Positions 1 through 64,000 of a stretch of DNA of 64,000 nucleotides are shown one piece after another (position 1 is the first letter of the stretch; each line of letters starts with the position of its first letter). Origin of the DNA: Elusimicrobia bacterium GWA2_62_23 (GTDB lineage: Bacteria > Elusimicrobiota > Elusimicrobia > Elusimicrobiales > UBA9959); assembly GCA_001799635.1 (NCBI GenBank), contig MGTV01000048.1:16760-80759 (forward strand), read 5' to 3'. The position numbers and the translations under genes are program-made. The notes under the pieces were generated by a model. The model made no database searches. It was given only the letters and a program-made list of their open reading frames with translations, and was not told the origin of the DNA.

Positions 1-306
1 AAGTCCTCCGACGCCAATCTCCGCAAGAACAACGGCGCCATAGGCTTCATTTCCAAAGGCATGCTCCTGCCGGAAATAGAGAAAGAGGTCTTCGCGCTGC
101 AGCCCGGCCAGTACACCAAGCCCATGGCCACCGGCAACGGCTTCAGCATCTTCAAGGCCGAAGAGCGCAAATCCGGCCAGCCGGCCGCCTTCGAGGCCCT
201 CAAAGAGGACATAAAGGCCGCCATCCTCAACCAGGCCATAACCCAGAACCTGCCCAAGCTGGCCGCGGAACTGCGCCAGAATGCCAAGATAGAGATCATA
301 AAGTAA
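1..306 (+). CDS. PpiC/parvulin-type peptidyl-prolyl isomerase (SurA/PrsA-like), 3' part; 5' truncated by window edge
   Basis: Frame open from base 1: NNGAIGFISKGMLLPEIEKEVFALQPGQYTKPMATGNGFSIFK is a typical rotamase C-terminal half, ending LRQNAKIEIIK. Confidence 0.8.
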   Translation, partial: KSSDANLRKNNGAIGFISKGMLLPEIEKEVFALQPGQYTKPMATGNGFSIFKAEERKSGQPAAFEALKEDIKAAILNQAITQNLPKLAAELRQNAKIEIIK

Positions 307-325
307 ACCGCGCGGCAGAGACGCG

Positions 326-364
326 AAAAAGAAGGCGGGCCGGATATCCGGCCCGCCTTTCTTT
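326..364. terminator. Bidirectional intrinsic terminator
   Basis: Perfect palindrome AAGGCGGGCCGGATATCCGGCCCGCCTT (332-359) with A-tract before and T-tract after, between convergent genes. Confidence 0.85.
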
Positions 365-380
365 GCGCCGCCTTAACTGG

Positions 381-1115
381 TTAAGCGGCCTCTTCCTCTA
401 TTTCCGGCTTCTTCTTTCGGAAGTGGTCCACCACGAAGTAGATCACCAGCGCCGCGAGGATCACGTGCGTGGCGTAGAAGTACTTGGGAGCGGAATACTT
501 GTAGAGGTCGTCGAAGCGCCCGTAGAGCAGCGAGAAGCGGCCCATGACGGTGTTGCCGAAGGCGGCCCCGAAGTAGAGCATCAGGAAGTAGATGCCGATG
601 TTGGAGGCCTTCTTCACCACGCCCTTGTGTTCCACCGAGAAGAAGAAGTAGAACAGCACGCAGATGAAGCCGATGGCGACTATGGAGCCGTTGATGAGCG
701 ACCCGATGTTGGCCCTGGAGATCTCCGAGACCATGAAGGGGGCGATGGTGCCGCCGATCTGCTTGAGCAGGTCGGTGGAGATGGTGAGCGGTATCACCAG
801 GCCCGAGCCGTAACCCATGATGAAGGTGAAGCCGTAGCGCGAGATCCAGGAGATCCGCGGGAAGAACTGCGTTACCAGCGACAGGCCCAGCACGGTCGGG
901 ATGAGCACGGTCCAGTCCCCGGCCTGCAGCGGCTCCCACACCTTGGGTTTCCAGGTCTGGAAGAGCACGGTCTGGAACACCCAGCCCATGCCCGCGCCCA
1001 GGTAGAGGTGCTCGGTCACTTTAAAGAACGGGTTGTCCTTGTAAAGGAAGCTGAACAGGAAGATGGTGAGGCCCGCCGCCACCCATCCGCCGAAAATAAG
1101 CATCGTTTCAGACAT
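381..1115 (-). CDS. Uncharacterised polytopic membrane protein (about 6-7 TM), last gene of the GlmL-associated membrane module
   Basis: 244 aa, hydrophobic; motifs FSFLYKDNPFFK.TEHLYLG and FLMLYFGAAFGNTVMGR; RBS AGGAG upstream. Confidence 0.8.
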   Translation of the reverse strand: MSETMLIFGGWVAAGLTIFLFSFLYKDNPFFKVTEHLYLGAGMGWVFQTVLFQTWKPKVWEPLQAGDWTVLIPTVLGLSLVTQFFPRISWISRYGFTFIMGYGSGLVIPLTISTDLLKQIGGTIAPFMVSEISRANIGSLINGSIVAIGFICVLFYFFFSVEHKGVVKKASNIGIYFLMLYFGAAFGNTVMGRFSLLYGRFDDLYKYSAPKYFYATHVILAALVIYFVVDHFRKKKPEIEEEAA

Positions 1116-1128
1116 AGTTTCTCCTAAA

Positions 1129-1956
1129 TTACAGGTACTTGAGCCAGAGCATCATGATGTTGGCCGTCACGATGAGGATGATCACCATCAGGTGGGCGAG
1201 GCTCAGGGCGTCTATGCCAGAGGTGCCTTTTTCCTTGTGGTTGATGAGCGTCTCGTAGTCGGCCGCGCCCTTCATGCCGCCCACCAGGCCCTTGAGCTGG
1301 CCGGTCTGCAGGTATGGGGCGTAGCCCATCTGGCTCACCGCGGTGACGCCGCCGGCCATGGGGAACTTGAACTTGTCGCCGGTATAGGCGATCCAGTAGT
1401 CCAGCATGGCCGTGCCGGTGATGCAGATGCCGAGCTGCATGTCCTTGACGTTCTTTATGCCCTTGAACACTTCCATGTCCCTGATGGGCGAGCCGTCGCG
1501 GTCCTTGTCGTAGATCTGGTAGAGGTCCATGCCCATCTGGGTCATGACGGCCACGGGGTTGGGCTGGTAGGGCAGGATCACGTAATCCTTGCCGTACACC
1601 TTCTCCGGGGCGATGTCCTTGGGGATGCGCTCGCCTATCTCCTCGATGAGGCCGGTGGCGCCGGCGTTCAGCGTAAGGATGCCCACGCGCAGGTTCTTGC
1701 GGAAGGCGTGGCGCAGGATGGCCACCGCCTGCGGGTGCAGTTCAGGGCGGGTCGCCGGGTCGTAGTCCAGCGACATCAGGACGAACGAGCGGGGGGGCAG
1801 GCCCTCTATGCGCTCGTAGAGGCTCTTGACCTCGGAGCCCAGGTTCAGGTTAGGCAAGCCCAGCGGCTTGACTATCGGGAACACGAGCAGGATCGCGAGC
1901 GCCAGGAAGATCAGGCGCCGGTCTATCTTGAGGAGTTTCTCTAAAAAGTTCTTCAT
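1129..1956 (-). CDS. Uncharacterised membrane-anchored protein (N- and C-terminal TM flanking an alpha/beta domain)
   Basis: 275 aa; motifs SLDYDPATRPEL and GQLKGLVGGMKGAADYE; 3 nt from the upstream stop. Confidence 0.8.
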   Translation of the reverse strand: MKNFLEKLLKIDRRLIFLALAILLVFPIVKPLGLPNLNLGSEVKSLYERIEGLPPRSFVLMSLDYDPATRPELHPQAVAILRHAFRKNLRVGILTLNAGATGLIEEIGERIPKDIAPEKVYGKDYVILPYQPNPVAVMTQMGMDLYQIYDKDRDGSPIRDMEVFKGIKNVKDMQLGICITGTAMLDYWIAYTGDKFKFPMAGGVTAVSQMGYAPYLQTGQLKGLVGGMKGAADYETLINHKEKGTSGIDALSLAHLMVIILIVTANIMMLWLKYL

Positions 1957-1959
1957 GGT

Positions 1960-2628
1960 CTAGTCCTTCCCCATGTACTGGCGTTCGATGCCGAAGATGA
2001 TCTTGAGCGCGGTGACGATGCCGCCAACCGCGAGTCCCATCATGATGCCGCGGCGGCCGGCCACCACGGGCACGTCCATGAGCCACTGCACTATCTGGGT
2101 GACGCCCAGGTGGGTCCAGCCGAGCAGCTTGTCCCACATCAGTTGCCCGAGCGGCACCTTGCCGATGATCAGCACCAGGGCCGCCGCGAACAGCACGCCG
2201 GCCTGCGCCGACTTGATGCGGAAGGCGCGGTAGGCGGTGGAGACGATGTAGAAGGCCAGCACCGAGAACATGGTGCCGGACAGGGCGTTGAACATGAAGC
2301 GGTAGCCCCAACCCAGCCCGGTGAGGGAGGTGCCGTCCATCTGCTTGCCGTGGCTCATCAGCGCGGGAACCACCATGACGAGGAAGCCCACGAAGACGAA
2401 CAGGCTGTAGCCCCAGCCGTCCACCTTGCGGCGGATCTTGTTGTAGTGCGAGAAGAACAGGCTGAACAGGCCCAGCAGGAAGGCGAAGCCGGCCACTATG
2501 TTCTCCCACTTGTTCATGACCTCCAGGTAGTTCTCGGAGGTCTTGTTGGGGACGTAGTAGGAGGCCAGGGTCATCAGGCCTACAAGGAAGCAGATAGCGA
2601 GCGGTATGTATTTTTTTATCAGCGTCAT
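1960..2628 (-). CDS. Uncharacterised polytopic membrane protein (about 6 TM)
   Basis: 222 aa; motifs TMFSVLAFYIVSTAYRAFRIKS and AGRRGIMMG...LKIIFGIER; 1 nt from the upstream stop. Confidence 0.8.
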   Translation of the reverse strand: MTLIKKYIPLAICFLVGLMTLASYYVPNKTSENYLEVMNKWENIVAGFAFLLGLFSLFFSHYNKIRRKVDGWGYSLFVFVGFLVMVVPALMSHGKQMDGTSLTGLGWGYRFMFNALSGTMFSVLAFYIVSTAYRAFRIKSAQAGVLFAAALVLIIGKVPLGQLMWDKLLGWTHLGVTQIVQWLMDVPVVAGRRGIMMGLAVGGIVTALKIIFGIERQYMGKD

Positions 2629-2629
2629 A

Positions 2630-3883
2630 TCAATATGCCTTGAAGATGTGGCCCACTACCTTGAGCAGCGGCTGCCAGTTGAACCACGTGCCCGCGAGCA
2701 GCAGCAGGGACCCGGCGCCTACCGCGAACATCACGAAGGCTTTGCCGAAGTCCTGCACTTTCAGCGTGGAGAGCAGCATGGGCTCCTTGGACAGGTACGC
2801 GCCGGCGGCGTAGAGCTCCTCGCCGATGAGCGTGTAGTCGCAGGAGGTGAAGAAGAACGGCAGCTGCGATTCCTGCTCGGTGCCGGCGATCTGGATGGCA
2901 CCGGTGGTGGCGCCGACCTCGGCGAGCAGCAGGGACTCGGCCATGAAGTGGCCGATGAAGAAGCAGGCGGCCGGCTTCTCGCGGTGGATCATGCCGTCCA
3001 CGGAGGCGGCGTAGGAGAACTGGTCCTGGCTGACGAAGAAGTTGATGTCGTCGCGGTAGGAGTCGGGGCGCTCGGCCTCGGTGTAGGCCTGCTTCACGAT
3101 CTCCTTGGACACCGTCATCACGATGGGGTCGAAGTGCGGCACCTTGAGCTGGGTGTCGTACGAGGCCACCTTGCGGGCCACTTCGCTCAGGATGGAGGTG
3201 GAGGCTATGGTGGGGATGGCGCTCATGCCGCCGATGCCGGTAGAGTAGAAGATCGGGCGGCCCATTTCGGTGGCGCGGCCGATGGCTTCGTCTATGGCGT
3301 CGAGGCCAGCGATGCGGCGGATGAACAGGCCCTTGCGCTTGGCGTGGGAGACCGTCCAGAAGAAGACTATGATGGTCACCACCAGCAGCACCAGGTTGTT
3401 GAGGCGGGCCAGGTTGAACATGTTGGCCGCGGCAACGGCCTTAACCTCGGCGCTTTCGGCTGAAGTCTTGCCGTTCACGTACTTGAGCTTGAAGCCGTAT
3501 TCCTGCCCGGTCTTGAAGTCCTTGAAGAAGGAGGGCAGCTCTACCTGCATGGCGTGCAGGGTCGAGTCGTGTTTCCAGGCCCAGAAGGGCAGGTCGAAAT
3601 CGGCGGCGAACCTGGAGTCGGCCGGGAATTCGTCCGCCTTGACCCAGACGCCGTCGGCGCCGGCGGCGTAGACCTGGTAGAGGGCGCCGGGAACGTCGGC
3701 CGCGCCTGCGGGCCAGGTAAGCAGAACCGCCTCGCCCTTGTCATAGGGCATGTCCTTGGCCTCGAAACCGGCGAAGTCCGGTTTGGGCAGGTCATTTTTC
3801 TGGGAGGCGGGAGCGGCGGCCGAGACTGAAGAGACCGCCAGGAAAACAGCGATTACGGCAAGATTAAGTCGGGTTTTTAACAT
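2630..3883 (-). CDS. Signal peptide + FN3-like extracytoplasmic domain + TM + DUF6754-like domain
   Basis: ATG at 3883 (MLKTRLNL) preferred over TTG 3922, which coincides with a -35 box; FN3-like LTW...YQVY...YGFKL; IRRIAGLDAIDEAIGRATEMGRP and CDYTLIGEELYAAGAYL recalled as DUF6754 motifs. Confidence 0.7.
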   Translation of the reverse strand: MLKTRLNLAVIAVFLAVSSVSAAAPASQKNDLPKPDFAGFEAKDMPYDKGEAVLLTWPAGAADVPGALYQVYAAGADGVWVKADEFPADSRFAADFDLPFWAWKHDSTLHAMQVELPSFFKDFKTGQEYGFKLKYVNGKTSAESAEVKAVAAANMFNLARLNNLVLLVVTIIVFFWTVSHAKRKGLFIRRIAGLDAIDEAIGRATEMGRPIFYSTGIGGMSAIPTIASTSILSEVARKVASYDTQLKVPHFDPIVMTVSKEIVKQAYTEAERPDSYRDDINFFVSQDQFSYAASVDGMIHREKPAACFFIGHFMAESLLLAEVGATTGAIQIAGTEQESQLPFFFTSCDYTLIGEELYAAGAYLSKEPMLLSTLKVQDFGKAFVMFAVGAGSLLLLAGTWFNWQPLLKVVGHIFKAY

Positions 3884-3893
3884 AACTTGTAAT

Positions 3894-3922
3894 AATATAC
3901 ATTTATTGGCATTTTCAGGCAA
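3894..3922 (-). promoter_or_regulatory. Sigma70-type promoter for the four-gene membrane module
   Basis: Minus strand TTGCCT-17 nt-TATATT, 10 nt upstream of ATG 3883; AT-rich island in GC-rich DNA. Confidence 0.6.
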
Positions 3923-4001
3923 GGAGAAATAAACCCGACGGAAATGCCGGGGAAGAGAAGGGAGGCGTGAGGGAGGACGGCAGCGGCCGTTTTGGCGCCG
4001 G

Positions 4002-5717
4002 TCAGCCGGGCCTGGCCAGCAGCTGTTTTATGGCCGCCGCGTGTTTGCCCATACCGGCGCGCTCCAGGTTCTCGAAGACGGCCTTCTGGGCGGCGCCGCC
4101 GAGGTGCCTGGGCCAGAGGAGGTAAAGGGTATTGCCGGCGGCGCCGGGTTCCTCGTATCTGAGGATCTTCAGCGGCCTGTAGGGTTTCAACAGGGCGTCC
4201 AGCCGCGCGCCCGTAAAGCCCCATTGCGCGTACAGGTCCCTGTCGGCCAGCACGTCGCCGGTCATGTAGACGGGAACGGCGTGGTCGTAGTAGCTGGCAA
4301 GGATACGGCCGAGCTCCTCTACCGGGTCTTTTTTGTCAGCGTAGAAGTTCAGGATCGCCAGCTGTATGGAAATCCTTTCCCGGTTGGCGAAGTAAGGTAT
4401 ATAGACTTTAAGCGGGCCGCCCGAGATCAGGACAGGGCTGTCTGGGTGGGTAAAGTAGGCCACGGCGCCGCAGAACCCGATGGCCGGGCGGGCGTCCCTG
4501 CCCAGGTACGAGGGCAGGACGAGCCTGGCGAAATTATTGGCGGCGGTGAGCCCGACCAGCAGGAAAGCCGCCGCGACCGGGACGGGGCCAGCTATCGCGG
4601 AGGTCCGCCCCCGGAGCAGCACCGCCAGGAGGCCGGAAAAAAGCACGACGTTGGTGGACCAGTAAATGGTGTTCCCCGGCTGCCACACGGAGTAGAGCAC
4701 CAGGAAGAGGGCGAGCGGGAACCCGAAGGCCGCCGCGAGCGGCAGGCTTTCAGGCGCCAGGAAAGGCTTGCTCTTCCGGCGGGAGTATGCCAGGAAGGCG
4801 GCCAGCGCAGCCAGCAGGACCACGGCGGCGGCCGCCGCGGCCCGGTCGGGAGCAGTAAAGTGGAAAAAAGAGACCAGGAGGTTCCTGAGGGGCAGGACCA
4901 CGTGCCCCGCCACGTTCAGTTCGAACTGGCCCAGCGGGTTGCCTTCCGGCGAAATGCCGTTCACCAGCCCGGACCCCCACTGCCACCAGCGCGCCAGACC
5001 GCCTTTCACGAAGAAGCCGTGGATCAGCGCGTAGGGCAGGAAGAAGGCCAGGAAAAAGCCGGCCAGGATGGCGGCCTGCCGGGCGAGCTCCCGACGGTGA
5101 TACAATGCGGCGGCGGCGGCCGCGGCCCAGAGGATATTGTTGGCGATGTGGAACCCGGAGGCCAGCCCCGCGAAAGCGCAGAGCGCGCAAAAGGCGGCGA
5201 GGGAGAACCCGAGTAAATACCGGTAGAGCGCGGCGCAGAACAGGAGGGTGAACAGCGTGCCGCCCAGGTAAGGCTCAGCGCCTGTGGCACGGCTCCAGTA
5301 CACAGCGCTCACCCCGGCCAGCAGCGTCCAGAACAGCGCCTGCCGGCGGGATAGGGCCCGGGCGAGCAGGGAGAAGAATACGGCCAGCCCCAGCGCCCCG
5401 GCGCCGGCGTTGAACCACTGTATGGCCTCGTAGCTGAGGCCGCCGAAGCCAAGGAGGCGCAGCAGCACGTAAAAGGACCGCGTCACCGGGTACCAGAGGA
5501 AATGGTTCCACTCAAAGACAACGGCGGGCGGGTTCAGGCCGAGCGGCGACCGGATGATGCCGGAATACAGGACCGAGTCGTAAAAATACGAATGGTCGAA
5601 AGTGGCGGCGTAGAGAAGGAGGAAGCCGAGAAAGACGAAGAGCGGGTCAGAAAAAGCCTGGGGAACGGAACCTGAAAATATTTTCCTTACGCTATTTTCT
5701 GAAGGGCCGGCGGCCAT
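4002..5717 (-). CDS. GT-C-fold (ArnT/PMT-like) membrane glycosyltransferase
   Basis: 571 aa, 11 or more TM segments; first-loop acidic motif YFYDSVLY; soluble C-terminal domain. Confidence 0.6.
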   Translation of the reverse strand: MAAGPSENSVRKIFSGSVPQAFSDPLFVFLGFLLLYAATFDHSYFYDSVLYSGIIRSPLGLNPPAVVFEWNHFLWYPVTRSFYVLLRLLGFGGLSYEAIQWFNAGAGALGLAVFFSLLARALSRRQALFWTLLAGVSAVYWSRATGAEPYLGGTLFTLLFCAALYRYLLGFSLAAFCALCAFAGLASGFHIANNILWAAAAAAALYHRRELARQAAILAGFFLAFFLPYALIHGFFVKGGLARWWQWGSGLVNGISPEGNPLGQFELNVAGHVVLPLRNLLVSFFHFTAPDRAAAAAAVVLLAALAAFLAYSRRKSKPFLAPESLPLAAAFGFPLALFLVLYSVWQPGNTIYWSTNVVLFSGLLAVLLRGRTSAIAGPVPVAAAFLLVGLTAANNFARLVLPSYLGRDARPAIGFCGAVAYFTHPDSPVLISGGPLKVYIPYFANRERISIQLAILNFYADKKDPVEELGRILASYYDHAVPVYMTGDVLADRDLYAQWGFTGARLDALLKPYRPLKILRYEEPGAAGNTLYLLWPRHLGGAAQKAVFENLERAGMGKHAAAIKQLLARPG

Positions 5718-5726
5718 GTGCTTGTC

Positions 5727-7889
5727 CTATTTCCTGGCGATGTTCTTCATTATGATGTCACGCATTACGTTAAAAGGGGGAGGGATCCCGGCCGGGCGCC
5801 TGTCCGCCAGGGCGTAAACGGCCACGCGGTTGGAGGGGCGGCCGTTCTCCACCTCCTCGTAGGCGTGCACTTCCACCACGTGCCTGTCCCAGAACTCGTC
5901 GTAAACGCCGCTGGTCCTGGCGTCCCAGTAGAACATGTTGTAGGCCCGGCCCAGCCTGATGCCCTCGGCGGCGTTGAGCAGCAGGTGGGTTACGCCCTCG
6001 GCCTTGAGGCGGGAATAAAGTTCCTCGCCGCTAGCGGAGGCGGCCGCGTATTCCACTATGGGGGTCTTGTCGAAAACCGAGCTTACCACGAAGTCTTTTT
6101 TGAAATATGCGCCGCGGGCGTCGCCGATGATGAGCGTCTTGGCCCCGGCCGGCAGGTCGTTATTGATGAACTGGATGGCCTTGTAATGGCTGTAGGGATA
6201 GGTGGGCTGGGTGACGGACAGATAAGTTTCCTTATCTATGAGCCCGAACACCGGCCGCCAGCGGCCCTGGGAATAGAGCATGAGCGCGGCCCAGTACAGG
6301 CAGAGCGCGCAGGAGAATAGGACCAGCACGGAAAGCGTTTTACGCAGGGCCTGGTGCTGCCGGGAGTCCAGCGCAGCGGCTATCAGCAGGGCCGCCGCCG
6401 GGTAGGCGGGCATGAGGAAGCGGACCATCGTCGAGGCGAAGGACCACAGCAGCCAGCCGCAGAGGAAATAGAGCCAGAGGGGGACCGTGCCGGCCGGTTG
6501 CAGCAGGAACAGCAGCGGCAGCAGGGCAAGGAACAGGGGGGTGAAGTAATTGGAGTTGAGCAGCGCGCCCATGGTGATGTTCCAGGGATGCAGCAGCCAC
6601 GCCTTCAGCTCCAGGGCCCCCATCTGGCGGGTCTCTACCATGAAGGCGTGCAGTTTGTCCGGGTCCGCCCCGGACAGCCCGAAGACGGAAGTCAGGAACG
6701 GGAAGAAAGGGTTGCCGCGGTACAGCCAGTTCTTCGCCAGCCAGGGCAGCACCGGCAGGGCGGCCACGCCGGCGAAGACCAGGGCCGCCTTCAGGGCGGC
6801 GCCGCGGTCGGAGCGCGAGCGCCAGAGGAGCACCAGGCCGGTACCGACGGCGGGGAACAGGCCGGTGGTCTTCACGGCCATGCCGCAGCCGGAGAAGAAG
6901 GCCGCGAGCAGCAGGAACCGGTAGCTGCCGGGCTCATGGCGCAGGGCCGCGGCCAGCGCGGAAATGGAGAACAGCGTAAGCAGCCACTCGGTGCCGGCCG
7001 ACCAGGAGGCCATCAGGGCGTGGGTGACCGTGTAGAAGATGAGCCCGGCCCAGAGCCCGGCGCGCAGGGAGAAATGCCTGCGGCCCACGCCGATCACGGC
7101 CACGAGGCTCAGCACGCCGGCCGCGTAGTTGATCAGTTTGGGGACCATCTCGTCCTTGAGCAGCAGGCCGGCGGAGTAGAGCATGCCGTGCAGCAGGAAG
7201 AGGTTGGAGTAGAGGTTGTACGGCATGTCGGCCAGACGGCCTTTGATGGCGTAGAAATTTGGCACGGCCAGGTGATAGACCAGGGAATCGTAGAAGATCT
7301 CGGGGCTGAGGCTGCCTGCCAGGTTGAGCAGCAGGGCCGCGGCCAGCAGGGCCAGGGCCAGCAGGTCCGTGAGCCCCGGCTTGAAGGCGGGCTCCGCTTC
7401 CGCTTCGGGTTCCGGGAAATACCGTCGGGAGAAGACGCCTACGGCGAAAGCGGCGGCGACCAGCAGCCGCACCGGGCCTTTGGAGAGCAGGCCCGCCGCG
7501 GCCAGGCCCAGCACCAGGTGGCCGATCACGCCCAGGCCGAGGGCGGCGGACAGCGCCGCGTCCTCGCAGGGCGACAGGCGGCCCGGCTTAAAGACGGACC
7601 GCAGCAGGAAAGAGCCGAAGGCGGCGCAGGCTATAACGAAGAACAGGGCGCTGAGCAAAACCGCCAGGTGGCCCGGAACGGCCTTGAAAAAGCCGGCGGT
7701 GAAATACTGGCCTGGGGAGAGCAGGACGAAAAGGGAATTCAGGTCGGGGGGAAAGCGGTCGAGATAGGTCTTGAAGACCCAGCCGCCCCAAAGCAGGAAG
7801 GCGCCCCAGGCCAGCCAGCCGGGGAAGCGCGGCGTTTCCGGCGGGACAGCCGGCGGGTGCGGTACGTGTTTTTTATGTTTTTTCGCCAT
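5727..7889 (-). CDS. GT-C-fold (family 39-like) membrane glycosyltransferase
   Basis: 720 aa; PEIFYDSLVYHLAVP, KNWLYRGNPFFPF and RFLMPAYP motifs typical of this family; soluble C-terminal domain. Confidence 0.7.
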   Translation of the reverse strand: MAKKHKKHVPHPPAVPPETPRFPGWLAWGAFLLWGGWVFKTYLDRFPPDLNSLFVLLSPGQYFTAGFFKAVPGHLAVLLSALFFVIACAAFGSFLLRSVFKPGRLSPCEDAALSAALGLGVIGHLVLGLAAAGLLSKGPVRLLVAAAFAVGVFSRRYFPEPEAEAEPAFKPGLTDLLALALLAAALLLNLAGSLSPEIFYDSLVYHLAVPNFYAIKGRLADMPYNLYSNLFLLHGMLYSAGLLLKDEMVPKLINYAAGVLSLVAVIGVGRRHFSLRAGLWAGLIFYTVTHALMASWSAGTEWLLTLFSISALAAALRHEPGSYRFLLLAAFFSGCGMAVKTTGLFPAVGTGLVLLWRSRSDRGAALKAALVFAGVAALPVLPWLAKNWLYRGNPFFPFLTSVFGLSGADPDKLHAFMVETRQMGALELKAWLLHPWNITMGALLNSNYFTPLFLALLPLLFLLQPAGTVPLWLYFLCGWLLWSFASTMVRFLMPAYPAAALLIAAALDSRQHQALRKTLSVLVLFSCALCLYWAALMLYSQGRWRPVFGLIDKETYLSVTQPTYPYSHYKAIQFINNDLPAGAKTLIIGDARGAYFKKDFVVSSVFDKTPIVEYAAASASGEELYSRLKAEGVTHLLLNAAEGIRLGRAYNMFYWDARTSGVYDEFWDRHVVEVHAYEEVENGRPSNRVAVYALADRRPAGIPPPFNVMRDIIMKNIARK

Positions 7890-7890
7890 T

Positions 7891-7939
7891 AAACAAAAGC
7901 GGCCGGTGGGCGGAATGCCGCACGCCGGCCGCTTTCTTT
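7891..7939 (-). terminator. Intrinsic terminator after the 374-aa gene
   Basis: Minus strand AAAGCGGCCGGCGTGCGG-CATT-CCGCCCACCGGCCGCTTTTGTTT: GC stem plus U tract. Confidence 0.65.
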
Positions 7940-7946
7940 CCCGGGA

Positions 7947-9071
7947 CTATTTTTCCAGCACTTCGATGTTGGCCCGGGGAACCACTATGACCTCGCCGCC
8001 GGCCAGTGTCACTTCCAGCACGCGCGCGTGGGACTCGCTGCCTATCACAGTGAGTTCCGGCGGCAGGCTCTTCACCGTGCCGATCACTCCGAAGTGGGGC
8101 TCGCGGATGATACGGATGGGGTCGCCGGGCTCTATCCAGCCGCGGCCCTGGTCCTTCTTGCACTCGGTCACGTTCTTGGGGAAGCCGGGGACTATGATCT
8201 CGGGGCGCATCACGCCGGCGCGGATCTGGGTGGCGCCGGAAACGGAGGCCCGCTCGCCGTTGCGCGAAGCCATGAGCTTGAAGGTGTACTCGGCCATGGG
8301 GATCATGCCGAAGCCCTCGGTGACTATGAGAGAAAGACCGATCTGCTCGGTGCCGGTCACGGCCACGCCGATGTCGTAGCCGAGCAGCTGGCGCAGGTCG
8401 CGGTCGTGGATGCCGCCCACCACGATGGCCTTCACGCCCATCTCCACGGCGCGCTTGATGGTGGAGAGGCCGGCGTGCTTGCCGCCTATCACGATCTTGC
8501 CGCGGCAGGCCTCGGTAATGGCCTCAGGCATCAGTTCCTCGTCGGGGCTCTGCGCCGCCATATGGATCTCGCCGTTGGTCTCGCCGCCTATGCCGAAGAT
8601 GCCCTGGATGAAGGTGCCTTCGGACTCTATGGTCACGCCGAAATTGGGGACCACTTCCACCACCTTGCCTTTCACGTAGGCCTGCAGCGGCAGCACCTTC
8701 GGGGGCTCGCGCAGCATGATCTGCCCGGTCACGTGGGAGATAGAGTCCACGGTGCCGTCTATGGGGGATTCTATGGAGGTCTTGAACCACTTAATGAAGG
8801 GCTTGTTCTCGGCGATGATCTCGCCTTTCTTCACAGGGTCGCCCTCTTTCTTGAGCAGCAGGTCCTTGATCTCGCCGGCTTCCACCGACATGCGGTTCGC
8901 CACGTTGATGGGGAACACCTTGCCGGGCAGCTCGGTCTGGGCCACCACGTCGGTGGCGTCCACCTGCTTGCCGTCCTCCACCAGCACCTTGCCGGGGATG
9001 GGCAGCAGGCGCTTCTTGCGGAACATCGTGCAGGGCATTACCTTGAGACCGGGCGTATAAGCGTGAGCCAT
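7947..9071 (-). CDS. Uncharacterised soluble protein (MAHAYTPGL) with barrel-sandwich-hybrid segments, a central alpha/beta domain and a C-terminal KOW/SH3-like domain
   Basis: 374 aa; KKEGDPVKKGEIIA...IESPIDGTVDSI resembles RnfC/NqrA N-terminal hybrid motifs; C-terminal IEPGDPIRIIREPHFGVIGTV is KOW-like; RBS AGGAG. Confidence 0.75.
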   Translation of the reverse strand: MAHAYTPGLKVMPCTMFRKKRLLPIPGKVLVEDGKQVDATDVVAQTELPGKVFPINVANRMSVEAGEIKDLLLKKEGDPVKKGEIIAENKPFIKWFKTSIESPIDGTVDSISHVTGQIMLREPPKVLPLQAYVKGKVVEVVPNFGVTIESEGTFIQGIFGIGGETNGEIHMAAQSPDEELMPEAITEACRGKIVIGGKHAGLSTIKRAVEMGVKAIVVGGIHDRDLRQLLGYDIGVAVTGTEQIGLSLIVTEGFGMIPMAEYTFKLMASRNGERASVSGATQIRAGVMRPEIIVPGFPKNVTECKKDQGRGWIEPGDPIRIIREPHFGVIGTVKSLPPELTVIGSESHARVLEVTLAGGEVIVVPRANIEVLEK

Positions 9072-9104
9072 AAATTATCTCCTAATTGAAATTATCTTCC
9101 GGGC

Positions 9105-10898
9105 CTAGACGGGGTACATCCCCATGGCCTTGTACCACTTGTTCAGGTCGTCGCGGCGCTTGCCGGCGTCCTTAGCCAGGTTGAAGGGCCGGCCGCGGCC
9201 GTCGAGCACCAGGCCCACCACGCCGCCCTCTATCTCGGCCTCCACCTTGTTGCCGGGGCCCGCGCCCATGTCGAAACCCTTCAGGGGTTTGGCCGTGAGC
9301 CTGGCCTTGGGAGCGTCGAAAGGCACGTGCACGATGTCGCCGAAGCGCAGCTGGCCGGCCTGCTTCTTGCCGTCGGGAGCGGTGACTTCCCACTCCATGA
9401 TCAGCTGGCCTTCCTTGGCGAGGCCCTTGGGCGCGAGGCAGGTGCCCAGGCGCACCAGGCAGTCGTGGTAGAACACGTCGAGCGCGGCCTTCTCGCTGAT
9501 CTGCGCCAGCACGCCGAGGTGCGGCATCATGAAGATGGAGTCCACCGCCATGCGGGTGATGCCCTCGGGCTGGTAGGCGTCTATCATCTGCATCATGGAC
9601 TGGGTGCGGCGGGGGGAATGGGCCAGGATGCCGCCGGAACCTATCACGTAGTCGAGCTTCATCACGTTGATGAGGCTCTGGCCGGAGGAGGTCTGGTCGA
9701 AAGCGTCCGAGATGGAGCGCTCCTGCTGCACGCCCTTCAGGCCCACGGCCAGCGCCTTGTGCTGTTCGAAGGCCAGGCGCAGCGCCTCGCGCGATACCGC
9801 GTGCTCTATCTGCAGGTCCTCCACCGTCTGCGGGATGGTGGTGGGGCGGATCATCTTGTTCTTGAGGCGGTTGCGCAGGTCCTGCTCCTCGATGTCGAAG
9901 GGCAGCCAGCGCAGGATGTTGGCGAGGCCCGCCTCGGCCATCACGTTGGAGATGGAGTAACTCATGCCGAGGTTGGCGCTGACGGTGCGGTTAAAGACTT
10001 CGGAGAACACGCTGAACACGTCGGTAGTGGCGCCGCCGATGTCCACGGCCAGCACGTTGAAGTTATTGGCCTTGGCGAACTTCTCGGTCATGGTGCCGAC
10101 GGCCGCGGGAGTGGGCATGATGGGCGCGCCCACCATCTTCATCAGGCGGGGGTAACCCGGGGCCTGCTGCATCACGTGCTCCAAAAAGATGTCGTGGATC
10201 TTGTGGCGCGCGGGCATCAGGTTCTCGCGCTCGAGGCTCGGGCGCAGGTTCTCGGTGATGATGAGCGCGGTGCGGTCGTCCAGGATGGCCTTGATCTGGG
10301 CGTGGGCCTTGTTATTGCCGGCGTAGATGACCGGCAGTTTGTAGGAGGCGCCCAGGCGCGGCTTGGGGTCCGCGGCCTTGAGGAACTGCGCGAGCTCCAC
10401 CACGTGGGTCACGGTGCCGCCGTCGGTGCCGCCGGAAAGGAGCATCATGTCGGGGCGCAGCTGGCGGATGCGCTCTATCTTCTCGTGGTCCGCGCGGCCG
10501 TCGTTGGAGGCCAGAACGTCCATCACTATGGCGCCGGCGCCGAGCGCGCAGCGCTGGGCCGATTCGCCGGTCATGGCCTTCACGGCCCCGGCCACCATCA
10601 TCTGCAGGCCGCCGCCGGCCGAGGAAGTGGAAACGTAGATGTCGGCGCCGACATTCCCGTTGTTGGGGGTGATGATCTTTTCGCCGTCGAGGATCTTGCG
10701 GCCGGACAGCTCTTCCACCTCGGTGATGGCGTTCAGCACGCCCTTGGTGACGTCCTCAAAAGGCGCCTCCACGGTGGTGGGGGCCTCGCCGCGGAAGGTC
10801 TGGCGGTAGGTATCGCCTTTCTTCTCTATGAGGATGGCCTTAGTGGTGGTGCTGCCGCAGTCGGTAGCTATGATGATCTCAAGGTCTTTTTTTGACAT
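9105..10898 (-). CDS. GlmL/MutL (glutamate mutase L)-like ASKHA-fold ATPase
   Basis: ATG 10898 with AGGAAG RBS; ATDCGSTTTKA (phosphate 1), SSAGGGLQM, LLSGGTDGG, MPTP, AVDIGGATTDVFS (phosphate 2), IGSGGILAH; 597 aa. Confidence 0.8.
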   Translation of the reverse strand: MSKKDLEIIIATDCGSTTTKAILIEKKGDTYRQTFRGEAPTTVEAPFEDVTKGVLNAITEVEELSGRKILDGEKIITPNNGNVGADIYVSTSSAGGGLQMMVAGAVKAMTGESAQRCALGAGAIVMDVLASNDGRADHEKIERIRQLRPDMMLLSGGTDGGTVTHVVELAQFLKAADPKPRLGASYKLPVIYAGNNKAHAQIKAILDDRTALIITENLRPSLERENLMPARHKIHDIFLEHVMQQAPGYPRLMKMVGAPIMPTPAAVGTMTEKFAKANNFNVLAVDIGGATTDVFSVFSEVFNRTVSANLGMSYSISNVMAEAGLANILRWLPFDIEEQDLRNRLKNKMIRPTTIPQTVEDLQIEHAVSREALRLAFEQHKALAVGLKGVQQERSISDAFDQTSSGQSLINVMKLDYVIGSGGILAHSPRRTQSMMQMIDAYQPEGITRMAVDSIFMMPHLGVLAQISEKAALDVFYHDCLVRLGTCLAPKGLAKEGQLIMEWEVTAPDGKKQAGQLRFGDIVHVPFDAPKARLTAKPLKGFDMGAGPGNKVEAEIEGGVVGLVLDGRGRPFNLAKDAGKRRDDLNKWYKAMGMYPV

Positions 10899-11211
10899 CT
10901 GGGTCTTCCTTTTTAGCGGGTTCGGCGCTGAGCCGGTCGACAAAATACGCCATGGCCTTGCCGTTCTCCAGCAGGGCCCGATACTTCTGTACTTCTTCTT
11001 TCTTAAAGAGCAGGGTCAGGGCCGGCTCGATGAAGATCGCGCCCTGAGCGCCCAGGTTATGCAGCGGCCTGGTGCTCTCCACGGCAAAGGCCGCGATATC
11101 CCCCAGCCCGCGCCGCCGCACCTTGTCGGCCAGCACGTCCAGGAGCCGCTTTTCCTCGTCAGTGGGGTCAGGGGGCTCCGGGATCTTGAAAGCGTTGTCC
11201 CAGATTCCCAT
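10879..11211 (-). CDS. Small helical hypothetical protein, first gene of the glmL-like unit
   Basis: 110 aa from ATG 11211; overlaps the glmL-like start by 20 nt; TAAAAT -10 box 8 nt upstream. Confidence 0.7.
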   Translation of the reverse strand: MGIWDNAFKIPEPPDPTDEEKRLLDVLADKVRRRGLGDIAAFAVESTRPLHNLGAQGAIFIEPALTLLFKKEEVQKYRALLENGKAMAYFVDRLSAEPAKKEDPDVKKRP

Positions 11212-11279
11212 GCGCATTTATTTTACTATAAAAGGGGGAGGGACCGCACAAGGGGCGGGGGCGGGCACTGGAACGCGCC

Positions 11280-11308
11280 TTGAAACCGCGAAGTTCGTGG
11301 TGTATACT
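11280..11308 (+). promoter_or_regulatory. Sigma70-type promoter
   Basis: TTGAAA-17 nt-TATACT, upstream of GGAGG RBS and ATG 11348. Confidence 0.7.
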
Positions 11309-11347
11309 CTTTAGTAAGGCCGGGAACGCCCGGCACGGAGGTTTTTT

Positions 11348-13051
11348 ATGGACGTAAAGACCAAATTTACCTGGAAGGCGGCCCTGGTGCCGGCGGCCGC
11401 GGTGACCGCGGCCTTCGCGGTGGGCATAGGCTATTTCGCCGGCAGCTCGCCCCAGGACACCGAAACCCCGGAAAGGCAGGCGCAAGTGAGCTTCAACAGC
11501 GGCCCCAGCTACGCGCCAGGCAGCGACCCCATGGCCAGGCCGGCCCAGCCCCGGGCCTCTTCCATAGAGATGTTCCGGCAGGTGAACAGGAATTACTCTT
11601 CCGACAGCGCCGGGCAAGCCACCGCCTTCAAACCCGCGGTAAAGCCTAAGACCAACGCCGAAATGCAGGAATTTCTGCGGCAGGTCCGTCACGACATAAA
11701 TTACGAGGCCCCCGCCGGGGAAGCGGGGGCGGCGCAGGGAGGCGGGACGCCGCAGCCCGGCGGCCGGCGCATCTACAACCCCGCCGGGCTGGGCAGCAAA
11801 CCCGGCCCCTCCGGGGTCCGCGCGGCCTCGCTGCCCAGGCTTAAGCCCGCCGGCAGCCCGACAGGAGACCTGGGCGGCAAGCGCTCCGGGTTCGGTTCCA
11901 ATTTCCAGGACTACGGCACGGCCCCGGCGCTGCACGGCCCCGCGGCGGCCAGGCAGCAGCGGGCCGACGACCTGGCGGCCTCCGGCGGCGGTTCGCACCT
12001 GGAGGCCGGGGAGTACGGCTCAGCCAGGAGCGGCCAGGACGGCTCGGGCGGTACCGGCATGAACTCCGGCGGCAGCGGCGGTTCACAGGGAGGCGGCGGC
12101 GCGTCGTCCTCCATGAACCCGGCCGGGGGGATGAAACAGGCCCAGACCGAGGCCGGCCCTCCGCCGGCGCCGGTAGCCTACCTATGGCCCAGGACGCTGG
12201 ATTTCGGGGACATGCGCACTTACGAAACTGCTACCAGGATGGCGATCCTGATGAACATCGGGGAACTGCCCCTTTCCGTGGGGGCGATAGAGAACATAGA
12301 TGACGACGCCCCTTTCGCCATTGAGAAGGACAACTGCAGCAACTCGACCTTGGCTCCCGGGAAAAGTTGCACGTTCCTGGCCAGGTTCTCACCTCAGGGT
12401 GCCAGGGAATATATCACGGCCTTCTACGTCCCGACCAACGACAACGGCCGGTCCTACTACCAGACCTACATGGAGGTCAAAGGCAAAACGACCTCCTCCC
12501 AATGGACTTCATGGTGGAACCGGCACTGGGGCAGTTCCGGCCAGGGGACCGTGAACAAGGCCGAGTTCGGCATGGTGCCGGAGGGACGCAGCCTCAGTGA
12601 AACCGTGCGCGTGACCAACACCGGCGGCAATAACTGGCACGCCGTGAAGCTCGACCTCTCCAAACTGCCGTTGTCGTTCAAGATCACCGGGGACGGCTGC
12701 ACCGGTTCGTCAGTGGCCGCCGGCCAGTCCTGCCCGGTCGCCGTGACTTTCACCCCGACGGAGATGGTCAACCGCAGGTTCTCTGACTCGCATTATGGAC
12801 AGTATCTTGCGGTGAACGCCAACACCGGAGCCAAAGTGCACGACGCCCGGCCCAAGTTCCCGCCCTTGCTGCTGGACGCCCCCGTGGAGGCGGCGCCCAA
12901 GGGAGCGTTCAAGGTGCTGGCGAGCTATGACGAAGAGTATCACACGGCGCACCAGGAGGTGCTGGAAGTGAAGTTGTCCGCCAGGAGCTGCGCCCCGTTC
13001 CCGGCAAAGGGCCTGACGCGCATCCAGGATTACTACTACTACTTCAAATAG
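11348..13051 (+). CDS. Membrane-anchored surface protein: Gly/Ser/Ala-rich linker + two choice-of-anchor-D/ASH-type Ig domains
   Basis: N-terminal TM; LDFG...LMNIGELPL...DNCSNSTLAPGKSCTF..RFSP and EFG...VTNTG...DGCTGSSVAAGQSCPVAVTFTP. Confidence 0.7.
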   Translation: MDVKTKFTWKAALVPAAAVTAAFAVGIGYFAGSSPQDTETPERQAQVSFNSGPSYAPGSDPMARPAQPRASSIEMFRQVNRNYSSDSAGQATAFKPAVKPKTNAEMQEFLRQVRHDINYEAPAGEAGAAQGGGTPQPGGRRIYNPAGLGSKPGPSGVRAASLPRLKPAGSPTGDLGGKRSGFGSNFQDYGTAPALHGPAAARQQRADDLAASGGGSHLEAGEYGSARSGQDGSGGTGMNSGGSGGSQGGGGASSSMNPAGGMKQAQTEAGPPPAPVAYLWPRTLDFGDMRTYETATRMAILMNIGELPLSVGAIENIDDDAPFAIEKDNCSNSTLAPGKSCTFLARFSPQGAREYITAFYVPTNDNGRSYYQTYMEVKGKTTSSQWTSWWNRHWGSSGQGTVNKAEFGMVPEGRSLSETVRVTNTGGNNWHAVKLDLSKLPLSFKITGDGCTGSSVAAGQSCPVAVTFTPTEMVNRRFSDSHYGQYLAVNANTGAKVHDARPKFPPLLLDAPVEAAPKGAFKVLASYDEEYHTAHQEVLEVKLSARSCAPFPAKGLTRIQDYYYYFK

Positions 13052-13058
13052 GCGGAGG

Positions 13059-13571
13059 TCAGCGCGGCGCAACGGCGGGGGCGGCCCCGCCGTTCTTTTT
13101 TTGTTTAGGGGAAAAGGGGAAGGAAACGCGCAGGACCGAACCGGGGTTTGCCTTGTGGGCGCGGGCGCAGCCGGCCGGAAGCTCCAGTACCGCCGAGGCG
13201 GGGGCGACAGCCCTCGCCACCTCTGCCTCCGGCTGGTCCGGCCTGGAACGCGGAACGCGGTGGAATACCCGGAGCACCTTCATCTTATCGTCGAGGAAGA
13301 CCATATCCAGGTCCACCAGTGTATTCTTCATCCAGAAGGATTTCACTCCGGGGTCGCCGAAGACGAACAGCATGCCGCGGCCTTCGGGCAGGGCCTCCCT
13401 GAACATCAGCCCGCGGGCCTGCTCCTCCGGGGTCAGCGCCAGTTCCGCCTTTACCGCGAAACCGTCGGGCAGGAGCACGCGGGCCTCGCGCGCCCCGGCG
13501 GGTACGCGGAGGGCAGCCGCGCCGGCCGCGAACAGCGCCAGCAGCGCAAAAGCGAGGGCGGGCCTAGTCAT
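13059..13571 (-). CDS. DUF192 family protein
   Basis: ELALTPEEQARGLMFR...GMLFVF...FWMKNTLVDLDMVFLD...VLELPAG. Confidence 0.9.
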   Translation of the reverse strand: MTRPALAFALLALFAAGAAALRVPAGAREARVLLPDGFAVKAELALTPEEQARGLMFREALPEGRGMLFVFGDPGVKSFWMKNTLVDLDMVFLDDKMKVLRVFHRVPRSRPDQPEAEVARAVAPASAVLELPAGCARAHKANPGSVLRVSFPFSPKQKKNGGAAPAVAPR

Positions 13572-14085
13572 CTTCCCCCGTGAGAGAGGCGGGAACGGCG
13601 GGGGTAGAAATTTCCGGAGCCAGCGACGAAAAAGTGGAGACAGAAACGAGGAAAAGCGGCATGCGCAGTTCGGCGGCGGCCTTCAGCCTGCCGCCCTCGG
13701 AAAAAAGGCGCATGGCGTCGCTTTTATATTTTTTGGCCAGGGCCCTGAAACCGCCTTCCTTGCCCAGGTCAGCGGCCAGAGTTTTGAACGGGACGGAGGT
13801 CGTTTCCGACAGCAGCAGCATGGCCGCCAGTTCCTGCCTGTAGATCCCCTGCCGGAGGTACTTGAGCACTTCCCGCTCCGGGGCGGTGGACTCGAACACG
13901 GAGCACAGCGTCGCGCTGCTCACCTCGGAGGCCAGCGCCCAGGAGAAGGCGTCCTCCCCCGACGTGTCTATGCGGGAGTCGTCCCCGCGGGCGAAAGCGT
14001 CGGGGCCGACTTCGGCCCCGAGGTAGACCTGCGCGGCGGCCGGGACGGCCGAGGCCAGCAGCAGGCAGGCGATCAGGTTTCTCAT
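13564..14085 (-). CDS. Exported hypothetical protein
   Basis: 173 aa; signal peptide MRNLIACLLLASAVPAAA; overlaps the DUF192 start. Confidence 0.65.
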   Translation of the reverse strand: MRNLIACLLLASAVPAAAQVYLGAEVGPDAFARGDDSRIDTSGEDAFSWALASEVSSATLCSVFESTAPEREVLKYLRQGIYRQELAAMLLLSETTSVPFKTLAADLGKEGGFRALAKKYKSDAMRLFSEGGRLKAAAELRMPLFLVSVSTFSSLAPEISTPAVPASLTGEDD

Positions 14086-14113
14086 AGGTTCCGCGCCGGA
14101 CGCCGGCGCCGGG

Positions 14114-14347
14114 CTAGAGGGACGTGGTTACGAGCGTTTCCGTGGAAAGCACGCCGGGAATCCCGCGGATCTCCTGCACTACGATATTAGAGAGAGTGGG
14201 CAGGTCGTCGGTCTCCATGTCCAGGACCAGGTCCCAGCGGCCGAACACCGCTGACATGTGGACGACGCTCTTGAGGCCCTTGAGCTTCTGGAGGGTCTGT
14301 TTCTCCTTGCCAGGCATCAGTTTAACTAGCACGAGTCCGGTTACCAT
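14114..14347 (-). CDS. Stand-alone Lrp/AsnC ligand-binding-domain protein (77 aa, no HTH)
   Basis: MVTGLVLVKL...VFGRWDLVL...IRGIPGVLSTETLV; real start is ATG 14347 (GGAAAAGGA RBS), inside the 287-aa track ORF. Confidence 0.85.
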   Translation of the reverse strand: MVTGLVLVKLMPGKEKQTLQKLKGLKSVVHMSAVFGRWDLVLDMETDDLPTLSNIVVQEIRGIPGVLSTETLVTTSL

Positions 14348-14461
14348 AGTTTTTCCTTTTCCGGGCGGCGCTTCGGCTGCGCGCCTGCCCAACCTTATTA
14401 TACAACCGGCCGGCGTGTTATTCAATAGGCGGCTGCGGGTAAATGATTTATAATTATAGGT

Positions 14462-14905
14462 ATGCGGGCACTGATACAGCGCGTCAAGCGGGGCGGGGTG
14501 AAAACCGCCGGGGCGGACCACGCCATAGGGCGCGGCTTGGTGGTGCTGCTGGGCGTGGGCGTGGGCGACGCCGAAAGCGACGCGGACTTCCTGGCCGAAA
14601 AGACCGCCAACCTGCGCGTCTTTTCCAATGCCGACGGCAAGTTCGACCACTCCCTGCTGGACGTGAAAGGCGAGGCGCTGGTGGTCTCCCAGTTCACGCT
14701 CTACGGCGACGCCTCCAAGGGCCGCCGCCCGGACTTCACCGCGGCCGCCAAACCGCAGGAGGCGAACCGCCTCTACGAATATTTCGTAAAAGTTTTGGGG
14801 GCGAAAGGAATACCGGTAAAGACGGGGATCTTCGCGGCCGACATGGAAGTAGAGATCATTAACGACGGACCCGTCACCATCTGGCTGGACAGCCGCAAAA
14901 AATGA
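14462..14905 (+). CDS. dtd: D-aminoacyl-tRNA deacylase
   Basis: MRALIQRV, SQFTL, KGRRPDF, NDGPVT motifs. Confidence 0.97.
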   Translation: MRALIQRVKRGGVKTAGADHAIGRGLVVLLGVGVGDAESDADFLAEKTANLRVFSNADGKFDHSLLDVKGEALVVSQFTLYGDASKGRRPDFTAAAKPQEANRLYEYFVKVLGAKGIPVKTGIFAADMEVEIINDGPVTIWLDSRKK

Positions 14906-16107
14906 ATCCAGGACCGAAACGCCTTTTGATCTTCGCGGCTTTAACCGCCTTCCTGACAGCGGGAAGTTGCGCTTCAAAAAAACCGCGCGGGGCCGGACCC
15001 GCCGCCGTCTTTCCTGCTCCTTTGGACCGCGTGGTAGAGGATATCTCCGCCATCAAGGAGCGGATCCCGGGCCGCAAGATAGCCGTCTACGAATTCACCG
15101 ATATTTCCGGAAGGACCAGGCCGGAAGGCAGACTCGTGGCAGAACGGCTTACCACCGAATTGGCGCGCACCGGTGAATTCCAGGTCATAGAACGCAGCCG
15201 TCTGGAGGCCGGTCTCAGGGAACTCAAGTTATCAGCCGCGGGAGTTATCGACGAAGCGACCGCCCTTCAGGCCGGAAGGCTCCTGGGGGCGCAGGCCGCG
15301 GTCACAGGCACGCTGATACGCATAAACGGGAAATTCGAACTTAATGTCAGGACGATAGACGTGCAGACAGGCGGCGTGATTTCCGGTTCTATTGTCCATC
15401 TCGAGGAGGAGGCCCTTAACGTCAAAACGGATCCGCAAGATGACTCCTTCGGCCTCCCTCACCACCAGAAACCCGCGCCCGTCTCAAAAAAAATCCCGGC
15501 AGGATGGGAAGAATGGCCGGGCTGGGAAGGCCGCTACGGGAACTTCCGGTTGGAGAGTGGCAAACTGTATTATGACATGACGTCCAGGCAGCACGACCAC
15601 ATCGACGCGGAGATCCCGGAGGGCTACTATCCCGGCCTGCTTCTGGCCAGACGTGTCAAGGGCGACAAATGGGCCGTGGAGGCGAAAGTCAGATATAACA
15701 TGCCGGTAGCGGCCGGTCGCTGGTTTTCCATGTGCATCTGGATCGGTCCCGGCGGCGCCCGCCCTTCCATAGGCAGTAAGGCCAAAGCCCTGGCGGTCTG
15801 CGCGCTCCGCCGAGCCGACTCAGGATACGGCACCGACGATTTCAGTTTTTTTCACTCTCCGGGAGGACACCCCGCGGTCAGCCTGTCGAAGGACCAGGCT
15901 TACCTCCGTTTTGAAAGGAACGGGACCGACTTTAAAGCTTTGGCCAGCCTGGACGGTACTGAATACAGGGAAGTCCTCTCGATTACCGGCGCAAAAATAT
16001 CTCCAGGGGAGGAGCAAAAGATAGTTCTGGGCGGGCAGTCGTATTCCGCCGCCGGTTCTTACGCCGAATACGAATACATTAAACTGAACGGAAGGCCGTT
16101 ATTCTGA
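14902..16107 (+). CDS. Lipoprotein: CsgG/FlgO-like domain + C-terminal beta-sandwich (ConA-like) domain
   Basis: Lipobox-like TAGSC; IAVYEF...FQVIERSRLE...GRLLGAQAAVTGTL...RTIDVQTG; ATGA overlap with dtd. Confidence 0.7.
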   Translation: MNPGPKRLLIFAALTAFLTAGSCASKKPRGAGPAAVFPAPLDRVVEDISAIKERIPGRKIAVYEFTDISGRTRPEGRLVAERLTTELARTGEFQVIERSRLEAGLRELKLSAAGVIDEATALQAGRLLGAQAAVTGTLIRINGKFELNVRTIDVQTGGVISGSIVHLEEEALNVKTDPQDDSFGLPHHQKPAPVSKKIPAGWEEWPGWEGRYGNFRLESGKLYYDMTSRQHDHIDAEIPEGYYPGLLLARRVKGDKWAVEAKVRYNMPVAAGRWFSMCIWIGPGGARPSIGSKAKALAVCALRRADSGYGTDDFSFFHSPGGHPAVSLSKDQAYLRFERNGTDFKALASLDGTEYREVLSITGAKISPGEEQKIVLGGQSYSAAGSYAEYEYIKLNGRPLF

Positions 16108-16823
16108 TGAACAATAAACTTACCGAGAAACTGCTACCGTTAACGCTGTGCCTGGCAGCCGCGCTGGCGGGGTGCCTGAATCCCATGATGTTCAAGAAGG
16201 GCGCCTACGCCATTGACGATTGGGAAACGTGGACCGGCTGGAACGACGCCTACGGCTCGCACGAAGCGACGCCCGACGGCGTCTACTACCGGCTTACCGA
16301 GCGGCAGGACGACACGCGCGACATGTCCTCGGACGGCTACTCTCCCGGGCTTATACTCTCCAGGGAACTCATGGGGCAGAACTGGATCTTAGACCTGGAA
16401 GCGGATTTCAAGATCCCGCCGGGCCAGGTGAAGCGCTTCTCCTACGGCGTCTGGGTGGGCGGGGATTCCGTGCGCCCGTCCATAGCCAACCCCTCCGCGA
16501 CCATAAAAATAGTGGCCCAGCGCCAGAACGGGCCCAAACCCGGCGACGACGCCCTGCTGGTCTTCTATCTGCCCGGCGGCAAGCCTTTCGCCGTCCCCAG
16601 GGACGCCAAGGTGCTGCGCTTCGCGCGCTCCGGCAACGTGTTCTCGGCGGCGTACGCCATGAACCGCAAAAAGTTCACGCCGCTGTTCTCGGTGGAAGCC
16701 CCGGCCGCGGCCGACGCGCCGTCGCAGAAATTCTTCATAGGCGGGTTCGCCGGGGGAGATCCCGCCGGCGCCTACGCCCGCCTGACGAGCCTCAGGATAA
16801 ACGGCAGGGAAACCCTCAGATGA
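16107..16823 (+). CDS. Lipoprotein, paralogue of the C-terminal domain of the preceding gene
   Basis: Lipobox LAGC; WETWTGWNDAYG...GYSPGLILSR aligns with WEEWPGWEGRYG...GYYPGLLLAR; both end NGR. Confidence 0.7.
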   Translation: MNNKLTEKLLPLTLCLAAALAGCLNPMMFKKGAYAIDDWETWTGWNDAYGSHEATPDGVYYRLTERQDDTRDMSSDGYSPGLILSRELMGQNWILDLEADFKIPPGQVKRFSYGVWVGGDSVRPSIANPSATIKIVAQRQNGPKPGDDALLVFYLPGGKPFAVPRDAKVLRFARSGNVFSAAYAMNRKKFTPLFSVEAPAAADAPSQKFFIGGFAGGDPAGAYARLTSLRINGRETLR

Positions 16824-17317
16824 ACGGGACGGCCGGCAAAGCGAAGAAGACCGGTCCCCGGGAACTTATCCGCCTGCACAACCTGAAACCGCACCCGGAG
16901 GGCGGCTACTTCCGCGAGACCTACAGGTCCTCGGCCCCGGCGCCCTCCCGGCGTGTCCGGCGCAGCTGCTGCACGGCCATCCTCTTCCTGCTGGAAGAAG
17001 GGGACATCTCCCGCCTGCACCGCATCAAGTCGGATGAACTCTGGCATTTCTACGCCGGCGGACCGCTGCGGATCAGCGCCATCCGCCCCGACGGTAAAAG
17101 CGAGAGCGCCCTGCTCGGCCCGGGCCATAACTGCCAGCACCTGGTCCCGGCGGGCCGCTGGTTCGGGGCGGCCCCGGAACCCGGCTCCGGCTGGTCCCTC
17201 GTCGGATGCACGGTAGCCCCCGGCTTCGACTTCCGGGATTTCGAACTGGGCTCGCGCGAAGGCCTGCTGAAGCGGTTCCCGCGCGCGGCTAAAATTATAC
17301 GGCAACTTACACGATAA
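16820..17317 (+). CDS. Cupin, DUF985/Cupin_5 family
   Basis: ATG 16820; LKPHPEGGYFRETYRS, LHRIKSDELWHFYAG, CTVAPGFDFRDFEL. Confidence 0.9.
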   Translation: MNGTAGKAKKTGPRELIRLHNLKPHPEGGYFRETYRSSAPAPSRRVRRSCCTAILFLLEEGDISRLHRIKSDELWHFYAGGPLRISAIRPDGKSESALLGPGHNCQHLVPAGRWFGAAPEPGSGWSLVGCTVAPGFDFRDFELGSREGLLKRFPRAAKIIRQLTR

Positions 17318-17324
17318 GGATAAA

Positions 17325-19364
17325 ATGAAAAAACACTGGAAAAGAAAAGAGACCCGCGGCGCGGCCGGCGGGCACGAGGCCCTGGTAGAAGGAGTGATAC
17401 AGCACAAAGGCACCTTCGCCTTCCTGCTCTCCGAAAAGCCCGGCGTCGAGGACGTTTTCATCCGCGGCCGCGGCCTGGACCTGGCCATGGACGGCGACAG
17501 GGTGCAGGCCAGGGTCCGCCCCGAAAAGAGCGGCCGCCTGGCCGGCGAGATAGTGCGCGTGGTAAAAAGGGCGCACAGTTCCATGGTGGGCATCCTCAAG
17601 AAGGTCAAGAACACCTGGGCGCTGTTCCCCGAGAAGGGCAACGCGCCCCCGGCGCTGGTCAGCGGCTTCGCCGGCAAGCTGGCCCCGGTGGAAGGCGCTT
17701 TCGCGGTGCTGGAGGTGCAGCGCTGGCCCGAGGCCGGCGCCGGCGCTTCCGGCATAGTCACGGAAATACTCGGCGACCCCGGCGATATCCGCGCCCGGAT
17801 AGATTCCATCCTGCGCGCGCGGGGCATCAACGAAGTTTTTCCCAAGGAAGTCCTGGACCAGGCCGCGGCCTTCGGCGCCCGCCTGGAACCCGCGGCCTGG
17901 AAAGGCCGCGAAATCCTTTTCGACCTGCCGATCTGCACCATAGACGGCGCCGACGCCAAGGATTTCGACGACGCCGTTTCCCTGGAGGACCTGGGCAACG
18001 GCCTGCTGCGCCTGGGAGTGCACATAGCCGACGTGGCGAACTACGTGAAGTCCGGCACCGAGCTGGACAAGGAAGCCTACGCCCGGGCCACCAGCGTGTA
18101 CCTGCCCGACCGCGTGGTGCCCATGCTGCCGCCGGCCCTGTCGGACAATCTCTGCAGCCTGGTGCCGCGGCAGGAGCGCCTCACCATGTCGGCCTTCATG
18201 GACATAGACCGCAACGGCAAGGTAGTAAAGCGCCGCCTGGCCGAGACCGTGATCCGCTCGTGGCGCCGCTTCACCTACGAGGAGGTGCAGACCCTCCTGG
18301 AGGGCGGCAAGGTGCCGGACGTGCACAAGAGCATAGGCGAGGCCGTGCAGCGCATGGGCGCCCTTACCGACGTGCTCTACCGCCGGCGAGTACAGCGCGG
18401 CGCGCTGGACTTCAACCTGCCGGAATACAAGATAAACGCCGACCCGCACGGCAGGCCGCTGGGCGTGTCGCTGCGCCCGCGCCTCAAGAGCCACCGCCTG
18501 ATAGAGGAGTTCATGCTGCTGGCCAACGAGGCCGTGGCCACCGAACTCTACAACGCCAAGATGCCTTTCCTGCACCGCCGGCACGACTCGCCCGACCCGC
18601 TCAAGCTCAAGGCGCTCTCCGCCGCGCTCGGCGAACTGGGCCTGACCGCGGGGCACATAGAGGGCAAGAACGCGCCCAAGGCCCTGCAGGACGTGCTCCG
18701 CCAGGCCGAGGGACACCCGCTCACCAACCTGATAAACTCGCTGATGGTGCGCAGCATGCGCCAGGCCGTTTATTCCCCGGAGTCGGAAGGCCACTTCGGC
18801 ATAGCCACGCGCTTCTACTCGCACTTCACCTCGCCCATCCGGCGCTATCCCGACCTGATGACGCACCGGGCGGTCAAGGCGCTGCTGCGCGGCAAAAAAG
18901 AGAACCACGGCGCGCTGCCTCTCGAGAAAGCCGGCGTCCACTGCTCCGAACGCGAGCGCGCGGCTTCCGACGCCGAGCACAAGTCGGTGGACATCATGCG
19001 CGCCGAGATGCTCAAGGAACTGGTGGGCTCGGTGATGGACGGCGCGGTGACCACGGTCATAGACAGCGGCGCCTTCGTGATGCTGGGCGACACCGGCGCC
19101 GAAGGCCTGCTGCGCGTGAACGGCCTGCGGCCCGGCGCGAAAGTGAAAGTGATGATAGCCAACGTGGATACCGCGGAAGGCAAGATAGACCTCTCGCTGG
19201 AAGGGCGCCCCGCGCCCGCGGCCGGCAGCAGGCCCCAGGGCGGCGGACAGGGACAGCAGCCCGCGGCGGGCCGGGAGCGCTGGAAATTCTCCGACTGGAA
19301 GAAAGGCAAGCGCGGGAACGGGGGAAGAGGCGGGGGGCGCGGACGCGGCAGGGGCAGGCGCTGA
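17325..19364 (+). CDS. rnr: Ribonuclease R (RNB family)
   Basis: TIDGADAKDFDDA catalytic motif, HIADV, IEEFMLLANE, HFTSPIRRYPDL; short S1 and basic RG-rich tail. Confidence 0.9.
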   Translation: MKKHWKRKETRGAAGGHEALVEGVIQHKGTFAFLLSEKPGVEDVFIRGRGLDLAMDGDRVQARVRPEKSGRLAGEIVRVVKRAHSSMVGILKKVKNTWALFPEKGNAPPALVSGFAGKLAPVEGAFAVLEVQRWPEAGAGASGIVTEILGDPGDIRARIDSILRARGINEVFPKEVLDQAAAFGARLEPAAWKGREILFDLPICTIDGADAKDFDDAVSLEDLGNGLLRLGVHIADVANYVKSGTELDKEAYARATSVYLPDRVVPMLPPALSDNLCSLVPRQERLTMSAFMDIDRNGKVVKRRLAETVIRSWRRFTYEEVQTLLEGGKVPDVHKSIGEAVQRMGALTDVLYRRRVQRGALDFNLPEYKINADPHGRPLGVSLRPRLKSHRLIEEFMLLANEAVATELYNAKMPFLHRRHDSPDPLKLKALSAALGELGLTAGHIEGKNAPKALQDVLRQAEGHPLTNLINSLMVRSMRQAVYSPESEGHFGIATRFYSHFTSPIRRYPDLMTHRAVKALLRGKKENHGALPLEKAGVHCSERERAASDAEHKSVDIMRAEMLKELVGSVMDGAVTTVIDSGAFVMLGDTGAEGLLRVNGLRPGAKVKVMIANVDTAEGKIDLSLEGRPAPAAGSRPQGGGQGQQPAAGRERWKFSDWKKGKRGNGGRGGGRGRGRGRR

Positions 19365-19375
19365 AAAGCGCGGCC

Positions 19376-19412
19376 AAAAAAGAACCGGAGGAAATCCTCC
19401 GGTTCTTTTTTT
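19376..19412. terminator. Bidirectional intrinsic terminator
   Basis: AAAAAAGAACCGGAGGA-A-A-TCCTCCGGTTCTTTTTT between convergent genes. Confidence 0.9.
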
Positions 19413-19425
19413 ATTCGGCCCGCGC

Positions 19426-20151
19426 TTATTTCACCAGCAGGGCCTTCATCTTCTCTATATCTTTGCGGTAAGCCTCTGACTTCAGCAGCTCCGCGTGGTA
19501 GAGGTCGCCGAAACGCTTGCCGGCCGCGATGTCCGTGGGGAAGTGCACGCCGCCTATCACCCGGTCCATGGCTATCTCGTCCGCCTTGGCGAAGAACTCG
19601 TCGCGGCGTCCGGGCGCTATGTCGGAGAGCACGTTGGCGAACACCCGCGAGAAAGAAGAATGCCCGCTCGGGTAGGAATAGCCGCTGCTTTTCTTTATGC
19701 AGGGCTCGGCCTGGCCGGGATAGGCCTTGAACGGGCGGGGACGCTGCCAGCGGCCCTTCATGTTGGTAACGGCCTCTTCCAGGTCCAGCGCGATGCGCTC
19801 GAAAAACTCGACTACCTCGCCGGGCAGCGGCTCGGGGAACGGGCTTTTCTCGCCCCAGAAAGAGTCGTAAGTGGCCTTGGCCGTTTTCTTGGCCTTCTTG
19901 CAGTCGGCCTTGGTGCGCTTGTTCTGCCACTCCATGATGGTGCCGATGTCGGCGGCCTGTTCGGCCGATTCCGGGGCGGGGGGAGGGGCGAACTCCGCGG
20001 TCTTGAACAGGTCAGGCTGCACGTAGTAGACCTGCTGGGAGATCAGGTGGGCCCGTTTAAGGGCTATCTTGGACTGGGGGGAGGAACAGGCGCTGCCGCC
20101 GAGGGCCAGCGCGAGGGCCGCCAATAGTAAATACTTTTTCGTGAAGTTCAT
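19426..20151 (-). CDS. Class A non-specific acid phosphatase (PAP2), lipoprotein
   Basis: ATG 20151; lipobox GSAC; KGRWQRPRP, SYPSGH, RVIGGVHFPTD. Confidence 0.9.
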   Translation of the reverse strand: MNFTKKYLLLAALALALGGSACSSPQSKIALKRAHLISQQVYYVQPDLFKTAEFAPPPAPESAEQAADIGTIMEWQNKRTKADCKKAKKTAKATYDSFWGEKSPFPEPLPGEVVEFFERIALDLEEAVTNMKGRWQRPRPFKAYPGQAEPCIKKSSGYSYPSGHSSFSRVFANVLSDIAPGRRDEFFAKADEIAMDRVIGGVHFPTDIAAGKRFGDLYHAELLKSEAYRKDIEKMKALLVK

Positions 20152-20208
20152 GATCCCAATTATATCACTTTGGCTCATTGCGACGCCTTTTGTAATATAA
20201 TTTCACCT

Positions 20209-21375
20209 ATGCTGAGACGAACCTTTTACGCGCTGGCCTGCGCCGCCGCGCTCGCAGCGCTCGCAGCGCCCGCCGCGGCCGCGACCGCCCTGGAACAGCT
20301 CGGCCCCGCGGCCTCGGTAACGGTCCCGGCCGTGCCGGGACCGGCGTCCGACGGCCGCAAGCCGGGCCTGGAGCAGGCCGATTACAATTACCTCATCTGG
20401 ACCCCAGGCGATAACGGCGACTGGTACGAGTGGTGGTATTACAAGGCTACCGTGCCCGGCACCGACCAGGCTTTTTATTTCTGCTACGGCGTGGTGAATC
20501 CGTGGGACAAAACGCAGTCACGCCCGGCCTCCCGCGCCTATGTCAGCGCCGGCAACTTCCAGGAGGGCAGGACCCACGAGCAGAACTTTCCGGTCCGGGA
20601 TTTCCTGGCCTCGGCTTCCTCCACCTTCGTGAAAGTCGGCGCCAACGCCGCTACCGACCGGTCGCTGAAAGGCCGCCTGCCGCTGGCCGAGGGCGGGGAA
20701 TTCGCCTGGGACCTGACGCTGGAGAAGGACTGGACCTTCAATGCCCTGGGCTGGACCATGTACGTGCCCGGCATCACCAATATCTTCTGGTTCCCGGCCC
20801 AGGCCTCGGCCCGCATGAGCGGCACCATAGTTTACGCCGGGAAGACTTACCGTCTCGACCGCGCCCCCGCCTACCAGGACCGCAACTGGGGCAGGGGATT
20901 TCCCAAGTGGTGGGCCTGGCTGGTCTCCAACCATTTCAAAGGCTCGCCCGGCACGGCGCTGGCCGCCGGCGGCGGCATGCCGAAAGTCCTCGGCAGTTTC
21001 CACATGCCCAATGCCATGGGCATAGGCCTGCGCCATAACGGCAGGGAATACGCCTTCCGCCCGAGCAAGGGCGACATCATAAAGCTGGACATCAATTTCG
21101 GCAGGTGGGAAGTACTGGCGCGCAACCGCGACGGGCAGCGCATCTCCATCTCCGCGTACGCGCCCAGGGAAAAATTCCTGCTGCTCAAGTTTATGGCCCC
21201 TGAGGGCCGCGAGTTCTACGACTACGAGGCCCTCCAGGGGAACATAAAAGTGAAGCTCTACGAGGGCGAGAAGCTGGTGGCCGACCTGGAGACCGACGAA
21301 GGCGGCATAGAGTTCGGCTCCGGCGAGCCGCAGGACTTCGCCCGCCTCTTCACCGCCGAACATAAACTGCAATAA
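20209..21375 (+). CDS. Exported tocopherol-cyclase-family protein
   Basis: ATG 20209; Ala-rich signal peptide; WYEWWYYK, AYQDRNWGRGFPKWWAW, LAAGGG, IEFG motifs. Confidence 0.75.
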   Translation: MLRRTFYALACAAALAALAAPAAAATALEQLGPAASVTVPAVPGPASDGRKPGLEQADYNYLIWTPGDNGDWYEWWYYKATVPGTDQAFYFCYGVVNPWDKTQSRPASRAYVSAGNFQEGRTHEQNFPVRDFLASASSTFVKVGANAATDRSLKGRLPLAEGGEFAWDLTLEKDWTFNALGWTMYVPGITNIFWFPAQASARMSGTIVYAGKTYRLDRAPAYQDRNWGRGFPKWWAWLVSNHFKGSPGTALAAGGGMPKVLGSFHMPNAMGIGLRHNGREYAFRPSKGDIIKLDINFGRWEVLARNRDGQRISISAYAPREKFLLLKFMAPEGREFYDYEALQGNIKVKLYEGEKLVADLETDEGGIEFGSGEPQDFARLFTAEHKLQ

Positions 21376-21394
21376 AGAAGCTGGGCCAGCCGCT

Positions 21395-21427
21395 AGACCG
21401 CCGGGCTTCCCCGGCGGTTTTGCTTTA
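21395..21427 (+). terminator. Intrinsic terminator
   Basis: ACCGCCGGG-CTTC-CCCGGCGGT followed by TTTGCTTT. Confidence 0.75.
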
Positions 21428-21486
21428 GTGCGGGGAGAAGGAGCCGGAGCGTTCCCGGAGTGAGCGTTAGGGCGCAGTGCCTGGCG

Positions 21487-21620
21487 AAGGGGCGGGCGGG
21501 GTATTGGGCCGAGCACCCGTTGGGGAGGGGGGGCCCCGCCATAATTTCCCCGGGCGGGGGGGAACCGCGCAACGGTTCCCTGCAGTCCGGGTGAGCGGCC
21601 TAATACCCCGTCCGACCCTT
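21487..21620 (+). repeat. Long imperfect inverted repeat enclosing internal hairpins (structured RNA or miniature element)
   Basis: 33-nt arms 21487-21519 and 21588-21620 (28 WC + 2 G-U pairs); inner hairpin GGGAACCG-CGCAA-CGGTTCCC. Confidence 0.55.
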
Positions 21621-21664
21621 AACAAATCATTGTAAACGCGCGGGAAAAATTAAATAATAGTCCT

Positions 21665-22834
21665 ATGACACCGGCCATTAACGAGAAGCGCATGGTCCAG
21701 CTGTTCTGCGACCTCGCTAAGATCACTTCCCTTTCCGGCAAAGAAGGCGCCATCGCCCGCCGCCTCTCCATCCTCCTCAAGTTCATGGGCGCCGAAGTCT
21801 TCATAGACGACGCCGGCCGCAAGATAGGCGGCGAGACCGGCAACCTCATAGCGCGCTGGCCCGGCACCATCCCCGGCGAGCCTTTCCTGCTGTCCGCCCA
21901 TATGGACACCGTGGGCCCCGCCGACAACGTGAAGCCCGTGGTCACCAGGGACCGCGTCTCCTCCGACGGCACCACCATCCTCGGCGCCGACTGCAAGGCA
22001 GGCATAGCCATCATCCTCGAGGTCCTCAAGACCATCGAAGACAACCACCTGCACCACCCGCCCATCGAGGCCGTTTTCACCATCAGCGAGGAGATGGCGC
22101 TCATGGGCGCCAAGTACCTTGACTATTCCAAGCTGCGCTCCCGCTACGGCCTCATCTTCGACAACGAACAGGGCATAGAGCACGTCATCACCAGCGCCCC
22201 CGCCGCCGACAAGATGGACATAAAGGTGTACGGCGCCGCCGCACATTCCGGCGTGGCCCCGGAAAAGGGCATCTCCGCCATCAAGGTGGTCTCAAGCGCC
22301 ATCGCCGGCATGAAGCTGGGCCGCATCGACAGCGAGACCACCGCCAATATCGGCTTCATCTCCGGCGGCAACGCCATCAACATAGTGCCGCCCCTGGTGG
22401 AGCTCTCCGGCGAAGCCCGCTCCCACGACCCGGCCAAGCTCAAGAAGCAGACCCGCCACATGGAAGACTGCCTCAGGAAAGCGGTGAAGAAGATCAAGGT
22501 CCGCGCCGACGGCCGCCTGGTGACGCCCCGCTACGAATTCCTGCTCGAACAGAAATTCCCGAACCTCCGCATAGACAAGGCCAACCCGGTGCTGGCCCTC
22601 ATAGCCGCCGCCATGAAAGAAGAGGGCCTGAAGATGAAGCCCTCCGCCTCCGGTGGCGGCACCGACGGCAACATCCTCTACGGCCACGGCATCAAGGCGC
22701 CCATCCTCTCCACCGGCATGCGCGACGTGCACACCACCCACGAGTACCTGGACCTCAAGGATTTCTTCGCCTGCGCCCGCCTCACGCTGAAAGTGATAGA
22801 AGGCTGGACCAGGACCGGCAACTCTAAGAACTAA
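21665..22834 (+). CDS. M20 family peptidase (peptidase T-like)
   Basis: SAHMDTV, ILGADCKAG, FTISEE, AAHSGVAPEKGISAI, GGGTDGN, VHTTHE. Confidence 0.9.
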   Translation: MTPAINEKRMVQLFCDLAKITSLSGKEGAIARRLSILLKFMGAEVFIDDAGRKIGGETGNLIARWPGTIPGEPFLLSAHMDTVGPADNVKPVVTRDRVSSDGTTILGADCKAGIAIILEVLKTIEDNHLHHPPIEAVFTISEEMALMGAKYLDYSKLRSRYGLIFDNEQGIEHVITSAPAADKMDIKVYGAAAHSGVAPEKGISAIKVVSSAIAGMKLGRIDSETTANIGFISGGNAINIVPPLVELSGEARSHDPAKLKKQTRHMEDCLRKAVKKIKVRADGRLVTPRYEFLLEQKFPNLRIDKANPVLALIAAAMKEEGLKMKPSASGGGTDGNILYGHGIKAPILSTGMRDVHTTHEYLDLKDFFACARLTLKVIEGWTRTGNSKN

Positions 22835-22840
22835 GGACCT

Positions 22841-25030
22841 ATGGAACAGAAAAAAAGCGGAGCCCTGAGCGAATACCAGTTCAAGCCTTATGTGGACACG
22901 GGCAAGAGCATTCCCGAATTCACCTTCCAGGCCGTCATACTGGGCTTCATCCTCTCAGTGGTCTTCAACGCAGCCAACGCCTACCTGGGTCTGAAGATCG
23001 GCATGACCGTGTCGGCCTCCATCCCGTCGGCCATCATCTCCATGACGGTGCTGCGCATCATCCTGCCCAAGTTCTTCGGCCGCACCGCCACCATCCTGGA
23101 GAACAACGCCGTGCACGCCTTCGCCTCCATCGGCGAGTCGCTCGCCGCCGCCATCATCTTCACCGTGCCGGCCATCTTCTTCATGGGCGGCAAGATCACC
23201 AACTCCATGGTCTTCCTGCTGGGCCTCACCGGCGGCATCCTGGGCCTGCTGATGATGATCCCGCTGCGCCACTCGCTCATGGTGAAGGAGCACAAGAACC
23301 TGCCCTTCCCCGAAGGCAGCGCCTGCGCCAAGGTGCTCATAGCCGGCGACCAGGGCGGCGCCTCCGCCAAGCCCGTCTTCGCCGGCATGCTCACGGGCGG
23401 CCTGTTCAAATTCGTCATGAGCGGCTTCCTGCTGTTCCGCGACACGATCTCCTGGAGCTTCGCCTCGCTCAACAAGGCGGGGTTCGGCTACGAGATCTCG
23501 CCGCTCTTCCTGGGCGTGGGCTACCTCGTCGGGTTACGCATAGCCGCGGTGATGTTCGCCGGCGGCGCCTTCGGCTACTGGGTGCTCATCCCGGCCATCA
23601 ACGCTTTCGGCGGCGCCAACATAGTCTCGCCCGGCACCATCCCCATAGCCGACATGACCACCGCCGACATCCGCGGCACCTATGTAAAATACATCGGCGC
23701 CGGCGGCGTGGCCTTCGGCGGCCTTATCAGTGTCATCCGCTCGCTGCCGGACATCATCTCCTCGGTGAAGGGCAGCGTGGCGGCCCTCACGGTAAGGGCG
23801 GGGGAGAAGCAGGGCGCGCAGGCGGCCTGCGAGAAGGATTTCGAGAACAACTACATCGTCTGGGCCGGCGGCATCCTGGGCGCCATCATCGGTATTTTCG
23901 CCTTCGAGATCCCCTGGCACCTCGGGCCCGCCAGCTGGGACCCGGTGCTGCAGCTGTTCGCCGGCGTGATCACGCGCGTTTTCCTGGCCGGCTCCGCCGG
24001 GGCGCTCATTCTCGGCTTCTGCTTCTGGGCCATAGCCCGCGGCTCGGCCAAGGCCTGCCACAAGTTCCTGCGCATCGAACAGGACACCCCGCTGCCCATG
24101 GTGCTCGCCGGGGTGGTCGCGATGTTCCTGCTCCTCTGGCTGGTCCCTATGTTCGACCTCACCTTCGTGGAAGCCCTGATAGTGGTGGTGTTCTGCATGT
24201 TCTTCGTGGCGGTCAGCGCGCGCATGGTGGGCCTCATCGGCACCACCAACCAGCCGGTGTCCGGCATGACCATCACCGCCCTGCTGTCGCTCACGCTCAT
24301 CTTCGTCTTCATCGGCCACGACAAGGAGACCGCCAAGGTGGCGGCCATCATGGCCGGCGCCGTGGTGTGCATCGCCATCTCCGTTTCGGGCGACCTGTCG
24401 CAGGACCTCAAGACCGCCGCCCTCATAGGCGCCACGCCCTGGAAGGTGCAGCTGGCGCAGATCTCCGGCGCGCTGGTCTCGGCCGTGCGCTCCGGCTTCA
24501 TCCTGCTGCTGCTCTACATGGCCTTCGGTCTGGGCGCGCCCACGCCGGAGCATCCCAATCCGCTGGAAGCCCCGCAGGCCCAGCTCATGGCGAAGTTAGT
24601 GGAGGGCGCCACCGGCGGCTCCCTGCCGTGGCTGCTGCTCGGCCTGGGCGGCGCCATAGGTCTGGTCTGCGAGCTCGCCGGCGTCTCGGCGCTCGCTTTC
24701 TCCATCGGCCTGTACCTGCCCATCACCAACTGGCCCATGATCCTGCTGGGCGGCCTCATAGCCTGGTTCGTCTCGCGCAAGGCCGGCGGCGCGCCCGAAG
24801 AGGAGCACGACCCCGGCTCGCTGTTCGCCTCCGGCCTGATAGCCGGCGACGCGCTCATGGGCATAGGCATAGCCGGCATCATAGTGCTCAAATGGAACGA
24901 CGCGCTGAAACTGCGCGACCCGTGGGCCGGCAGCTTCGCTTTCGAGGCGGTGCTCTCCACCGCGCTCTACCTCGGCATCGCCGTAGCGCTGTACCTGGTA
25001 GCCAGGAAAAAACACAGGAAGGCCGCGTAA
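22841..25030 (+). CDS. OPT family oligopeptide transporter
   Basis: NAYLGLKIGMTVSASIP, LENN, LPFPEG.AC, NQPVSGMTI, QDLKT, APQAQLM, ASGLIAGDAL. Confidence 0.95.
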   Translation: MEQKKSGALSEYQFKPYVDTGKSIPEFTFQAVILGFILSVVFNAANAYLGLKIGMTVSASIPSAIISMTVLRIILPKFFGRTATILENNAVHAFASIGESLAAAIIFTVPAIFFMGGKITNSMVFLLGLTGGILGLLMMIPLRHSLMVKEHKNLPFPEGSACAKVLIAGDQGGASAKPVFAGMLTGGLFKFVMSGFLLFRDTISWSFASLNKAGFGYEISPLFLGVGYLVGLRIAAVMFAGGAFGYWVLIPAINAFGGANIVSPGTIPIADMTTADIRGTYVKYIGAGGVAFGGLISVIRSLPDIISSVKGSVAALTVRAGEKQGAQAACEKDFENNYIVWAGGILGAIIGIFAFEIPWHLGPASWDPVLQLFAGVITRVFLAGSAGALILGFCFWAIARGSAKACHKFLRIEQDTPLPMVLAGVVAMFLLLWLVPMFDLTFVEALIVVVFCMFFVAVSARMVGLIGTTNQPVSGMTITALLSLTLIFVFIGHDKETAKVAAIMAGAVVCIAISVSGDLSQDLKTAALIGATPWKVQLAQISGALVSAVRSGFILLLLYMAFGLGAPTPEHPNPLEAPQAQLMAKLVEGATGGSLPWLLLGLGGAIGLVCELAGVSALAFSIGLYLPITNWPMILLGGLIAWFVSRKAGGAPEEEHDPGSLFASGLIAGDALMGIGIAGIIVLKWNDALKLRDPWAGSFAFEAVLSTALYLGIAVALYLVARKKHRKAA

Positions 25031-25605
25031 TGCCCCATATCTTCGACCCTGAAGACCGCCACAAGCTCGACAACCCGCAGCGCCGCGAGGCCATGCCGCC
25101 CGAGGAGACGCTGGTGAAGGCCGGCATCAAGCCCGGCGACGTGATACTGGACCTGGGCTGCGGCATGGGCTACTTCGCTATCCCGGCTTCCCGCATGGTA
25201 GGCCCGCGCGGCATGGTTTACGCCGTGGACGCCTCCGGCGTGATGCTGGCGGAACTGCGCTCCAAGACCGCTTCCACCGGCATCTTCAATATCCAGACCT
25301 TCCAGACCAGGATAGGCAAACTGGAAGTTCCCGCCGCCGACTACACGCTGGCCCTGCTGGCCAACGTCCTGCACGAGGTGGACGACAAGAAAAGTTTCCT
25401 GGCCGCGCTCGCCGCCGCGCTCAAGCCCGGAACGAAACTTTCCATCATAGAGTGGAAAAAGGCCGAAACCCCGGCGGGCCCTCCCGTCAAAGAGCGCCTC
25501 TCCGAAGACGAACTCCAGGTGCTGCTCAAGAAGGCCGGCTTCACGGAGCCGGCCGCCAGCGAGCTCACGCCTTCCAGCCTGCTCTTCACCTGCCTGAAAA
25601 AATGA
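25030..25605 (+). CDS. Class I SAM-dependent methyltransferase
   Basis: TAATG overlap; ILDLGCGMGYF, VYAVD, NVLHE, IIEW...GPP. Confidence 0.9.
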   Translation: MPHIFDPEDRHKLDNPQRREAMPPEETLVKAGIKPGDVILDLGCGMGYFAIPASRMVGPRGMVYAVDASGVMLAELRSKTASTGIFNIQTFQTRIGKLEVPAADYTLALLANVLHEVDDKKSFLAALAAALKPGTKLSIIEWKKAETPAGPPVKERLSEDELQVLLKKAGFTEPAASELTPSSLLFTCLKK

Positions 25606-27059
25606 CCGAACTGCGCTTCTTCCATTACTTCCTGGCCGTCCTCTCGGGTTACGGCCTGGCCGCGTCCTTCGCCCCCTGGGGCTACGGGTGGCTGGCCTGG
25701 CCGTCGCTGGTGCCGCTCTTCTACGCGGTGCTGGCCAGCCGCGGGCCCTGGGCGGCCGCCCGTCGGGGCTGGGCCGCGGGGCTCGCTTTCTACATAACCG
25801 CCCTGATCTGGATGGCCAACGTGGTGCATTACCTGGCCATCGTCTTCTGGCTGGTCTTCGCCTTCTGGCTGGCGCTGCACGCCGGCCTCATGCGCGCCCT
25901 GTGGGACCTGGGCTGGGAGCACCGGCCCCGTCTCAAGGCTTTCGCCTGGGCGCTGGCCGCCGGCGCCTGCTGGGCCGGCGTGGAATATTTCCGTTCAGAG
26001 CTGTGGCCGCTGCGCTGTCCGTGGCTGGCGCTGGGCTACAGCCAGACCTATAACCCGGCCATTTTCCAGACCCTCTCCGTCTGGGGAGTGCACGGCCTCT
26101 CCGCTTTCATGGTCTCGGCCGGCGCCGCCTGGGCGCTGGCCCTGCGCCGCCGCGGCCTGCTGCCCGGCGCGCTAGCCGCGGCCGCCCTGGTACTGGCCGT
26201 GGCCTGGGGCCGGCACCGCCTGGAGACCGTACTGCCGGAGCACGGCGAACCGCTCAAGGTGGCGCTGGTGCAGGCCGAGAACGCCCCTCTGGACCGGCTG
26301 GTGAAGTTCAGCCTGGCCCCGGAGGCGCGCGAGGCCGACCTGCTGGTCTGGCCGGAGTATTCCTTCTACATGCCTTCGGACCCGGCGGGGGAGAAGGCCT
26401 TCCTGGAGCACCTGCGCCTGAAACTGAAGCCGTCCAAAGCGGCCGCCGCCCTGGGCGTGGCGGTGCGGGCGGAGCCGGCGCGCGGCCTGAAGCGCGCTAA
26501 CTACATCCTTTTCCTGGGCCGCGACAAGCGGCCCGAAGGCCGCTACGATAAGATGCAGCCGGTGCAGTTCGTGGAAGCCGGCCTCCCGCGCAACCGCGCC
26601 CCCGTGCCGGTCAGGACCGCGCTGGGCGACATGGGCCCGCAGATCTGCTACGACCTGGCTTTCGAAGGCGGCTCCCGGCGCATGGCCGCACAAGGCGCCC
26701 GCCTGCTCATCACCCCGACGCTGGACCCCGCCGAGTGGGGGAAGGTGCAGCACCGCCAGCATTCCGACATGTCGGCGGCCCGCGCCGTGGAATCCGGCCT
26801 GTGGCTGGTGCGCGCGGCATCTTCGGGCTGGTCGCAGGTGATAGACCGGCTGGGCTTCACGCGGGCCGAGCTGGCCCCGGGCACCGAAGGCGCCCTGGTG
26901 GCCACCGCCTACGCCGGGAAAGGCGGGACTTTCTACACCCGCTTCGGCTGGACGCTGGCCCCGCTCTGCTTCCTGTTCACGCTGGCCGCCGCGGCCCTGC
27001 TGTTTTTTAGCCATTTCGGTATTATCGCCGCATCCAAGGGAGAACACAAACATGACTGA
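25602..27059 (+). CDS. lnt: Apolipoprotein N-acyltransferase
   Basis: ATG 25602; TM region with PWLALGYSQ; nitrilase triad motifs VWPE, YDKMQPV, ICYD; RAVE. Confidence 0.85.
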   Translation: MTELRFFHYFLAVLSGYGLAASFAPWGYGWLAWPSLVPLFYAVLASRGPWAAARRGWAAGLAFYITALIWMANVVHYLAIVFWLVFAFWLALHAGLMRALWDLGWEHRPRLKAFAWALAAGACWAGVEYFRSELWPLRCPWLALGYSQTYNPAIFQTLSVWGVHGLSAFMVSAGAAWALALRRRGLLPGALAAAALVLAVAWGRHRLETVLPEHGEPLKVALVQAENAPLDRLVKFSLAPEAREADLLVWPEYSFYMPSDPAGEKAFLEHLRLKLKPSKAAAALGVAVRAEPARGLKRANYILFLGRDKRPEGRYDKMQPVQFVEAGLPRNRAPVPVRTALGDMGPQICYDLAFEGGSRRMAAQGARLLITPTLDPAEWGKVQHRQHSDMSAARAVESGLWLVRAASSGWSQVIDRLGFTRAELAPGTEGALVATAYAGKGGTFYTRFGWTLAPLCFLFTLAAAALLFFSHFGIIAASKGEHKHD

Positions 27060-28521
27060 AACCGCCGAGACCTCCTTCATAAGTAAATTCACGGTCCTCA
27101 AAGGCTCGCTCAGGGAACTCTGGATCATCTTCGGTACCAAGATCATGACCATCCTGGCCTACAGCCTGGTCAATTCCGTGCTGGTGCTGTGGCTCTCCTC
27201 CGACCTGCGCCTCTCCGATAAGAGCGCCGGCTGGGTGATAGGCAGCTGGTCCATCATCATGACCGCCTTTACCGTGATGGTCGGCTCGCTCGTAGACGCG
27301 GTGGGCATCAGGAAATCGCTCATCGCCGGCTTCGGGCTGGCGGCCCTGGCCCGCCTGGTCATGGCCTTCTTCGCCGCGCAATACATCGCGGTGCCGTTCG
27401 GCCTCTTCCCGCTGGCGCTCGGCGAAGCCCTGCAGACACCTGTGATGGTCGCCGCCGTCCGCCGCTTCACCACTACCAAGCAGCGCTCCATCGCCTTCTC
27501 GCTCTACTACTCCATGATGAACGTGGGCTTCGCCATAGCGAGCTACGTGGTGGATAAGGTGCGCGGCGGCCTGGGCGAATACGGGCACTTCACGGTGCCT
27601 TTCGTGGGCGTAGAGATCAGCACCTACCAGAGCATCATCCTGCTGGGCATGCTGTGCACGCTGCCCAACCTCATCCTGACCTGGTTCGCCATGCGCGAAG
27701 GCATAGAGGCCACCGACGAGGGCGTGAAGATAACCCCGGCCGTCACCAAGTACCAGGGCGAGTCTTTCCTGGGCGCGGCCTGGCTCTCGAGCCGGGACGC
27801 CATGAAGGACTGGTGGCGCATCTTCGGCTCGCTGTGGACGCAGCCGACCTTCTACCGCTTCCTGGCCTTCTTCGGCTTCGTGGTGTTCGTGAAGCTGGTG
27901 CTCTACCACTTCTACTACACTTTCCCGAAGGTGGTCATCCGCGAGCTGGGCGAAGGCGCTCCCTTCGCGCGGCTGTTCGGCTTCCTGAACGCCGTGGTGG
28001 TGATAGTCCTGGCCCCGGTGGTGGGGGCGCTGACGCAGAAGTTCACGGCCTACAAGTCGGTGATCATCGGCACCACCATAGCGGCGCTGTCCATCTTCCT
28101 GATGGCGCTGCCGCCGGCCATGTTCCAGGGCCTGGCCGACGGACCCTTCGGCGCGGCCATCTCCTGGTGGCTCGACCTGCCGGCCCCGCTGCACCCGCTT
28201 TACGCGGCCATAGTGCTGTGCGTCATAATCTATTCGGTGGGAGAATCTTTCTACTCGCCCCGGCTGTACGAGTACCCCGCGGCCATAGCGCCCAAGGGGC
28301 AGGAAGGGTCCTACATGGCGCTCTCCATGCTGCCGTACTTCTTCGCCAAGTTCTTCGCGGGCGGCCTCTCGGGCTACCTGCTGGCGGCCTACTGCCCGGC
28401 CGAGGGGCCGCGCAACTCCCAGATGATCTGGGTGATAGTGGCGGGCATGGCCATGCTGACCCCGGTGGGCCTGCTGCTGGCCAAGCGCTATATCCAGGTA
28501 AAAGAAGCCGGCCGGGAATAA
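27052..28521 (+). CDS. MFS transporter (POT/peptide-type)
   Basis: 12-TM pattern, GSLVDAVGIRKS motif A, AFSLYYSMMNVG, IAPKGQEGSYM. Confidence 0.85.
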   Translation: MTETAETSFISKFTVLKGSLRELWIIFGTKIMTILAYSLVNSVLVLWLSSDLRLSDKSAGWVIGSWSIIMTAFTVMVGSLVDAVGIRKSLIAGFGLAALARLVMAFFAAQYIAVPFGLFPLALGEALQTPVMVAAVRRFTTTKQRSIAFSLYYSMMNVGFAIASYVVDKVRGGLGEYGHFTVPFVGVEISTYQSIILLGMLCTLPNLILTWFAMREGIEATDEGVKITPAVTKYQGESFLGAAWLSSRDAMKDWWRIFGSLWTQPTFYRFLAFFGFVVFVKLVLYHFYYTFPKVVIRELGEGAPFARLFGFLNAVVVIVLAPVVGALTQKFTAYKSVIIGTTIAALSIFLMALPPAMFQGLADGPFGAAISWWLDLPAPLHPLYAAIVLCVIIYSVGESFYSPRLYEYPAAIAPKGQEGSYMALSMLPYFFAKFFAGGLSGYLLAAYCPAEGPRNSQMIWVIVAGMAMLTPVGLLLAKRYIQVKEAGRE

Positions 28522-28531
28522 GCAACCCGAA

Positions 28532-28703
28532 GGCGTGACGGGGGGGCAGGGTTAGCAAAAGCCCCCCGGAAGGCGAGGCTTGCGTAAGCGCCGGGTGGAG
28601 CGCGCAACGCACGCGACACAATTCAGCGTTCAAGCCTGAGGGCGGCAGGCGCGGCCACGGTGTGGCCGACGCCGTTTTTGCGATCCTGCCCCCCTGGCAC
28701 GCC
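28532..28703 (+). repeat. About 172-nt structured element with a long closing stem (ncRNA or MITE-like)
   Basis: Arms GGCGTGACGGGGGGGCAGGGTTAGCAAAA and TTTTGCGATCCTGCCCCCCTGGCACGCC; inner stems GGCTTG/CAAGCC and GGCCAC/GTGGCC. Confidence 0.55.
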
Positions 28704-28770
28704 GACCCCCGCGTTACCTTTGTTACAGGGCCTTTAATATTCCCTTGTTAATTATCTACAATATGGGAAT

Positions 28771-30393
28771 ATGACCGAACCTAAAGACCTTTACTCATGC
28801 CTGGCCAGGACGGCCGAAAGGAACCCTGAGGAGACGGCCTACGTGACCGGCGACAAGCGCATGTCCTGGCACGAGGTCCTGTTCTCGGTGGACCGGGCCG
28901 CGGACATGTTCTGGCAGCTGGGCCTGCGCAAAGGCGACCGCGCGGCCATAGTGCTGCGCAACTCCCCCGAATTCATCATTTCCTACTTCGCCATGGCCAA
29001 GATAGGCGCGGTGGCCGTGCCGATCAACTACCTGGTCTCCAAAGGCGAGGAGATCTCCTACATCCTGGAGAATTCCTCCTGCAAGGGCGTGGTTACGGAG
29101 AAGGAGTTCGTGAAGAACTACATCTCGGTCAAGAAGAACCTGCCCGGGCTCAAGTTCATCGTCTCCGCCGACTTCTGCGGCCTCGACGGCGTGGTGGATT
29201 TCTGGCAGTACCTCAAGCACGCCCATTACCATCCGCAGACCCAGAAACCGGCCGCCGACGAGCACGACCTGGCGTCCATCCTCTACACCTCCGGCACCAC
29301 CGGCCACCCCAAGGGCGTGCTCCTGACGCACCATAACATGGCCGAGAACGCCAAGTCGGCCATTTCCGTCATAGACCCCACCAAGAAGGACGTCTTCATG
29401 GCGCTGCTGCCCATGTTCCACACCTTCTCGTGGACCGGCAACGTGATAGCGCCCATCCTGATGGGCTGCAAGACCATGATAGTGAAGAGCATCACGCCGC
29501 CCAAGCCCTGGCTGCAGGCCATGGGCCGCGAAGGCGTCACCATCATGATAGCCGTGCCGCAGATCTACGGTGTGCTGGCCAAGGAAGCACGCGGCCTCAA
29601 GAAGTTCTTCCTGAAGTTCTGGAGCCTGCGCAAGGTGCGCTTCTGCCTGTCCGGCGCCGCGCCGCTCAACAAGACCATCACCGACCACTTCCACAAGGCC
29701 TTCGGCCTGCACATCCTCGAAGGCTACGGCCTCACCGAGACCAGCCCGGTGGTCACCATCAACCCGCCCAAGGGCCGCAAGCACGGCTCGGTGGGCCGCG
29801 CCATCCCCGGCGTGAAGATCCGCATAGTGGACGAGACCGGCGCCCACCTCAAGCACGGCGAGGAGGGGGAGATCTGCGTGATGGGCCCCAACATCACCCG
29901 GGGCTACCACGGCAACGACCAGGCCACCAGGGAACTGTTCACCCAGGACGGCTGGCTCAAGACCGGCGACATCGGCGTGCTGGATTCCGACGGCTTCCTG
30001 TTCATCCGCGACCGCAAGAAGGACATGGTCATAGTAAAGGGACTCAAGGTCTTCCCGGCGCAGATAGAGCACACCATCTGCACGCACCCCAAGGTGCTGG
30101 AGAACGCCGTGATCGGCATCCCGGACGGCAGCGGCAACGAGACCATGAAGTGCTTCGTGGTGGCCAAACCCGACACCGCCCTGGAGAAGGCCGAGATCAT
30201 GCAGTTCATAAAGGCCAATTTCGACGCCTACAAGCGCCCCCGCGACGTGGAGATAGTCAGCGCCCTGCCCAAGAACGCCCTGCAGAAGGTGCTCAAGCGC
30301 GAGCTGCTGCGCAAGGAACTGGAGAAGAGGGCGGCGGCGGCCGCTCCCGTCCACGCCCACGCTCACGAGAAACCGGCGCACACGCGCCATTGA
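28771..30393 (+). CDS. Long-chain fatty-acid--CoA ligase
   Basis: YTSGTTGHPKG, EGYGLTE, WLKTGD, DRKKD, LPKNALQKV. Confidence 0.92.
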   Translation: MTEPKDLYSCLARTAERNPEETAYVTGDKRMSWHEVLFSVDRAADMFWQLGLRKGDRAAIVLRNSPEFIISYFAMAKIGAVAVPINYLVSKGEEISYILENSSCKGVVTEKEFVKNYISVKKNLPGLKFIVSADFCGLDGVVDFWQYLKHAHYHPQTQKPAADEHDLASILYTSGTTGHPKGVLLTHHNMAENAKSAISVIDPTKKDVFMALLPMFHTFSWTGNVIAPILMGCKTMIVKSITPPKPWLQAMGREGVTIMIAVPQIYGVLAKEARGLKKFFLKFWSLRKVRFCLSGAAPLNKTITDHFHKAFGLHILEGYGLTETSPVVTINPPKGRKHGSVGRAIPGVKIRIVDETGAHLKHGEEGEICVMGPNITRGYHGNDQATRELFTQDGWLKTGDIGVLDSDGFLFIRDRKKDMVIVKGLKVFPAQIEHTICTHPKVLENAVIGIPDGSGNETMKCFVVAKPDTALEKAEIMQFIKANFDAYKRPRDVEIVSALPKNALQKVLKRELLRKELEKRAAAAAPVHAHAHEKPAHTRH

Positions 30394-30427
30394 AGCCGCC
30401 CCGTCGGCGGCAGTAAGGCCCCTTCGC

Positions 30428-31909
30428 ATGAAACTCGCGGCAAGCATCCTCGGCGTTTTTCCCGAAACCTGGCTGGTAGGCGGCGCCCTGCGCGACGCCC
30501 TGCTCAAACGCCCCTTCAAGGACATAGACCTGGCCGTACCGCCTTCCGCGGATTTCTCCCGGAAGGTGGAACGCCTTGCCCGCGTCCTGGACGCGGCCTG
30601 CTTCCTGCTCGACGAGGAGACCCAGGTCTGGCGCCTCTCGGCCCGCGCCAAACCCTCCTTCCAGCTGGACATCATGCCTTTCGTGGGCGGCACCCTGGCC
30701 AGCGACCTGGCCCGCAGGGATTTCACAGTGAACGCCATAGCCTGCCGCCTCTCGCCCGGGGACGACTTCAAAGCGGACAGGAAAACCGGGGATTTCACTT
30801 TCAAGCCGGCGCGCGCCGCGCTGCAGGACCCCTTCGGGGGAATGAAAGACCTGGCGGCGAAGCGCCTCAGGACCGTTGCTTCCGACGTTTTCACCAAGGA
30901 CCCGGTGCGGCTGCTGCGCGCTTTCCGCATAGCCTCGGCGCTGGACCTGGAGATCTCGCCGGCCGCCCTGAAGGCCATAAAGAAACACGCCGCCCTGATC
31001 AGGCGGCCCGCCCCCGAGCGGGTGCGCGAAGAGCTCATGCGCCTCCTGGAAAGCCCCGAGTCCTGCCGGTGGCTCGCGCTGATGCACAAGTACGGCCTGC
31101 TGACCGCCGTCTTCCCCGACCTGGCCGCCCAGGAAGGCTGCGCCGTGAACTATTACGGCAGAGGCGGGGTCCTGAAGCATACCCTGCAGGTAGTGGAAAG
31201 GGTGGACGACCTGTTCGGCGATCTTGCCGGCTGGCTGCCCGAGGCGAAAAAACTCCTCCCGTTGCTGCCCCAGCCGCGCCTGCTCAAGTTCGCGGCGCTG
31301 CTGCACGACATAGCCAAGCCGCCCAAGGCCGCCATGATAAAAGGCCGGCTGCGCTTCTTCGGCCACGAGGAGTTCGGGGCCGGGATGGCGGAGAAGGTAA
31401 TGGAAGACCTGCGCTTTCCCCGCGAGGAGATCCGCCTGGTCTCCAGGGTCATAGGGGCGCACCTGCGCCCCGGCAACCTGGCCGCCAACGACGCGATCTC
31501 GGACAGGGCCATGTTCCGCTTCTTCCGCACCATGGGCGACTACACGGTACCCCTGCTGGCCCTGAGCTGGGCCGACCACGCCAGCTACGTTTCCTCCGAG
31601 CAGCTGAAAAAATTCAGAAAGAAGCTGCACGACGCTCCGGCCCCGCTCAAGCCCGGGCTGCCTTACAATTCCCCGGTGAAGACCCTGCGCTACATGCAGG
31701 TGCTGAGCCTGCTGCTGAAAACTTACGTGAAGAAAACCCTCAAGCTGGCGGCCACCCGCCTGGTGGACGGCAACGACGTGATCCGCGCCCTGAAGCTGCC
31801 CGAAGGCCCGCGGGTGGGCGAGCTGCTCGACAAGGTGCGACTGCTGCAGTTCGAGGGGAAGGTGAAGACCAGGGAGCAGGCCCTGAAGGCGCTGAAAGGC
31901 ATGCGCTGA
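30428..31909 (+). CDS. Class II tRNA nucleotidyltransferase with HD domain (probably CC-adding type)
   Basis: VGGALRD..DIDL, DLARRDFTVNAIA, DPVRLLRAFR, LLHDIAKP, FFGHE. Confidence 0.88.
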   Translation: MKLAASILGVFPETWLVGGALRDALLKRPFKDIDLAVPPSADFSRKVERLARVLDAACFLLDEETQVWRLSARAKPSFQLDIMPFVGGTLASDLARRDFTVNAIACRLSPGDDFKADRKTGDFTFKPARAALQDPFGGMKDLAAKRLRTVASDVFTKDPVRLLRAFRIASALDLEISPAALKAIKKHAALIRRPAPERVREELMRLLESPESCRWLALMHKYGLLTAVFPDLAAQEGCAVNYYGRGGVLKHTLQVVERVDDLFGDLAGWLPEAKKLLPLLPQPRLLKFAALLHDIAKPPKAAMIKGRLRFFGHEEFGAGMAEKVMEDLRFPREEIRLVSRVIGAHLRPGNLAANDAISDRAMFRFFRTMGDYTVPLLALSWADHASYVSSEQLKKFRKKLHDAPAPLKPGLPYNSPVKTLRYMQVLSLLLKTYVKKTLKLAATRLVDGNDVIRALKLPEGPRVGELLDKVRLLQFEGKVKTREQALKALKGMR

Positions 31910-31931
31910 ACCCGGTCTGCGTTTTTACCCT

Positions 31932-31962
31932 AAAGGCCCATACGCGTATGGGCCTTTTTATT
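31932..31962 (+). terminator. Intrinsic terminator
   Basis: AAAGGCCCATAC-GC-GTATGGGCCTTTTTATT. Confidence 0.8.
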
Positions 31963-32043
31963 TCCCAAAACCGCCCCCGCGGGCCCGGGCGGGGAGCGGA
32001 GGATAAAGGTAGACTATATAGAGTAGCAGGAGGCTAACCTTAT

Positions 32044-32673
32044 ATGAACAAGAACTTCGCGCTTTCGGCCGTGCTGGTTTTCGCGACCGGTCTGGGGCTG
32101 GCTTTCGCCGGCGTGCAGGAGCCCGCGCTCCCCGGCACCCCCGCCGCCGAAGTAAAACAGGAAGACCCTAAAGCCCGCGAATTCAAGGACATCCTTTTCA
32201 AGCTCGTGCGCCAGGACGAATATCTCGACGAAGCGCTCGAGACCATAGACGCCTCCAACGGCCGCATGAGCGCTCACGACCTGTCGGCCATGGGCCTGAG
32301 CCTCAAGATGATCTCCAACAACCTCCGCTACGTAGCCTCGCGCAACAAAGCCGAGTTCCACGCCGTGCAGCCCGGTTCGCCCAACGCCAGGTACATCAAC
32401 ACCATCTTCAGCTACAGCCGCAAGGTCAACCGCAAGGCGGGCCGGGTGGGCGCGCTGGTGGCGCTGATGGCCGCCAAGAACAAGAAGCGCGCCGCCATGC
32501 GCGACGCGGTCTCGTCCAGGAAAGGCGGCAAAAAAGTCAAAGGCAAAAAAATAGCCCAGATCCTCGAGGAGCAGAAGGCCATGGACGCGCTGGCCGCCGA
32601 CGCCAGGGAACTGCGCGCCGCCTCCCGCGGCCTCAACGCCACCAGCAAGTGGCTCTATATCGCCGCCAAATAA
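32044..32673 (+). CDS. Exported helical, Lys-rich hypothetical protein
   Basis: 209 aa; AGGAGG RBS; signal peptide ending AFA; normal GC3 bias. Confidence 0.7.
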   Translation: MNKNFALSAVLVFATGLGLAFAGVQEPALPGTPAAEVKQEDPKAREFKDILFKLVRQDEYLDEALETIDASNGRMSAHDLSAMGLSLKMISNNLRYVASRNKAEFHAVQPGSPNARYINTIFSYSRKVNRKAGRVGALVALMAAKNKKRAAMRDAVSSRKGGKKVKGKKIAQILEEQKAMDALAADARELRAASRGLNATSKWLYIAAK

Positions 32674-32690
32674 CGCCTCCCGCGCGCGCG

Positions 32691-32728
32691 AAAAAACTCC
32701 CCCGCCCGAAACGGCGGGGGATTTTTTT
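32691..32728 (+). terminator. Intrinsic terminator
   Basis: TCCCCCGCC-CGAAAC-GGCGGGGGA followed by TTTTTTT. Confidence 0.75.
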
Positions 32729-32741
32729 GTAAAATTTAAGC

Positions 32742-33296
32742 ATGAAAGACCCGCTTGAAACCGCCACGCTCCAAATTTTGAAAGCGCTGGGTGAGAACCC
32801 CGCGCGCGAGGGCCTCAAAAAAACGCCCATGCGCGTGGCCCGCGCCCTGCGCGAGATAACCTCCGGCTACGGGGCCGACATGAACAAGGTCTTCAACAAC
32901 GCCTTCTTTAAAGCGGACTACCGCGAGATGGTGATAGTGAAGGACATCGCCTTCTACTCGCTCTGCGAGCACCACATGCTGCCCTTCTTCGGCAAAGCGC
33001 ACATCGCCTATATCCCCAACGGCCGCATAGTGGGCCTCTCCAAGATCCCGCGCCTCGTGGAGACCTTCGCGCGGCGCCTGCAGGTGCAGGAACGCCTCAC
33101 CGAGGAGATCGCCGACACGCTCTACAAAGTGCTCAAACCCCGCGGGGTGGGCGTGGTCATGGAGGCCGAGCATCTCTGCGTGAGCATGCGGGGGGTAAAG
33201 AACGAAACCTCTTTCGCCACTACCAGCTCCATGCTGGGAACTTTCCGCACAGACAGCAAGGTGCGCGGGGAGTTCCTGAACCTTATAAAGAGATAA
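32742..33296 (+). CDS. folE: GTP cyclohydrolase I
   Basis: REGLKKTPMRVA, SLCEHHMLPFFG, GLSKIPR, RRLQVQERLT, HLCVSMRG. Confidence 0.97.
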   Translation: MKDPLETATLQILKALGENPAREGLKKTPMRVARALREITSGYGADMNKVFNNAFFKADYREMVIVKDIAFYSLCEHHMLPFFGKAHIAYIPNGRIVGLSKIPRLVETFARRLQVQERLTEEIADTLYKVLKPRGVGVVMEAEHLCVSMRGVKNETSFATTSSMLGTFRTDSKVRGEFLNLIKR

Positions 33297-33364
33297 TAAT
33301 ATTATTGTTGAATTCTAAAATACTTTTAAGTAGAATTTACGGGTCGTGAGTTTTTTGGGCTTTC

Positions 33365-33435
33365 GCGGGTGTAGTTCAATGGTAGAACGAGTGCTTCCCA
33401 AGCATTAGACGTGGGTTCGATTCCCATCACCCGCT
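33365..33435 (+). tRNA. tRNA-Gly(CCC), CCA not encoded
   Basis: GCGGGTG acceptor stem pairing with CACCCGC, anticodon loop TTCCCAA, T-loop GGTTCGATTCC, discriminator T, followed by TTCG. Confidence 0.95.
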
Positions 33436-33495
33436 TTCGCTCTTTTTAAAAAAACTATTCGTATCCGTTCGTGGGGTCGGTTAAATTGTAGGGCT

Positions 33496-33608
33496 AGCGA
33501 AAGCGGGTGATGGGAATTTCCTTATGACTGCAGCTCGCTGACGCTCGCATGTCACCCGCTATCAGAGGTTTAAGAGTTCGCTAACGCTCACTATCAGAGT
33601 TTTAAGAA
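33496..33608. repeat. Inverted copy of the tRNA 3' end plus short direct repeats
   Basis: 33496-33517 is the exact 22-nt reverse complement of 33420-33441; CTATCAGAG(G/T)TTTAAGA occurs at 33559 and 33591. Confidence 0.8.
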
Positions 33609-33639
33609 CCGCAGAAGAATTTTGGGGATTTATCAAGAA

Positions 33640-34131
33640 ATGACGAAATCAAAAACATTCTGGGCTGTTGCGGCGATCACCAGCCTGGCGGTAATGGCTT
33701 TTGCCGGCTTCTCCATTTATGAGCGGCTGTCGCTGCATATGTCGGGGGATACCATAGAGGTCCGCCCCGTGCCCGTCCCGGCCGACCAGCCGGCGGGGGA
33801 AACCGTGGAGGAGGCCAAGGCCCCCGAAGAGGTTAAAGAGACCGCGGCCGCCGCGCCGGCCAAGGAAAAAGAAGAAGCCGACGACGGCCGGATCAAGGCT
33901 GTAAAGACCGTTTTCGAGTACAAGGACGCCAAGGCCAAGTCCGTGAAGATCGCCGGCAGCTTCACCTCCTGGAAAGACAAGGCCATGACCAAGAAGAACG
34001 GCGTCTGGAAAGCCGAGATCTACATCCTGCCCGGCACCTATCCCTACCACTTCAACGTGGACGGGAAGAAGAAACTGGACCCGGGTAAACCCAAGGCGCC
34101 TACCGGCGACTCGCTGGTGGACGTCAACTAG
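33640..34131 (+). CDS. Membrane-anchored CBM48/AMPK-type glycogen-binding-domain protein
   Basis: ATG 33640; N-terminal TM, acidic linker, AKSVKIAGSFTSW...GVW...LPGTYPYHFNVDG. Confidence 0.85.
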   Translation: MTKSKTFWAVAAITSLAVMAFAGFSIYERLSLHMSGDTIEVRPVPVPADQPAGETVEEAKAPEEVKETAAAAPAKEKEEADDGRIKAVKTVFEYKDAKAKSVKIAGSFTSWKDKAMTKKNGVWKAEIYILPGTYPYHFNVDGKKKLDPGKPKAPTGDSLVDVN

Positions 34132-34195
34132 GTCTTTTTAACCGAACCGTAACAAAGTTGTAACAGGTTTCCTGTAGACTATCTTGGGCGCTACT

Positions 34196-37100
34196 ATGAC
34201 TTTCAGAAAGGTTTTCCTTTTTATCGCACTGCCGCTCTCCCTGAGCGCGCAGAGCGCGTTCGCTCTCAATACCGGCCGCCACGGCCACACCACCACCCTG
34301 CTGCCCGACGGCAACATCCTTGTGACAGGCGGCGTAACCGGTGCCGCAAACGTCCCCACAAACTCGGACGAGATATACTTCACCTCGGCGGCGGCTTTCG
34401 GCTTCGGCTCCGCCTCCGGCATGATAATCTCCGTGGCCTCCCACACCGCCACCCTGATGGGCAACGGCGTGGTGCTGGTGGCCGGCGGCTTCAACGCCGG
34501 CGTACCGGTGCAGCAGGCTTCGCTCTACAACGCCAAGACCGGCGCGTGGACAGATCTTGGGAACGCCATGACCACTCGCAGGGGCGGCCACACCGCCACT
34601 CTGATCAGCAAGGGCGCCAACTCCGGCAAGGTCCTCATCTGCGGCGGCCAGACCAACGTCGCCGGCATCCAGACCATCACCGATTCCTGCGAGATCTACT
34701 CCCCGAACGTCAGCAACCCTTTGGCCGGCACTTTCGCGGCCGTGCAACCCATGTCCAGCGAGCGCATAGGGCACTCGGCCAGCGCCATAGCGGGGGGGAG
34801 GGTGTTCGTTTCAGGCGGCCGAAGGTGGGACGTAGCCAACACTACCTGGACCTACCTGTCCACCAACGAGATCTATGATCCGACCAACAACCAATGGCAG
34901 CCGGTAACAGCCCTGAACACCGGCCGCACCGACCACTCAGCCGTGGTGCTTAATAACGGTTCCATCATGATCTCCGGCGGCTACAACGGCGTCAACAAGA
35001 TAGATTCCCCGGAAGAGTACTGGTACAGGACCCCGGAGGGCGCCGCTGCAGGCCACACCCCCGGAAGCAAAGGTTATTTGGAAAGCGCGGAGATCTTTGA
35101 CTCTTACGGCGGCAGGGTGCCGATCAGCGGGACCGATTACCTGGTCATGCCGTACAGGAACTCCAAACATGCAGCAGCACTCACCGGAGACGGAAGGATG
35201 CACATGTACGGAGGCTACGGCAATATTCCGCCGACCTACTTCAGTCCATCCTTGGTGGTACAATCCGGGCAATTAAACCTCACCAAGACCGATATAACCA
35301 CGGCGACCATCAACTCCACCAGCATGTTGCAGTTCTTAGGAGAACTGAACCTTTCCAGGAGCGTCAGTGGCCGGCTGGTAGACGCCGATATCTTCCTTTC
35401 AAGGCCCTCGATAGCGGCCACCCCCTCCATCACGGCTTCTAACGCGTCCGCCTACTTGGGCTACGCCACCGTACGGGCAGACGGCTCAGCCGTAGGCGTC
35501 ACCGCGGGCCTTGCCCCCGGAGAATTCCGCGACATACTTACCCTTGGAACCGCTCTCGGAGGGACACCCCCTACAGGCAGGGTGGTATTCTCACCGCAAC
35601 AGGTAACAGCGAGACCGACGCCGGCTGGAGCCGGTTCCCAATTTTGTTTCGTTCCTACTCCGCTGCCGCCGCAAAATCCGGCGGTGCCTCTCACCGCGGG
35701 CTCCCGTTTGGACATGACGCTGGCCTTCGACGTGCCGGCGGTTTACATTGGCGGCGTGATCTCGGGCTCGGTGACCATCAACAGCGGTTCCATCAGCGAC
35801 GATATGGGGTTCTGGGTCGTCAACCTTACCACCGGCACCACGCAGTTCACCAGCGGCACTGTTTACCTCGACATAGTCACGGGCATGGGAGTAGCCAGCG
35901 GGAACGTCTCTTTCACCAACATCGAAGGCACCGTTCTGAATTCCACGGTAACGGCCCTTACCAGCTGCATAGCGACCACCGCTAACGACTCCGTGCCCAG
36001 CCTGTCCCTCAGGGCGTCATACACTTCATCCCTTATTAACATCGATGGGCTCTCATACAACGTGGATCGTTCCTCTTTTGTGATCCGGGAAATGATCTTC
36101 GCCGACGATTTGGGATATTCACCCGCCGGCTCTTCATGGGAATTTGGGCCGACCCTCTACCCCATCTTCAACAATACCGCCTTGGTAACCCCCGGAGCCG
36201 ACGTCCTGATAACTGGCGGACGCACCTGCGACCAGGAGGGCGCCCCCGGTTTTGATTGCCTGCGCACGAACAAGGTCTTTACCGCGTCCAGAGGCGCTGG
36301 CGCGTTCATTTCGCAGAATCTCTCCGGGTGGCCGAATGTGGGCAACCTCCTGCGTAAGCGCGCCTTCCACTCCAGCACCCTGTTGCCAAACGGCCGGATC
36401 CTTACCTGCGGCGGAGCGGACGGCACCGAAACCCTGGATTCCTGCGAACTATTCAACATCAATACCCAGGTTTGGACCTCGGCCGGCCGCATGAACTCTC
36501 CGCGTTCACGCCACACCGCCACCCTGTTGCCAAACGGCCGCGTGCTGGCCGCCGGCGGCACCATAAGTTCATCCACCCATACCATAACCACGGCCGAGAT
36601 CTATTATCCCGACACCGACAGATGGATCCCGGTCAATTCCATGACCTACCCCAGGGCCAACCACTCGGCCGTCCTGATGCCCGACGGCAACGTACTGATG
36701 GCCGGCGGAGATACCATAAACGGCTATTCCGCCACTTCCGAACTTTTCATAACCACCAGCACGGTCTGGGTCACCGTGGGCAGCATGGCCACTGGCAGAG
36801 CCCAGCATACCGCCACCCTGCTCAGGGACGGGAACGTAATGGTGACCGGCGGCATCAACGGCACCGGCCCTTTAAAATCCATGGAGATCTACGATGGCAA
36901 TCTGCGCACCTGGTCCGAGCCGGGTTATGACATGCAGGTCCGGCGCTACGCGCACACAGCCAACCTCCTGCTGGACGGGCGAGTAATGGTTACAGGCGGC
37001 TCCAATGGCACGGGAGCTCTCCCTCAGGCGGAAATATTCAGCGGCACGTCCTGGCGGCGCACTACCGAATTGGGCGGCAACGACATGCTGGTGGCAAGAG

Positions 37101-39883
37101 CAAACCACCGCTCCACCCTGCTGCCCAACGGCAAGCTTATGCTGACGGGGGGCGAGCGCTCGGGAGAGGCCCACTATATCGCGGAAGGCTACGACGTGGA
37201 TTTCAGCACTTTCCAATTCCAGGGTACCACGGAGAACCGCTCCAACCATACGGCCGTACTCACGTCCAGCGGCATGATAGTAGTAATAGGCGGTTGGGAC
37301 GGCGCCCAATACCTCGACAGCACCGAGATGGTCTATTTCAGCTACAACCCGGACAGCAACGGTTTCAGCGCGGCCGTTGCCCGCAATCCTGTCTTGTCCA
37401 CGGCTACGGCCCTGATAGACCGCGGGACACGCCTTACCCTGTTGAGCGCCACCTCCAATTTTCACAGTATCAGCGAAGCCTCCGGCGGCGGCGCGGGCTC
37501 CATGAATTCTTCTTTCCATAACCCGCGCGTCTACCTGCAGCAGGTGGACAGCCCCAGCGGCTTCCTGCTGGACATGACCACACGGCTGTACACACTGTAT
37601 AACGGCCCCAACATCGACTGGGACAAGACCGTCTCCTCCATAACAGTAGTAGTGCCGGCAACGGGTCCGGAGATACCTTATGGCTGGTACACCGCCCGGG
37701 TGGCCGCCAACGGCCAATTCTCCGCCGGCGTCCCCGTGCAGGTCGCCAGCCCACGCCCCACCGGCGCGCCGTCCTCGGCCACCGGCTCGGTGCTCGGCAC
37801 CAGTTCAATAACCTGGACCTGGGCCAATGGCTCGGTGGTCTCCGCGGATGGATACACCCTTTACTCCTCCAGCGACGGAGTGTTCATCTCAACGACATCT
37901 TTCGGGGCTACCGCTTCTTATACACAAACCGGCCTGCAGCCAAACACGCAGGTCTCCGTCAATATCTCGGCCTACAACATGGGCGGCGGCGGGCCCATGA
38001 CGCAGTCCTCCACTTATTACACGCTGGCCTCTACTCCTACCGCGCTGCGGGTGGACGACGCGAGCTTCACCACGGCCTTACTGGGTTGGGAGAAGAATAA
38101 CAATTCGCCCGCCACGCCTTTCGAACTTTCCATGTGCGCGGACGGGAACTTCAATAACCCGGTAATGATCTCCACGCCGATCCCTTTCAGCCTCAACTAC
38201 ACCAGCACCTACACGCTGCTGACCAGCCTTTCAGCCAACAAGATGTACTATTTCCGCGTACGGGCCCGCAACGGCGCCGGCATAATGACCGATTACGCGA
38301 ACATAGCCTCCACCATCACGGTGGCCGCCATCAACAACTTCACCGGCACGGCCGTGAGCACCCAGGCCATCAACTGGGCCTGGAGCTCCTCCACGGGCGC
38401 AGATTATTACGAGCTGTTCGACGTTTCCGGCGGCACCAGCTCCGTGGTCTTCGTGGGGTCCACCACCTACACCGACTACACGCAGGCGGGGCTTGAAGCC
38501 AACAGGCCATACGTCATCTCGGCCAGGGCCGTGAAGACCAATCCCGGCTACGGCCCGGTCAACGGCCCGCCCTCCAATCCCAGTACCGTGTATACGCTGG
38601 CCGTGACGCCTTCGGCTCACCCCAGCGACCCGTTCATAAACGTTACAACCGGCAGTTTCACCATAAACTGGCTGGCCAACGGCAATTCCACCTGGACCGC
38701 CTACGGAGTAGCTATTTCCACCGCCAGCGACTTCGACGAATTGGCAACCACCACTTCTTCAGTGGTGGGCGAGACAAAGTCCTTTGGCGGACTGGGCGCC
38801 AACACCAAGTATTACATCAAGTTGGCCGCAATAAACGGCGACGGCATCCCGTCGGCGGACCTTTCCATGGGCACCAAGTATACCCTGGCCCGCCCGCCGG
38901 TCAACGTTTATCCCGCGGACATCCAGATGTCCGGCGTGACCCTGGCCTGGGACCAGAACGCCAATTCCCCGGAGACCATCTACGAGGTGCGCGGCACTAC
39001 CAGCAGCTTCACCGACACCTACACCACCTACCTGGCCTTCTACCAGCTCTTCACCGGCAATTCGCATACCATGAGCGGCCTGCTGACCTCCACCACGTAT
39101 TACTTCGACGTGGCCGCCCGTAACGGCGAAGGCCTGATGTCGGCCCGGGCCCAGTCCGTGCCGCCGGCCTTCACCACGGCCGGCCCCAACGGCGCCCCGG
39201 CGGGCTCCATAGGCGGCGTTACCTCGCCCTCGGCCCAGACCACCATCCACGGCTGGCTGCCCAACACCCGCGAGATCACCCTGACCGTTCCGGCCGGGTC
39301 CTTCCCCGAGGCCACCTCCATAGCGGTTTCCTCGTCGGTAACCAGCGCCTGCGGCGGCTACACGGTCTGCGGCCGCACCATGGAAGTGGCGGTGTTCAGC
39401 GAGAACGGCGCGCAGCCCCAGGTGCCGGTGACGCTCGAGCTCGGCTACGAGTGCACCATAACGGACACCTCCAAGCTGGTCATGGCCCGCTACAACCCCG
39501 TGTCGGGCCAGTGCCTGCCGCTGGAGACCAAGATAGACCCTGGCACGCGCAAGATCACCGCGACCCTCAACCATTTCAGCGTGTTCCAGCTGATGGTCCG
39601 CAACGCCGCCTCCAGCCTGAGCGACGTGCTGATCTACCCCAATCCTTTCCGCACCAACCGCGGCAACGGCTTCGTGACCATAGCCAACATGCCCGCCGCC
39701 GCCAAGGTGCGCCTCTACACCCTCTCAGGCGACAAGGTGTGGGAGGGGACCGCCGACAATACCGGCATCATCATCTGGCGCGGCGTCAACAAGGCCGGCG
39801 AGCAGGTGGCCAGCGGTATCTACCTGGCCGTCATAGATTCCAGTTCCGGCAAGAAGGTCTTTAAGCTGGCGGTGGAAAGGTAA
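34196..39883 (+). CDS. Large secreted Kelch-repeat/FN3 protein with T9SS-type-A-like (FlgD-Ig) C-terminal domain
   Basis: ATG 34196, signal peptide ending AFA; two clusters of R..HTATLL.NG.VL..GG repeats; about 5 FN3 domains; C-terminal IYPNPF...LYTLSG...VASGIYL...KLAVER. Confidence 0.85.
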   Translation: MTFRKVFLFIALPLSLSAQSAFALNTGRHGHTTTLLPDGNILVTGGVTGAANVPTNSDEIYFTSAAAFGFGSASGMIISVASHTATLMGNGVVLVAGGFNAGVPVQQASLYNAKTGAWTDLGNAMTTRRGGHTATLISKGANSGKVLICGGQTNVAGIQTITDSCEIYSPNVSNPLAGTFAAVQPMSSERIGHSASAIAGGRVFVSGGRRWDVANTTWTYLSTNEIYDPTNNQWQPVTALNTGRTDHSAVVLNNGSIMISGGYNGVNKIDSPEEYWYRTPEGAAAGHTPGSKGYLESAEIFDSYGGRVPISGTDYLVMPYRNSKHAAALTGDGRMHMYGGYGNIPPTYFSPSLVVQSGQLNLTKTDITTATINSTSMLQFLGELNLSRSVSGRLVDADIFLSRPSIAATPSITASNASAYLGYATVRADGSAVGVTAGLAPGEFRDILTLGTALGGTPPTGRVVFSPQQVTARPTPAGAGSQFCFVPTPLPPQNPAVPLTAGSRLDMTLAFDVPAVYIGGVISGSVTINSGSISDDMGFWVVNLTTGTTQFTSGTVYLDIVTGMGVASGNVSFTNIEGTVLNSTVTALTSCIATTANDSVPSLSLRASYTSSLINIDGLSYNVDRSSFVIREMIFADDLGYSPAGSSWEFGPTLYPIFNNTALVTPGADVLITGGRTCDQEGAPGFDCLRTNKVFTASRGAGAFISQNLSGWPNVGNLLRKRAFHSSTLLPNGRILTCGGADGTETLDSCELFNINTQVWTSAGRMNSPRSRHTATLLPNGRVLAAGGTISSSTHTITTAEIYYPDTDRWIPVNSMTYPRANHSAVLMPDGNVLMAGGDTINGYSATSELFITTSTVWVTVGSMATGRAQHTATLLRDGNVMVTGGINGTGPLKSMEIYDGNLRTWSEPGYDMQVRRYAHTANLLLDGRVMVTGGSNGTGALPQAEIFSGTSWRRTTELGGNDMLVARANHRSTLLPNGKLMLTGGERSGEAHYIAEGYDVDFSTFQFQGTTENRSNHTAVLTSSGMIVVIGGWDGAQYLDSTEMVYFSYNPDSNGFSAAVARNPVLSTATALIDRGTRLTLLSATSNFHSISEASGGGAGSMNSSFHNPRVYLQQVDSPSGFLLDMTTRLYTLYNGPNIDWDKTVSSITVVVPATGPEIPYGWYTARVAANGQFSAGVPVQVASPRPTGAPSSATGSVLGTSSITWTWANGSVVSADGYTLYSSSDGVFISTTSFGATASYTQTGLQPNTQVSVNISAYNMGGGGPMTQSSTYYTLASTPTALRVDDASFTTALLGWEKNNNSPATPFELSMCADGNFNNPVMISTPIPFSLNYTSTYTLLTSLSANKMYYFRVRARNGAGIMTDYANIASTITVAAINNFTGTAVSTQAINWAWSSSTGADYYELFDVSGGTSSVVFVGSTTYTDYTQAGLEANRPYVISARAVKTNPGYGPVNGPPSNPSTVYTLAVTPSAHPSDPFINVTTGSFTINWLANGNSTWTAYGVAISTASDFDELATTTSSVVGETKSFGGLGANTKYYIKLAAINGDGIPSADLSMGTKYTLARPPVNVYPADIQMSGVTLAWDQNANSPETIYEVRGTTSSFTDTYTTYLAFYQLFTGNSHTMSGLLTSTTYYFDVAARNGEGLMSARAQSVPPAFTTAGPNGAPAGSIGGVTSPSAQTTIHGWLPNTREITLTVPAGSFPEATSIAVSSSVTSACGGYTVCGRTMEVAVFSENGAQPQVPVTLELGYECTITDTSKLVMARYNPVSGQCLPLETKIDPGTRKITATLNHFSVFQLMVRNAASSLSDVLIYPNPFRTNRGNGFVTIANMPAAAKVRLYTLSGDKVWEGTADNTGIIIWRGVNKAGEQVASGIYLAVIDSSSGKKVFKLAVER

Positions 39884-39885
39884 GT

Positions 39886-40935
39886 ATGAAAGGGCTCAAT
39901 ACCAGGACAGCTCTCCGCCCGGCGCTCGCCGCCGCGCTGGTCCTTTGCCTCGCCGCCGCCGCCCGGGCCGCCGAGGAGCCCCGCTATTTCTCGTCCAAGG
40001 CGGTGGGCACCACCACCGCCGACTTCCTGAACCTGCCCGTAGGGGCCAGGGCCGCCGCCATGGGCGGCGCCTACTCCGCCATCGCCGAGGAAGCCTCGGC
40101 CATCTACTGGAACCCGGCCGGCCTGGTGCAGATCCCCAAGCTTTCGGCCGTGTTCATGCGCGCCCAGTACCTGGAGGAGATCAGCTACCAGTACGCCGCC
40201 TACGCCCACCGCCTCTCCTACGACTCGGTGCTGGCTGGCTCAGTGCTCCTCACCGACATCGGCTCCATCGACCAGACCGACATCTCCGGCAACAAGCTCG
40301 GCACCTTCACGCCGCGCGACCAGGTGTTCACGCTCTCCTACAGCAAGGCCATCCTGGAGTTCTCGGACAAGGACATAGACGTTTCCATAGGCGTATCCGC
40401 CAAGTACATCAAGTCCAAGATCGTGGGCTCGGCCAAGAGCTACGCCGGCGACATCGGCATCATGACCTACAACTTTGGCGACATCCCGTACCGCCTGGCC
40501 GTCACGGCCACCAACATAGGCGGCGGGCTGCGCTACGACACGGAATCAAACCCGCTGCCGCTCACCTTCAAACTGGGCGCCGCGGTGAACCCTTTCCGCA
40601 ACATGCTGTTCTCCACCGACGTGGTCTTCCCCAAGCAGAACAAGCCCAACGTGCTGCTGGGCGGCGAACTGGCCACCACGCCCAACGAACTCACCCGCTT
40701 CTGCGTGCGCGCAGGCCTCAACACCCAGCAGATGAGCGACGGCCTGACGGGCATGTCCTTCGGCCTCGGCGCCACCCTGCACTTCTTCTCGCTGGACTAC
40801 GCCTTCGTGCCGATGGGGGAACTGGGCACCACGCACCGCATCTCCCTGACCTTCGACTTCCCTTTCCGCAGCCCGGTCTTCCAGCGCAGGGACCGCACCA
40901 TCTTCACCAAAATGAAGGGCATCTCCTTCAAATAA
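39886..40935 (+). CDS. PorV/PorQ-family outer-membrane beta-barrel protein
   Basis: Signal peptide; FLNLPVGARAAAMGGAY...AIYWNPAGL; C-terminal LDYAFVPMGELGTTHRISL. Confidence 0.85.
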   Translation: MKGLNTRTALRPALAAALVLCLAAAARAAEEPRYFSSKAVGTTTADFLNLPVGARAAAMGGAYSAIAEEASAIYWNPAGLVQIPKLSAVFMRAQYLEEISYQYAAYAHRLSYDSVLAGSVLLTDIGSIDQTDISGNKLGTFTPRDQVFTLSYSKAILEFSDKDIDVSIGVSAKYIKSKIVGSAKSYAGDIGIMTYNFGDIPYRLAVTATNIGGGLRYDTESNPLPLTFKLGAAVNPFRNMLFSTDVVFPKQNKPNVLLGGELATTPNELTRFCVRAGLNTQQMSDGLTGMSFGLGATLHFFSLDYAFVPMGELGTTHRISLTFDFPFRSPVFQRRDRTIFTKMKGISFK

Positions 40936-40954
40936 CCCGGGCTTAACGCCCCCC

Positions 40955-40992
40955 CGGGGCGGGAGCGGCCAAGCCGCCCCGCCCTATTTTTT
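40955..40992 (+). terminator. Intrinsic terminator
   Basis: GGGGCGGGAGCGGC-CAA-GCCGCCCCGCCCT followed by ATTTTTT. Confidence 0.7.
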
Positions 40993-40999
40993 GCCCCGG

Positions 41000-41028
41000 T
41001 TGACACCCCCCGGCAAATAATATAGATT
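41000..41028 (+). promoter_or_regulatory. Sigma70-type promoter of speD-speE-dksA
   Basis: TTGACA-17 nt-TAGATT. Confidence 0.7.
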
Positions 41029-41046
41029 GTTAGACCGGAAAACACC

Positions 41047-41442
41047 ATGAAAGCCCTCGGACAACATCTGATACTGGAACTTTACGGCTGCAGCTCCGAT
41101 ACGCTGTCGTCGGTGGCCGACGTGCAGGACGCCATGATCAAGGGCGCCACGGCGGCCGGGGCCACTATCATAGATTCCATCTTCCACCATTTCAAGCCCT
41201 ACGGGGTTTCCGGCGTGGTGGTCATAGCGGAATCCCATTTCGCCATCCATACCTGGCCCGAGCACAATTTCGCCTCGGTGGACCTGTTCACCTGCGGCGA
41301 GACCACCCGGCCATGGGAAGCTTTCAAAGTGGTGAAGAAGCTCTTCAAAGCCACCCACTTCAGCGTGATGAAGCTGGAGCGCGGCCTGCTGCCCAAGGCC
41401 CCGGCCAGGCGGCGCCCCGCCCGCAAGGCGGCCGCCCGATGA
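41047..41442 (+). CDS. speD: S-adenosylmethionine decarboxylase proenzyme
   Basis: GQHLILELYGC, GVSGVVVIAESHFAIHTWPE (E/S cleavage site), VDLFTCG. Confidence 0.95.
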   Translation: MKALGQHLILELYGCSSDTLSSVADVQDAMIKGATAAGATIIDSIFHHFKPYGVSGVVVIAESHFAIHTWPEHNFASVDLFTCGETTRPWEAFKVVKKLFKATHFSVMKLERGLLPKAPARRRPARKAAAR

Positions 41443-42410
41443 AGCGCGCGGCCTTCGACTGGATCAAGCCGGGCGCCAAGGGCCTGCCGCCGGGCCGCTG
41501 GTTCGTGGAATATTTCACGCCTGGCGAACTGCACGCCCACAAGGCGCTGGAAGTGCTGGAAACCTCCAATACGGCCTTCCAGCAGGCCACGCTGCTGCGC
41601 ACCCATACTTTCGGCAAAGTCCTGGTCCTCGACGGGGAAACGCAGTCCAGCCAGTACGACGAGGCCTTCTACCACGAGTCGCTGGTCTGCCCGGCCCTGC
41701 TGGCCCATCCGCGCCCCCGCCGGGCCCTGATCCTGGGCGGGGGGGAAGGCGCAACCGCCAGGGAACTCCTCAACGACCGGGGCATGGGGCAGGTGGTAAT
41801 GGCGGACATAGATTACAACATCCTGCGCTTCGCCCGGGAACACCTGGGCGACTGGCACCGCGGGGCTTTCGCGGACCCGCGCCTGCGCCTGCTGGCCCAG
41901 GACGCCAGGAAGCTCGTGGAGAACACGCGGCTGAAGTTCGACCTCATCTATTCCGACCTGCCCAGCCCCATAGAGGGCGGCCCGGCTTTCTCGCTCTACA
42001 CCGTGGAATTCTTCCGCCGCCTGAAAAAGACGCTCGCCCCCGGCGGCGTCTTCACCATCCAGGCCGGCCCCGGCACCCCGCTGCAGTTCGACCTGCACCC
42101 GGCCATCTTCAATACGCTTAAAAAAGTTTTCCGCTTCACGGGCAGCTATTCCACGTTCATTCCTTCTTTCGACATGCCCTGGACTTTCATCTACTGCACG
42201 GATTCCCCCGCGCTGGCCCCGGAGCGGCTTAAAGCCGCCGCGCTCGACGGGGCCGCGAAGGCCAGGCTTAAGCGCCGTCTGAGATATTCCGACGGGCGAA
42301 CCATCACCGGGGCCTTCGTCCTGCCCAAGTATTACAGGGACCGGATAAAGGCCTCGCGCGCCGTCATAACCGAGGCGCGCCCTATGTTTTTCAGCACTTC
42401 CCATCACTAG
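41439..42410 (+). CDS. speE: Spermidine synthase / polyamine aminopropyltransferase
   Basis: ATGA overlap at 41439; FGKVLVLDGETQS...DEAFYHESLV, LILGGGEGATARE, LYTVEFF. Confidence 0.9.
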   Translation: MKRAAFDWIKPGAKGLPPGRWFVEYFTPGELHAHKALEVLETSNTAFQQATLLRTHTFGKVLVLDGETQSSQYDEAFYHESLVCPALLAHPRPRRALILGGGEGATARELLNDRGMGQVVMADIDYNILRFAREHLGDWHRGAFADPRLRLLAQDARKLVENTRLKFDLIYSDLPSPIEGGPAFSLYTVEFFRRLKKTLAPGGVFTIQAGPGTPLQFDLHPAIFNTLKKVFRFTGSYSTFIPSFDMPWTFIYCTDSPALAPERLKAAALDGAAKARLKRRLRYSDGRTITGAFVLPKYYRDRIKASRAVITEARPMFFSTSHH

Positions 42411-42431
42411 CACGGAGCAACGGAGCGGATC

Positions 42432-42932
42432 ATGAAAAAAACAAAAAAAGCAGTCAGGAAGCCGGCCGCCAAAGCGGCCGGGAACAAGAAGCCCGGCAAG
42501 ACCGCCGTGAAGGCCGCGACGCGCCGCGCCGCCAAGCCGGTTGCCAGGCCGGCGGCCAAAGCGGCTCCCGCCAAGGACGCGCTGAGCCGGGTTGAGGTGG
42601 CCGAGATAGCCGCCAAGCTCAGCGAGATGAAGACCGATATCGCCAAGAACGTCGAGGACAAGCGCAACCTGGACATGGGCGAGCCCGAGGTGGGCGACTC
42701 CATAGACCAGGCCACCCAGAGCCTGGACAAGGAGATCCTCTTCGAGCTGTCCGACAACGAGCGCAAGATGCTCGGCGACATAGAAGCGGCCCTGCGTAAG
42801 ATGGAAAAGGGCACCTACGGCCTCTGCGAGCACTGCAAGCGGACCATAGAGAAGAAGCGCATCAAGGCGCTCCCGTCGGCCCGCTACTGCATGTCCTGCC
42901 AGAGCGGCTCCGAGAAGACCCGGGGGGAATAA
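42432..42932 (+). CDS. dksA: DksA/TraR family C4 zinc-finger protein with Lys/Ala-rich N-terminus
   Basis: GDSIDQA (DxxDxA), GTYGLCEHC...RIKALPSARYCMSC. Confidence 0.85.
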   Translation: MKKTKKAVRKPAAKAAGNKKPGKTAVKAATRRAAKPVARPAAKAAPAKDALSRVEVAEIAAKLSEMKTDIAKNVEDKRNLDMGEPEVGDSIDQATQSLDKEILFELSDNERKMLGDIEAALRKMEKGTYGLCEHCKRTIEKKRIKALPSARYCMSCQSGSEKTRGE

Positions 42933-42954
42933 CCCCGAGGCCGTCCGGCAAAAT

Positions 42955-42985
42955 AAAAAACCCCGCCGCGAGGCGGGGTTTTTTT
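42955..42985. terminator. Bidirectional intrinsic terminator
   Basis: AAAAAACCCCGCC-GCGA-GGCGGGGTTTTTTT between convergent genes. Confidence 0.9.
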
Positions 42986-43001
42986 GCGCTGCGGCGCTCC
43001 C

Positions 43002-43886
43002 TTACGGCATGTTGGGAGCGTCCTGGCGGGAGGAGATCTGCACCTCCGTCTTGCGCCAGTTGCGGGCCTTGGCAGTTATGGTGAACCGGCGGCCGTTGGA
43101 GATGAAGGTGAGGGTGCCGGGCTCGAGGGTCTTGTAGAGTTCGGCCCGCACGGCGTTGACGTTGCCCGTCAGGTCGGCCAGGTCTTTCAGTTCGTTGGTA
43201 TAGTGGCCCTCGCGAAGCATATAGATCTCTTCCAGCTTGGCCAGCTTGGAGATGGTGCGGTGGGCCGCCACTATCTGGGCCTTCTCTCCGGGGGAAAGCT
43301 TCAGCACCGTCTGGTTCAGCCAGGACCCGACCAGGATGGCCATGATGCCCCAGGAGAAAGCGAGGATCAGCCCGTTGGCCACTTCGCCGCGCTCCTTCAC
43401 GCTTATCACCTTGCTGCCGGCCACGTAGTCGTGCAGGGCCCGCTTGCCGGGCGTCACCAGGGCGGCCAGGTACCCCAGGTTAAGGGTGGCGGAACTGAGG
43501 AAGTAACCCAGCGCCCGTACCAGCGCGCGCGGCAGCGACAGGTCGCTTCCGTCCGCGGCCCGGACCCTGATACCCATGATGAGTTTGCCCACGGTGGCGC
43601 GGCCGCCGCTGGAAAGGATGGTCTCGTAAAGCACGTAGGCCGCTATCCAGAGCAGCTTCCAGCGCCACTCGTTGGCGGCCGTATAGGCCATGACGCCGGC
43701 TTTTACCATGGCGTTGAGCGAAAGGTAGGTGCCCAGCACGAAGGGGAAGGCGTCTATCACGTAGGCTAGGAAGCGCTCGTTGAAACCCGCGGGAGCGGGC
43801 CCTTCGGGCTCGAAAGCCTCCGGCTCCGGGGCATCCGGCAACGGCAACGGCGACAACGGCTCTATCTTGAACTCTTCGTTCTCCAT
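43002..43886 (-). CDS. RDD family membrane protein with C-terminal pilin-head-like domain
   Basis: AGFNERFLAYVID, ATVGKLIMGIRV, KRALHDYVAGSKV; then an extra TM and a roughly 95-aa domain. Confidence 0.85.
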   Translation of the reverse strand: MENEEFKIEPLSPLPLPDAPEPEAFEPEGPAPAGFNERFLAYVIDAFPFVLGTYLSLNAMVKAGVMAYTAANEWRWKLLWIAAYVLYETILSSGGRATVGKLIMGIRVRAADGSDLSLPRALVRALGYFLSSATLNLGYLAALVTPGKRALHDYVAGSKVISVKERGEVANGLILAFSWGIMAILVGSWLNQTVLKLSPGEKAQIVAAHRTISKLAKLEEIYMLREGHYTNELKDLADLTGNVNAVRAELYKTLEPGTLTFISNGRRFTITAKARNWRKTEVQISSRQDAPNMP

Positions 43887-43990
43887 AAAATTGTCCGCCT
43901 TCTTCCTGAAAAATCAACCGCCCCATAATTATATAAACATTTTTCGCGCTATTTGAATACAGGGGACAAATTGACTAGAATATAACTCTG

Positions 43991-44815
43991 ATGTGCAGGG
44001 TCACCGCCATACTTTCGGCCGCCAAGGCCGCCCATACGGACCTCCTCTGTGAGGGGCCGCGTTCCCTGCTGGCGCAGGGCGAAGTCGCGGCCCGGCCGCA
44101 GGACGACGGCTGGGGCATAGCCCGCCTCGACGCCCGCGGCAAGGCGCTGCTGGCCAAAAGCCCGCGCCCGGCGCGTCTGGAAAAGCCGGCTTTCCGCAAG
44201 GCGGCCGCCGCTCCCGCGCGGGTGGTGCTGGCGCATTTGCGCGACGCCTCCAACCCGGCCAAACTGCCCAAGGCCCGCCTGGTGGGCCCGCGCAACACCC
44301 AGCCCTTCGCCGGGGAAGGCCTGCTCTTCGGCCACAACGGCACGCTTTTCATCAAGGACGAGATCCGCTCGCTGCTCGGCAAATACGCCGCCCGCGTGAA
44401 AGGCGTCAACGATTCCGAAGTCCTTTTCTGGCAGGTGGTGAAGATGCTAGACGCCTACGGCGACCCGGCGCTGGCGCTGGAGATGGCCCTGGACGAGATC
44501 CGCACGGTCTGGGTGTCCTGCCGCGGCAAGTACCCCGGGCTCAAGGCGCCCTACCGCGGCCTCAACCTGTACCTGGCCGGGCCCGACAGCCTTACCGTGC
44601 TCTGCCACTGGCCTGGCAAGAACAAGCCCGCGCTGCTGGCCCCCGGCTGGAAATTCGGCCAGGTGGCGTGGCGCATGGAGAAAGGCCGCGTGGTCTTCTC
44701 CAGCGAACCCTCCGACGCGCGCCCCGGCTGGCGCAGGATGAACGATTCGGAAATAGCCGTGGCCTCCGTGAAAGGCGGCCGCCTGCAGCTTTCCTTCAGG
44801 AGGATACCCGCATGA
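43991..44815 (+). CDS. Class II glutamine amidotransferase (YafJ/EgtC-like)
   Basis: MCR N-terminal nucleophile, DGWGIA, AHLRDAS, NTQPF, HNG, NDSE, SSEP. Confidence 0.9.
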   Translation: MCRVTAILSAAKAAHTDLLCEGPRSLLAQGEVAARPQDDGWGIARLDARGKALLAKSPRPARLEKPAFRKAAAAPARVVLAHLRDASNPAKLPKARLVGPRNTQPFAGEGLLFGHNGTLFIKDEIRSLLGKYAARVKGVNDSEVLFWQVVKMLDAYGDPALALEMALDEIRTVWVSCRGKYPGLKAPYRGLNLYLAGPDSLTVLCHWPGKNKPALLAPGWKFGQVAWRMEKGRVVFSSEPSDARPGWRRMNDSEIAVASVKGGRLQLSFRRIPA

Positions 44816-45435
44816 AATGGTTCCTGATGCTTCTGATCTTCGTTTCCGGCATCTACTACATGGTGAGCCAGCACAAGCAGGAAGCCCGCAAAAAGGAAAT
44901 GGTCGAACTGGCCAAGAAGGACCAGCTCAAAACTCTCGAAGAGCCGCCGCTGCCAGCCAAGACCGAAAGGCTTTACCTGATGAAGTTCTCCCTGCAGACC
45001 ATCAAGACCCTCCGCGGCCTCACCCAGGACGCCAACGAGAAGGTGCGCTTCGCCGCGGCCGAGCTGCTCTGGCAGCTCCAGGACGAGAGCGCCCCCGCGG
45101 TCATCCGCTCCATGTTCGAGAACGAGACCGAGCAGGTGGTCAAGAAACAGCTCATAGACATGCTCTCCAAGGACAAGAGCAAGCTCAGCCTGGCCCTACT
45201 CGGCGAAGCCCTCAAGGACTACGACCGCGAGACCCGCCTGCAGGCCATAGAGGCCATCGGCAATTTCTGCAGCAAGGAAGCCATAGTGTCCCTCAACAAG
45301 GCGCTCGAAGACTACGACGAGGAAGTCCGCCTCAAGTCGCTCGAAGCCGTCAACCGGATCCGCCGCGACATCGAAGCCCACAAGGAGCAGCAGCTCCGCG
45401 AAATAGAGAACAAGCCGCTGTTCCGCATAGAGTAG
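44812..45435 (+). CDS. Membrane-anchored HEAT-repeat protein
   Basis: ATG 44812 with AGGAGG RBS; TM, then D.N..VRFAAA, ALKD.D.ETRLQA, ALED.DEEVR repeats. Confidence 0.8.
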   Translation: MKWFLMLLIFVSGIYYMVSQHKQEARKKEMVELAKKDQLKTLEEPPLPAKTERLYLMKFSLQTIKTLRGLTQDANEKVRFAAAELLWQLQDESAPAVIRSMFENETEQVVKKQLIDMLSKDKSKLSLALLGEALKDYDRETRLQAIEAIGNFCSKEAIVSLNKALEDYDEEVRLKSLEAVNRIRRDIEAHKEQQLREIENKPLFRIE

Positions 45436-45541
45436 CCGCGCCCGAAACCGGCGCCGCGCTTGATTTTTTTTTAGGAAATTAAATAAAATTTCCTGAAAAT
45501 TCGGTCACCCGCAACTCCGGAAACACCCCAAGGAGCATCAC

Positions 45542-46531
45542 ATGGACTCGGAAATATCAAAACTGAACCACAAAATTCAGCAGGACGCCCTGTTCATCCA
45601 GGACCTGCGCAAGGAAATGGCCAAGGTGGTGGTAGGCCAGGAGGACCTCATCAACGGCCTGCTGGTCGGCCTCATCGCCAACGGCCACGTGCTGGTGGAA
45701 GGCGTCCCCGGCCTCGCCAAGACGCTGACCGTGAAAACGCTGGCCCAGGCCGTCTCCGCCTCCTTCCAGCGCATCCAGTTCACGCCGGACCTCCTGCCCG
45801 CCGACATCACCGGCACGCTGATCTACAATCCGAAGGAAAGCACATTCTCGGTGCGCAAGGGCCCCATCTTCTCCAACATCATCCTCGCCGACGAGATAAA
45901 CCGCGCCCCGGCCAAGGTGCAGAGCGCGCTGCTGGAAGGCATGCAGGAGCGCCAGGTCACCATCTCGGACTCCACCTTCAAACTGCCCGACCTCTTCATG
46001 GTGCTGGCCACCCAGAACCCCATAGAGCAGGAAGGCACCTACCCGCTGCCGGAAGCCCAGGTGGACCGCTTCATGCTGAAGATCAACATCACCTACCCCA
46101 GCAAGCAGGAAGAGGCGAAGGTGCTGGAGCTGATGGCGCGCCAGACGCTGCCGCAGGCCGGCAAGGCGGTCAGCGCCGAGCAGGTGCTCAAGGCCCGCCA
46201 GACCGCCGACCTCATCTACGTGGACGACAAGATCAAGAACTACGTGCTCGACCTGGTGATAGCCACCCGCGAGCCGGAGAAGCACGGCCTCGAGAAGATA
46301 AAGCCGTGGATCAACTACGGCGCCAGCCCGCGCGCCACCATCTTCATGATCCAGGCCGCCAAGGCCTACGCCTTCATCAACGGCCGCGGCTACGTGACCC
46401 CCGAGGACATCAAGGCCGTAGGCATGGACGTGATGCGCCACCGCGTACTGCTCACCTACGAGGCGGAGGCCGAGAACATAGGCTCCGAGGACATCCTCAA
46501 GAGCATCTTCGAGGCGGTGGAAGTCCCGTAA
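45542..46531 (+). CDS. moxR: MoxR-family AAA+ ATPase
   Basis: EGVPGLAKT, RIQFTPDLLP, ADEINRAPAKVQSALLE, ATQNPIEQEGTYPLPEAQVDRF, GASPRA. Confidence 0.95.
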   Translation: MDSEISKLNHKIQQDALFIQDLRKEMAKVVVGQEDLINGLLVGLIANGHVLVEGVPGLAKTLTVKTLAQAVSASFQRIQFTPDLLPADITGTLIYNPKESTFSVRKGPIFSNIILADEINRAPAKVQSALLEGMQERQVTISDSTFKLPDLFMVLATQNPIEQEGTYPLPEAQVDRFMLKINITYPSKQEEAKVLELMARQTLPQAGKAVSAEQVLKARQTADLIYVDDKIKNYVLDLVIATREPEKHGLEKIKPWINYGASPRATIFMIQAAKAYAFINGRGYVTPEDIKAVGMDVMRHRVLLTYEAEAENIGSEDILKSIFEAVEVP

Positions 46532-46551
46532 GCCCGCCAAGGCCCGCTCCC

Positions 46552-47439
46552 ATGAACACGGCAGAGATATTAAAAAAGGTCCGGCAGATCGAGATCACCA
46601 CCGGCCGCCTGGTCAGCGAAACTTTCGCCGGCCAGTACCAGAGCGTGTTCAAGGGCCGCGGCATCGAGTTCTCCGAGGTGCGGGAATACGTGCCCGGCGA
46701 CGACGTGCGCTCCATAGACTGGAACGTGACCGCCCGGGCCAACAAGCCCTTCATCAAGCAGTACATAGAGGAGCGCGAACTGACGCTCATGATCCTCTGC
46801 GACGTGTCGGCCTCGCAGAGCTTCGGCTCCTCCGGCAAACCCAAGAGCGAGGCAGCCGCGGAGCTGGCGGCCATGTTCGCTTTCTCGGCGCTCAAGAATT
46901 CCGACAAGAGCGGCCTGCTGCTCTTCTCCGACAAGCCTGAACTCTACATCCCGCCGCGCAAGGGCCGCAACCACAGCCTGCGCATCATCCGCGAACTGCT
47001 GGCTTACCAGCCGCAGAGCCGCGGCACCGACGTGGCCATGGCCCTGCGCATGGCCAACCGCGTGATGAAGCGCCGCGGCATCGTCATCCTGATCTCCGAT
47101 TTCAACGCCCCCGATTTCTCCCGCGAGGCCCGCCTTACCGCCCGCCGCCACGACCTGATCCCGGTGGTCATCACCGACCGGTTCGAAAAGGAACTGCCGG
47201 CGGCCGACGCGCTGCTGGTCTCCGAGCCGCTGGAAGGGGGGGCGCCTTTCACCGCGGACCTGGCCAGCCCGCTCTTCAGGGCCGAATATGCCGCCGCGGC
47301 CGCCGCCAGGCGCCGGGGCATGGAGGACCTGCTGCGCTCGGCGGGCTCCGACTGGATAGACATCGATCCCGCCCTGCCGGTGCACGGCCCGGTGGTGAAA
47401 TTTTTCCGCCAGCGGAGGAAGACCTTCCGTCTGTTATGA
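46552..47439 (+). CDS. DUF58 family protein
   Basis: ATG 46552; FKGRGIEFSEVREYVPGDDVRSIDWNVTAR, EEREL, DVSAS. Confidence 0.93.
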   Translation: MNTAEILKKVRQIEITTGRLVSETFAGQYQSVFKGRGIEFSEVREYVPGDDVRSIDWNVTARANKPFIKQYIEERELTLMILCDVSASQSFGSSGKPKSEAAAELAAMFAFSALKNSDKSGLLLFSDKPELYIPPRKGRNHSLRIIRELLAYQPQSRGTDVAMALRMANRVMKRRGIVILISDFNAPDFSREARLTARRHDLIPVVITDRFEKELPAADALLVSEPLEGGAPFTADLASPLFRAEYAAAAAARRRGMEDLLRSAGSDWIDIDPALPVHGPVVKFFRQRRKTFRLL

Positions 47440-48380
47440 GCAACTACCGGCTCCTGCTGCCCGCCCTGCTGCTGCTCGCGCCCGCCCTCTGCGGGGCGCA
47501 GGAGACGGTCGCCTTCAAGCTTACCCCGCCGGCCGGCAAGGTGCGCCTGGCGGAGGTGTTCCGCCTGAAGGTGGAGGCCTCCTATCCGGGAAAATATTCA
47601 CTCGAGCTAGACACCGCCTCCTTCGACGGCGCGGACTTCGGCCTGCTGGAAGCGGCGCCGTCGAAGCCGGCAGAGGCGGGAGGGCTGAAGAAGCAGACCT
47701 TCGACCTCAGGGTACAGGCCTTCACCATCGGCGTCAGCACCTTCCCGGAGCTGGCCTGGCGCCTTAACGCCGCGGGCGCCGCGCCCGCCGCCGCCAGGAG
47801 CCCGTCGTTCCTGCTGGAGATAACCCCCGCTTTCGAGAACGCGCCCGACGGCATCCGCGACATCTACCCGCCTTTCCGCTACCTGCCCTGGCCCTGGATC
47901 CTGGCCGGGCTGCTGGCGGCCGCCGCGGCCCTGGCCGCCTGGCGCGGCCGCCGGGCCTCCGGTGCCGCCCTCTGGGCGGTGTGGAGCGATCCCCGCCCGC
48001 CCTACCGCCGGGCGCTGGACCGCCTCGCCGGGGTGCGCCGCTCGCCGCTGCCGGCGGCGGGGCGGATAAAGGAATATTACGTGGGCCTCACCTCGGTGCT
48101 GCGCTTCTACCTGGCCGAACAGTTCTCCATCAGCGCCGAACTCATGACCTCCGCGGACCTGGCCCGCGAGCTGAAGCGCACCGGGGCGGACCTCAAGACC
48201 ACGCTCAGGACCCGCGAATTCCTGCAGAAGGCCGACCTGGCCAAGTTCGCCAAACACAAGCCCGAGAACCCCGACGCCGACGCGGCGGCGCTGGAAGGCA
48301 TCCTGGCCGATTTCAACGCGATAGCCGAAACTTCGGCGGCGTCCGCGCGGCCGCCCGCGGCGGGGGGCAAGCCCGCATGA
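47436..48380 (+). CDS. Bat-operon accessory membrane protein (exported beta domain, TM, helical domain)
   Basis: Signal peptide, IRDIYPP before the TM, YY..LT.VLRFYL...A.LMTS, ADLAKFAK; position between DUF58 and batA. Confidence 0.75.
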   Translation: MSNYRLLLPALLLLAPALCGAQETVAFKLTPPAGKVRLAEVFRLKVEASYPGKYSLELDTASFDGADFGLLEAAPSKPAEAGGLKKQTFDLRVQAFTIGVSTFPELAWRLNAAGAAPAAARSPSFLLEITPAFENAPDGIRDIYPPFRYLPWPWILAGLLAAAAALAAWRGRRASGAALWAVWSDPRPPYRRALDRLAGVRRSPLPAAGRIKEYYVGLTSVLRFYLAEQFSISAELMTSADLARELKRTGADLKTTLRTREFLQKADLAKFAKHKPENPDADAAALEGILADFNAIAETSAASARPPAAGGKPA

Positions 48381-49366
48381 CCGACTTCAAGCACCCGGAG
48401 CTGCTGCTCCTGCTGCTGCCCCTGATAGGCCTGCTGGCGGGGCTGGCCAGCATCCAGCGCGGCCGGCGCTTCAGCGCCGCGCCCGTGCCTTCGCAGTTCC
48501 CCGCCAGGGAAACCCTGCGGTCCCGCCTTTTCCGCCACGTGCCCTTCTGGACCCGGGCGGCCGCCCTGCTGCTCCTCGCGCTCGCGCTGGCCCGCCCGCA
48601 GAAGGCCGCCAAGGGCGAGGTGCCGCCCGCCGAAGGCATAGACATCATGCTGACGCTGGACACCTCCTACAGCATGGCCGCCGAGGATTTCGCCCCGTTC
48701 AACCGCCTGGAGGCCGCCAAGACGGCGGCGTCCAATTTCGTCAAGAAGCGCCAGAACGACCGCATCGGCGTGACGGTCTTCGGCGGCAACGCCTTGCTGA
48801 GCTGCCCGCTCACCCTCGATTACCAGTCCGTCCTCGAACTGCTGGACGCGGCCTACCTCAACATGACGCGCGCCGACGGCACCGCCGTAGGCGACGCTAT
48901 AATAACCGCCGTGAACCACCTCAAGGACAGCAAGGCCAAGAGCAAGGTGATAGTGCTGCTCACCGACGGCCGCTCCAACGTGGGCCTGGTGACGGACCTG
49001 CCGCTGGCCGCGCGCACGGCCGCCGCCCACGACATAAAGATCTACACCATAGGCACGGCGGGCAAGGGCCCGGCCCGCATCAGCACCGGCAACCCCATGC
49101 AGCCGGTGGTGACCATAGACGAGGACCTGGACGAGCCCACCCTGCGCGAGATCGCCGGCCTGACCGGGGGGGAGTTCTACCGCGCCAAGAATTACGCGGA
49201 GCTGGAAAAGATCTACTCGCGCATAGACTCGCTGGAAAAGACCAAGTTCGACGTGAAGACCTATACCAGCTACACCGACCTCTACCTCTGGTTCCTGGCC
49301 CCCGCCCTCGCCCTGCTGGCCCTGCTCTACGTGCTGGAACGTACTTATTTCAGGACGGTGCCCTAG
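48377..49366 (+). CDS. batA: BatA-like VWA-domain protein
   Basis: ATG 48377; F.HP N-terminus, ALARPQ, MIDAS DTSYSM, GTAVGDA, LLTDG. Confidence 0.88.
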   Translation: MTDFKHPELLLLLLPLIGLLAGLASIQRGRRFSAAPVPSQFPARETLRSRLFRHVPFWTRAAALLLLALALARPQKAAKGEVPPAEGIDIMLTLDTSYSMAAEDFAPFNRLEAAKTAASNFVKKRQNDRIGVTVFGGNALLSCPLTLDYQSVLELLDAAYLNMTRADGTAVGDAIITAVNHLKDSKAKSKVIVLLTDGRSNVGLVTDLPLAARTAAAHDIKIYTIGTAGKGPARISTGNPMQPVVTIDEDLDEPTLREIAGLTGGEFYRAKNYAELEKIYSRIDSLEKTKFDVKTYTSYTDLYLWFLAPALALLALLYVLERTYFRTVP

Positions 49367-49367
49367 C

Positions 49368-51086
49368 ATGGAACTTTTCAGGCATCCTTCCATACTGGGC
49401 TGGGGCGCCGCGGCGCTGGCCGCCCTGCTGTATTTCCGCTACCGGGCCGGACTGCGCCGCCTGGAGACCGCCCGGCGGCTGCTGGGCCCCTCCTACGAAC
49501 TTTTCGCCGCGGGGCCCGGGGCCGCCCGGCGGCGCCTGCGGGGCCTTCTCTATATGTGCGCGCTGGGCCTGCTGGTCCTGGCGGCGGCCGGCCCCCAGTG
49601 GGGGGTGGAACTGACGCCGGTGACGGACCTGAAGGGCAACATCGTGATAGCCGTGGACACTTCGCTGTCCATGGCCGCGCGGGACATGAAGCCCAGCCGC
49701 CTGGAGAACGCCCGCCTGCTGCTGGGCGCCATAGCCGAGAATTTCGCCGACTACCGCATAGGCGTGGTGGCCTTTGCCGGCGAGGCCTACGTGCAGTGCC
49801 CGCTCACCACCGACCAGGAGGCGGTCTCCTACTTCGCCTCGGCGCTGACGCCCGGCATGCTGCCGGTCCAGGGCACCGATTTTTCCTCCGCCATCGAGAC
49901 CACACTGGCCATGCTGTCGCGCTACGGCGGCCAGAAGGTGATGGTGCTCATCACCGACGGCGAGGACCACTCCACGGTGCTGGACACGGCCCTCAAGGCG
50001 GCCGAGGAGCAGAACCTCAAGATCTTCACCATCGGCATCGGCACGCCCGACGGCGAACTGATACCGATCACGGACTCGGCCGGCAACCTCATGGAGCACA
50101 AGAAGGATAACGCCGGCAAGACGGTGGTCACCCGCCTGGGAGAGGCGGAACTCATGAAGATAGCCGGCCGCACCGGGGCCGCCTACCTGCGCTATTCCGG
50201 CCCGGACTCGGCCGCCGCCGACGTGCGCCGGGCCGTGGGCGCGCTGGACCTGGAAAGGTCCAAAGGCAAGGGGCGCGGCCACTTCAAGAACCGCTACCAG
50301 TGGCCGCTGGCTGCCGCGCTGTTGCTGCTTTTGATAGAATTACTCGTGATGGAGAAGGGCTTCAGGCTGGAATCCCGCTGGTTCAGGCGGCCCCCGGCCG
50401 CCGCGGCGCTGCTGCTCTGCCTGGCGGGCGCGGCGAACGCCGGACCCGCGGCGCTGGCCAGGAAGGGCAATTCCGCCTACGACGAGAAGGACTGGGCCAA
50501 GGCTTTCGAGTACTACTCCCGGGCCCAGGAGCGGGACCCCGCGGACAAGCGCCTGCAGTTCAACTCCGGGGACGCCTTCTACCGCATGGAAGAATACGCC
50601 AAGGCGCGCGAGTTCTACGAGCAGGCCGCGGCGGACCCCAAGCTGGCCGCGCGGGCCAGCTACAACCGGGGCAACGCCCTGTTCAAGGCCGGCGACCTGC
50701 AGGGAGCCATAACCTCGTACAAGGCCGCGCTGCGGCTGGACCCCGGCGACGAGAACGCCCTCTTCAACCTGCAGAAGGCCCTGGAGCAGAAAAAGAAGAA
50801 TTCCTGCAACGACCCGAAGGAAGACAAGAAGGACAAGGACAAGAAAGAGCAGGAGAAGAAAGACCAGCAGAAAAAGGACCAGGATAAAAAGGACCAGAAG
50901 CAGAAAGAAGAAGAGAAGAAAAGCGAGCAGGAAAAGAAAAAGGCCGAGGCCAGGGAAAAGGCCCGGCAGATACTTGAAATGATGAAGGAAAAAGAAAAAG
51001 CGGCCGCCAGGGAACAGAACCCGGCGCAGCAGGCGCTGCGGCAGGCGGGCAAGCCCCCGCCGCGGCCCCGGATGGAGGACTGGTGA
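49368..51086 (+). CDS. BatB-like VWA domain fused to BatC-like TPR/charged domain
   Basis: DTSLSM, QCPLTTD, LITDGED; then TPRs (YNRGNALFK), a KDQ-rich tract and terminal EDW. Confidence 0.85.
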   Translation: MELFRHPSILGWGAAALAALLYFRYRAGLRRLETARRLLGPSYELFAAGPGAARRRLRGLLYMCALGLLVLAAAGPQWGVELTPVTDLKGNIVIAVDTSLSMAARDMKPSRLENARLLLGAIAENFADYRIGVVAFAGEAYVQCPLTTDQEAVSYFASALTPGMLPVQGTDFSSAIETTLAMLSRYGGQKVMVLITDGEDHSTVLDTALKAAEEQNLKIFTIGIGTPDGELIPITDSAGNLMEHKKDNAGKTVVTRLGEAELMKIAGRTGAAYLRYSGPDSAAADVRRAVGALDLERSKGKGRGHFKNRYQWPLAAALLLLLIELLVMEKGFRLESRWFRRPPAAAALLLCLAGAANAGPAALARKGNSAYDEKDWAKAFEYYSRAQERDPADKRLQFNSGDAFYRMEEYAKAREFYEQAAADPKLAARASYNRGNALFKAGDLQGAITSYKAALRLDPGDENALFNLQKALEQKKKNSCNDPKEDKKDKDKKEQEKKDQQKKDQDKKDQKQKEEEKKSEQEKKKAEAREKARQILEMMKEKEKAAAREQNPAQQALRQAGKPPPRPRMEDW

Positions 51087-52924
51087 AAAAGTTCCTCCCG
51101 CTGCTGCTCGCCCTCCTGCTCGGCCCCGCCGCCGCGGCGCGGGCGAACTTGTCCGTCACCGCCGAGACCGACCGGGACACCGTCTCCATCGACGGAAACC
51201 TCTACCTGACCGTGACCGTTTCCGGGGATTCCCACAGCGTGCCGGAGCCCAAGCTCCCCAACATGCAGAATTTCAACGTCTACGATTCCGGCCGCAGCCA
51301 GAGCATTTCCATCATCAACGGCCGCATCACCACCTCCGTCTCCTTCACCTACATCCTGAGCCCGAGGTTCCTGGGAGTGCAGCGCATACCCGCCATCACG
51401 GTCTTTAACGGCAAGGAAAAGGCCGTGGCCCCGGAGATCCAGATCAACGTGACCAAGGCCCAGCAGGCCCAGGCCGCGCCGGCCCAGCCCGCGGCCCGCC
51501 GCCAGACCCGGCAGCCAGCCGCCAGGCAGGCGGCCCAGGGCGGCGCGGAGCCGATCTTCCTGAAGGCGGAACCGGACCGCCGCTCCGCCTACCCCGGGGA
51601 ACAGATAAACCTCAGCATCAAGTTCTACACCTCCGTGCCGCTCAGTTCCAACCCGCAGTACGTGCCGCCCTCGTTCAAGAACCTGATCGCCGAGGACCTG
51701 CCGCCGGTGCGCAACGGCGAGACCGAGCTGAACGGCGTGCGCTACGCCTTCAGCGAGATCAAGACGGCCCTCTTCGCCCTGAATTCCGGCCCCGCCGAGA
51801 TCAGGCCGCTCACGGTGATAGCCCAGGTGCCCTCCCAGTCGCAGGTGGACCCTTTCGACCCCAACTTCTTCCAGAACCTCATGGCCATGAGCGGCGCGCA
51901 GGGCACCAGCCGCGAGTTCAACACCGAGGCCATCAAGCTCGACATCAAGCCGCTGCCCGCCGGCGCCCCGGCGGACTTCAACGGCGCCGTGGGCGCCTAT
52001 ACAGTGAGCGCCTCCGCCGACCGCGCCGAGGCCAAGACCGGGGAAGCGGTCAATTTCTCCGTGACCATAACCGGCAACGGCAACCTGAAAGCCGTCACCG
52101 CGCCCAAACTGCCGGAACTCGCCGATTTCAAGGTCTTCGACACCATGAGCTCCCTCGACGTGCGTAAGGAGGGGGACGTGATCAGCGGCAAGAAGACCTT
52201 TACCTACATCCTGGTGCCGCGCACCGAAGGCCGCCGCACCGTGCCGCCGGTAAAGTTCGCTTTCTTCGACCCCAAGGCCGGGGCCTACCGCGAGGTCCGC
52301 ACCGAACCGGTGACCCTCCTGGTGGAAAAAGGCGCCGAAGGCGGCAAGAGCGTTTATTTCAACCCCGCCGCCGCGCCCGGGCCGGTCACGCCCTCCGGCT
52401 CCGACATCCGCTACGTGAAGGACCTGGCCTCGGCCCCGGCGCTGCCGCGCTTCGCCGAGGGGATCAACGCCCTGCCGGCGCCGCTGCACCTGCTGCCCGC
52501 CGGGCTGCTGCTGCTGGCTTTCTGGCTGGCCCGGCTCAACCGCTTCCGTTCGGCCAACCCGCTGCTCTTCCGCTTTCGCCGGGCCCGCGGCGAGGCGGAC
52601 CGCGACATCGACGAGGCCGAGGCCCTGATCAAGGCCGGCAAGACCAACGAGGCGGTCTCCGTGCTCTACGACTCCTTCATGGACTACCTCTCCGACAAAT
52701 GCGGCCGGAAAGTTTCCGCCCTTACCATGAAGAAGGCCACCGACCTGATAAAGCAGCGTTTCCCCGCGGCGGCCGACCGCTCCCTGGAAGAGATCCGCGA
52801 GCTCTGGGGCGCCCTGGAACTCCGCCATTTCTCGCCGGAAACGGCGGCGGCGGAGGGGGCTTCCGACCTGGCCAAGAAGTACGCCCTGCTGCTGGAACTC
52901 CTGGAAAAGGAGCTGCGCGCATGA
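51083..52924 (+). CDS. batD: BatD family protein
   Basis: GTG start overlapping the upstream stop; SQSISIING, PLPA..PADFNGAVG, ITGNGNL, FFDP..G.Y. Confidence 0.88.
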   Translation: MKKFLPLLLALLLGPAAAARANLSVTAETDRDTVSIDGNLYLTVTVSGDSHSVPEPKLPNMQNFNVYDSGRSQSISIINGRITTSVSFTYILSPRFLGVQRIPAITVFNGKEKAVAPEIQINVTKAQQAQAAPAQPAARRQTRQPAARQAAQGGAEPIFLKAEPDRRSAYPGEQINLSIKFYTSVPLSSNPQYVPPSFKNLIAEDLPPVRNGETELNGVRYAFSEIKTALFALNSGPAEIRPLTVIAQVPSQSQVDPFDPNFFQNLMAMSGAQGTSREFNTEAIKLDIKPLPAGAPADFNGAVGAYTVSASADRAEAKTGEAVNFSVTITGNGNLKAVTAPKLPELADFKVFDTMSSLDVRKEGDVISGKKTFTYILVPRTEGRRTVPPVKFAFFDPKAGAYREVRTEPVTLLVEKGAEGGKSVYFNPAAAPGPVTPSGSDIRYVKDLASAPALPRFAEGINALPAPLHLLPAGLLLLAFWLARLNRFRSANPLLFRFRRARGEADRDIDEAEALIKAGKTNEAVSVLYDSFMDYLSDKCGRKVSALTMKKATDLIKQRFPAAADRSLEEIRELWGALELRHFSPETAAAEGASDLAKKYALLLELLEKELRA

Positions 52925-53691
52925 AACTGCTCGCCCTGTTCTTCCTTCTGCTCCAGGCCGCGCCCGCCGCGGCCTACGACCGCAGCGAACTCGCGGAGTT
53001 CAACGACCTGTACAAGACCGGCCGCTATGAGGAGGCCCTGGAAGGCTACCGTTCGGTGCTCGCCGGCGACCCGGCCAACCCCTCCGCCTGGTACAACGCC
53101 GGCAACGCCCTCTTCCGCCTCAACCGCCCCGGCCCGGCGGTGCTGAACTATTCCCGCGCCTTCATCCTGGACCCGCGCTCGCCGGACATCCGGGCCAACC
53201 TGGACTACGCCCTGAAGCAGACCGGCCAGCAGCTGGTGCCGGAAACCGTGCCGGCCGCGCTCCACTACGTTTACTACATGCTGTCGGACGGGGAACTTAA
53301 AGCCGCGGCGCTCATCTGCTTCTGGCTGGCCTGCCTGGCCGGCGCGGCGGGCTTCCTGCTGGACGGCAGCGCCCCCGGCCGGGCGGCCGGCAGGGCCGCG
53401 GCCGTCAGCGCCGTAATGACGCTCCTGGCGCTGGCCTGGCTGGGGGGGCGCGTGACCACGTCGCCCTTCTCGGAGGGCGGCGTGGTGGTGAAGCAGGGAG
53501 GGGCGCGCATGCTCAGCGGCCCCGGTGAGAACTTCAAGACCTACGCTTCGGCGCCGGAAGGCCGGCTGGTGCGCATCCTGGACGCCGGCGACGACGCGTA
53601 TTATGAGATCGGGCTGCAGAAGGAAGGAATAAAGGGCTGGGCCCTCAAGTCGGAGATAGAACTGCTGACCCCAAAAAGGACTTCGAAATGA
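52921..53691 (+). CDS. BatE-like TPR + SH3-type protein
   Basis: ATG 52921; WYNAGNALFR...P.SPDIRANL, two TM segments, SGPG...EG...GW. Confidence 0.8.
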   Translation: MKLLALFFLLLQAAPAAAYDRSELAEFNDLYKTGRYEEALEGYRSVLAGDPANPSAWYNAGNALFRLNRPGPAVLNYSRAFILDPRSPDIRANLDYALKQTGQQLVPETVPAALHYVYYMLSDGELKAAALICFWLACLAGAAGFLLDGSAPGRAAGRAAAVSAVMTLLALAWLGGRVTTSPFSEGGVVVKQGGARMLSGPGENFKTYASAPEGRLVRILDAGDDAYYEIGLQKEGIKGWALKSEIELLTPKRTSK

Positions 53692-54137
53692 AAATAGCCA
53701 TAGCTAGCGACCACGCCGGGTATCCCCTGAAAGCCGCCCTGCTCCCCTACCTGAAAAAACTGGGCCATGAGGCCCTGGACCTGGGCACCGATTCGCCCGA
53801 CAAGTCCGTGGATTACCCGGACTTCGCCGCCGCCGCCGGGCGCGCGGTGGTTTCCGGCCGCGCCGAACGGGGCATAGTGGTATGCGGCTCCGGCGTAGGC
53901 GCCTGCGTGGCCGCCAACAAACTCAAGGGCGTACGGGCCGGCCTCTGCCACGACACCTACTCCGCCCACCAGGGCGTGGAGCACGACGACATCAACGTGC
54001 TCTGCCTGGGCGCCCGCATAATAGGGGAAGCCCTCGCCTTCGAAATAGCGGCGGCCTTCGTCAACGCCCGCTTCTCCAAAGAAGAACGCCACGCCCGCCG
54101 CCTGAAGAAAGTGACCGACCTGGAACAGGGCGCCTGA
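53688..54137 (+). CDS. rpiB: Ribose-5-phosphate isomerase B
   Basis: ASDHAG, VDYPD, CGSGVG, ANKLKGVRA, NVLCLGAR, RHARR. Confidence 0.96.
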   Translation: MKIAIASDHAGYPLKAALLPYLKKLGHEALDLGTDSPDKSVDYPDFAAAAGRAVVSGRAERGIVVCGSGVGACVAANKLKGVRAGLCHDTYSAHQGVEHDDINVLCLGARIIGEALAFEIAAAFVNARFSKEERHARRLKKVTDLEQGA

Positions 54138-54183
54138 TCCGCCCGCCAAACCCGCAAAGAACCGCGGCTGCGACGCACCGGCT

Positions 54184-54251
54184 TAATGATACTTTTGAGG
54201 TATCATTACGTCGGGAAAGCCCTTGACCAGCGGGGAGAAAAGAGGTATCCT
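54184..54251 (+). promoter_or_regulatory. Palindromic operator plus sigma70-type promoter
   Basis: TAATGATAC-7 nt-GTATCATTA (54184-54208); TTGACC-17 nt-TATCCT (54223-54251). Confidence 0.6.
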
Positions 54252-54333
54252 TATCCCTGAGGGGAAACATCACACTATTCATCAGCGCAGCCCTACCTTA
54301 AAGACGTTCCGGGAAAGTACGGAGGAAAGCGAA

Positions 54334-54660
54334 ATGCTTAAATTAGCCGTGAAAAAGAACACTAACAAAACCGCCAAGACCCAGCTCACCAACACCGAGG
54401 AGTACGTGGTGGTGGACTACCCGAAGAACCTGGAGACCATCACCTCCCGGCATTATTCGGTCCGCATAGGCTCCAGCGACTGCACCGGCGTGGACATTTC
54501 CGTCAACGACCAGCCCTGGCAGCCCTGCCGCTACGCCGTCGGCTACTGGTGGTTCGACTGGAACAACTTCCAGCCCGGCACCCACCAGCTGGTGGCCCGC
54601 ATGCACAAGCGCAACGGGGAGTACCTGATCTCCAAGCGCCGCCGCTGCAAAGTCGTCTAA
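54334..54660 (+). CDS. Small Ig-like-fold hypothetical protein
   Basis: ATG 54334 with GGAGG RBS; VDYP...VDISVNDQPW...WWFDW....GTHQLVAR; no signal peptide. Confidence 0.75.
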   Translation: MLKLAVKKNTNKTAKTQLTNTEEYVVVDYPKNLETITSRHYSVRIGSSDCTGVDISVNDQPWQPCRYAVGYWWFDWNNFQPGTHQLVARMHKRNGEYLISKRRRCKVV

Positions 54661-54756
54661 AAAGCAGAGCAGTAGAGGAACAGCCGTCTTTCCGTGGAGC
54701 CCCCGGGCCCCGTAAAGGCGGCTGCGCCTTTATAGGGCTTTTTGTACAATAGAGTC

Positions 54757-55782
54757 ATGACCAAAACGCCGCGCTGCCCCAGGACCAGGATACTGGCCAC
54801 GCTCGGGCCGGCCAGTTCCTGTCCGGCCGTGCTCAGGAAACTCTACGCCGCCGGCCTGGACGCCGTGCGCCTCAACTTCTCCCACGGCACCAATGAAGAG
54901 CACGCCGCGCGCGTGCGCCTGGTGCGTGACCTCAACCGCAAGCTGCGCCGGCACGTCCTCATACTGCAGGACCTCAAAGGCAACCGTATCCGCATAGGCC
55001 GCCTCAAGGCGCCGCTGGAACTGCCGCGCCGCGCCCGCGTAACCCTGACGCAGGCGCCGGCCGCCCGGGCCGGGGAAATACCTTTCGACTACCGCGGCTC
55101 CCTCAAGGTGATAAAGAAAAGCCACTTCATCTACATAGACGACGGCAACATAGCGCTGGAAGTGAAAGCCGTCGGCCGGGATTCGCTAACCTGCGAAGTG
55201 ACCGCGGGCGGCACGCTAAAAGAACGCAAAGGCCTCAATATCCCGCAGGCCCACCTGGATTTCCCGCTCTTGTCCGCGGAAGATAAGGCGGACATCGCTT
55301 TCGGCCTGACGCTCAAACCCGATTTCGTGGCCCAGTCCTTCGTGCGCGGCCGGGAGGACGTGCTGGCCGTGGCCCGGCTGGTGAAGCCGCAGAACCCCGG
55401 CTGCAGGATCATCGCCAAGATAGAGGCGAGGGAATCAGTAGCCAACCTCGAAGAGATAGCGGCCGCCGCCGACGGCCTGATGGTGGCCCGCGGCGACCTG
55501 GGGGTAATGTTCCCGCTGTGGGAAGTGCCCATGCTGCAGAAGCGCATAATAGAACTCTGCAACCGGCTGAAGAAGCCGGTGATCACGGCCACCCAGATGC
55601 TGGAAACCATGACCGGCAACCCCCTGCCCACGCGGGCGGAGGTTTCCGACGTGGCCAACGCGGTGCTGGACGGCACCGACTACGTGATGCTCTCCGCCGA
55701 AACGGCCGCGGGCAAGTACCCCGTGGAGGCCGTGCGCATGATGAACCAGGTAATAAAACACACCGAAGGCTGCCGGCAATAG
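54757..55782 (+). CDS. pyk: Pyruvate kinase, A+B domains only (341 aa)
   Basis: [62 protein letters not shown]. Confidence 0.93.
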
Positions 55783-55804
55783 CCGCCCAAAAAACCGCTC
55801 TCCC

Positions 55805-57595
<1,791 letters not shown>

Positions 57596-57706
57596 CCCGG
57601 GAGAGATAACACTCCCGACTCAATAAAACCCGCCATCTCCGACGACGGTGCCCCGGCTATATTGTATAATTGCTCAAGTCAGGGCGGCACTTTCCGAGGA
57701 GACATA

Positions 57707-60700
57707 ATGAATCACTTCGCTAAATTTCACATCGCTTTTTATTTCTTTGCCGGCTTACCTCTGACGGTTCTGGCCCAGGCAAACGCCGATTCGCCCTGCG
57801 CCGTATTCGGGCAGCAGGTAGAACGAAAGAACCTCGCTGACGGAGCGGGAAAGTGGGGGAACCTGGCCAAGGCCATAGCCGCTGACCCGCTGGCCGCGCA
57901 GTTGGGCCTGGACAAACTGGCCTACGGCGCGGGAAACCGCGTCTCGTACGATTTCGACCTGAAAATAGGGGACGACGAACTGGAACTGGAGGGCGACCTC
58001 TACTTCGATCCGGAGCCCGCCGCCGGCGCCCCCGCCGCCACCCTGCGCGCCAAGACCCAGTCCCGCACCCGGACCGACCTGGTGGAGCTGGGCGCCCTGC
58101 GCGCTACCGCGGCCGAACTGCACGCCGCCCTCTACAAGGAGACCGGCGGCTATAAGCTCTACGCGCGCCTGGTGCCGTATTTCGCCGATCATAACAAGGA
58201 ACCCCGTCCCTGCATCATGCTCTCCAAAGGCAAAGAGGGGGTGGACTTCGCCGTGACCGGCGGCGGCCTGCTGCTCAAGGAGCTCTACCCGGCGGCCGGG
58301 AAAGTTAAGTTCTTCGACCAGTTCGCCCTCAAGGGCGTGGCCAAGCAGGGCAAGGAAATAGACGTGCTGGGCGCCGTGAACGGCAAGGATCTCAAGGCCG
58401 AATTCGAGAACGGGCGGGACTACCTGCTGGTGACCGGCCAGGACCTGGTCCTGTCCGATTTCATCCCCGAGGCGGGGGCGGCGCCTTTCCTGGACGGCTT
58501 CTCTTTCGAAAGTTTAGAACTGGCCGGCGGCACCATGACCGTAAACGGCCTGCAGAACGGCAAGAAAGTTTCCGTCTGGCGCGGCGCGGATAAAAAGTCC
58601 TTCGCCGTGGAGGGCGACGATCTGAAACTGGAAGACTTCATTCCCGCGGCCGCCAAGGTGCCCTGCGTCAACGGCCTGGCGCTCGACAGCGTGGTGAACC
58701 GCGACGGCCAGCTGGCCATTACCGGCAAGCTGGGCGGCAAGGCCGTGGCGGCCGCCGCCTACCCGGCGGAGAACCGCCTGGAGCTGAGCGGCCCGGCCCT
58801 GAGCCTGCCCGCCTGCCTGCCCGCCTTCGACCTGCCTTTTTTTAAGTTCTTCTCCTTCGGCGGTCTCTTCAGCTGGCCCGACCGGCTGGAGATAGACGGC
58901 ACCGTGAACGGCAAGGACGTGAAACTGGTCTGGATCTTCGCGCCCAATACCGTGACCGTGACCGGCGAGAGCCTGCGCCTGGACGACTTCATTCCCGAAG
59001 CGGCCAAGGTGCCCACGCTCAAGGGCTTCGCCTTCCTGAGCCTGGAATACTCCAAGGCCTCCACCCGCGTGCAGGGCACCGTGAGCGGCAAGGCCATTAG
59101 CGTGACCCAGTCCAACGCCGACAAGACCTTTACCATCACGGGCGATAAGCTGACCCTGGCCGATTTCATCCCCGAGACCGCCGGTCTGACTTACCTCGAC
59201 CGCTTTACCCTCAGCAAGGTACAGAGGCGCTCCGGCGGCGTTAGCGTGGCCGGCGCCGTGGACGGCAAGGCCGTGACGGTGGACAATGACGAGGCGGCCA
59301 AGGCCTTCACCATCACCGGCGAAAGCCTGAAGCTGGCCGACTTCGTGCCCGAGGCCGCGCAGGTGCCTTTCCTGCAGGTCTTCGCGGCGACCTCGGTGCG
59401 CAGTTCTCCCGACGAGTTCCTGGTGACCGGCAAGGCGGGCGCCAAGGCCGTGACGGTGGACGACCACCTCTCCTCAAATATCTTCACCGTGACCGGCGCG
59501 GGCCTGACCCTGCAGGATTTCTTCCCGGCGGCCGCCGAGGTCCCGGCGCTGAACGCCTTCGCCTTCGAGCGCTTCACCCATACCGCCGACGCGGTGGCCG
59601 CCGCCGGCCGGGTGAACAACAAGGCCGTGAGCGTACAAAGCGGCCCCGGCACAGGCGAATTCACCGTGAAAGGCGACGCCCTGAAGCTCGCGGACTTCGT
59701 CCCGGCGGCCGCCAAAGTGCCTTACCTGGCCAATTACGCCTTCCTCTCGCTGACGCGCTCCGAAGCGCAGCTGCGCGTGGACGGCACCGTGAACGGCAAG
59801 AACGCCGCCGTCACGCTGGACAAGGCCGCCAAGACCTATACCGTCACCGGCTCGGCGCTGCAGCTGGCCGATTTCGTGCCCGACGCCGCCAAACTTCCCT
59901 ACCTGGCCCGTTTCGATCTGACAAAGGTGCAGGAGCGCCCCGACGGGGTGCTGGTGATAGGCGACGTGGACGGCAAGGCCGTCTCGGTAGAATATTTCCG
60001 GGCTACGGCCTCCTTCAAAGTGACCGGCGACGGCCTGCAGCTCAAGGACTTCATCCCGCAGGCGGCCGGCGTGGCCTACCTGGACAATTTCAAATTCGAC
60101 TCGCTCGCCTACGCGGCCTCCGTACTGACCGTGACCGGCCGCATCAACGACAAGGCCGTGACCGTCAAGAAGACCCTGGGCGCGCCGGACTTCTCCGTGA
60201 CCGGCGACAGCCTGACGCTGGCGGACTTCATCCCCGGCGCCGACCAGGTGCCCTGCGTGAGCGCCTTCGCGCTGGACAATGTGCGCCGCTCCGACGCCGA
60301 GCTGGGCATAGCCGGCAAGGTGGGCGGCAAGCCGGTGTCCATCACCGACTATATCGCCGAGAACCGCGTGCAGATGACCGGCCCTGGCCTCAGCCTGCCC
60401 GCCTGCCTGCCGCTCTCTCTGAACATCCCTTTCCTCAAGCTCTTCAGCTTCGGCGCCCTTTTCAGCTGGCCCGACCGGCTGGAGGTGGACGGCACCGTGA
60501 ACGGCAAGGACGTGAAGGTGGTGTGGGTGTTCGCGCCCGATACCGTGACCGTGACCGGCGACAGCATAAAGCTCGCCGATGTGCTGCCCTCCACGGCGCG
60601 CCTGCCTTTCCTGAACTCTTTCGCCTTCCTGGAACTGGATTACTCCAAGGCCGAGACCTCGGTGAGCGGCACCGTAACGGGCAAGAACGTGACCGTGACC

Positions 60701-63700
60701 AAGGACAATGCCTCCGAGTCGCTGAAGGTGACCGGCGACGACCTGAAACTCACCGACTTCGTGCCAGAGGCGGCCGGTCTGCCTTTCCTTAAAACTTTCG
60801 CCTTCGACGCCCTGCTTTACACTCCGACGGCGATCACCGTGAACGGCACCATAAATTTCAAGGCCGTGGCGGTGAACAAACCTTTCGGCCCCGGCGCGGG
60901 CTTTACCGCTACGGGCGAAGGCCTGACGCTCGCCGACATAGTGCCCGAGGCCGGCGGCCTCAAGGCCTTCGACAAGTTGGCCCTGGACCTGGTCTCGGTC
61001 TCACCCGCCGAAGTAAAAGTGGCCGGCAAGCTCGGCGGCAAAGCGGTAGCCTTCTCGCGCACCCGCGGCGACAAGCCGGTGTCCACCATCACGGCCGACG
61101 GCCTGACGCTGGGGGACATCTACGCCCCGCTGGCGGCCCTGCCCGCCGTGAACGCCGTGTCCATGGATAAGCTCAGCCTCGACGGCTCCTCCGTGGAGGC
61201 CGAGGCGCGCCTCAACGGCGTAAAGGTGGCCGTGGCCGCCCACGCCGACGCAGGCGACTCCGGCGCCTATACCGCCATCTTCTTCGACACGCTCTCGGCC
61301 GGCACCTTCATACCCGCCGCGCAGGGCCACGTGGTAAACGAGCTTGCGCTGGAAAAGGCCCTGTTCGTAGTACAGCCGGCTGGCTCGCAGCCGCGCACGC
61401 TGGCCGCGGCGGACCTGCCCGGCAGCCTGGCCAGATTGGCCGGCTGGGGCGGGGGAGACAGCCTGCCGCTCGCCGAAGGCGTTAATTTCGCCGCCTGGCT
61501 CAATGTAGGCAAGTCCGGCTCCCTAGGCGCCGCCTTCCGCACCGCCGGCCTGCCGCCGGCGAGCCTGCTGCTGAAAGGCACGCTCTCGCCGAACACCTTC
61601 AAGAACATGACCGGCAAGTCGCAGACGGCCGCAGCCTCCCTGCAGGAAGCCGACAAGCAGGCCCTGCTCGCCGGGCTGAACCTGTCCGTGCCCGTGCCCC
61701 TGCCTCCGCTGCCGGCGCTCGCCGGCATGGTGACCGTGCGCGGCCCCGCCATCCTCTCCATAGGCGGCGACGCCAGGAGCAAAAGTTCGCTCTGGGCCCG
61801 CGTGCCCGCGGCCATAGCCGCCTCCAAGCCGGCGGGGGACCTGGACGTTTCCCTGCAGTTCGGCCTCGACGTGACCGGCGCCGGCATTAACGAGAAGCTG
61901 GACGCGCTGGTAAGCCTCGACAAGGGCGCGCGCGCCGGCTACAGCCTGCTCGCCGTCTACGAAGGCGCCTGGAAGCAGCCTTTCGGCATACAGGGCCTGA
62001 CCCTCGACAATGGCGGCTTCGAGTTCAGCCTGGAGAAAAGCGCCGACGCCTCTAAGAGCGGCCTGGGCTTCTTCGCCACCGCCCTGATAGGCCAGAAGAG
62101 CGTGGCCGTGACCGCCCAGCTCAAAAGGGAGAACGGCAAGCTCTCGCTCGAGTACTTCGAACTGGACGGCAAGTTCCGTCCCGGCGACTTCCCCGGCGGC
62201 AAGAACATCCCCTACGGCGACAAGTTCGAACTGGACCAGTTAAAGCTCTCCCCGCGCGGCATAGAGGCGAAGACCGTCATAGCCGGCAAGAAGGTGGACG
62301 CCTACCTGTTCGACGCCGGCGCCGCCGGCGCGCCCAACTGGATCTTCGCCGCGGCCCAGAAGAACTTCAGCGTGGCCGAGCTGCTGCCGGCCGCCAGGGC
62401 AATTAAGCCGCTGGCCGCCATGACCATACCCGACGCCGCGCTGATAGTCTCCGAGAAGGGCCTCAAGAACGCGGACCGCGCCTCGCTCGGCGTGATAGCC
62501 AAGGACCTGTTCGACCGCGTGCTCGGCAAGTCGGCCGTAAAGATCAATGTTCCCGACGGGATCAGCGTACTGGCCGGCTTCGACGCCGACGCCATGGGCC
62601 CCGTGGGCAAGGGCCTGCGCGGCATAGGCGTGCACGACGACGCCCTGGTGATGGGCGCCGTTACCGGCGTCTTCGCCGGCAATCCGGGCGTGATGCTCTC
62701 CATAACCATGGAGAGCGGCGGCGACCCCAAGGGCCTGCCGAAGAAAGTGGTCAGCTTCCGGCCCGGCGTGCCTCCCTCCTACTTCATCCAGTGGTCCGGC
62801 ACCGAGCTGGACGCCGGCCTGAAAGCGCCGCTGGTGGTCAGGGCCGGCAAGGAAACGCTGAACATGGACGCCGACCTGGAGCTCAAGTTCGCCGACAGCG
62901 GCGTGGGCGTGAAGGTGCTGGCCGCCATGGACGGCACCTGGCGCCAGCCTTTCGGCATCAAGGGGCTGATCCTCAAGAACGTGAAACTGGACCTGGCCGT
63001 GAACGAGACCGGCGAGGTGCAGCTGGGCTTCGCCGGCGACCAGCTGTTCGGCCGCTGCTCCAATCCCAAGTCGCAGGACTGTCTGGACCTGGACATGGCC
63101 ATGAGCGTGAAGATCCCGCTGGAAGACGGCCTGCCCGACGGCGTGGCTTTCGCCGGCAAGACGCCGCGGCTGGGCCTGGCCCAGCTCCTGGACATCACCG
63201 AGGGTCTTACCGGCGCGCCGGCCGGCAGCCTGCTGGCGCAGCCCGCGCCTTTCTTCGAAATAAAGGACGCGCAGCTGGCCTTCGCCACCCCCGGCGCTTC
63301 GGACCCGCAACTGGGCCTGGTGGGCGAGGGATTCGCTTTCGCCGGCACTTTCGTGTTCATGAACCGCGAGTTGGGCCGTGTAAAAGGTTCGGGCGGCCCT
63401 TCCGGCACCGCCGTGAAAGGGACAATAGGCGACATAGACCTGGAGATCATCAAGTTCACCGGCAACAGCATAGATTTCGCGCTGGGCGCCAAACCGCGCT
63501 ACGCCATAGATTCCAGCGTGAACCTGCTGGGCGCGCCCCAGAAAGTAAAACTGGACATAGAGCCGCCCTACTTCGAGTTCGACCTGACAGAAAAGCTGGG
63601 CGCTTTCGGGAACGCGCTGCTGACCGTACGCATGGACGGCTTCGACCTCAAGAAGGGCACCTTCGACAAGAACGCCGGCATCAGCGTGACCGGGGTGTTC

Positions 63701-64000
63701 AAGTCCACGTTGATCCCGTGGATGAAAGACGAGGTAAAGAAAGGCGTAGAGGAACTGCGCGACTCCGCCAGGGCCAAGTTCGACGAGGACACCAAGGCCC
63801 TGGAAGAGGCAAAAGCCAAAGTGAACGAAATCAACGATAAGATAGAGAAGATAAAGAAAGAGGACCAGAAGGCCAAGGACCGCGCCGAGGAGGCGCTGGA
63901 GTCCGCCCGCCGCCGGGTCAATTCCCTGCAGGACAAATACGACCACGAGGAGCACCAGGCGCATCACTGCGGTTCCCGGTGGACCCACTGGGCCTGCTCG
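57707..64000 (+). CDS. Giant secreted repeat protein, >2098 aa, 3' truncated by window edge; absent from the ORF track
   Basis: TATAAT (57665) and GAGGAG RBS, ATG 57707, signal-peptide-like MNHFAKFHIAFYFFAGLPLTVLA; no stop found on hand translation of this frame through to ...RWTHWACS at 64000; strong GC3 bias. Confidence 0.88.
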   Translation, partial: MNHFAKFHIAFYFFAGLPLTVLAQANADSPCAVFGQQVERKNLADGAGKWGNLAKAIAADPLAAQLGLDKLAYGAGNRVSYDFDLKIGDDELELEGDLYFDPEPAAGAPAATLRAKTQSRTRTDLVELGALRATAAELHAALYKETGGYKLYARLVPYFADHNKEPRPCIMLSKGKEGVDFAVTGGGLLLKELYPAAGKVKFFDQFALKGVAKQGKEIDVLGAVNGKDLKAEFENGRDYLLVTGQDLVLSDFIPEAGAAPFLDGFSFESLELAGGTMTVNGLQNGKKVSVWRGADKKSFAVEGDDLKLEDFIPAAAKVPCVNGLALDSVVNRDGQLAITGKLGGKAVAAAAYPAENRLELSGPALSLPACLPAFDLPFFKFFSFGGLFSWPDRLEIDGTVNGKDVKLVWIFAPNTVTVTGESLRLDDFIPEAAKVPTLKGFAFLSLEYSKASTRVQGTVSGKAISVTQSNADKTFTITGDKLTLADFIPETAGLTYLDRFTLSKVQRRSGGVSVAGAVDGKAVTVDNDEAAKAFTITGESLKLADFVPEAAQVPFLQVFAATSVRSSPDEFLVTGKAGAKAVTVDDHLSSNIFTVTGAGLTLQDFFPAAAEVPALNAFAFERFTHTADAVAAAGRVNNKAVSVQSGPGTGEFTVKGDALKLADFVPAAAKVPYLANYAFLSLTRSEAQLRVDGTVNGKNAAVTLDKAAKTYTVTGSALQLADFVPDAAKLPYLARFDLTKVQERPDGVLVIGDVDGKAVSVEYFRATASFKVTGDGLQLKDFIPQAAGVAYLDNFKFDSLAYAASVLTVTGRINDKAVTVKKTLGAPDFSVTGDSLTLADFIPGADQVPCVSAFALDNVRRSDAELGIAGKVGGKPVSITDYIAENRVQMTGPGLSLPACLPLSLNIPFLKLFSFGALFSWPDRLEVDGTVNGKDVKVVWVFAPDTVTVTGDSIKLADVLPSTARLPFLNSFAFLELDYSKAETSVSGTVTGKNVTVTKDNASESLKVTGDDLKLTDFVPEAAGLPFLKTFAFDALLYTPTAITVNGTINFKAVAVNKPFGPGAGFTATGEGLTLADIVPEAGGLKAFDKLALDLVSVSPAEVKVAGKLGGKAVAFSRTRGDKPVSTITADGLTLGDIYAPLAALPAVNAVSMDKLSLDGSSVEAEARLNGVKVAVAAHADAGDSGAYTAIFFDTLSAGTFIPAAQGHVVNELALEKALFVVQPAGSQPRTLAAADLPGSLARLAGWGGGDSLPLAEGVNFAAWLNVGKSGSLGAAFRTAGLPPASLLLKGTLSPNTFKNMTGKSQTAAASLQEADKQALLAGLNLSVPVPLPPLPALAGMVTVRGPAILSIGGDARSKSSLWARVPAAIAASKPAGDLDVSLQFGLDVTGAGINEKLDALVSLDKGARAGYSLLAVYEGAWKQPFGIQGLTLDNGGFEFSLEKSADASKSGLGFFATALIGQKSVAVTAQLKRENGKLSLEYFELDGKFRPGDFPGGKNIPYGDKFELDQLKLSPRGIEAKTVIAGKKVDAYLFDAGAAGAPNWIFAAAQKNFSVAELLPAARAIKPLAAMTIPDAALIVSEKGLKNADRASLGVIAKDLFDRVLGKSAVKINVPDGISVLAGFDADAMGPVGKGLRGIGVHDDALVMGAVTGVFAGNPGVMLSITMESGGDPKGLPKKVVSFRPGVPPSYFIQWSGTELDAGLKAPLVVRAGKETLNMDADLELKFADSGVGVKVLAAMDGTWRQPFGIKGLILKNVKLDLAVNETGEVQLGFAGDQLFGRCSNPKSQDCLDLDMAMSVKIPLEDGLPDGVAFAGKTPRLGLAQLLDITEGLTGAPAGSLLAQPAPFFEIKDAQLAFATPGASDPQLGLVGEGFAFAGTFVFMNRELGRVKGSGGPSGTAVKGTIGDIDLEIIKFTGNSIDFALGAKPRYAIDSSVNLLGAPQKVKLDIEPPYFEFDLTEKLGAFGNALLTVRMDGFDLKKGTFDKNAGISVTGVFKSTLIPWMKDEVKKGVEELRDSARAKFDEDTKALEEAKAKVNEINDKIEKIKKEDQKAKDRAEEALESARRRVNSLQDKYDHEEHQAHHCGSRWTHWACS
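58250..61320 (+). repeat. About 17-18 tandem coding repeats, mostly 177 nt (59 aa)
   Basis: Motif (V/I)TG..L.L.DF(I/V)P at about 59135, 59312, 59489, 59666, 59843, 60020, 60197 and on both sides. Confidence 0.88.

Follow-up and report, generated by a model that had tools for sequence, protein, structure and literature searches.

A conserved seven-gene set joining an ASKHA-fold ATPase to a DUF6754 membrane quartet: a candidate ATP-using membrane machine

Layout of the locus

The window analysed here, a stretch of 64,000 nt from contig MGTV01000048.1 of Elusimicrobia bacterium GWA2_62_23, carries on its minus strand a run of genes, listed below from g1 to g9 together with a hairpin that follows the last of them.

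10879..11217, minus strand: g1, small soluble protein (ORF; the first ATG gives 112 aa, the ATG at 11211 gives 110 aa)
9105..10898, minus strand: g2, ASKHA-fold ATPase of Pfam family MutL, 597 aa (ORF; PF13941, 428 bits)
7947..9071, minus strand: g3, soluble three-domain protein, 374 aa, starting MAHAYTPGL (ORF; AF2 model)
5727..7889, minus strand: g4, multi-pass membrane protein, 720 aa, GT-C/PMT_2-like (ORF; PMT_2, 26.4 bits)
4002..5717, minus strand: g5, multi-pass membrane protein, 571 aa, of no family (ORF)
2630..3922, minus strand: g6, DUF6754 membrane subunit (ORF; a TTG start gives 430 aa, the ATG at 3883 gives 417 aa)
1960..2628, minus strand: g7, polytopic membrane subunit, 222 aa, about 6 TM segments (ORF; hydropathy)
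1129..1956, minus strand: g8, subunit with a TM helix at each end, 275 aa (ORF; hydropathy)
381..1115, minus strand: g9, polytopic membrane subunit, 244 aa, about 6-7 TM segments (ORF; hydropathy)
332..359, minus strand: hairpin resembling an intrinsic terminator (consensus scan only)

A preliminary description of this DNA had spoken of seven co-oriented genes, and all seven (g1-g3 and g6-g9) were found on the minus strand where it had placed them; its count for the interval was wrong, however, since nine genes are present, g4 and g5 having been overlooked. Its division into a soluble trio and a membrane quartet agrees with our count of TM-like segments by simple hydropathy, which gave none in g1-g3 and several in g6-g9, and the gaps within g6-g9 came out on recomputation at the same 1, 3 and 13 nt. 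The g1 and g2 frames overlap by 20 nt. The hairpin, with a 12-bp stem (10 G-C pairs) and a T-rich tail, lies 22 nt 3' of the g9 stop and likely marks the end of the transcription unit.

The two overlooked genes are a lineage-specific local insertion outside the conserved system. The weakly GT-C-like g4 scored just above the cut-off of PMT_2 and below that of LIC_10190_fam (40.3 bits against 100), and homologues were confined to 6 of 80 related loci, each belonging to a close relative within Elusimicrobia; g5 matched no Pfam or NCBIfam family, had no homologue in any of the 80 loci, and shares no similarity with g4. All nine proteins were without a match to the known anti-phage defence families of PADLOC-DB, while in the seven conserved ones Pfam and NCBIfam revealed neither an ABC or ECF transporter family nor an output domain of the kinase, cyclase or DNA-binding type.

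Conservation and linkage of the two modules

The full set of seven genes was recovered in 44 of the 53 related loci with adequate flank, spread over at least ten differently labelled lineages, among them Elusimicrobia, Nitrospira, Binatia, Latescibacterota, Planctomycetota, Bdellovibrionales, Eisenbacteria, Dormiibacterota and Desulfuromonadaceae. Gene order was the same in 42 of these by best match, and in a 43rd (L068) once the first of its g6 copies was taken. A g1 homologue was detected in 63 of the 80 related loci. Beyond the seven genes no flanking family was conserved across phyla, although L005 and L080, from two labelled lineages, have genes for an Opp-type peptide ABC transporter inserted inside the cluster.

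The genes also co-occur at the level of whole genomes. Among 403 sampled genomes from three phyla, g3 and DUF6754 were both present in 55, DUF6754 alone in two and neither in 346, so that every g3-positive genome (55/55) also has DUF6754; positive genomes are related within each phylum, and these counts do not represent independent events. In Elusimicrobiota, the one phylum sample searched with the MutL profile, the identical 8 of 151 genomes have DUF6754, g3 and MutL; in Nitrospirota the identical 21 of 151 have DUF6754 and g3, side by side; and in Planctomycetota all 26 g3-positive genomes fall within the 28 with DUF6754 (of 101). The two Planctomycetota with DUF6754 only are MAGs at least 80% complete, with their matches on small contigs. 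DUF6754 was found in none of 14 control genomes, four of them archaea by name.

Judged by gene content, order and co-occurrence, then, the seven genes are one system. The clustering and joint occurrence of trio and quartet proposed in the preliminary description are thus upheld, and neither of the genomic findings that it had named as fatal, a failure to cluster or a canonical GlmL with glmE elsewhere in the genome, came true; its wider interpretation, an ATPase coupled to a membrane complex, is supported in part. Its statement that the set recurs in diverse anaerobic bacteria and archaea holds for the breadth of bacterial phyla; the restriction to anaerobes fails, with aerobic Nitrospira included, and no archaeal locus was seen among the related loci.

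The two modules can nevertheless part company. They are unlinked in WOR-3, Stahlbacteria, Poribacteria and one further genome (G005), and g3 sometimes lies apart from g2. Four genomes with 3, 3, 3 and 7 DUF6754 matches contain 1, 3, 2 and 7 complete g6-g9 quartets, respectively, the remaining matches being cut by contig ends or belonging to a lone g6 (L101, L109), and the same four have 0-3 MutL matches each; none of the seven quartets in G005 adjoins an ATPase gene. The quartet is therefore an independent module, at times distant from the ATPase gene and reaching 3-7 copies per genome in some genomes. Beside the extra quartets of G005 lie genes for M28 and M29 peptidases and for a sodium:dicarboxylate symporter, the last of which overlaps the start of g6; the other neighbours of extra quartets are unrelated (GT1, S1 protein, DUF2270, CCG, signal peptidase II, Wza-like and Wzi).

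The soluble and membrane proteins

The ATPase g2 matches Pfam MutL (PF13941) far above the cut-off of 27 bits and over profile positions 1-449 of 450. Its scores against the more specific models are lower than required in each case: 235.6 bits for the GlmL equivalog NF040745 (methylaspartate mutase accessory protein; cut-off 475), 215.1 bits for the Or-4 equivalog NF040744 (GlmL-related ornithine degradation protein; cut-off 600) and 164.7 bits for the subfamily model TIGR01319 (cut-off 204.05). These GlmL-type models align residues 10-476 of 597, leaving a C-terminal extension of about 120 aa that itself contains invariant residues, and weak matches to Hydantoinase_A (E 8.8e-5) and Hydant_A_N (E 0.005) were also recorded. 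Across 24 sequences from many phyla the mean column identity is 68%, with invariant motifs D13-C-G-S-T-T-T-K20, D286-I-G-G-A-T-T-D293 and S421-G-G423, which we take to be the phosphate-1, phosphate-2 and adenosine motifs of ASKHA ATPases; to judge from these residues the nucleotide site is intact. By its profile scores g2 is not a canonical GlmL, in keeping with its earlier description as an orphan. The searches agree with the earlier remark that the window lacks mutase and B12 genes: glmE (PF06368) had no match in the whole genome, which is 91.8% complete, and none of the 22 genomic matches to the B12-binding domain PF02310 lies on the window's contig.

The constant companion of g2 is g3, and among 79 longer g3 homologues 78 are fused to a PF13941 ATPase; only one of the 79 (P0271) continues into g6, and it looks like read-through with a truncated g6. 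The AF2 model of g3 (pLDDT 91.6) resolves a barrel-sandwich hybrid (residues ~16-150), a swivelling beta/beta/alpha domain (152-296) and a KOW/SH3-like domain (310-374), with fold matches to the PTS Enzyme I His-domain (Z 9.4; 105 residues of the central domain superposed at 2.5 A rmsd), rifampin phosphotransferase (Z 8.5) and NusG/Spt5 KOW (Z ~8). The N-terminal domain alone matches NqrA (Z 7.9) and RnfC (Z 7.7), over ~64 residues each, values below 8 lying in the range of common arrangements, and the corresponding Pfam matches are sub-threshold (RnfC_N, 21.9 bits against 25.6; NQRA_N, 14.4 bits). The central domain thus shares the phosphohistidine swivel fold of Enzyme I, PEP-utilising enzymes and rifampin phosphotransferase but lacks their conserved phospho-accepting histidine: the 14 invariant columns among 67 sequences (R21, E252, R284, R289, N368, E370 and several glycines and prolines) include no histidine or other obvious catalytic nucleophile. 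A role as phosphohistidine carrier is therefore ruled out. The third soluble protein, g1, starts in alignments with close homologues at the ATG at 11211, has a conserved core around E47, P51, Q58 and P65, and matches no family in Pfam, NCBIfam or PADLOC.

In the quartet, g6 matches DUF6754 (PF20539) with 359.5 bits (cut-off 27) and consists of an N-terminal signal/anchor helix, a periplasmic FN3 domain (~45-168; fold match of the model, Z ~10), a TM helix and the conserved DUF6754 core, for which the model has low confidence and gave no fold match. Many acidic and polar residues of this core are invariant in the alignment, and five of them (E329, E335, D362, E368 and E369) are located in hydrophobic stretches; C361 is the sole invariant cysteine in the alignments of g6-g9. 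The periplasmic head is highly variable. Longer homologues of g6 number 459; of the 120 homologues listed, 19 carry PQQ-like propeller families and six carry fn3, and such FN3 or propeller heads reach ~1000 aa. A head of this kind suggests a machine that works on macromolecules in the periplasm at least as readily as a small-solute transporter. The remaining subunits have no relative in the PDB, nor g7 in Pfam; g8 has a conserved domain of ~215 aa, presumably periplasmic, between its two TM helices, with no consistent Pfam match across 21 members. No B12-binding, radical-SAM or Fe-S domain of Pfam was matched in the quartet.

A possible ATP-driven membrane complex and its alternatives

We put at about even odds (a probability near 0.5) the reading that g1-g3 are a module whose ASKHA ATPase powers or controls an inner-membrane complex of four subunits. 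A cytoplasmic module would comprise the g2 ATPase, the small g1 and g3 as adaptor, the latter built of barrel-sandwich hybrid, swivelling and KOW domains, each of them beta-rich or mobile; the inner-membrane module would comprise g6, with its variable periplasmic head and DUF6754 core rich in invariant acidic residues, the polytopic g7 and g9, and g8, anchored in the membrane on both sides of a conserved periplasmic domain. Through g3, ATP binding and hydrolysis by g2 would act on the membrane module from its cytoplasmic side. The work done at the inner membrane or across it would be either substrate translocation or a mechanical signal to the periplasmic domains, as in FtsEX. The docking of the modules, ATP as the energy source, the direction of coupling, the topology and the substrate are elements that we infer. 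Counted in favour were the clustering, gene order and co-occurrence, the g2-g3 fusions, the ATPase motifs, the non-GlmL scores, the multi-copy quartets, the quartet gaps of 1-13 nt, the intramembrane acidic residues and variable head of g6, and the hairpin at the operon end; counted against were the unlinked modules of some genomes, the two DUF6754-only Planctomycetota, the single and doubtful g3-g6 fusion as the only sign of contact between the modules, the lack of any pointer to a substrate and the unconserved flanks. No ASKHA ATPase is known to energise a transporter, and the nearest relatives of g2 are presumed chaperone-like reactivases or kinases.

EutA and DdrAB, and presumably GlmL, have ATP-using reactivase or chaperone functions, and by analogy g1-g3 might serve only for maintenance, using ATP to assemble, repair or exchange the cofactor of a labile enzyme, namely the quartet. 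The membership of g2 in a family of presumed glutamate-mutase helpers suggests as much, as does the combination of an ASKHA domain with a swivelling domain in g2 and g3, a pairing also found in the large subunit of diol dehydratase reactivase, whose small subunit is of about the size of g1. Unequal copy numbers would fit one helper for several paralogous enzymes. The architecture of DdrAB and EutA differs, however: here the swivelling domain belongs to g3, a protein either separate or fused C-terminally, which has barrel-sandwich and KOW domains as well, and the constant neighbours are membrane proteins rather than a B12 enzyme. We regard this reading as unlikely, given a quartet devoid of recognisable cofactor domains and with a single invariant cysteine, the missing glmE and the contig's lack of B12-binding genes, g2 scores below every GlmL-type cut-off, and a degree of g2 identity (68%) that would be unusual in an accessory factor.

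Most ASKHA families are kinases, and this, with the weak hydantoinase matches of g2, would also suit a distinctly unlikely arrangement in which the quartet is a secondary transporter or channel and g2 and g3 are a soluble ATP-dependent enzyme (kinase or hydantoinase-like) converting the import. The link would be metabolic rather than mechanical, and what is imported might come from amino acids or peptides; the Opp genes of L005 and L080 and the symporter and peptidase genes of G005 are consistent with it. Other neighbours of extra quartets are unrelated, however, flanks are not conserved across phyla, g3 has no apparent catalytic nucleophile, and heads of up to ~1000 aa are atypical of small-solute carriers. 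Still less probable is a complex without transport work, in which the quartet is receptor-like or anchors the envelope, its head binding a partner, and the ASKHA protein is a scaffold or switch on the cytoplasmic side, akin to FtsA, PilM or actin. A conserved membrane core topped by a variable head outside the cytoplasm is a receptor-like layout, FtsA, MreB and PilM are ASKHA members that act as membrane-associated scaffolds, and in its very high conservation g2 resembles ATPases of the cytoskeleton or chaperones; against this, none of the seven proteins has an output domain, and four distinct conserved subunits with invariant intramembrane acidic residues exceed the needs of an anchor. That g2 is an ordinary GlmL serving a glutamate or ornithine mutase encoded elsewhere, with coincidental membrane neighbours, is hardly credible: public records name its homologues 'glutamate mutase L' or 'TIGR01319 family' and the PF13941 match is strong, but this is contradicted by its sub-cut-off scores, the absence of PF06368 matches from a 92%-complete genome and the constant company of DUF6754 (55/55 g3-positive genomes, and MutL too in the same eight Elusimicrobiota).

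Known systems resemble the proposed ATP-driven complex in part. GlmL and its Or-4 relative share with g2 the PF13941 family and an ASKHA core over residues 10-476; g2 differs in scoring half or less of the equivalog cut-offs, in its extra C-terminal domain of ~120 aa, and in having g3 and the DUF6754 quartet as constant partners where no glmS/glmE partner was found. Rnf and Na+-NQR look alike in composition, with one membrane subunit of ~400 aa, one with a periplasmic domain, two of ~200-240 aa with ~6 TM segments, and a g3-like soluble subunit that starts with an NqrA/RnfC-type barrel-sandwich hybrid (Z 7.6-7.9). Comparison of g7, g9 and g8 with these families found no sequence or profile homology: hhalign probabilities were 0.1, 0.2 and 0.1% for g7 with RnfE, g9 with RnfA and g8 with RnfG, and PF02508 had no match in the genome. 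Flavin, Fe-S and NADH modules are absent from the seven-gene system, as are conserved cysteine clusters, and the partner is an ATPase rather than a redox module. By analogy, FtsEX and MacB couple a cytoplasmic ATPase to membrane subunits bearing periplasmic domains, and ECF transporters use one energising module for several membrane modules, as appears to be the case here; g2, however, is of the ASKHA fold and not a P-loop ABC protein, and no ABC, FtsX or ECF family occurs in the seven proteins. We found no description of the seven-gene system in the literature searched. A single ATPase module may serve several paralogous membrane modules, and the set, which matches no described system, is probably a new kind of ATP-using membrane machine.

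Arrangement and conservation of the seven genes

Nine genes lie in a row on the minus strand between positions 381 and 11217 of the window, which derives from an Elusimicrobia-like MAG (2.98 Mb, 51 contigs, completeness 91.8%).

Genes of the cluster and the adjoining hairpin (position, strand, description)
10879-11217, minus strand: g1, 112 aa; 110 aa from the ATG at 11211, which is the start in close homologues
9105-10898, minus strand: g2, 597 aa, ATPase
7947-9071, minus strand: g3, 374 aa, N-terminus MAHAYTPGL
5727-7889, minus strand: g4, 720 aa, multi-pass membrane protein, weakly PMT_2/LIC_10190-like GT-C
4002-5717, minus strand: g5, 571 aa, multi-pass membrane protein of no family
2630-3922, minus strand: g6, 430 aa from TTG; 417 aa from the ATG at 3883
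1960-2628, minus strand: g7, 222 aa
1129-1956, minus strand: g8, 275 aa
381-1115, minus strand: g9, 244 aa
359-332, minus strand: terminator-like hairpin, 12-bp stem, directly 3' of g9

The soluble trio (g1-g3) and membrane quartet (g6-g9) of the preliminary description are both present as ORFs in this interval; all seven of the co-oriented genes it counted were recovered, and its count omitted g4 and g5, the two multi-pass membrane genes between trio and quartet. Adjacent quartet genes are separated by 1 nt (g6/g7), 3 nt (g7/g8) and 13 nt (g8/g9), and g1 and g2 overlap by 20 nt. On the plus strand at 11348-13051, divergent from g1, a gene encodes a protein of 567 aa in which a low-complexity stretch rich in Gly and Ser accompanies two Ig-like domains of HYDIN/ASH type; farther along are genes for a DUF192 protein, an AsnC-type regulator, a CsgG-like lipoprotein and RNase R. 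Metagenomes matching positions 381-11217 come mainly from groundwater, with some from soil. A sediment metatranscriptome run (X20) yielded short contigs that share 90-99% identity with parts of g1, g2, g3, g6, g7 and g9; their many differences mark them as derived from relatives, and the library possibly contains DNA, so that transcription is unproven by them. Such contigs cannot reveal transcript ends, and their near lack of cover over g4 and g5 carries no evidential weight.

A scan of species-representative genomes with g3 returned at least 565 loci, of which the best 80 were retained and searched by phmmer and, in a second round, with HMMs made from the initial matches. Among these 80 loci g3 was present in 80, g2 in 72, g6 in 66, g1 in 63, g7 in 61, g8 in 57, g9 in 54, g4 in 6 and g5 in none, many of the absences being contig ends. 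Where g3 is flanked by at least 2.6 kb on its upstream side and 4.2 kb on its downstream side, 44 of 53 loci carry all seven genes, and 42 of these 44 have them co-linear, all on the same strand, as g1-g2-g3-g6-g7-g8-g9. Of the two exceptions, one (L068, Desulfuromonadaceae) is co-linear too when the first of its two g6 copies is taken, and the other (L059, Bdellovibrionales) has a split set, with g2-g3 facing a convergent g6-g7-g8-g9-g1 unit. The two full DUF6754 (g6-type) genes of L068, at 11134-12294 and 14489-15630, stand on either side of a single g7-g8-g9 set. Complete loci bear the labels Elusimicrobia, Nitrospira/Nitrospirota, Binatia, Latescibacterota, Dormiibacterota, Bdellovibrionales, Planctomycetota, Eisenbacteria and Desulfuromonadaceae; one labelled Enterobacteriaceae is probably mislabelled. 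An apparent g6-g7 fusion at a further locus (L037) was discarded, the g7 HMM having been contaminated by over-extended ORFs and a frameshift being more likely.

Among the best 80 of the at least 565 loci, homologues of g4 occur in close Elusimicrobia relatives only, and in Nitrospira g3 directly abuts g6, which makes g4 and g5 a local insertion. Within the window's family, 4.5-12 kb separates g3 from the DUF6754 gene where both are on one contig (6/8 genomes), and in Nitrospirota they abut.

Presence and absence across genomes follow the same pattern in three phyla. Among 151 Elusimicrobiota genomes, DUF6754, g3 and MutL (PF13941, the family of g2) are each found in the same eight, namely the window's family (7/7) and the window's own genome, and in none of the other 143. 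DUF6754 and g3 occur in the same 21 of 151 Nitrospirota genomes, and in 28 and 26, respectively, of 101 Planctomycetota genomes, all 26 falling within the 28. Pooled over the three phyla (403 genomes, related within each phylum and hence not independent trials), 55 have both, two have DUF6754 alone, none has g3 alone and 346 have neither. This patchy, matching distribution is what is expected of one system gained and lost as a unit. Both the clustering of trio and quartet in other genomes and their co-occurrence, on which the preliminary description had staked its proposal, are thus borne out, and we regard it as very probable that the two modules constitute one functional system.

The ATPase and its soluble partners

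The g2 protein is a full-length member of the Pfam MutL family (PF13941, 428 bits), scoring below all three NCBI cut-offs for GlmL-type proteins (GlmL, 235.6 vs 475; Or-4, 215.1 vs 600; TIGR01319, 164.7 vs 204). Those models stop near residue 476, and g2 runs about 120 residues farther, with invariant positions among them. Conservation is high: an alignment of 24 homologues drawn from many phyla has a mean column identity of 68%, the window's g2 is 58-72% identical to those beyond its own family, and the nucleotide-site motifs of the ASKHA fold (D13-K20, D286-D293 and S421-G423) are invariant throughout. A sequence search of g2 against the PDB gave no match. In its own genome (91.8% complete), no match to the glmE family (PF06368) was found; the 22 matches to the B12-binding domain include none on the window's contig and may belong to B12-dependent radical SAM enzymes. 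They lie on contigs C10, C8, C29 and others, many of them within ORFs of 470-570 aa, and eight form a cluster on C10 (74-97 kb). With no PF06368 match in this 91.8%-complete genome and with scores below the cut-offs, g2 is not a helper of glutamate mutase and not a canonical GlmL; the public-record name "glutamate mutase L" is misleading for its subfamily. A broader reading, in which g1-g3 would be a GlmL/DdrA-style maintenance factor of some labile membrane enzyme, shares with GlmL the family of its ATPase and parts from it in those same scores; we judge it improbable.

The partner protein g3 belongs to no Pfam family (RnfC_N and NQRA_N match below threshold only), and a sequence search of the PDB found nothing. 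Its AlphaFold model (pLDDT 91.6) comprises three domains: a barrel-sandwich hybrid domain resembling NqrA (Z 7.9) and RnfC (Z 7.7); a swivelling beta/beta/alpha domain (152-296) resembling the His-domain of PTS Enzyme I (Z 9.4, rmsd 2.5 A over 105 residues), RraA (Z 8.6) and rifampin phosphotransferase (Z 8.5); and a KOW/SH3-like domain (310-374) resembling NusG/Spt5 (Z about 8). Several of these Z values are within the tool's "common" range, and they assign a fold, not a function. An alignment column with an invariant histidine is lacking across 67 g3 sequences, and g3 is therefore not a phosphohistidine carrier.

The g3 family is large (at E up to 1e-3 it has 2,486 clusters of 50% identity, 503 of them reaching 1e-30), and in many organisms g2 and g3 are a single polypeptide, PF13941 being present in 78 of 79 longer g3 homologues. 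One class of fusions, of about 990-1005 aa, keeps all domains. A second, paralogous class (856-1011 aa; L111-L113, in G004 and G005, two of five genomes with unlinked modules) is without the g2 C-terminal domain and the g3 KOW domain; because both are absent there, it may be inferred that these two domains hold the split g2 and g3 together, although this is a hint only. In the paralogous class the barrel-sandwich segment is duplicated, and a TPR-CHAT protein follows one copy. A single protein, P0271, reads through from g3 into g6, with the g6 signal/anchor helix intact (a topologically feasible arrangement) and the g6 part truncated; it is weak evidence of a link between g3 and g6. The small protein g1 matched no Pfam or NCBIfam family and had no pairwise similarity to g6.

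The membrane quartet and its genomic context

The g6 protein (DUF6754, PF20539; 359.5 bits) consists of an N-terminal hydrophobic helix, an FN3 domain (Z about 10) and a core that is poorly resolved in its model (pLDDT 71.2 overall, below 50 at residues 298-347); in fold searches with this model the FN3 head alone was matched and the DUF6754 core was not. Within hydrophobic stretches of the core, E329, E335, D362, E368 and E369 are invariant. The g7 and g9 proteins are polytopic, and g8 has a hydrophobic helix at both ends and a conserved domain in the middle; from charge distribution, we infer that this middle domain and the FN3 domain of g6 are periplasmic. No family was found for g7 or g8, nor for g5, and g9 had a sub-threshold match only. 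Profiles of g6-g9 matched in the PDB just the FN3 domain (2uve, E 4e-4) and, by chance, a TIM (E 0.92), and a protein atlas search with g6 and g8 returned their own families alone. Relationship was not detectable between g7 and g9 as paralogues (probability 1%), nor was similarity found between g8 and g6. A complex prediction pairing g6 (172-430), g7 and g1 with g3 scored 0.14 against a mark of 0.32, a value which, obtained without controls, speaks neither for nor against binding.

The outward-facing part of g6 is variable. There are 459 longer DUF6754 proteins (E up to 1e-3), differing in their N-terminal extracytoplasmic part; among the 120 of them listed, 19 contain PQQ-like beta-propeller families and six fn3, with lengths up to 1,475 aa. 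Such large protein-binding heads suggest a macromolecular periplasmic target.

In genomes from WOR-3, Stahlbacteria, Poribacteria and an unclassified bacterium, g3 stands without neighbours of the set and the missing genes lie elsewhere in the genome. These genomes (G001-G005) contain 3, 3, 1, 3 and 7 DUF6754 matches and 1, 0, 0, 2 and 3 MutL matches, respectively; the window's genome has one DUF6754 copy. Most DUF6754 genes with enough contig lead a g6-g7-g8-g9 quartet, the others being lone g6 genes (L101 in G001, L109 in G004) or cut by a contig end (L102). The quartet is a module in its own right that can occur several times in one genome.

Outside the seven genes, clustering of flanking genes revealed no family common across phyla. 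In 30 Nitrospira loci (e.g. L017:14748-16157), and in no other lineage, g9 is followed by a gene of about 469 aa. In WOR-3, an ORF of 931-982 aa (L054:7204-9999, L066:7050-9998) directly precedes g3, abutting or overlapping its start, and that of L054 encodes a protein O-mannosyltransferase that is TMEM260-like and contains TPR repeats. The placing of a GT-C next to g3 in both Elusimicrobia and WOR-3 may have arisen twice, or may be coincidence, as no pairwise similarity was found among g4, g5 and the TMEM260-like protein. Genes of Opp-type peptide ABC transporters are inserted within the cluster in two differently labelled lineages, between g3 and g6 (L005:13480-19708) and between g2 and g3 (L080:5645-9934), and extra quartets adjoin genes for a dicarboxylate/amino-acid symporter and for M28 and M29 peptidases. 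Wza-like, Wzi and LspA genes are also near and, with the GT-C enzymes beside g3, form an envelope-side context. These clues, on the peptide and the envelope side, are mixed and weak. The Opp inserts, peptidases and symporter are what could be cited for a purely metabolic link between a carrier and an ATP-dependent enzyme, a reading that we judge improbable and slightly less likely than a maintenance factor.

A candidate ATP-driven membrane system

The reading we prefer, to which we give a probability of roughly one half, is that the cytoplasmic ASKHA ATPase module (g2 with g3 and g1) would dock on, and through ATP hydrolysis act on, the four-subunit inner-membrane module. The mobile-type domains of g3 would relay ATP-driven movement, and the membrane module would respond either by translocating a substrate or by passing a mechanical signal to its periplasmic domains. 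That the proteins serve instead as a sensor or scaffold, a role their variable heads might also suit, is the least probable of the three main rivals.

Comparison with known systems sets this one apart. Its subunit inventory is similar to that of Rnf/Nqr, a relationship rejected at the sequence level: PF02508 has no match in the genome, profiles of g7, g9 and g8 against RnfE, RnfA and RnfG of a related genome reached a probability of at most 0.2%, and conserved cysteine clusters were not found in the g6-g9 alignments. None of the seven proteins has a Pfam or NCBIfam match indicative of an ABC system, and defence-system models matched none of the nine. ECF transporters are shared-energiser systems, and the likeness lies in a shared soluble unit alongside several membrane units, which here differ in their outward-facing head. 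Searches of open-access full text (DUF6754, PF13941, GlmL/MutL/ASKHA) did not find a description of the system; the relevant passages of an article that mentions both glutamate mutase and Nitrospira (PMC5167688) concern the canonical glutamate mutase of Dictyoglomus and the DNA-repair MutL. Within the open-access literature searched, the seven-gene system is undescribed.

More tentatively, and with some doubt on our part, this could be the first membrane machine powered by an ATPase of the ASKHA fold (actin/Hsp70/sugar kinase), a new primary class of energy coupling beside ABC, P-type, rotary and AAA+ systems, in which one soluble motor (g1-g2-g3) would plug into several paralogous four-subunit DUF6754 modules whose variable FN3 or beta-propeller heads would select periplasmic or outer-membrane targets. 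Five of the seven proteins are without a Pfam family, and a solved relative is recognizable by sequence solely for the FN3 head of g6. Nonetheless, roughly 5-30% of the genomes sampled from each of three phyla carry the set, and ecologically important groups have it too, among them nitrite-oxidising Nitrospira, Planctomycetota and many candidate phyla. If the ATPase drives the membrane complex, membrane biology would gain a new energy-coupling principle, and a large block of "dark" bacterial genes a function; if it is a reactivase, there would be an as yet unknown membrane enzyme in need of ATP-dependent maintenance. Both readings are testable now, because the parts list and the partner relationships are defined.

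Follow-up and report, generated by a model that had tools for sequence, protein, structure and literature searches.

A giant, putatively secreted protein with a predicted 59-residue beta-ribbon repeat and lectin-type domains at its tip in Elusimicrobia bacterium GWA2_62_23

Elusimicrobia bacterium GWA2_62_23 encodes a giant, putatively secreted protein which is built on a predicted 59-residue beta-ribbon repeat and carries lectin-type domains, presumably sugar-binding, at its tip. As judged from sequence comparison, the repeat is new. The gene begins within the window, the whole stretch of 64,000 nucleotides that was analysed (G000:C48:16760-80759), and the next gene, beyond the window, encodes a lipoprotein with TPR and secretin domains; the two genes may form a self-contained module of cargo and outer-membrane channel. 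We give about even odds to the reading that the protein is a Sec-exported, lectin-tipped, adhesin-like rod which its own secretin exports or anchors. The features are summarized in Table 1.

Table 1. Features of the giant gene and of the genes that follow it. Positions are those of the window except where marked L001 (L001 = window - 55240).
Feature	Position	Strand	Residues	Basis or remark
Upstream signals (putative -10 box and ribosome-binding site)	57663..57701	+		by eye
Putative extended -10 box TGTATAAT	57663-57670	+		read by eye, a lead only
Ribosome-binding site GAGGAG	57696-57701	+		5 nt before ATG 57707; read by eye
Putative Sec signal peptide MNHFAKFHIAFYFFAGLPLTVLAQA, AQA/N	57707..57781	+	1-25	n/h/c-region pattern by eye
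N-terminal domain	57782..58243	+	26-179	no Pfam match
17 repeat units of 59 aa	58244..61255	+	180-1183	motif scan, HMM, AF2, fold matches
Beta-rich core	61274..63709	+	1190-2001	AF2, hhalign, family profile
Long helical hairpin, start in window	63710..64000	+	2002-~2180	AF2 helices
Two ricin-type beta-trefoil lectins	beyond window		~2345-2629	Pfam
Giant gene stop	L001:10354-10356			contig beyond window
Lipoprotein TPR-secretin gene	L001:10353-12239	same strand		overlaps giant gene by ATGA
HtrA-like protease without PDZ domain	L001:12176-12937			Trypsin_2, 111 bits

The gene and its repeat array

The forward frame is open from the ATG at 57707 to base 64000 (2,098 codons), the extent which the initial annotation had given as a minimum. 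In the contig it runs on past the window, with no stop or N, to a full product of 2,629 aa. The gene had been described as absent from the ORF track; it is missing from a default ORF list solely because the frame overruns the end of the window. The N-terminal hydrophobic segment reads by eye as a cleavable signal peptide, and the earlier description of a giant secreted repeat protein is supported. The domain that follows is missing in short relatives (P0028, P0033, P0034, P0037, P0038), whose first repeat lies at about residues 27-32.

In a motif scan the core L.L.DFIP recurs with strict 59-residue spacing. An HMM built from the units scores all 17 at 59.7-84 bits each, values which are circular as the model was made from these same units, and the same self-built HMM finds a weak 18th unit (9.4 bits, aa 1494-1537) within the beta-rich core. 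The initial annotation had counted about 17-18 repeats, and the consensus that it gave matches the column statistics of the units. In each unit, a hydrophobic helical excursion (L.L.DF.P.AA.VP.L) lies between a short strand (FTVTG) and three antiparallel strands of 8 residues. The excursion is 16 residues long and conserved in every unit, with nine positions that are 76-100% hydrophobic in the column statistics. Strand positions 2/4, 27/29/32, 39/41/45 and 50/52 are 88-100% hydrophobic, and the adjoining positions are polar. Unit-to-unit identity has a mean of about 34%; it is 54/72/56% for three duplicated units, which form a block at aa 298-473 with a second copy at aa 828-1004. Two variant units are found, at aa 357 and aa 887.

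None of the 17 units matched Pfam below E 0.05, the whole protein gave nothing over the repeat region at E <= 1 in Pfam, and the repeat has no match in Pfam, NCBIfam or PDB sequences, in keeping with the first impression that it fits no known family. Independently, the array is backed by its conservation unit for unit across 13 orthologues (59-89% identity), by a pLDDT of 91.2 for nine units modeled with AF2, and by matches of the HMM in relatives, where the survey with the repeat HMM proposed at the outset counts 2-37 units.

In the nine-unit AF2 model (aa 297-827, pTM 0.74), every unit contributes a short strand and three long ones in a regular pattern. The top fold matches of the model are to the CPAP/SAS-4 G-box (Z 8.6 with an rmsd of 3.5 A across 120 residues, and Z 7.8 with an rmsd of 3.1 A across 149), and engineered OspA sheets match 248-290 residues, or seven units, in sequential order (Z 6.8-6.9, rmsd 10-14 A); for such single-layer sheets, Z scores of 6.4-8.6 fall where the tool says that a match "may mean only a common arrangement". 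Model and matches describe one extended antiparallel sheet and not a string of closed globular beads, the outcome named earlier as contrary. Secondary structure, sequence pattern and fold matches together suggest a ribbon, straight or coiled into a tubule, in which the helical excursion would most simply cover the hydrophobic face of the sheet. The repeat model also matches, weakly, the beta-belt of ApoB100 (Foldseek E 3-5e-4, TM 0.15-0.22; Z 6.2) and pieces of LptA, LptC and LptD (Z 4.7-5.5).

Core, helical hairpin and lectin end

A non-repetitive beta-rich region, a coiled coil and a Cys/Trp motif had been described behind the repeats, and all were found. The core (~810 aa) is an internal duplication of a module of roughly 350 residues (aa ~1233-1584 and ~1590-1963); hhalign aligns the first half with the second at a probability of 97.9% (E 4e-13, 301 columns), and the motif W[KR]QPFGI.GL is present once in each module. 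In the AF2 model, most 10-residue blocks of model residues 1-811 have a pLDDT of 70-90. The core sequence has no Pfam, NCBIfam or PDB match, and its profile family comprises 705 clusters at 50% identity. With the model of core plus hairpin, Foldseek gave no match of note (best E 6e-3, TM 0.06; best in the viral library E 3e-2), and both VIA fold-match lists were taken up by the helical hairpin. The hairpin helices lie at model residues 813-898, 904-940 and 945-991. Its tip, HHCGSRWTHWACSPGW (aa 2086-2101), is of His/Cys/Trp type, with Cys2088 and Cys2097 invariant in 14 orthologues, and past the hairpin a helical and small alpha/beta region extends to aa ~2335.

Reading the contig downstream, as had been proposed, revealed the lectin domains at the C-terminus as well as the TPR-secretin gene dedicated to this protein. 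The C-terminus matches PF00652 (51.4 bits, gathering cut-off 29) in two stretches of aa 2346-2472 and PF14200 (48.3 bits, cut-off 25.6), and also fits the CDtoxinA lectin-type model (23.5 bits, cut-off 22). The ricin-type families PF00652/PF14200 are present in 39 of 42 homologues by precomputed annotation. These domains would be expected to bind glycans, and the initial proposal of an adhesin or contact-dependent effector, made without sight of them, fits their presence.

Among 21 diverse representatives of the family the C-terminal modules are ricin-type in 12, tectonin/tachylectin only in 2 and HYR/FlgD-Ig in 1, with none detected in 6; F5/8-C and DUF5648 are found as extra modules in family representatives. 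Core and hairpin are conserved through the family while the lectin types swap. The gene is patchy: within the phylum, 4 of the 301 genomes sampled carry it, this one included. The comparison with DUF6603 proteins suggested at first did not hold up: PF20248 has no match anywhere in the genome at E <= 10, and a DUF6603 Atlas feature (score 0.82, in a cluster with 24% of members carrying DUF6603) is a lead only.

The paired secretin and the working of the pair

The downstream gene encodes, in one lipoprotein, an N-terminal TPR domain, an N3-like domain and a secretin domain (PF00263, 102.6 bits, cut-off 27.5). No Secretin_N/STN match was obtained at E <= 0.01, and the scores lie far under the NCBIfam subfamily cut-offs (GspD 79.3/351, PilQ 61.1/284, SctC 61.8/238, MshL 59/250), with matches that cover residues 311-538 only; membership in these four subfamilies was rejected. 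PDB sequence matches are to GspD (5wln, E 8e-14) and to RcpA (8odn, E 3e-12), the latter covering the longest stretch (residues 341-538). All 17 aligned secretins share the lipobox Cys, and in a tree 17 paired secretins are split from the genome's three other secretins by a branch with support 100/99.

In 38 of 40 related loci, the start of a secretin homologue lies -4 to +162 nt past the stop of the giant gene and on its strand; identity over these loci goes down to 25-30%, and among them are a relative named as Halobacteriovorax and contigs from marine metagenomes. The identities of cargo and secretin drop together over the loci (89/88, 72/75, 45/48 and 28/31%). On one short, low-coverage contig (L030) the lectin end is truncated and an unrelated opposite-strand ORF lies where the secretin is expected. 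All six distant loci scanned have TPR plus Secretin (PF00263 above cut-off) as the downstream product. The near-constant pairing suggests a minimal, undescribed route to export or display one giant protein.

In the mechanism proposed here, Sec would carry the protein to the periplasm by the signal peptide read from its sequence. The TPR-secretin lipoprotein would assemble in the outer membrane, where its TPR domain would serve as an integral pilotin or a scaffold for docking, and the gene linkage suggests that the giant protein would pass the outer membrane via this secretin or stay lodged there. Outside the cell, the 17 units may form one continuous antiparallel beta-ribbon with its hydrophobic face under the per-unit helices, about 30 nm long if uncoiled (68 strands x ~0.48 nm). 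Such a ribbon would be a stalk of adjustable length, bearing the duplicated beta-core, the hairpin and the C-terminal lectins toward glycans on a surface, prey or partner cell. In the Elusimicrobia clade, the adjoining periplasmic HtrA-like protease may process the cargo or clear stalled copies.

Fibrillar adhesins combine stalk repeats, an adhesive domain and a cell anchor. Tandem stalk repeats (17 here, 2-37 in relatives) and terminal, swapping lectin modules are both present. The giant protein carries no lipobox, and no anchor domain is among its Pfam matches; it may be displayed or released, and the secretin itself may hold it as an anchor.

A pure adhesin model does not account for the universal conservation of the 1,100-aa core plus hairpin. 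Such conservation, with lectins that swap, would suit a lectin-targeted toxin or membrane-active effector. In that case the lectins would dock on glycans of a target cell, the hairpin with its aromatic, His-rich and putatively disulfide-clasped tip, or else the duplicated beta-core, would insert into the target membrane or perturb it, and the secretin would be the exit only. Lectins joined to a pore-forming module are a known design (CEL-III, Vibrio cytolysins), the CDtoxinA fit points the same way, and one relative carries the name of the predator Halobacteriovorax. The hairpin matches AhlC (Z 9.2/9.1), XaxA (9.0), YaxA (8.3), colicin E3/E9 (8.5-8.6) and XptA2 (8.2), but all of these fall below Z ~13, the tool's noise level for long helices, and rank alongside SMC, BAR and chemoreceptor coiled coils. 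Neither the giant protein nor the 21 family representatives showed an enzyme, toxin, catalytic or known pore-forming domain, no conserved small immunity-like gene adjoins the pair in the loci scanned, and a stalk of 2-37 units is more typical of surface fibres. We consider a toxin unlikely, at perhaps one chance in five.

Somewhat less probable again is an ordinary T2SS/T4P/Tad cargo or accessory, with its machine encoded elsewhere and this secretin as the displaced outer-membrane component. In its favor, Omnitrophota giant genes are reported to adjoin secretion loci of more than 10 genes with gspD/E/F (bioRxiv 10.1101/2023.11.21.568195), and this genome has 10 T2SSE-type ATPases and a total of 4 secretins; the ATPases and the three other secretins, encoded elsewhere, could act in trans. 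However, none of the ATPases is on this 90-kb contig, and two of the three other secretins adjoin ATPases (contigs C39 and C32) while the paired one does not. The pair travels alone over distant lineages: in the six distant loci, none of 24 other flank products is a T2SS/T4P ATPase, pilin or GspF, no GspC/PilP-like gene lies within 10 kb, and unrelated housekeeping genes make up the surroundings. In known systems, N-terminal domains of the Secretin_N/STN type touch the inner-membrane platform; in the paired secretin a TPR lipoprotein domain stands in for them.

The AsmA/TamB/VPS13-like lipid bridge proposed in the initial annotation, whose repeats would line a continuous hydrophobic groove for the passage of lipids through the periplasm or from cell to cell, would agree with a long, unbroken antiparallel sheet that is strictly hydrophobic on one face and with the weak ApoB100 and Lpt matches, but is very improbable: AsmA, TamB and YhdP models gave no match at E <= 1 (window part) or at E <= 0.01 (full length), no AsmA-like, TamB-like or VPS13-like structure is among the fold matches listed for the repeat model, the nine hydrophobic excursion residues per unit would most simply bury the sheet face, the lectins and dedicated outer-membrane secretin argue for an extracellular location, and 2-37 units fit poorly with a periplasm of fixed width.

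Comparison with known systems

The CPAP/SAS-4 G-box (PDB 4by2, 4bxp) and engineered OspA (PDB 2fkj, 3ec5) are, like the repeat model, extended antiparallel meanders without a closed barrel or sandwich; they have only 6-11% identity to the repeat, and their sheets lack a per-unit helical excursion. AsmA, TamB and VPS13 share with the giant protein great length, repeated antiparallel strands and an amphipathic sheet. Unlike them, it ends in lectins, is coupled to a secretin and repeats a unit of four strands under a probable hydrophobic helical cover, and it shows no family or listed structural match to them.

The paired protein has a true secretin domain in common with GspD-type T2SS secretins (PDB 5wln), and the Tad secretin RcpA with its TPR lipoprotein pilotin TadD (PDB 8odn) likewise combines TPR, lipidation and secretin. 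In contrast to TadD-RcpA, TPR, lipobox and secretin are here fused in a single polypeptide. It differs from the Tad and GspD secretins in scoring under all curated subfamily cut-offs without a Secretin_N/STN match, and from Tad and T2SS loci in being paired with one giant gene and in having no gene for a pilus or a secretion ATPase close by in the six distant loci scanned.

LapA-type giant adhesins are kept in their own outer-membrane pore (bioRxiv 10.1101/198937). Two-partner secretion (FHA/FhaC) and LapA-type systems also place a very large, repeat-rich cargo beside one dedicated channel, with a variable-repeat stalk and adhesive modules at the far end, a likeness in possible working. The channel here is a secretin, neither Omp85/TpsB nor TolC-like, and unlike T1SS adhesins the giant protein bears a putative Sec signal peptide. 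Its Pfam matches are lectin-type and weak ones only, and it is a member of neither family; two-partner secretion (TpsA/TpsB) was rejected, as the cargo has no haemagglutination-activity (TPS) domain and its partner is a secretin.

The Omnitrophota giants (West-Roberts et al., bioRxiv 10.1101/2023.11.21.568195) come with T2SS-like loci and are predicted to form an antiparallel beta "tubule" that bears helices on its exterior. They are more than 10 times longer than this 2,629-aa protein, and over 10 secretion genes, gspE and gspF among them, make up their loci, where only the secretin is found here. Like them, the present protein is secreted and encoded beside a gspD-type gene, and has a long predicted antiparallel beta-sheet with regular short helices on one face; a role in attachment has been suggested for those giants and is suggested here.

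Gene and domain layout of the giant protein

From ATG 57707, the plus-strand frame stays open through the end of the window (2,098 codons) and continues in contig MGTV01000048.1 without a stop or an N to its end, yielding a protein of 2,629 aa counted from that ATG. The gene is missing from the default ORF list because it runs off the end of the window. The initial annotation had proposed a secreted protein of more than 2,098 codons absent from that track, with a beta-rich region, a coiled coil and a Cys/Trp motif after its repeats; retrieval of the downstream sequence bore out the frame, and the three elements were located as a beta-rich core, a long helical hairpin and the hairpin tip HHCGSRWTHWACSPGW. 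Minus-strand ORFs of up to 582 aa lie antisense to the gene inside 57707-64000 (for example, window 62240-63988); at a G+C content of about 65%, they most probably represent non-coding shadows of the genuine frame.

Features of the giant gene, its product and the downstream genes (aa, residues of the giant protein unless stated otherwise; L001, this locus, numbered as window position minus 55240)
Feature	Location	Strand	Remarks
TGTATAAT box	window 57663-57670	+	by eye
Putative ribosome-binding site, GAGGAG	5 nt upstream of ATG 57707	+	by eye
Putative cleavable Sec signal peptide	aa 1-25		MNHFAKFHIAFYFFAGLPLTVLAQA followed by N; pattern of the N-terminus, by sequence reading
N-terminal domain	aa 26-179		missing in short relatives, where repeats start at aa ~27-32
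Repeat array	aa 180-1183		59-aa units
Beta-rich core	aa ~1190-2001
Helical hairpin	model 813-898, 904-940, 945-980		helices of 86, 37 and 36 residues
Small alpha/beta element and more helices	up to aa ~2335
Two ricin-type beta-trefoil lectin domains	after aa ~2335, C-terminal		Pfam
Paired secretin gene, 628 aa	L001:10353-12239 (window-equivalent 65593-67479, beyond the window)		start overlaps giant gene stop (ATGA)
Paired secretin, parts	TPR, secretin aa ~50-250; N3-like and secretin domain, secretin aa ~318-537		lipoprotein signal MKK...FSGC
PadR-family regulator, chromate transporter, AAA+/DUF4143 ATPase and DUF3800 genes	L001:13028-17799		lie beyond the three-gene cassette

The lectin end scores 51.4 bits against PF00652 (cut-off 29) and 48.3 bits against PF14200 (cut-off 25.6), and apart from such lectin ends the protein family is unannotated. 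The repeat and the core gave no match at meaningful E-values in Pfam and NCBIfam, and a phmmer search of PDB sequences with the whole protein returned a single match (E 0.95). Atlas look-ups returned unnamed clusters only (0.91, 0.90 and 0.89), plus a lead to DUF6603 at 0.82; an HMM search of the genome did not support that identity, and the term DUF6603 did not occur in the literature searched.

Repeat array, core and hairpin

The L.L.DFIP motif recurs with a strict 59-residue periodicity in a motif scan of the protein, and a repeat HMM recognizes 17 units at 59.7-84 bits each, with a weak eighteenth within the core. As the HMM was trained on the same units that it scores, these bit scores are circular, and weight is therefore placed on three other results: the array is kept unit for unit in 13 orthologues (59-89% identity), relatives carry 2-37 units by the same HMM, and a nine-unit model was obtained with pLDDT 91.2 and pTM 0.74. 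The units share about 34% identity on average. A three-unit block at aa 298-473 has a second copy at aa 828-1004, the corresponding units being 54, 72 and 56% identical; this duplication explains the two variant 'SLPACLP...FSWPDR' units. When the 17 units were searched singly against Pfam, none matched below E 0.05. The initial annotation had counted about 17-18 units of a repeat that it did not recognize. Of 144 listed family representatives, 32 are hit by the 59-aa HMM.

In the model, the segment FTVTG of each unit is a short strand, L.L.DF.P.AA.VP.L makes up two or three very short helices, and three strands of 8 residues complete the unit. The best structural matches to the repeat model are single-layer beta-sheets, namely the CPAP/SAS-4 G-box (Z 8.6, rmsd 3.5 Å over 120 residues; Z 7.8, rmsd 3.1 Å over 149 residues) and engineered OspA, which aligned in order over seven units (248-290 residues, Z 6.8-6.9, rmsd 10-14 Å) and gave TM 0.24/0.32 by Foldseek. 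Beta-propeller matches (TM ~0.1) were rejected, as they mirror just the four-stranded meander. Given these two results, the units, as modelled, are one continuous antiparallel ribbon and not closed globular beads; with 68 strands at ~0.48 nm per strand, its length would be ~30 nm.

Hydrophobic residues take up 88-100% of strand columns 2/4, 27/29/32, 39/41/45 and 50/52 of the units, with T/S/K/D in the columns beside them, giving strict alternation in every strand, and nine columns of the helical excursion are 76-100% hydrophobic. From these statistics and the model we infer a two-layer ribbon with a polar outer sheet face, the hydrophobic face being buried under the helical excursions. The ribbon might nonetheless have an open groove along the repeats, or coil into a tubule similar to that described for giant proteins of Omnitrophota (bioRxiv 10.1101/2023.11.21.568195).

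A repeat-profile search of candidate proteins of up to 2,000 aa gave three matches, all from the giant-protein family, a slight hint that the repeat may be confined to it. Within the core, hhalign detected one repeat-like stretch (51 columns, 85% probability). The two halves of the core align with each other (hhalign probability 97.9%, E 4e-13, 301 columns) and carry one copy each of the motif W[KR]QPFGI.GL; judged by its sequence, the core arose by internal tandem duplication. A profile of the core alignment found only matches of E ~1 among PDB sequences, to pyocin tube proteins. Foldseek with the core model gave nothing with E <= 0.001 against the PDB or viral models, and the matches listed by the wide and second-look VIA-align searches were generic coiled coils on the helical hairpin only. 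Both cysteines of the tip motif HHCGSRWTHWACSPGW are invariant in 14 orthologues, and a regular expression for the motif matched 6 of 144 family representatives. The tip (window 63968-64000; L001:8728-8769) is rich in His (DHEEHQAHHC...THWAC) besides Cys and Trp, and could be a metal-binding or pH-sensing clasp, as opposed to a disulfide loop alone.

A divergent secretin linked to the giant gene

Searches through the core yielded 40 related loci (seven genome and 33 metagenome). A same-strand secretin homologue directly follows the giant gene in 38 of them, at gaps of -4 to +162 nt from the giant gene stop (more negative gaps are an artefact of the start-codon rule), and the pairing holds in loci whose giant protein is merely 25-30% identical. 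The two exceptions are locus L038, where the contig ends ahead of the giant gene stop, and locus L030, on a low-coverage contig of 2.5 kb, where the lectin end is cut short and an ORF lies on the opposite strand. The L030 frame (L030:1-1626) bears an unrelated-looking tail instead of the second lectin domain, which may reflect either chimeric assembly or genuine exchange of the domain. Cargo identity and secretin identity drop in parallel from locus to locus.

The paired secretin scores 102.6 bits against PF00263, and its best PDB sequence matches are GspD (5wln, 8e-14) and RcpA (8odn, 3e-12). It diverges from the known subfamilies: scores against the GspD, PilQ, SctC and MshL models lie far under the curated cut-offs, and Pfam searches gave no Secretin_N or STN match. 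The lipobox Cys is invariant in 17 of 17 aligned paired secretins. In a tree with only this genome's three other, long-branched secretins as outgroup, a branch with 100/99 support separates those paralogues from the 17 paired secretins. The last ~90 residues, past the secretin domain, matched no family; the C-terminus ends ...LGFFWY and is similarly aromatic in relatives (consensus LGFLYY), reminiscent of an outer-membrane beta-signal. In the distant locus L039 (L039:15959-18397), the paired secretin has a SPOR (peptidoglycan-binding) domain between its TPR and secretin parts, suggesting a position at the cell wall for its N-terminal half.

At each of six distant loci, TPR plus Secretin again makes up the downstream product, and no machine genes lie nearby: the 24 other flank products scanned, from unrelated housekeeping genes, included no ATPase, pilin or GspF. 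The genome holds 4 secretin genes and 10 T2SSE-type ATPase genes in 3 Mb (contigs C15, C32, C39, C48; C3, C16, C25, C28, C29, C38), an unusually large type IV filament-like set for its size. Two of the three other secretins adjoin T2SSE-type ATPases, and this 90-kb contig carries none of the 10 ATPases. Upstream, the pyruvate kinase and ABC-F genes recur only at the closest locus, L006, and none of the genes downstream of the cassette is conserved next to it in other loci.

An HtrA-like S1C protease, bearing a signal peptide but no PDZ domain, is the product of the third gene, which comes after the pair at 17 of the 40 loci, in all of which the giant protein is at least 59% identical. The distant locus L026 encodes a chagasin-family peptidase inhibitor (I42; L026:6946-7959) just downstream of the pair, at the position taken by the protease in Elusimicrobia loci, and control of proteolysis may be a recurring theme beside the pair.

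Word-indexed searching brought up 42 relatives, 1,528-4,358 aa long, 39 of them with ricin-type lectin families; by database label, the named ones are mostly Elusimicrobia MAGs, with one Halobacteriovorax marinus and one Methylomirabilota. Run against 1.84 billion representatives, the core profile matched 705 clusters (50% identity) at E <= 1e-3 (436 at <= 1e-10, 214 at <= 1e-30). Within the phylum, the gene occurs in 4 of 301 sampled genomes, this one included, all of one family, and in 1 of 5 other genomes of the genus. On this patchy distribution, the gene behaves as an accessory module that moves horizontally.

Proposed function and comparison with known systems

The sequence features fit a lectin-tipped, adhesin-like fibre that would be exported through, or held in, its own secretin. 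The adhesin-like reading is preferred because three features recur across the family: a stalk of variable length, a glycan-binding end that can be swapped, and an outer-membrane channel dedicated to the protein. Across a diverse set of 21 representatives, the additional Pfam domains were ricin-type lectins (12), tectonin/tachylectin only (2), HYR/FlgD-Ig (1) or none (6), with F5/8-C and DUF5648 as extra domains. The adhesin or contact-dependent effector of the initial annotation fits the lectin end. No enzyme or toxin domain occurred in the same 21 proteins. The giant protein would be exported by Sec and pass through the paired secretin to an extracellular location, with the HtrA-like protease presumably acting on the system. 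A complex prediction for secretin aa 22-385 and giant protein aa 25-300, both guessed segments, gave no answer (score 0.00) and is evidence neither way.

A pure adhesin leaves unexplained why the 1,100-aa core plus hairpin is the universally conserved part. This part may be a module that engages the secretin, or a membrane-active device. The latter, toxin-like alternative draws on that conservation and on structural alignments of the hairpin with AhlC, XaxA, YaxA and colicin hairpins, whose Z-scores of 8.3-9.2 are within the noise for long helices. The lipid bridge also put forward in the initial annotation found no support from family searches, structural matches or repeat column statistics.

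For the adhesin-like fibre, an autonomous secretin-only pathway, a previously undescribed minimal secretion or display route for one Sec-delivered giant cargo, is a substantial possibility, though less likely than not. The cargo would be exported or held by a lipoprotein TPR-secretin that pilots itself and shows no platform-contact domains at its N-terminus, without ATPase, pseudopilus or inner-membrane platform; the duplicated core and hairpin would be the channel-engaging module, and the 59-aa ribbon a new fibre fold. Such a pair would have spread horizontally past Elusimicrobia to the Halobacteriovorax- and Methylomirabilota-labelled relatives and to marine metagenome contigs. The literature searched, with few subscription journals, contains no account of the giant-protein family or of a module made up of a cargo and a secretin.

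The cargo belongs to a large family; its 59-aa unit has no Pfam match and is predicted with confidence to form a regular beta-ribbon. If a two-gene cargo-plus-secretin module moves between phyla, the question is how a secretin would open, pass or hold a 280-kDa protein without piston or ATPase, and whether an export route has been overlooked in uncultured diderm bacteria; because the system comprises just two genes, it is directly testable by heterologous expression. The system was rated as a variation on known kinds, secretin-dependent export and fibrillar adhesins. To our knowledge, secretins are known only inside multi-protein machines (T2SS, T3SS, type IV and Tad pili, filamentous phage export); an autonomous pair would be the secretin-based counterpart of two-partner secretion.
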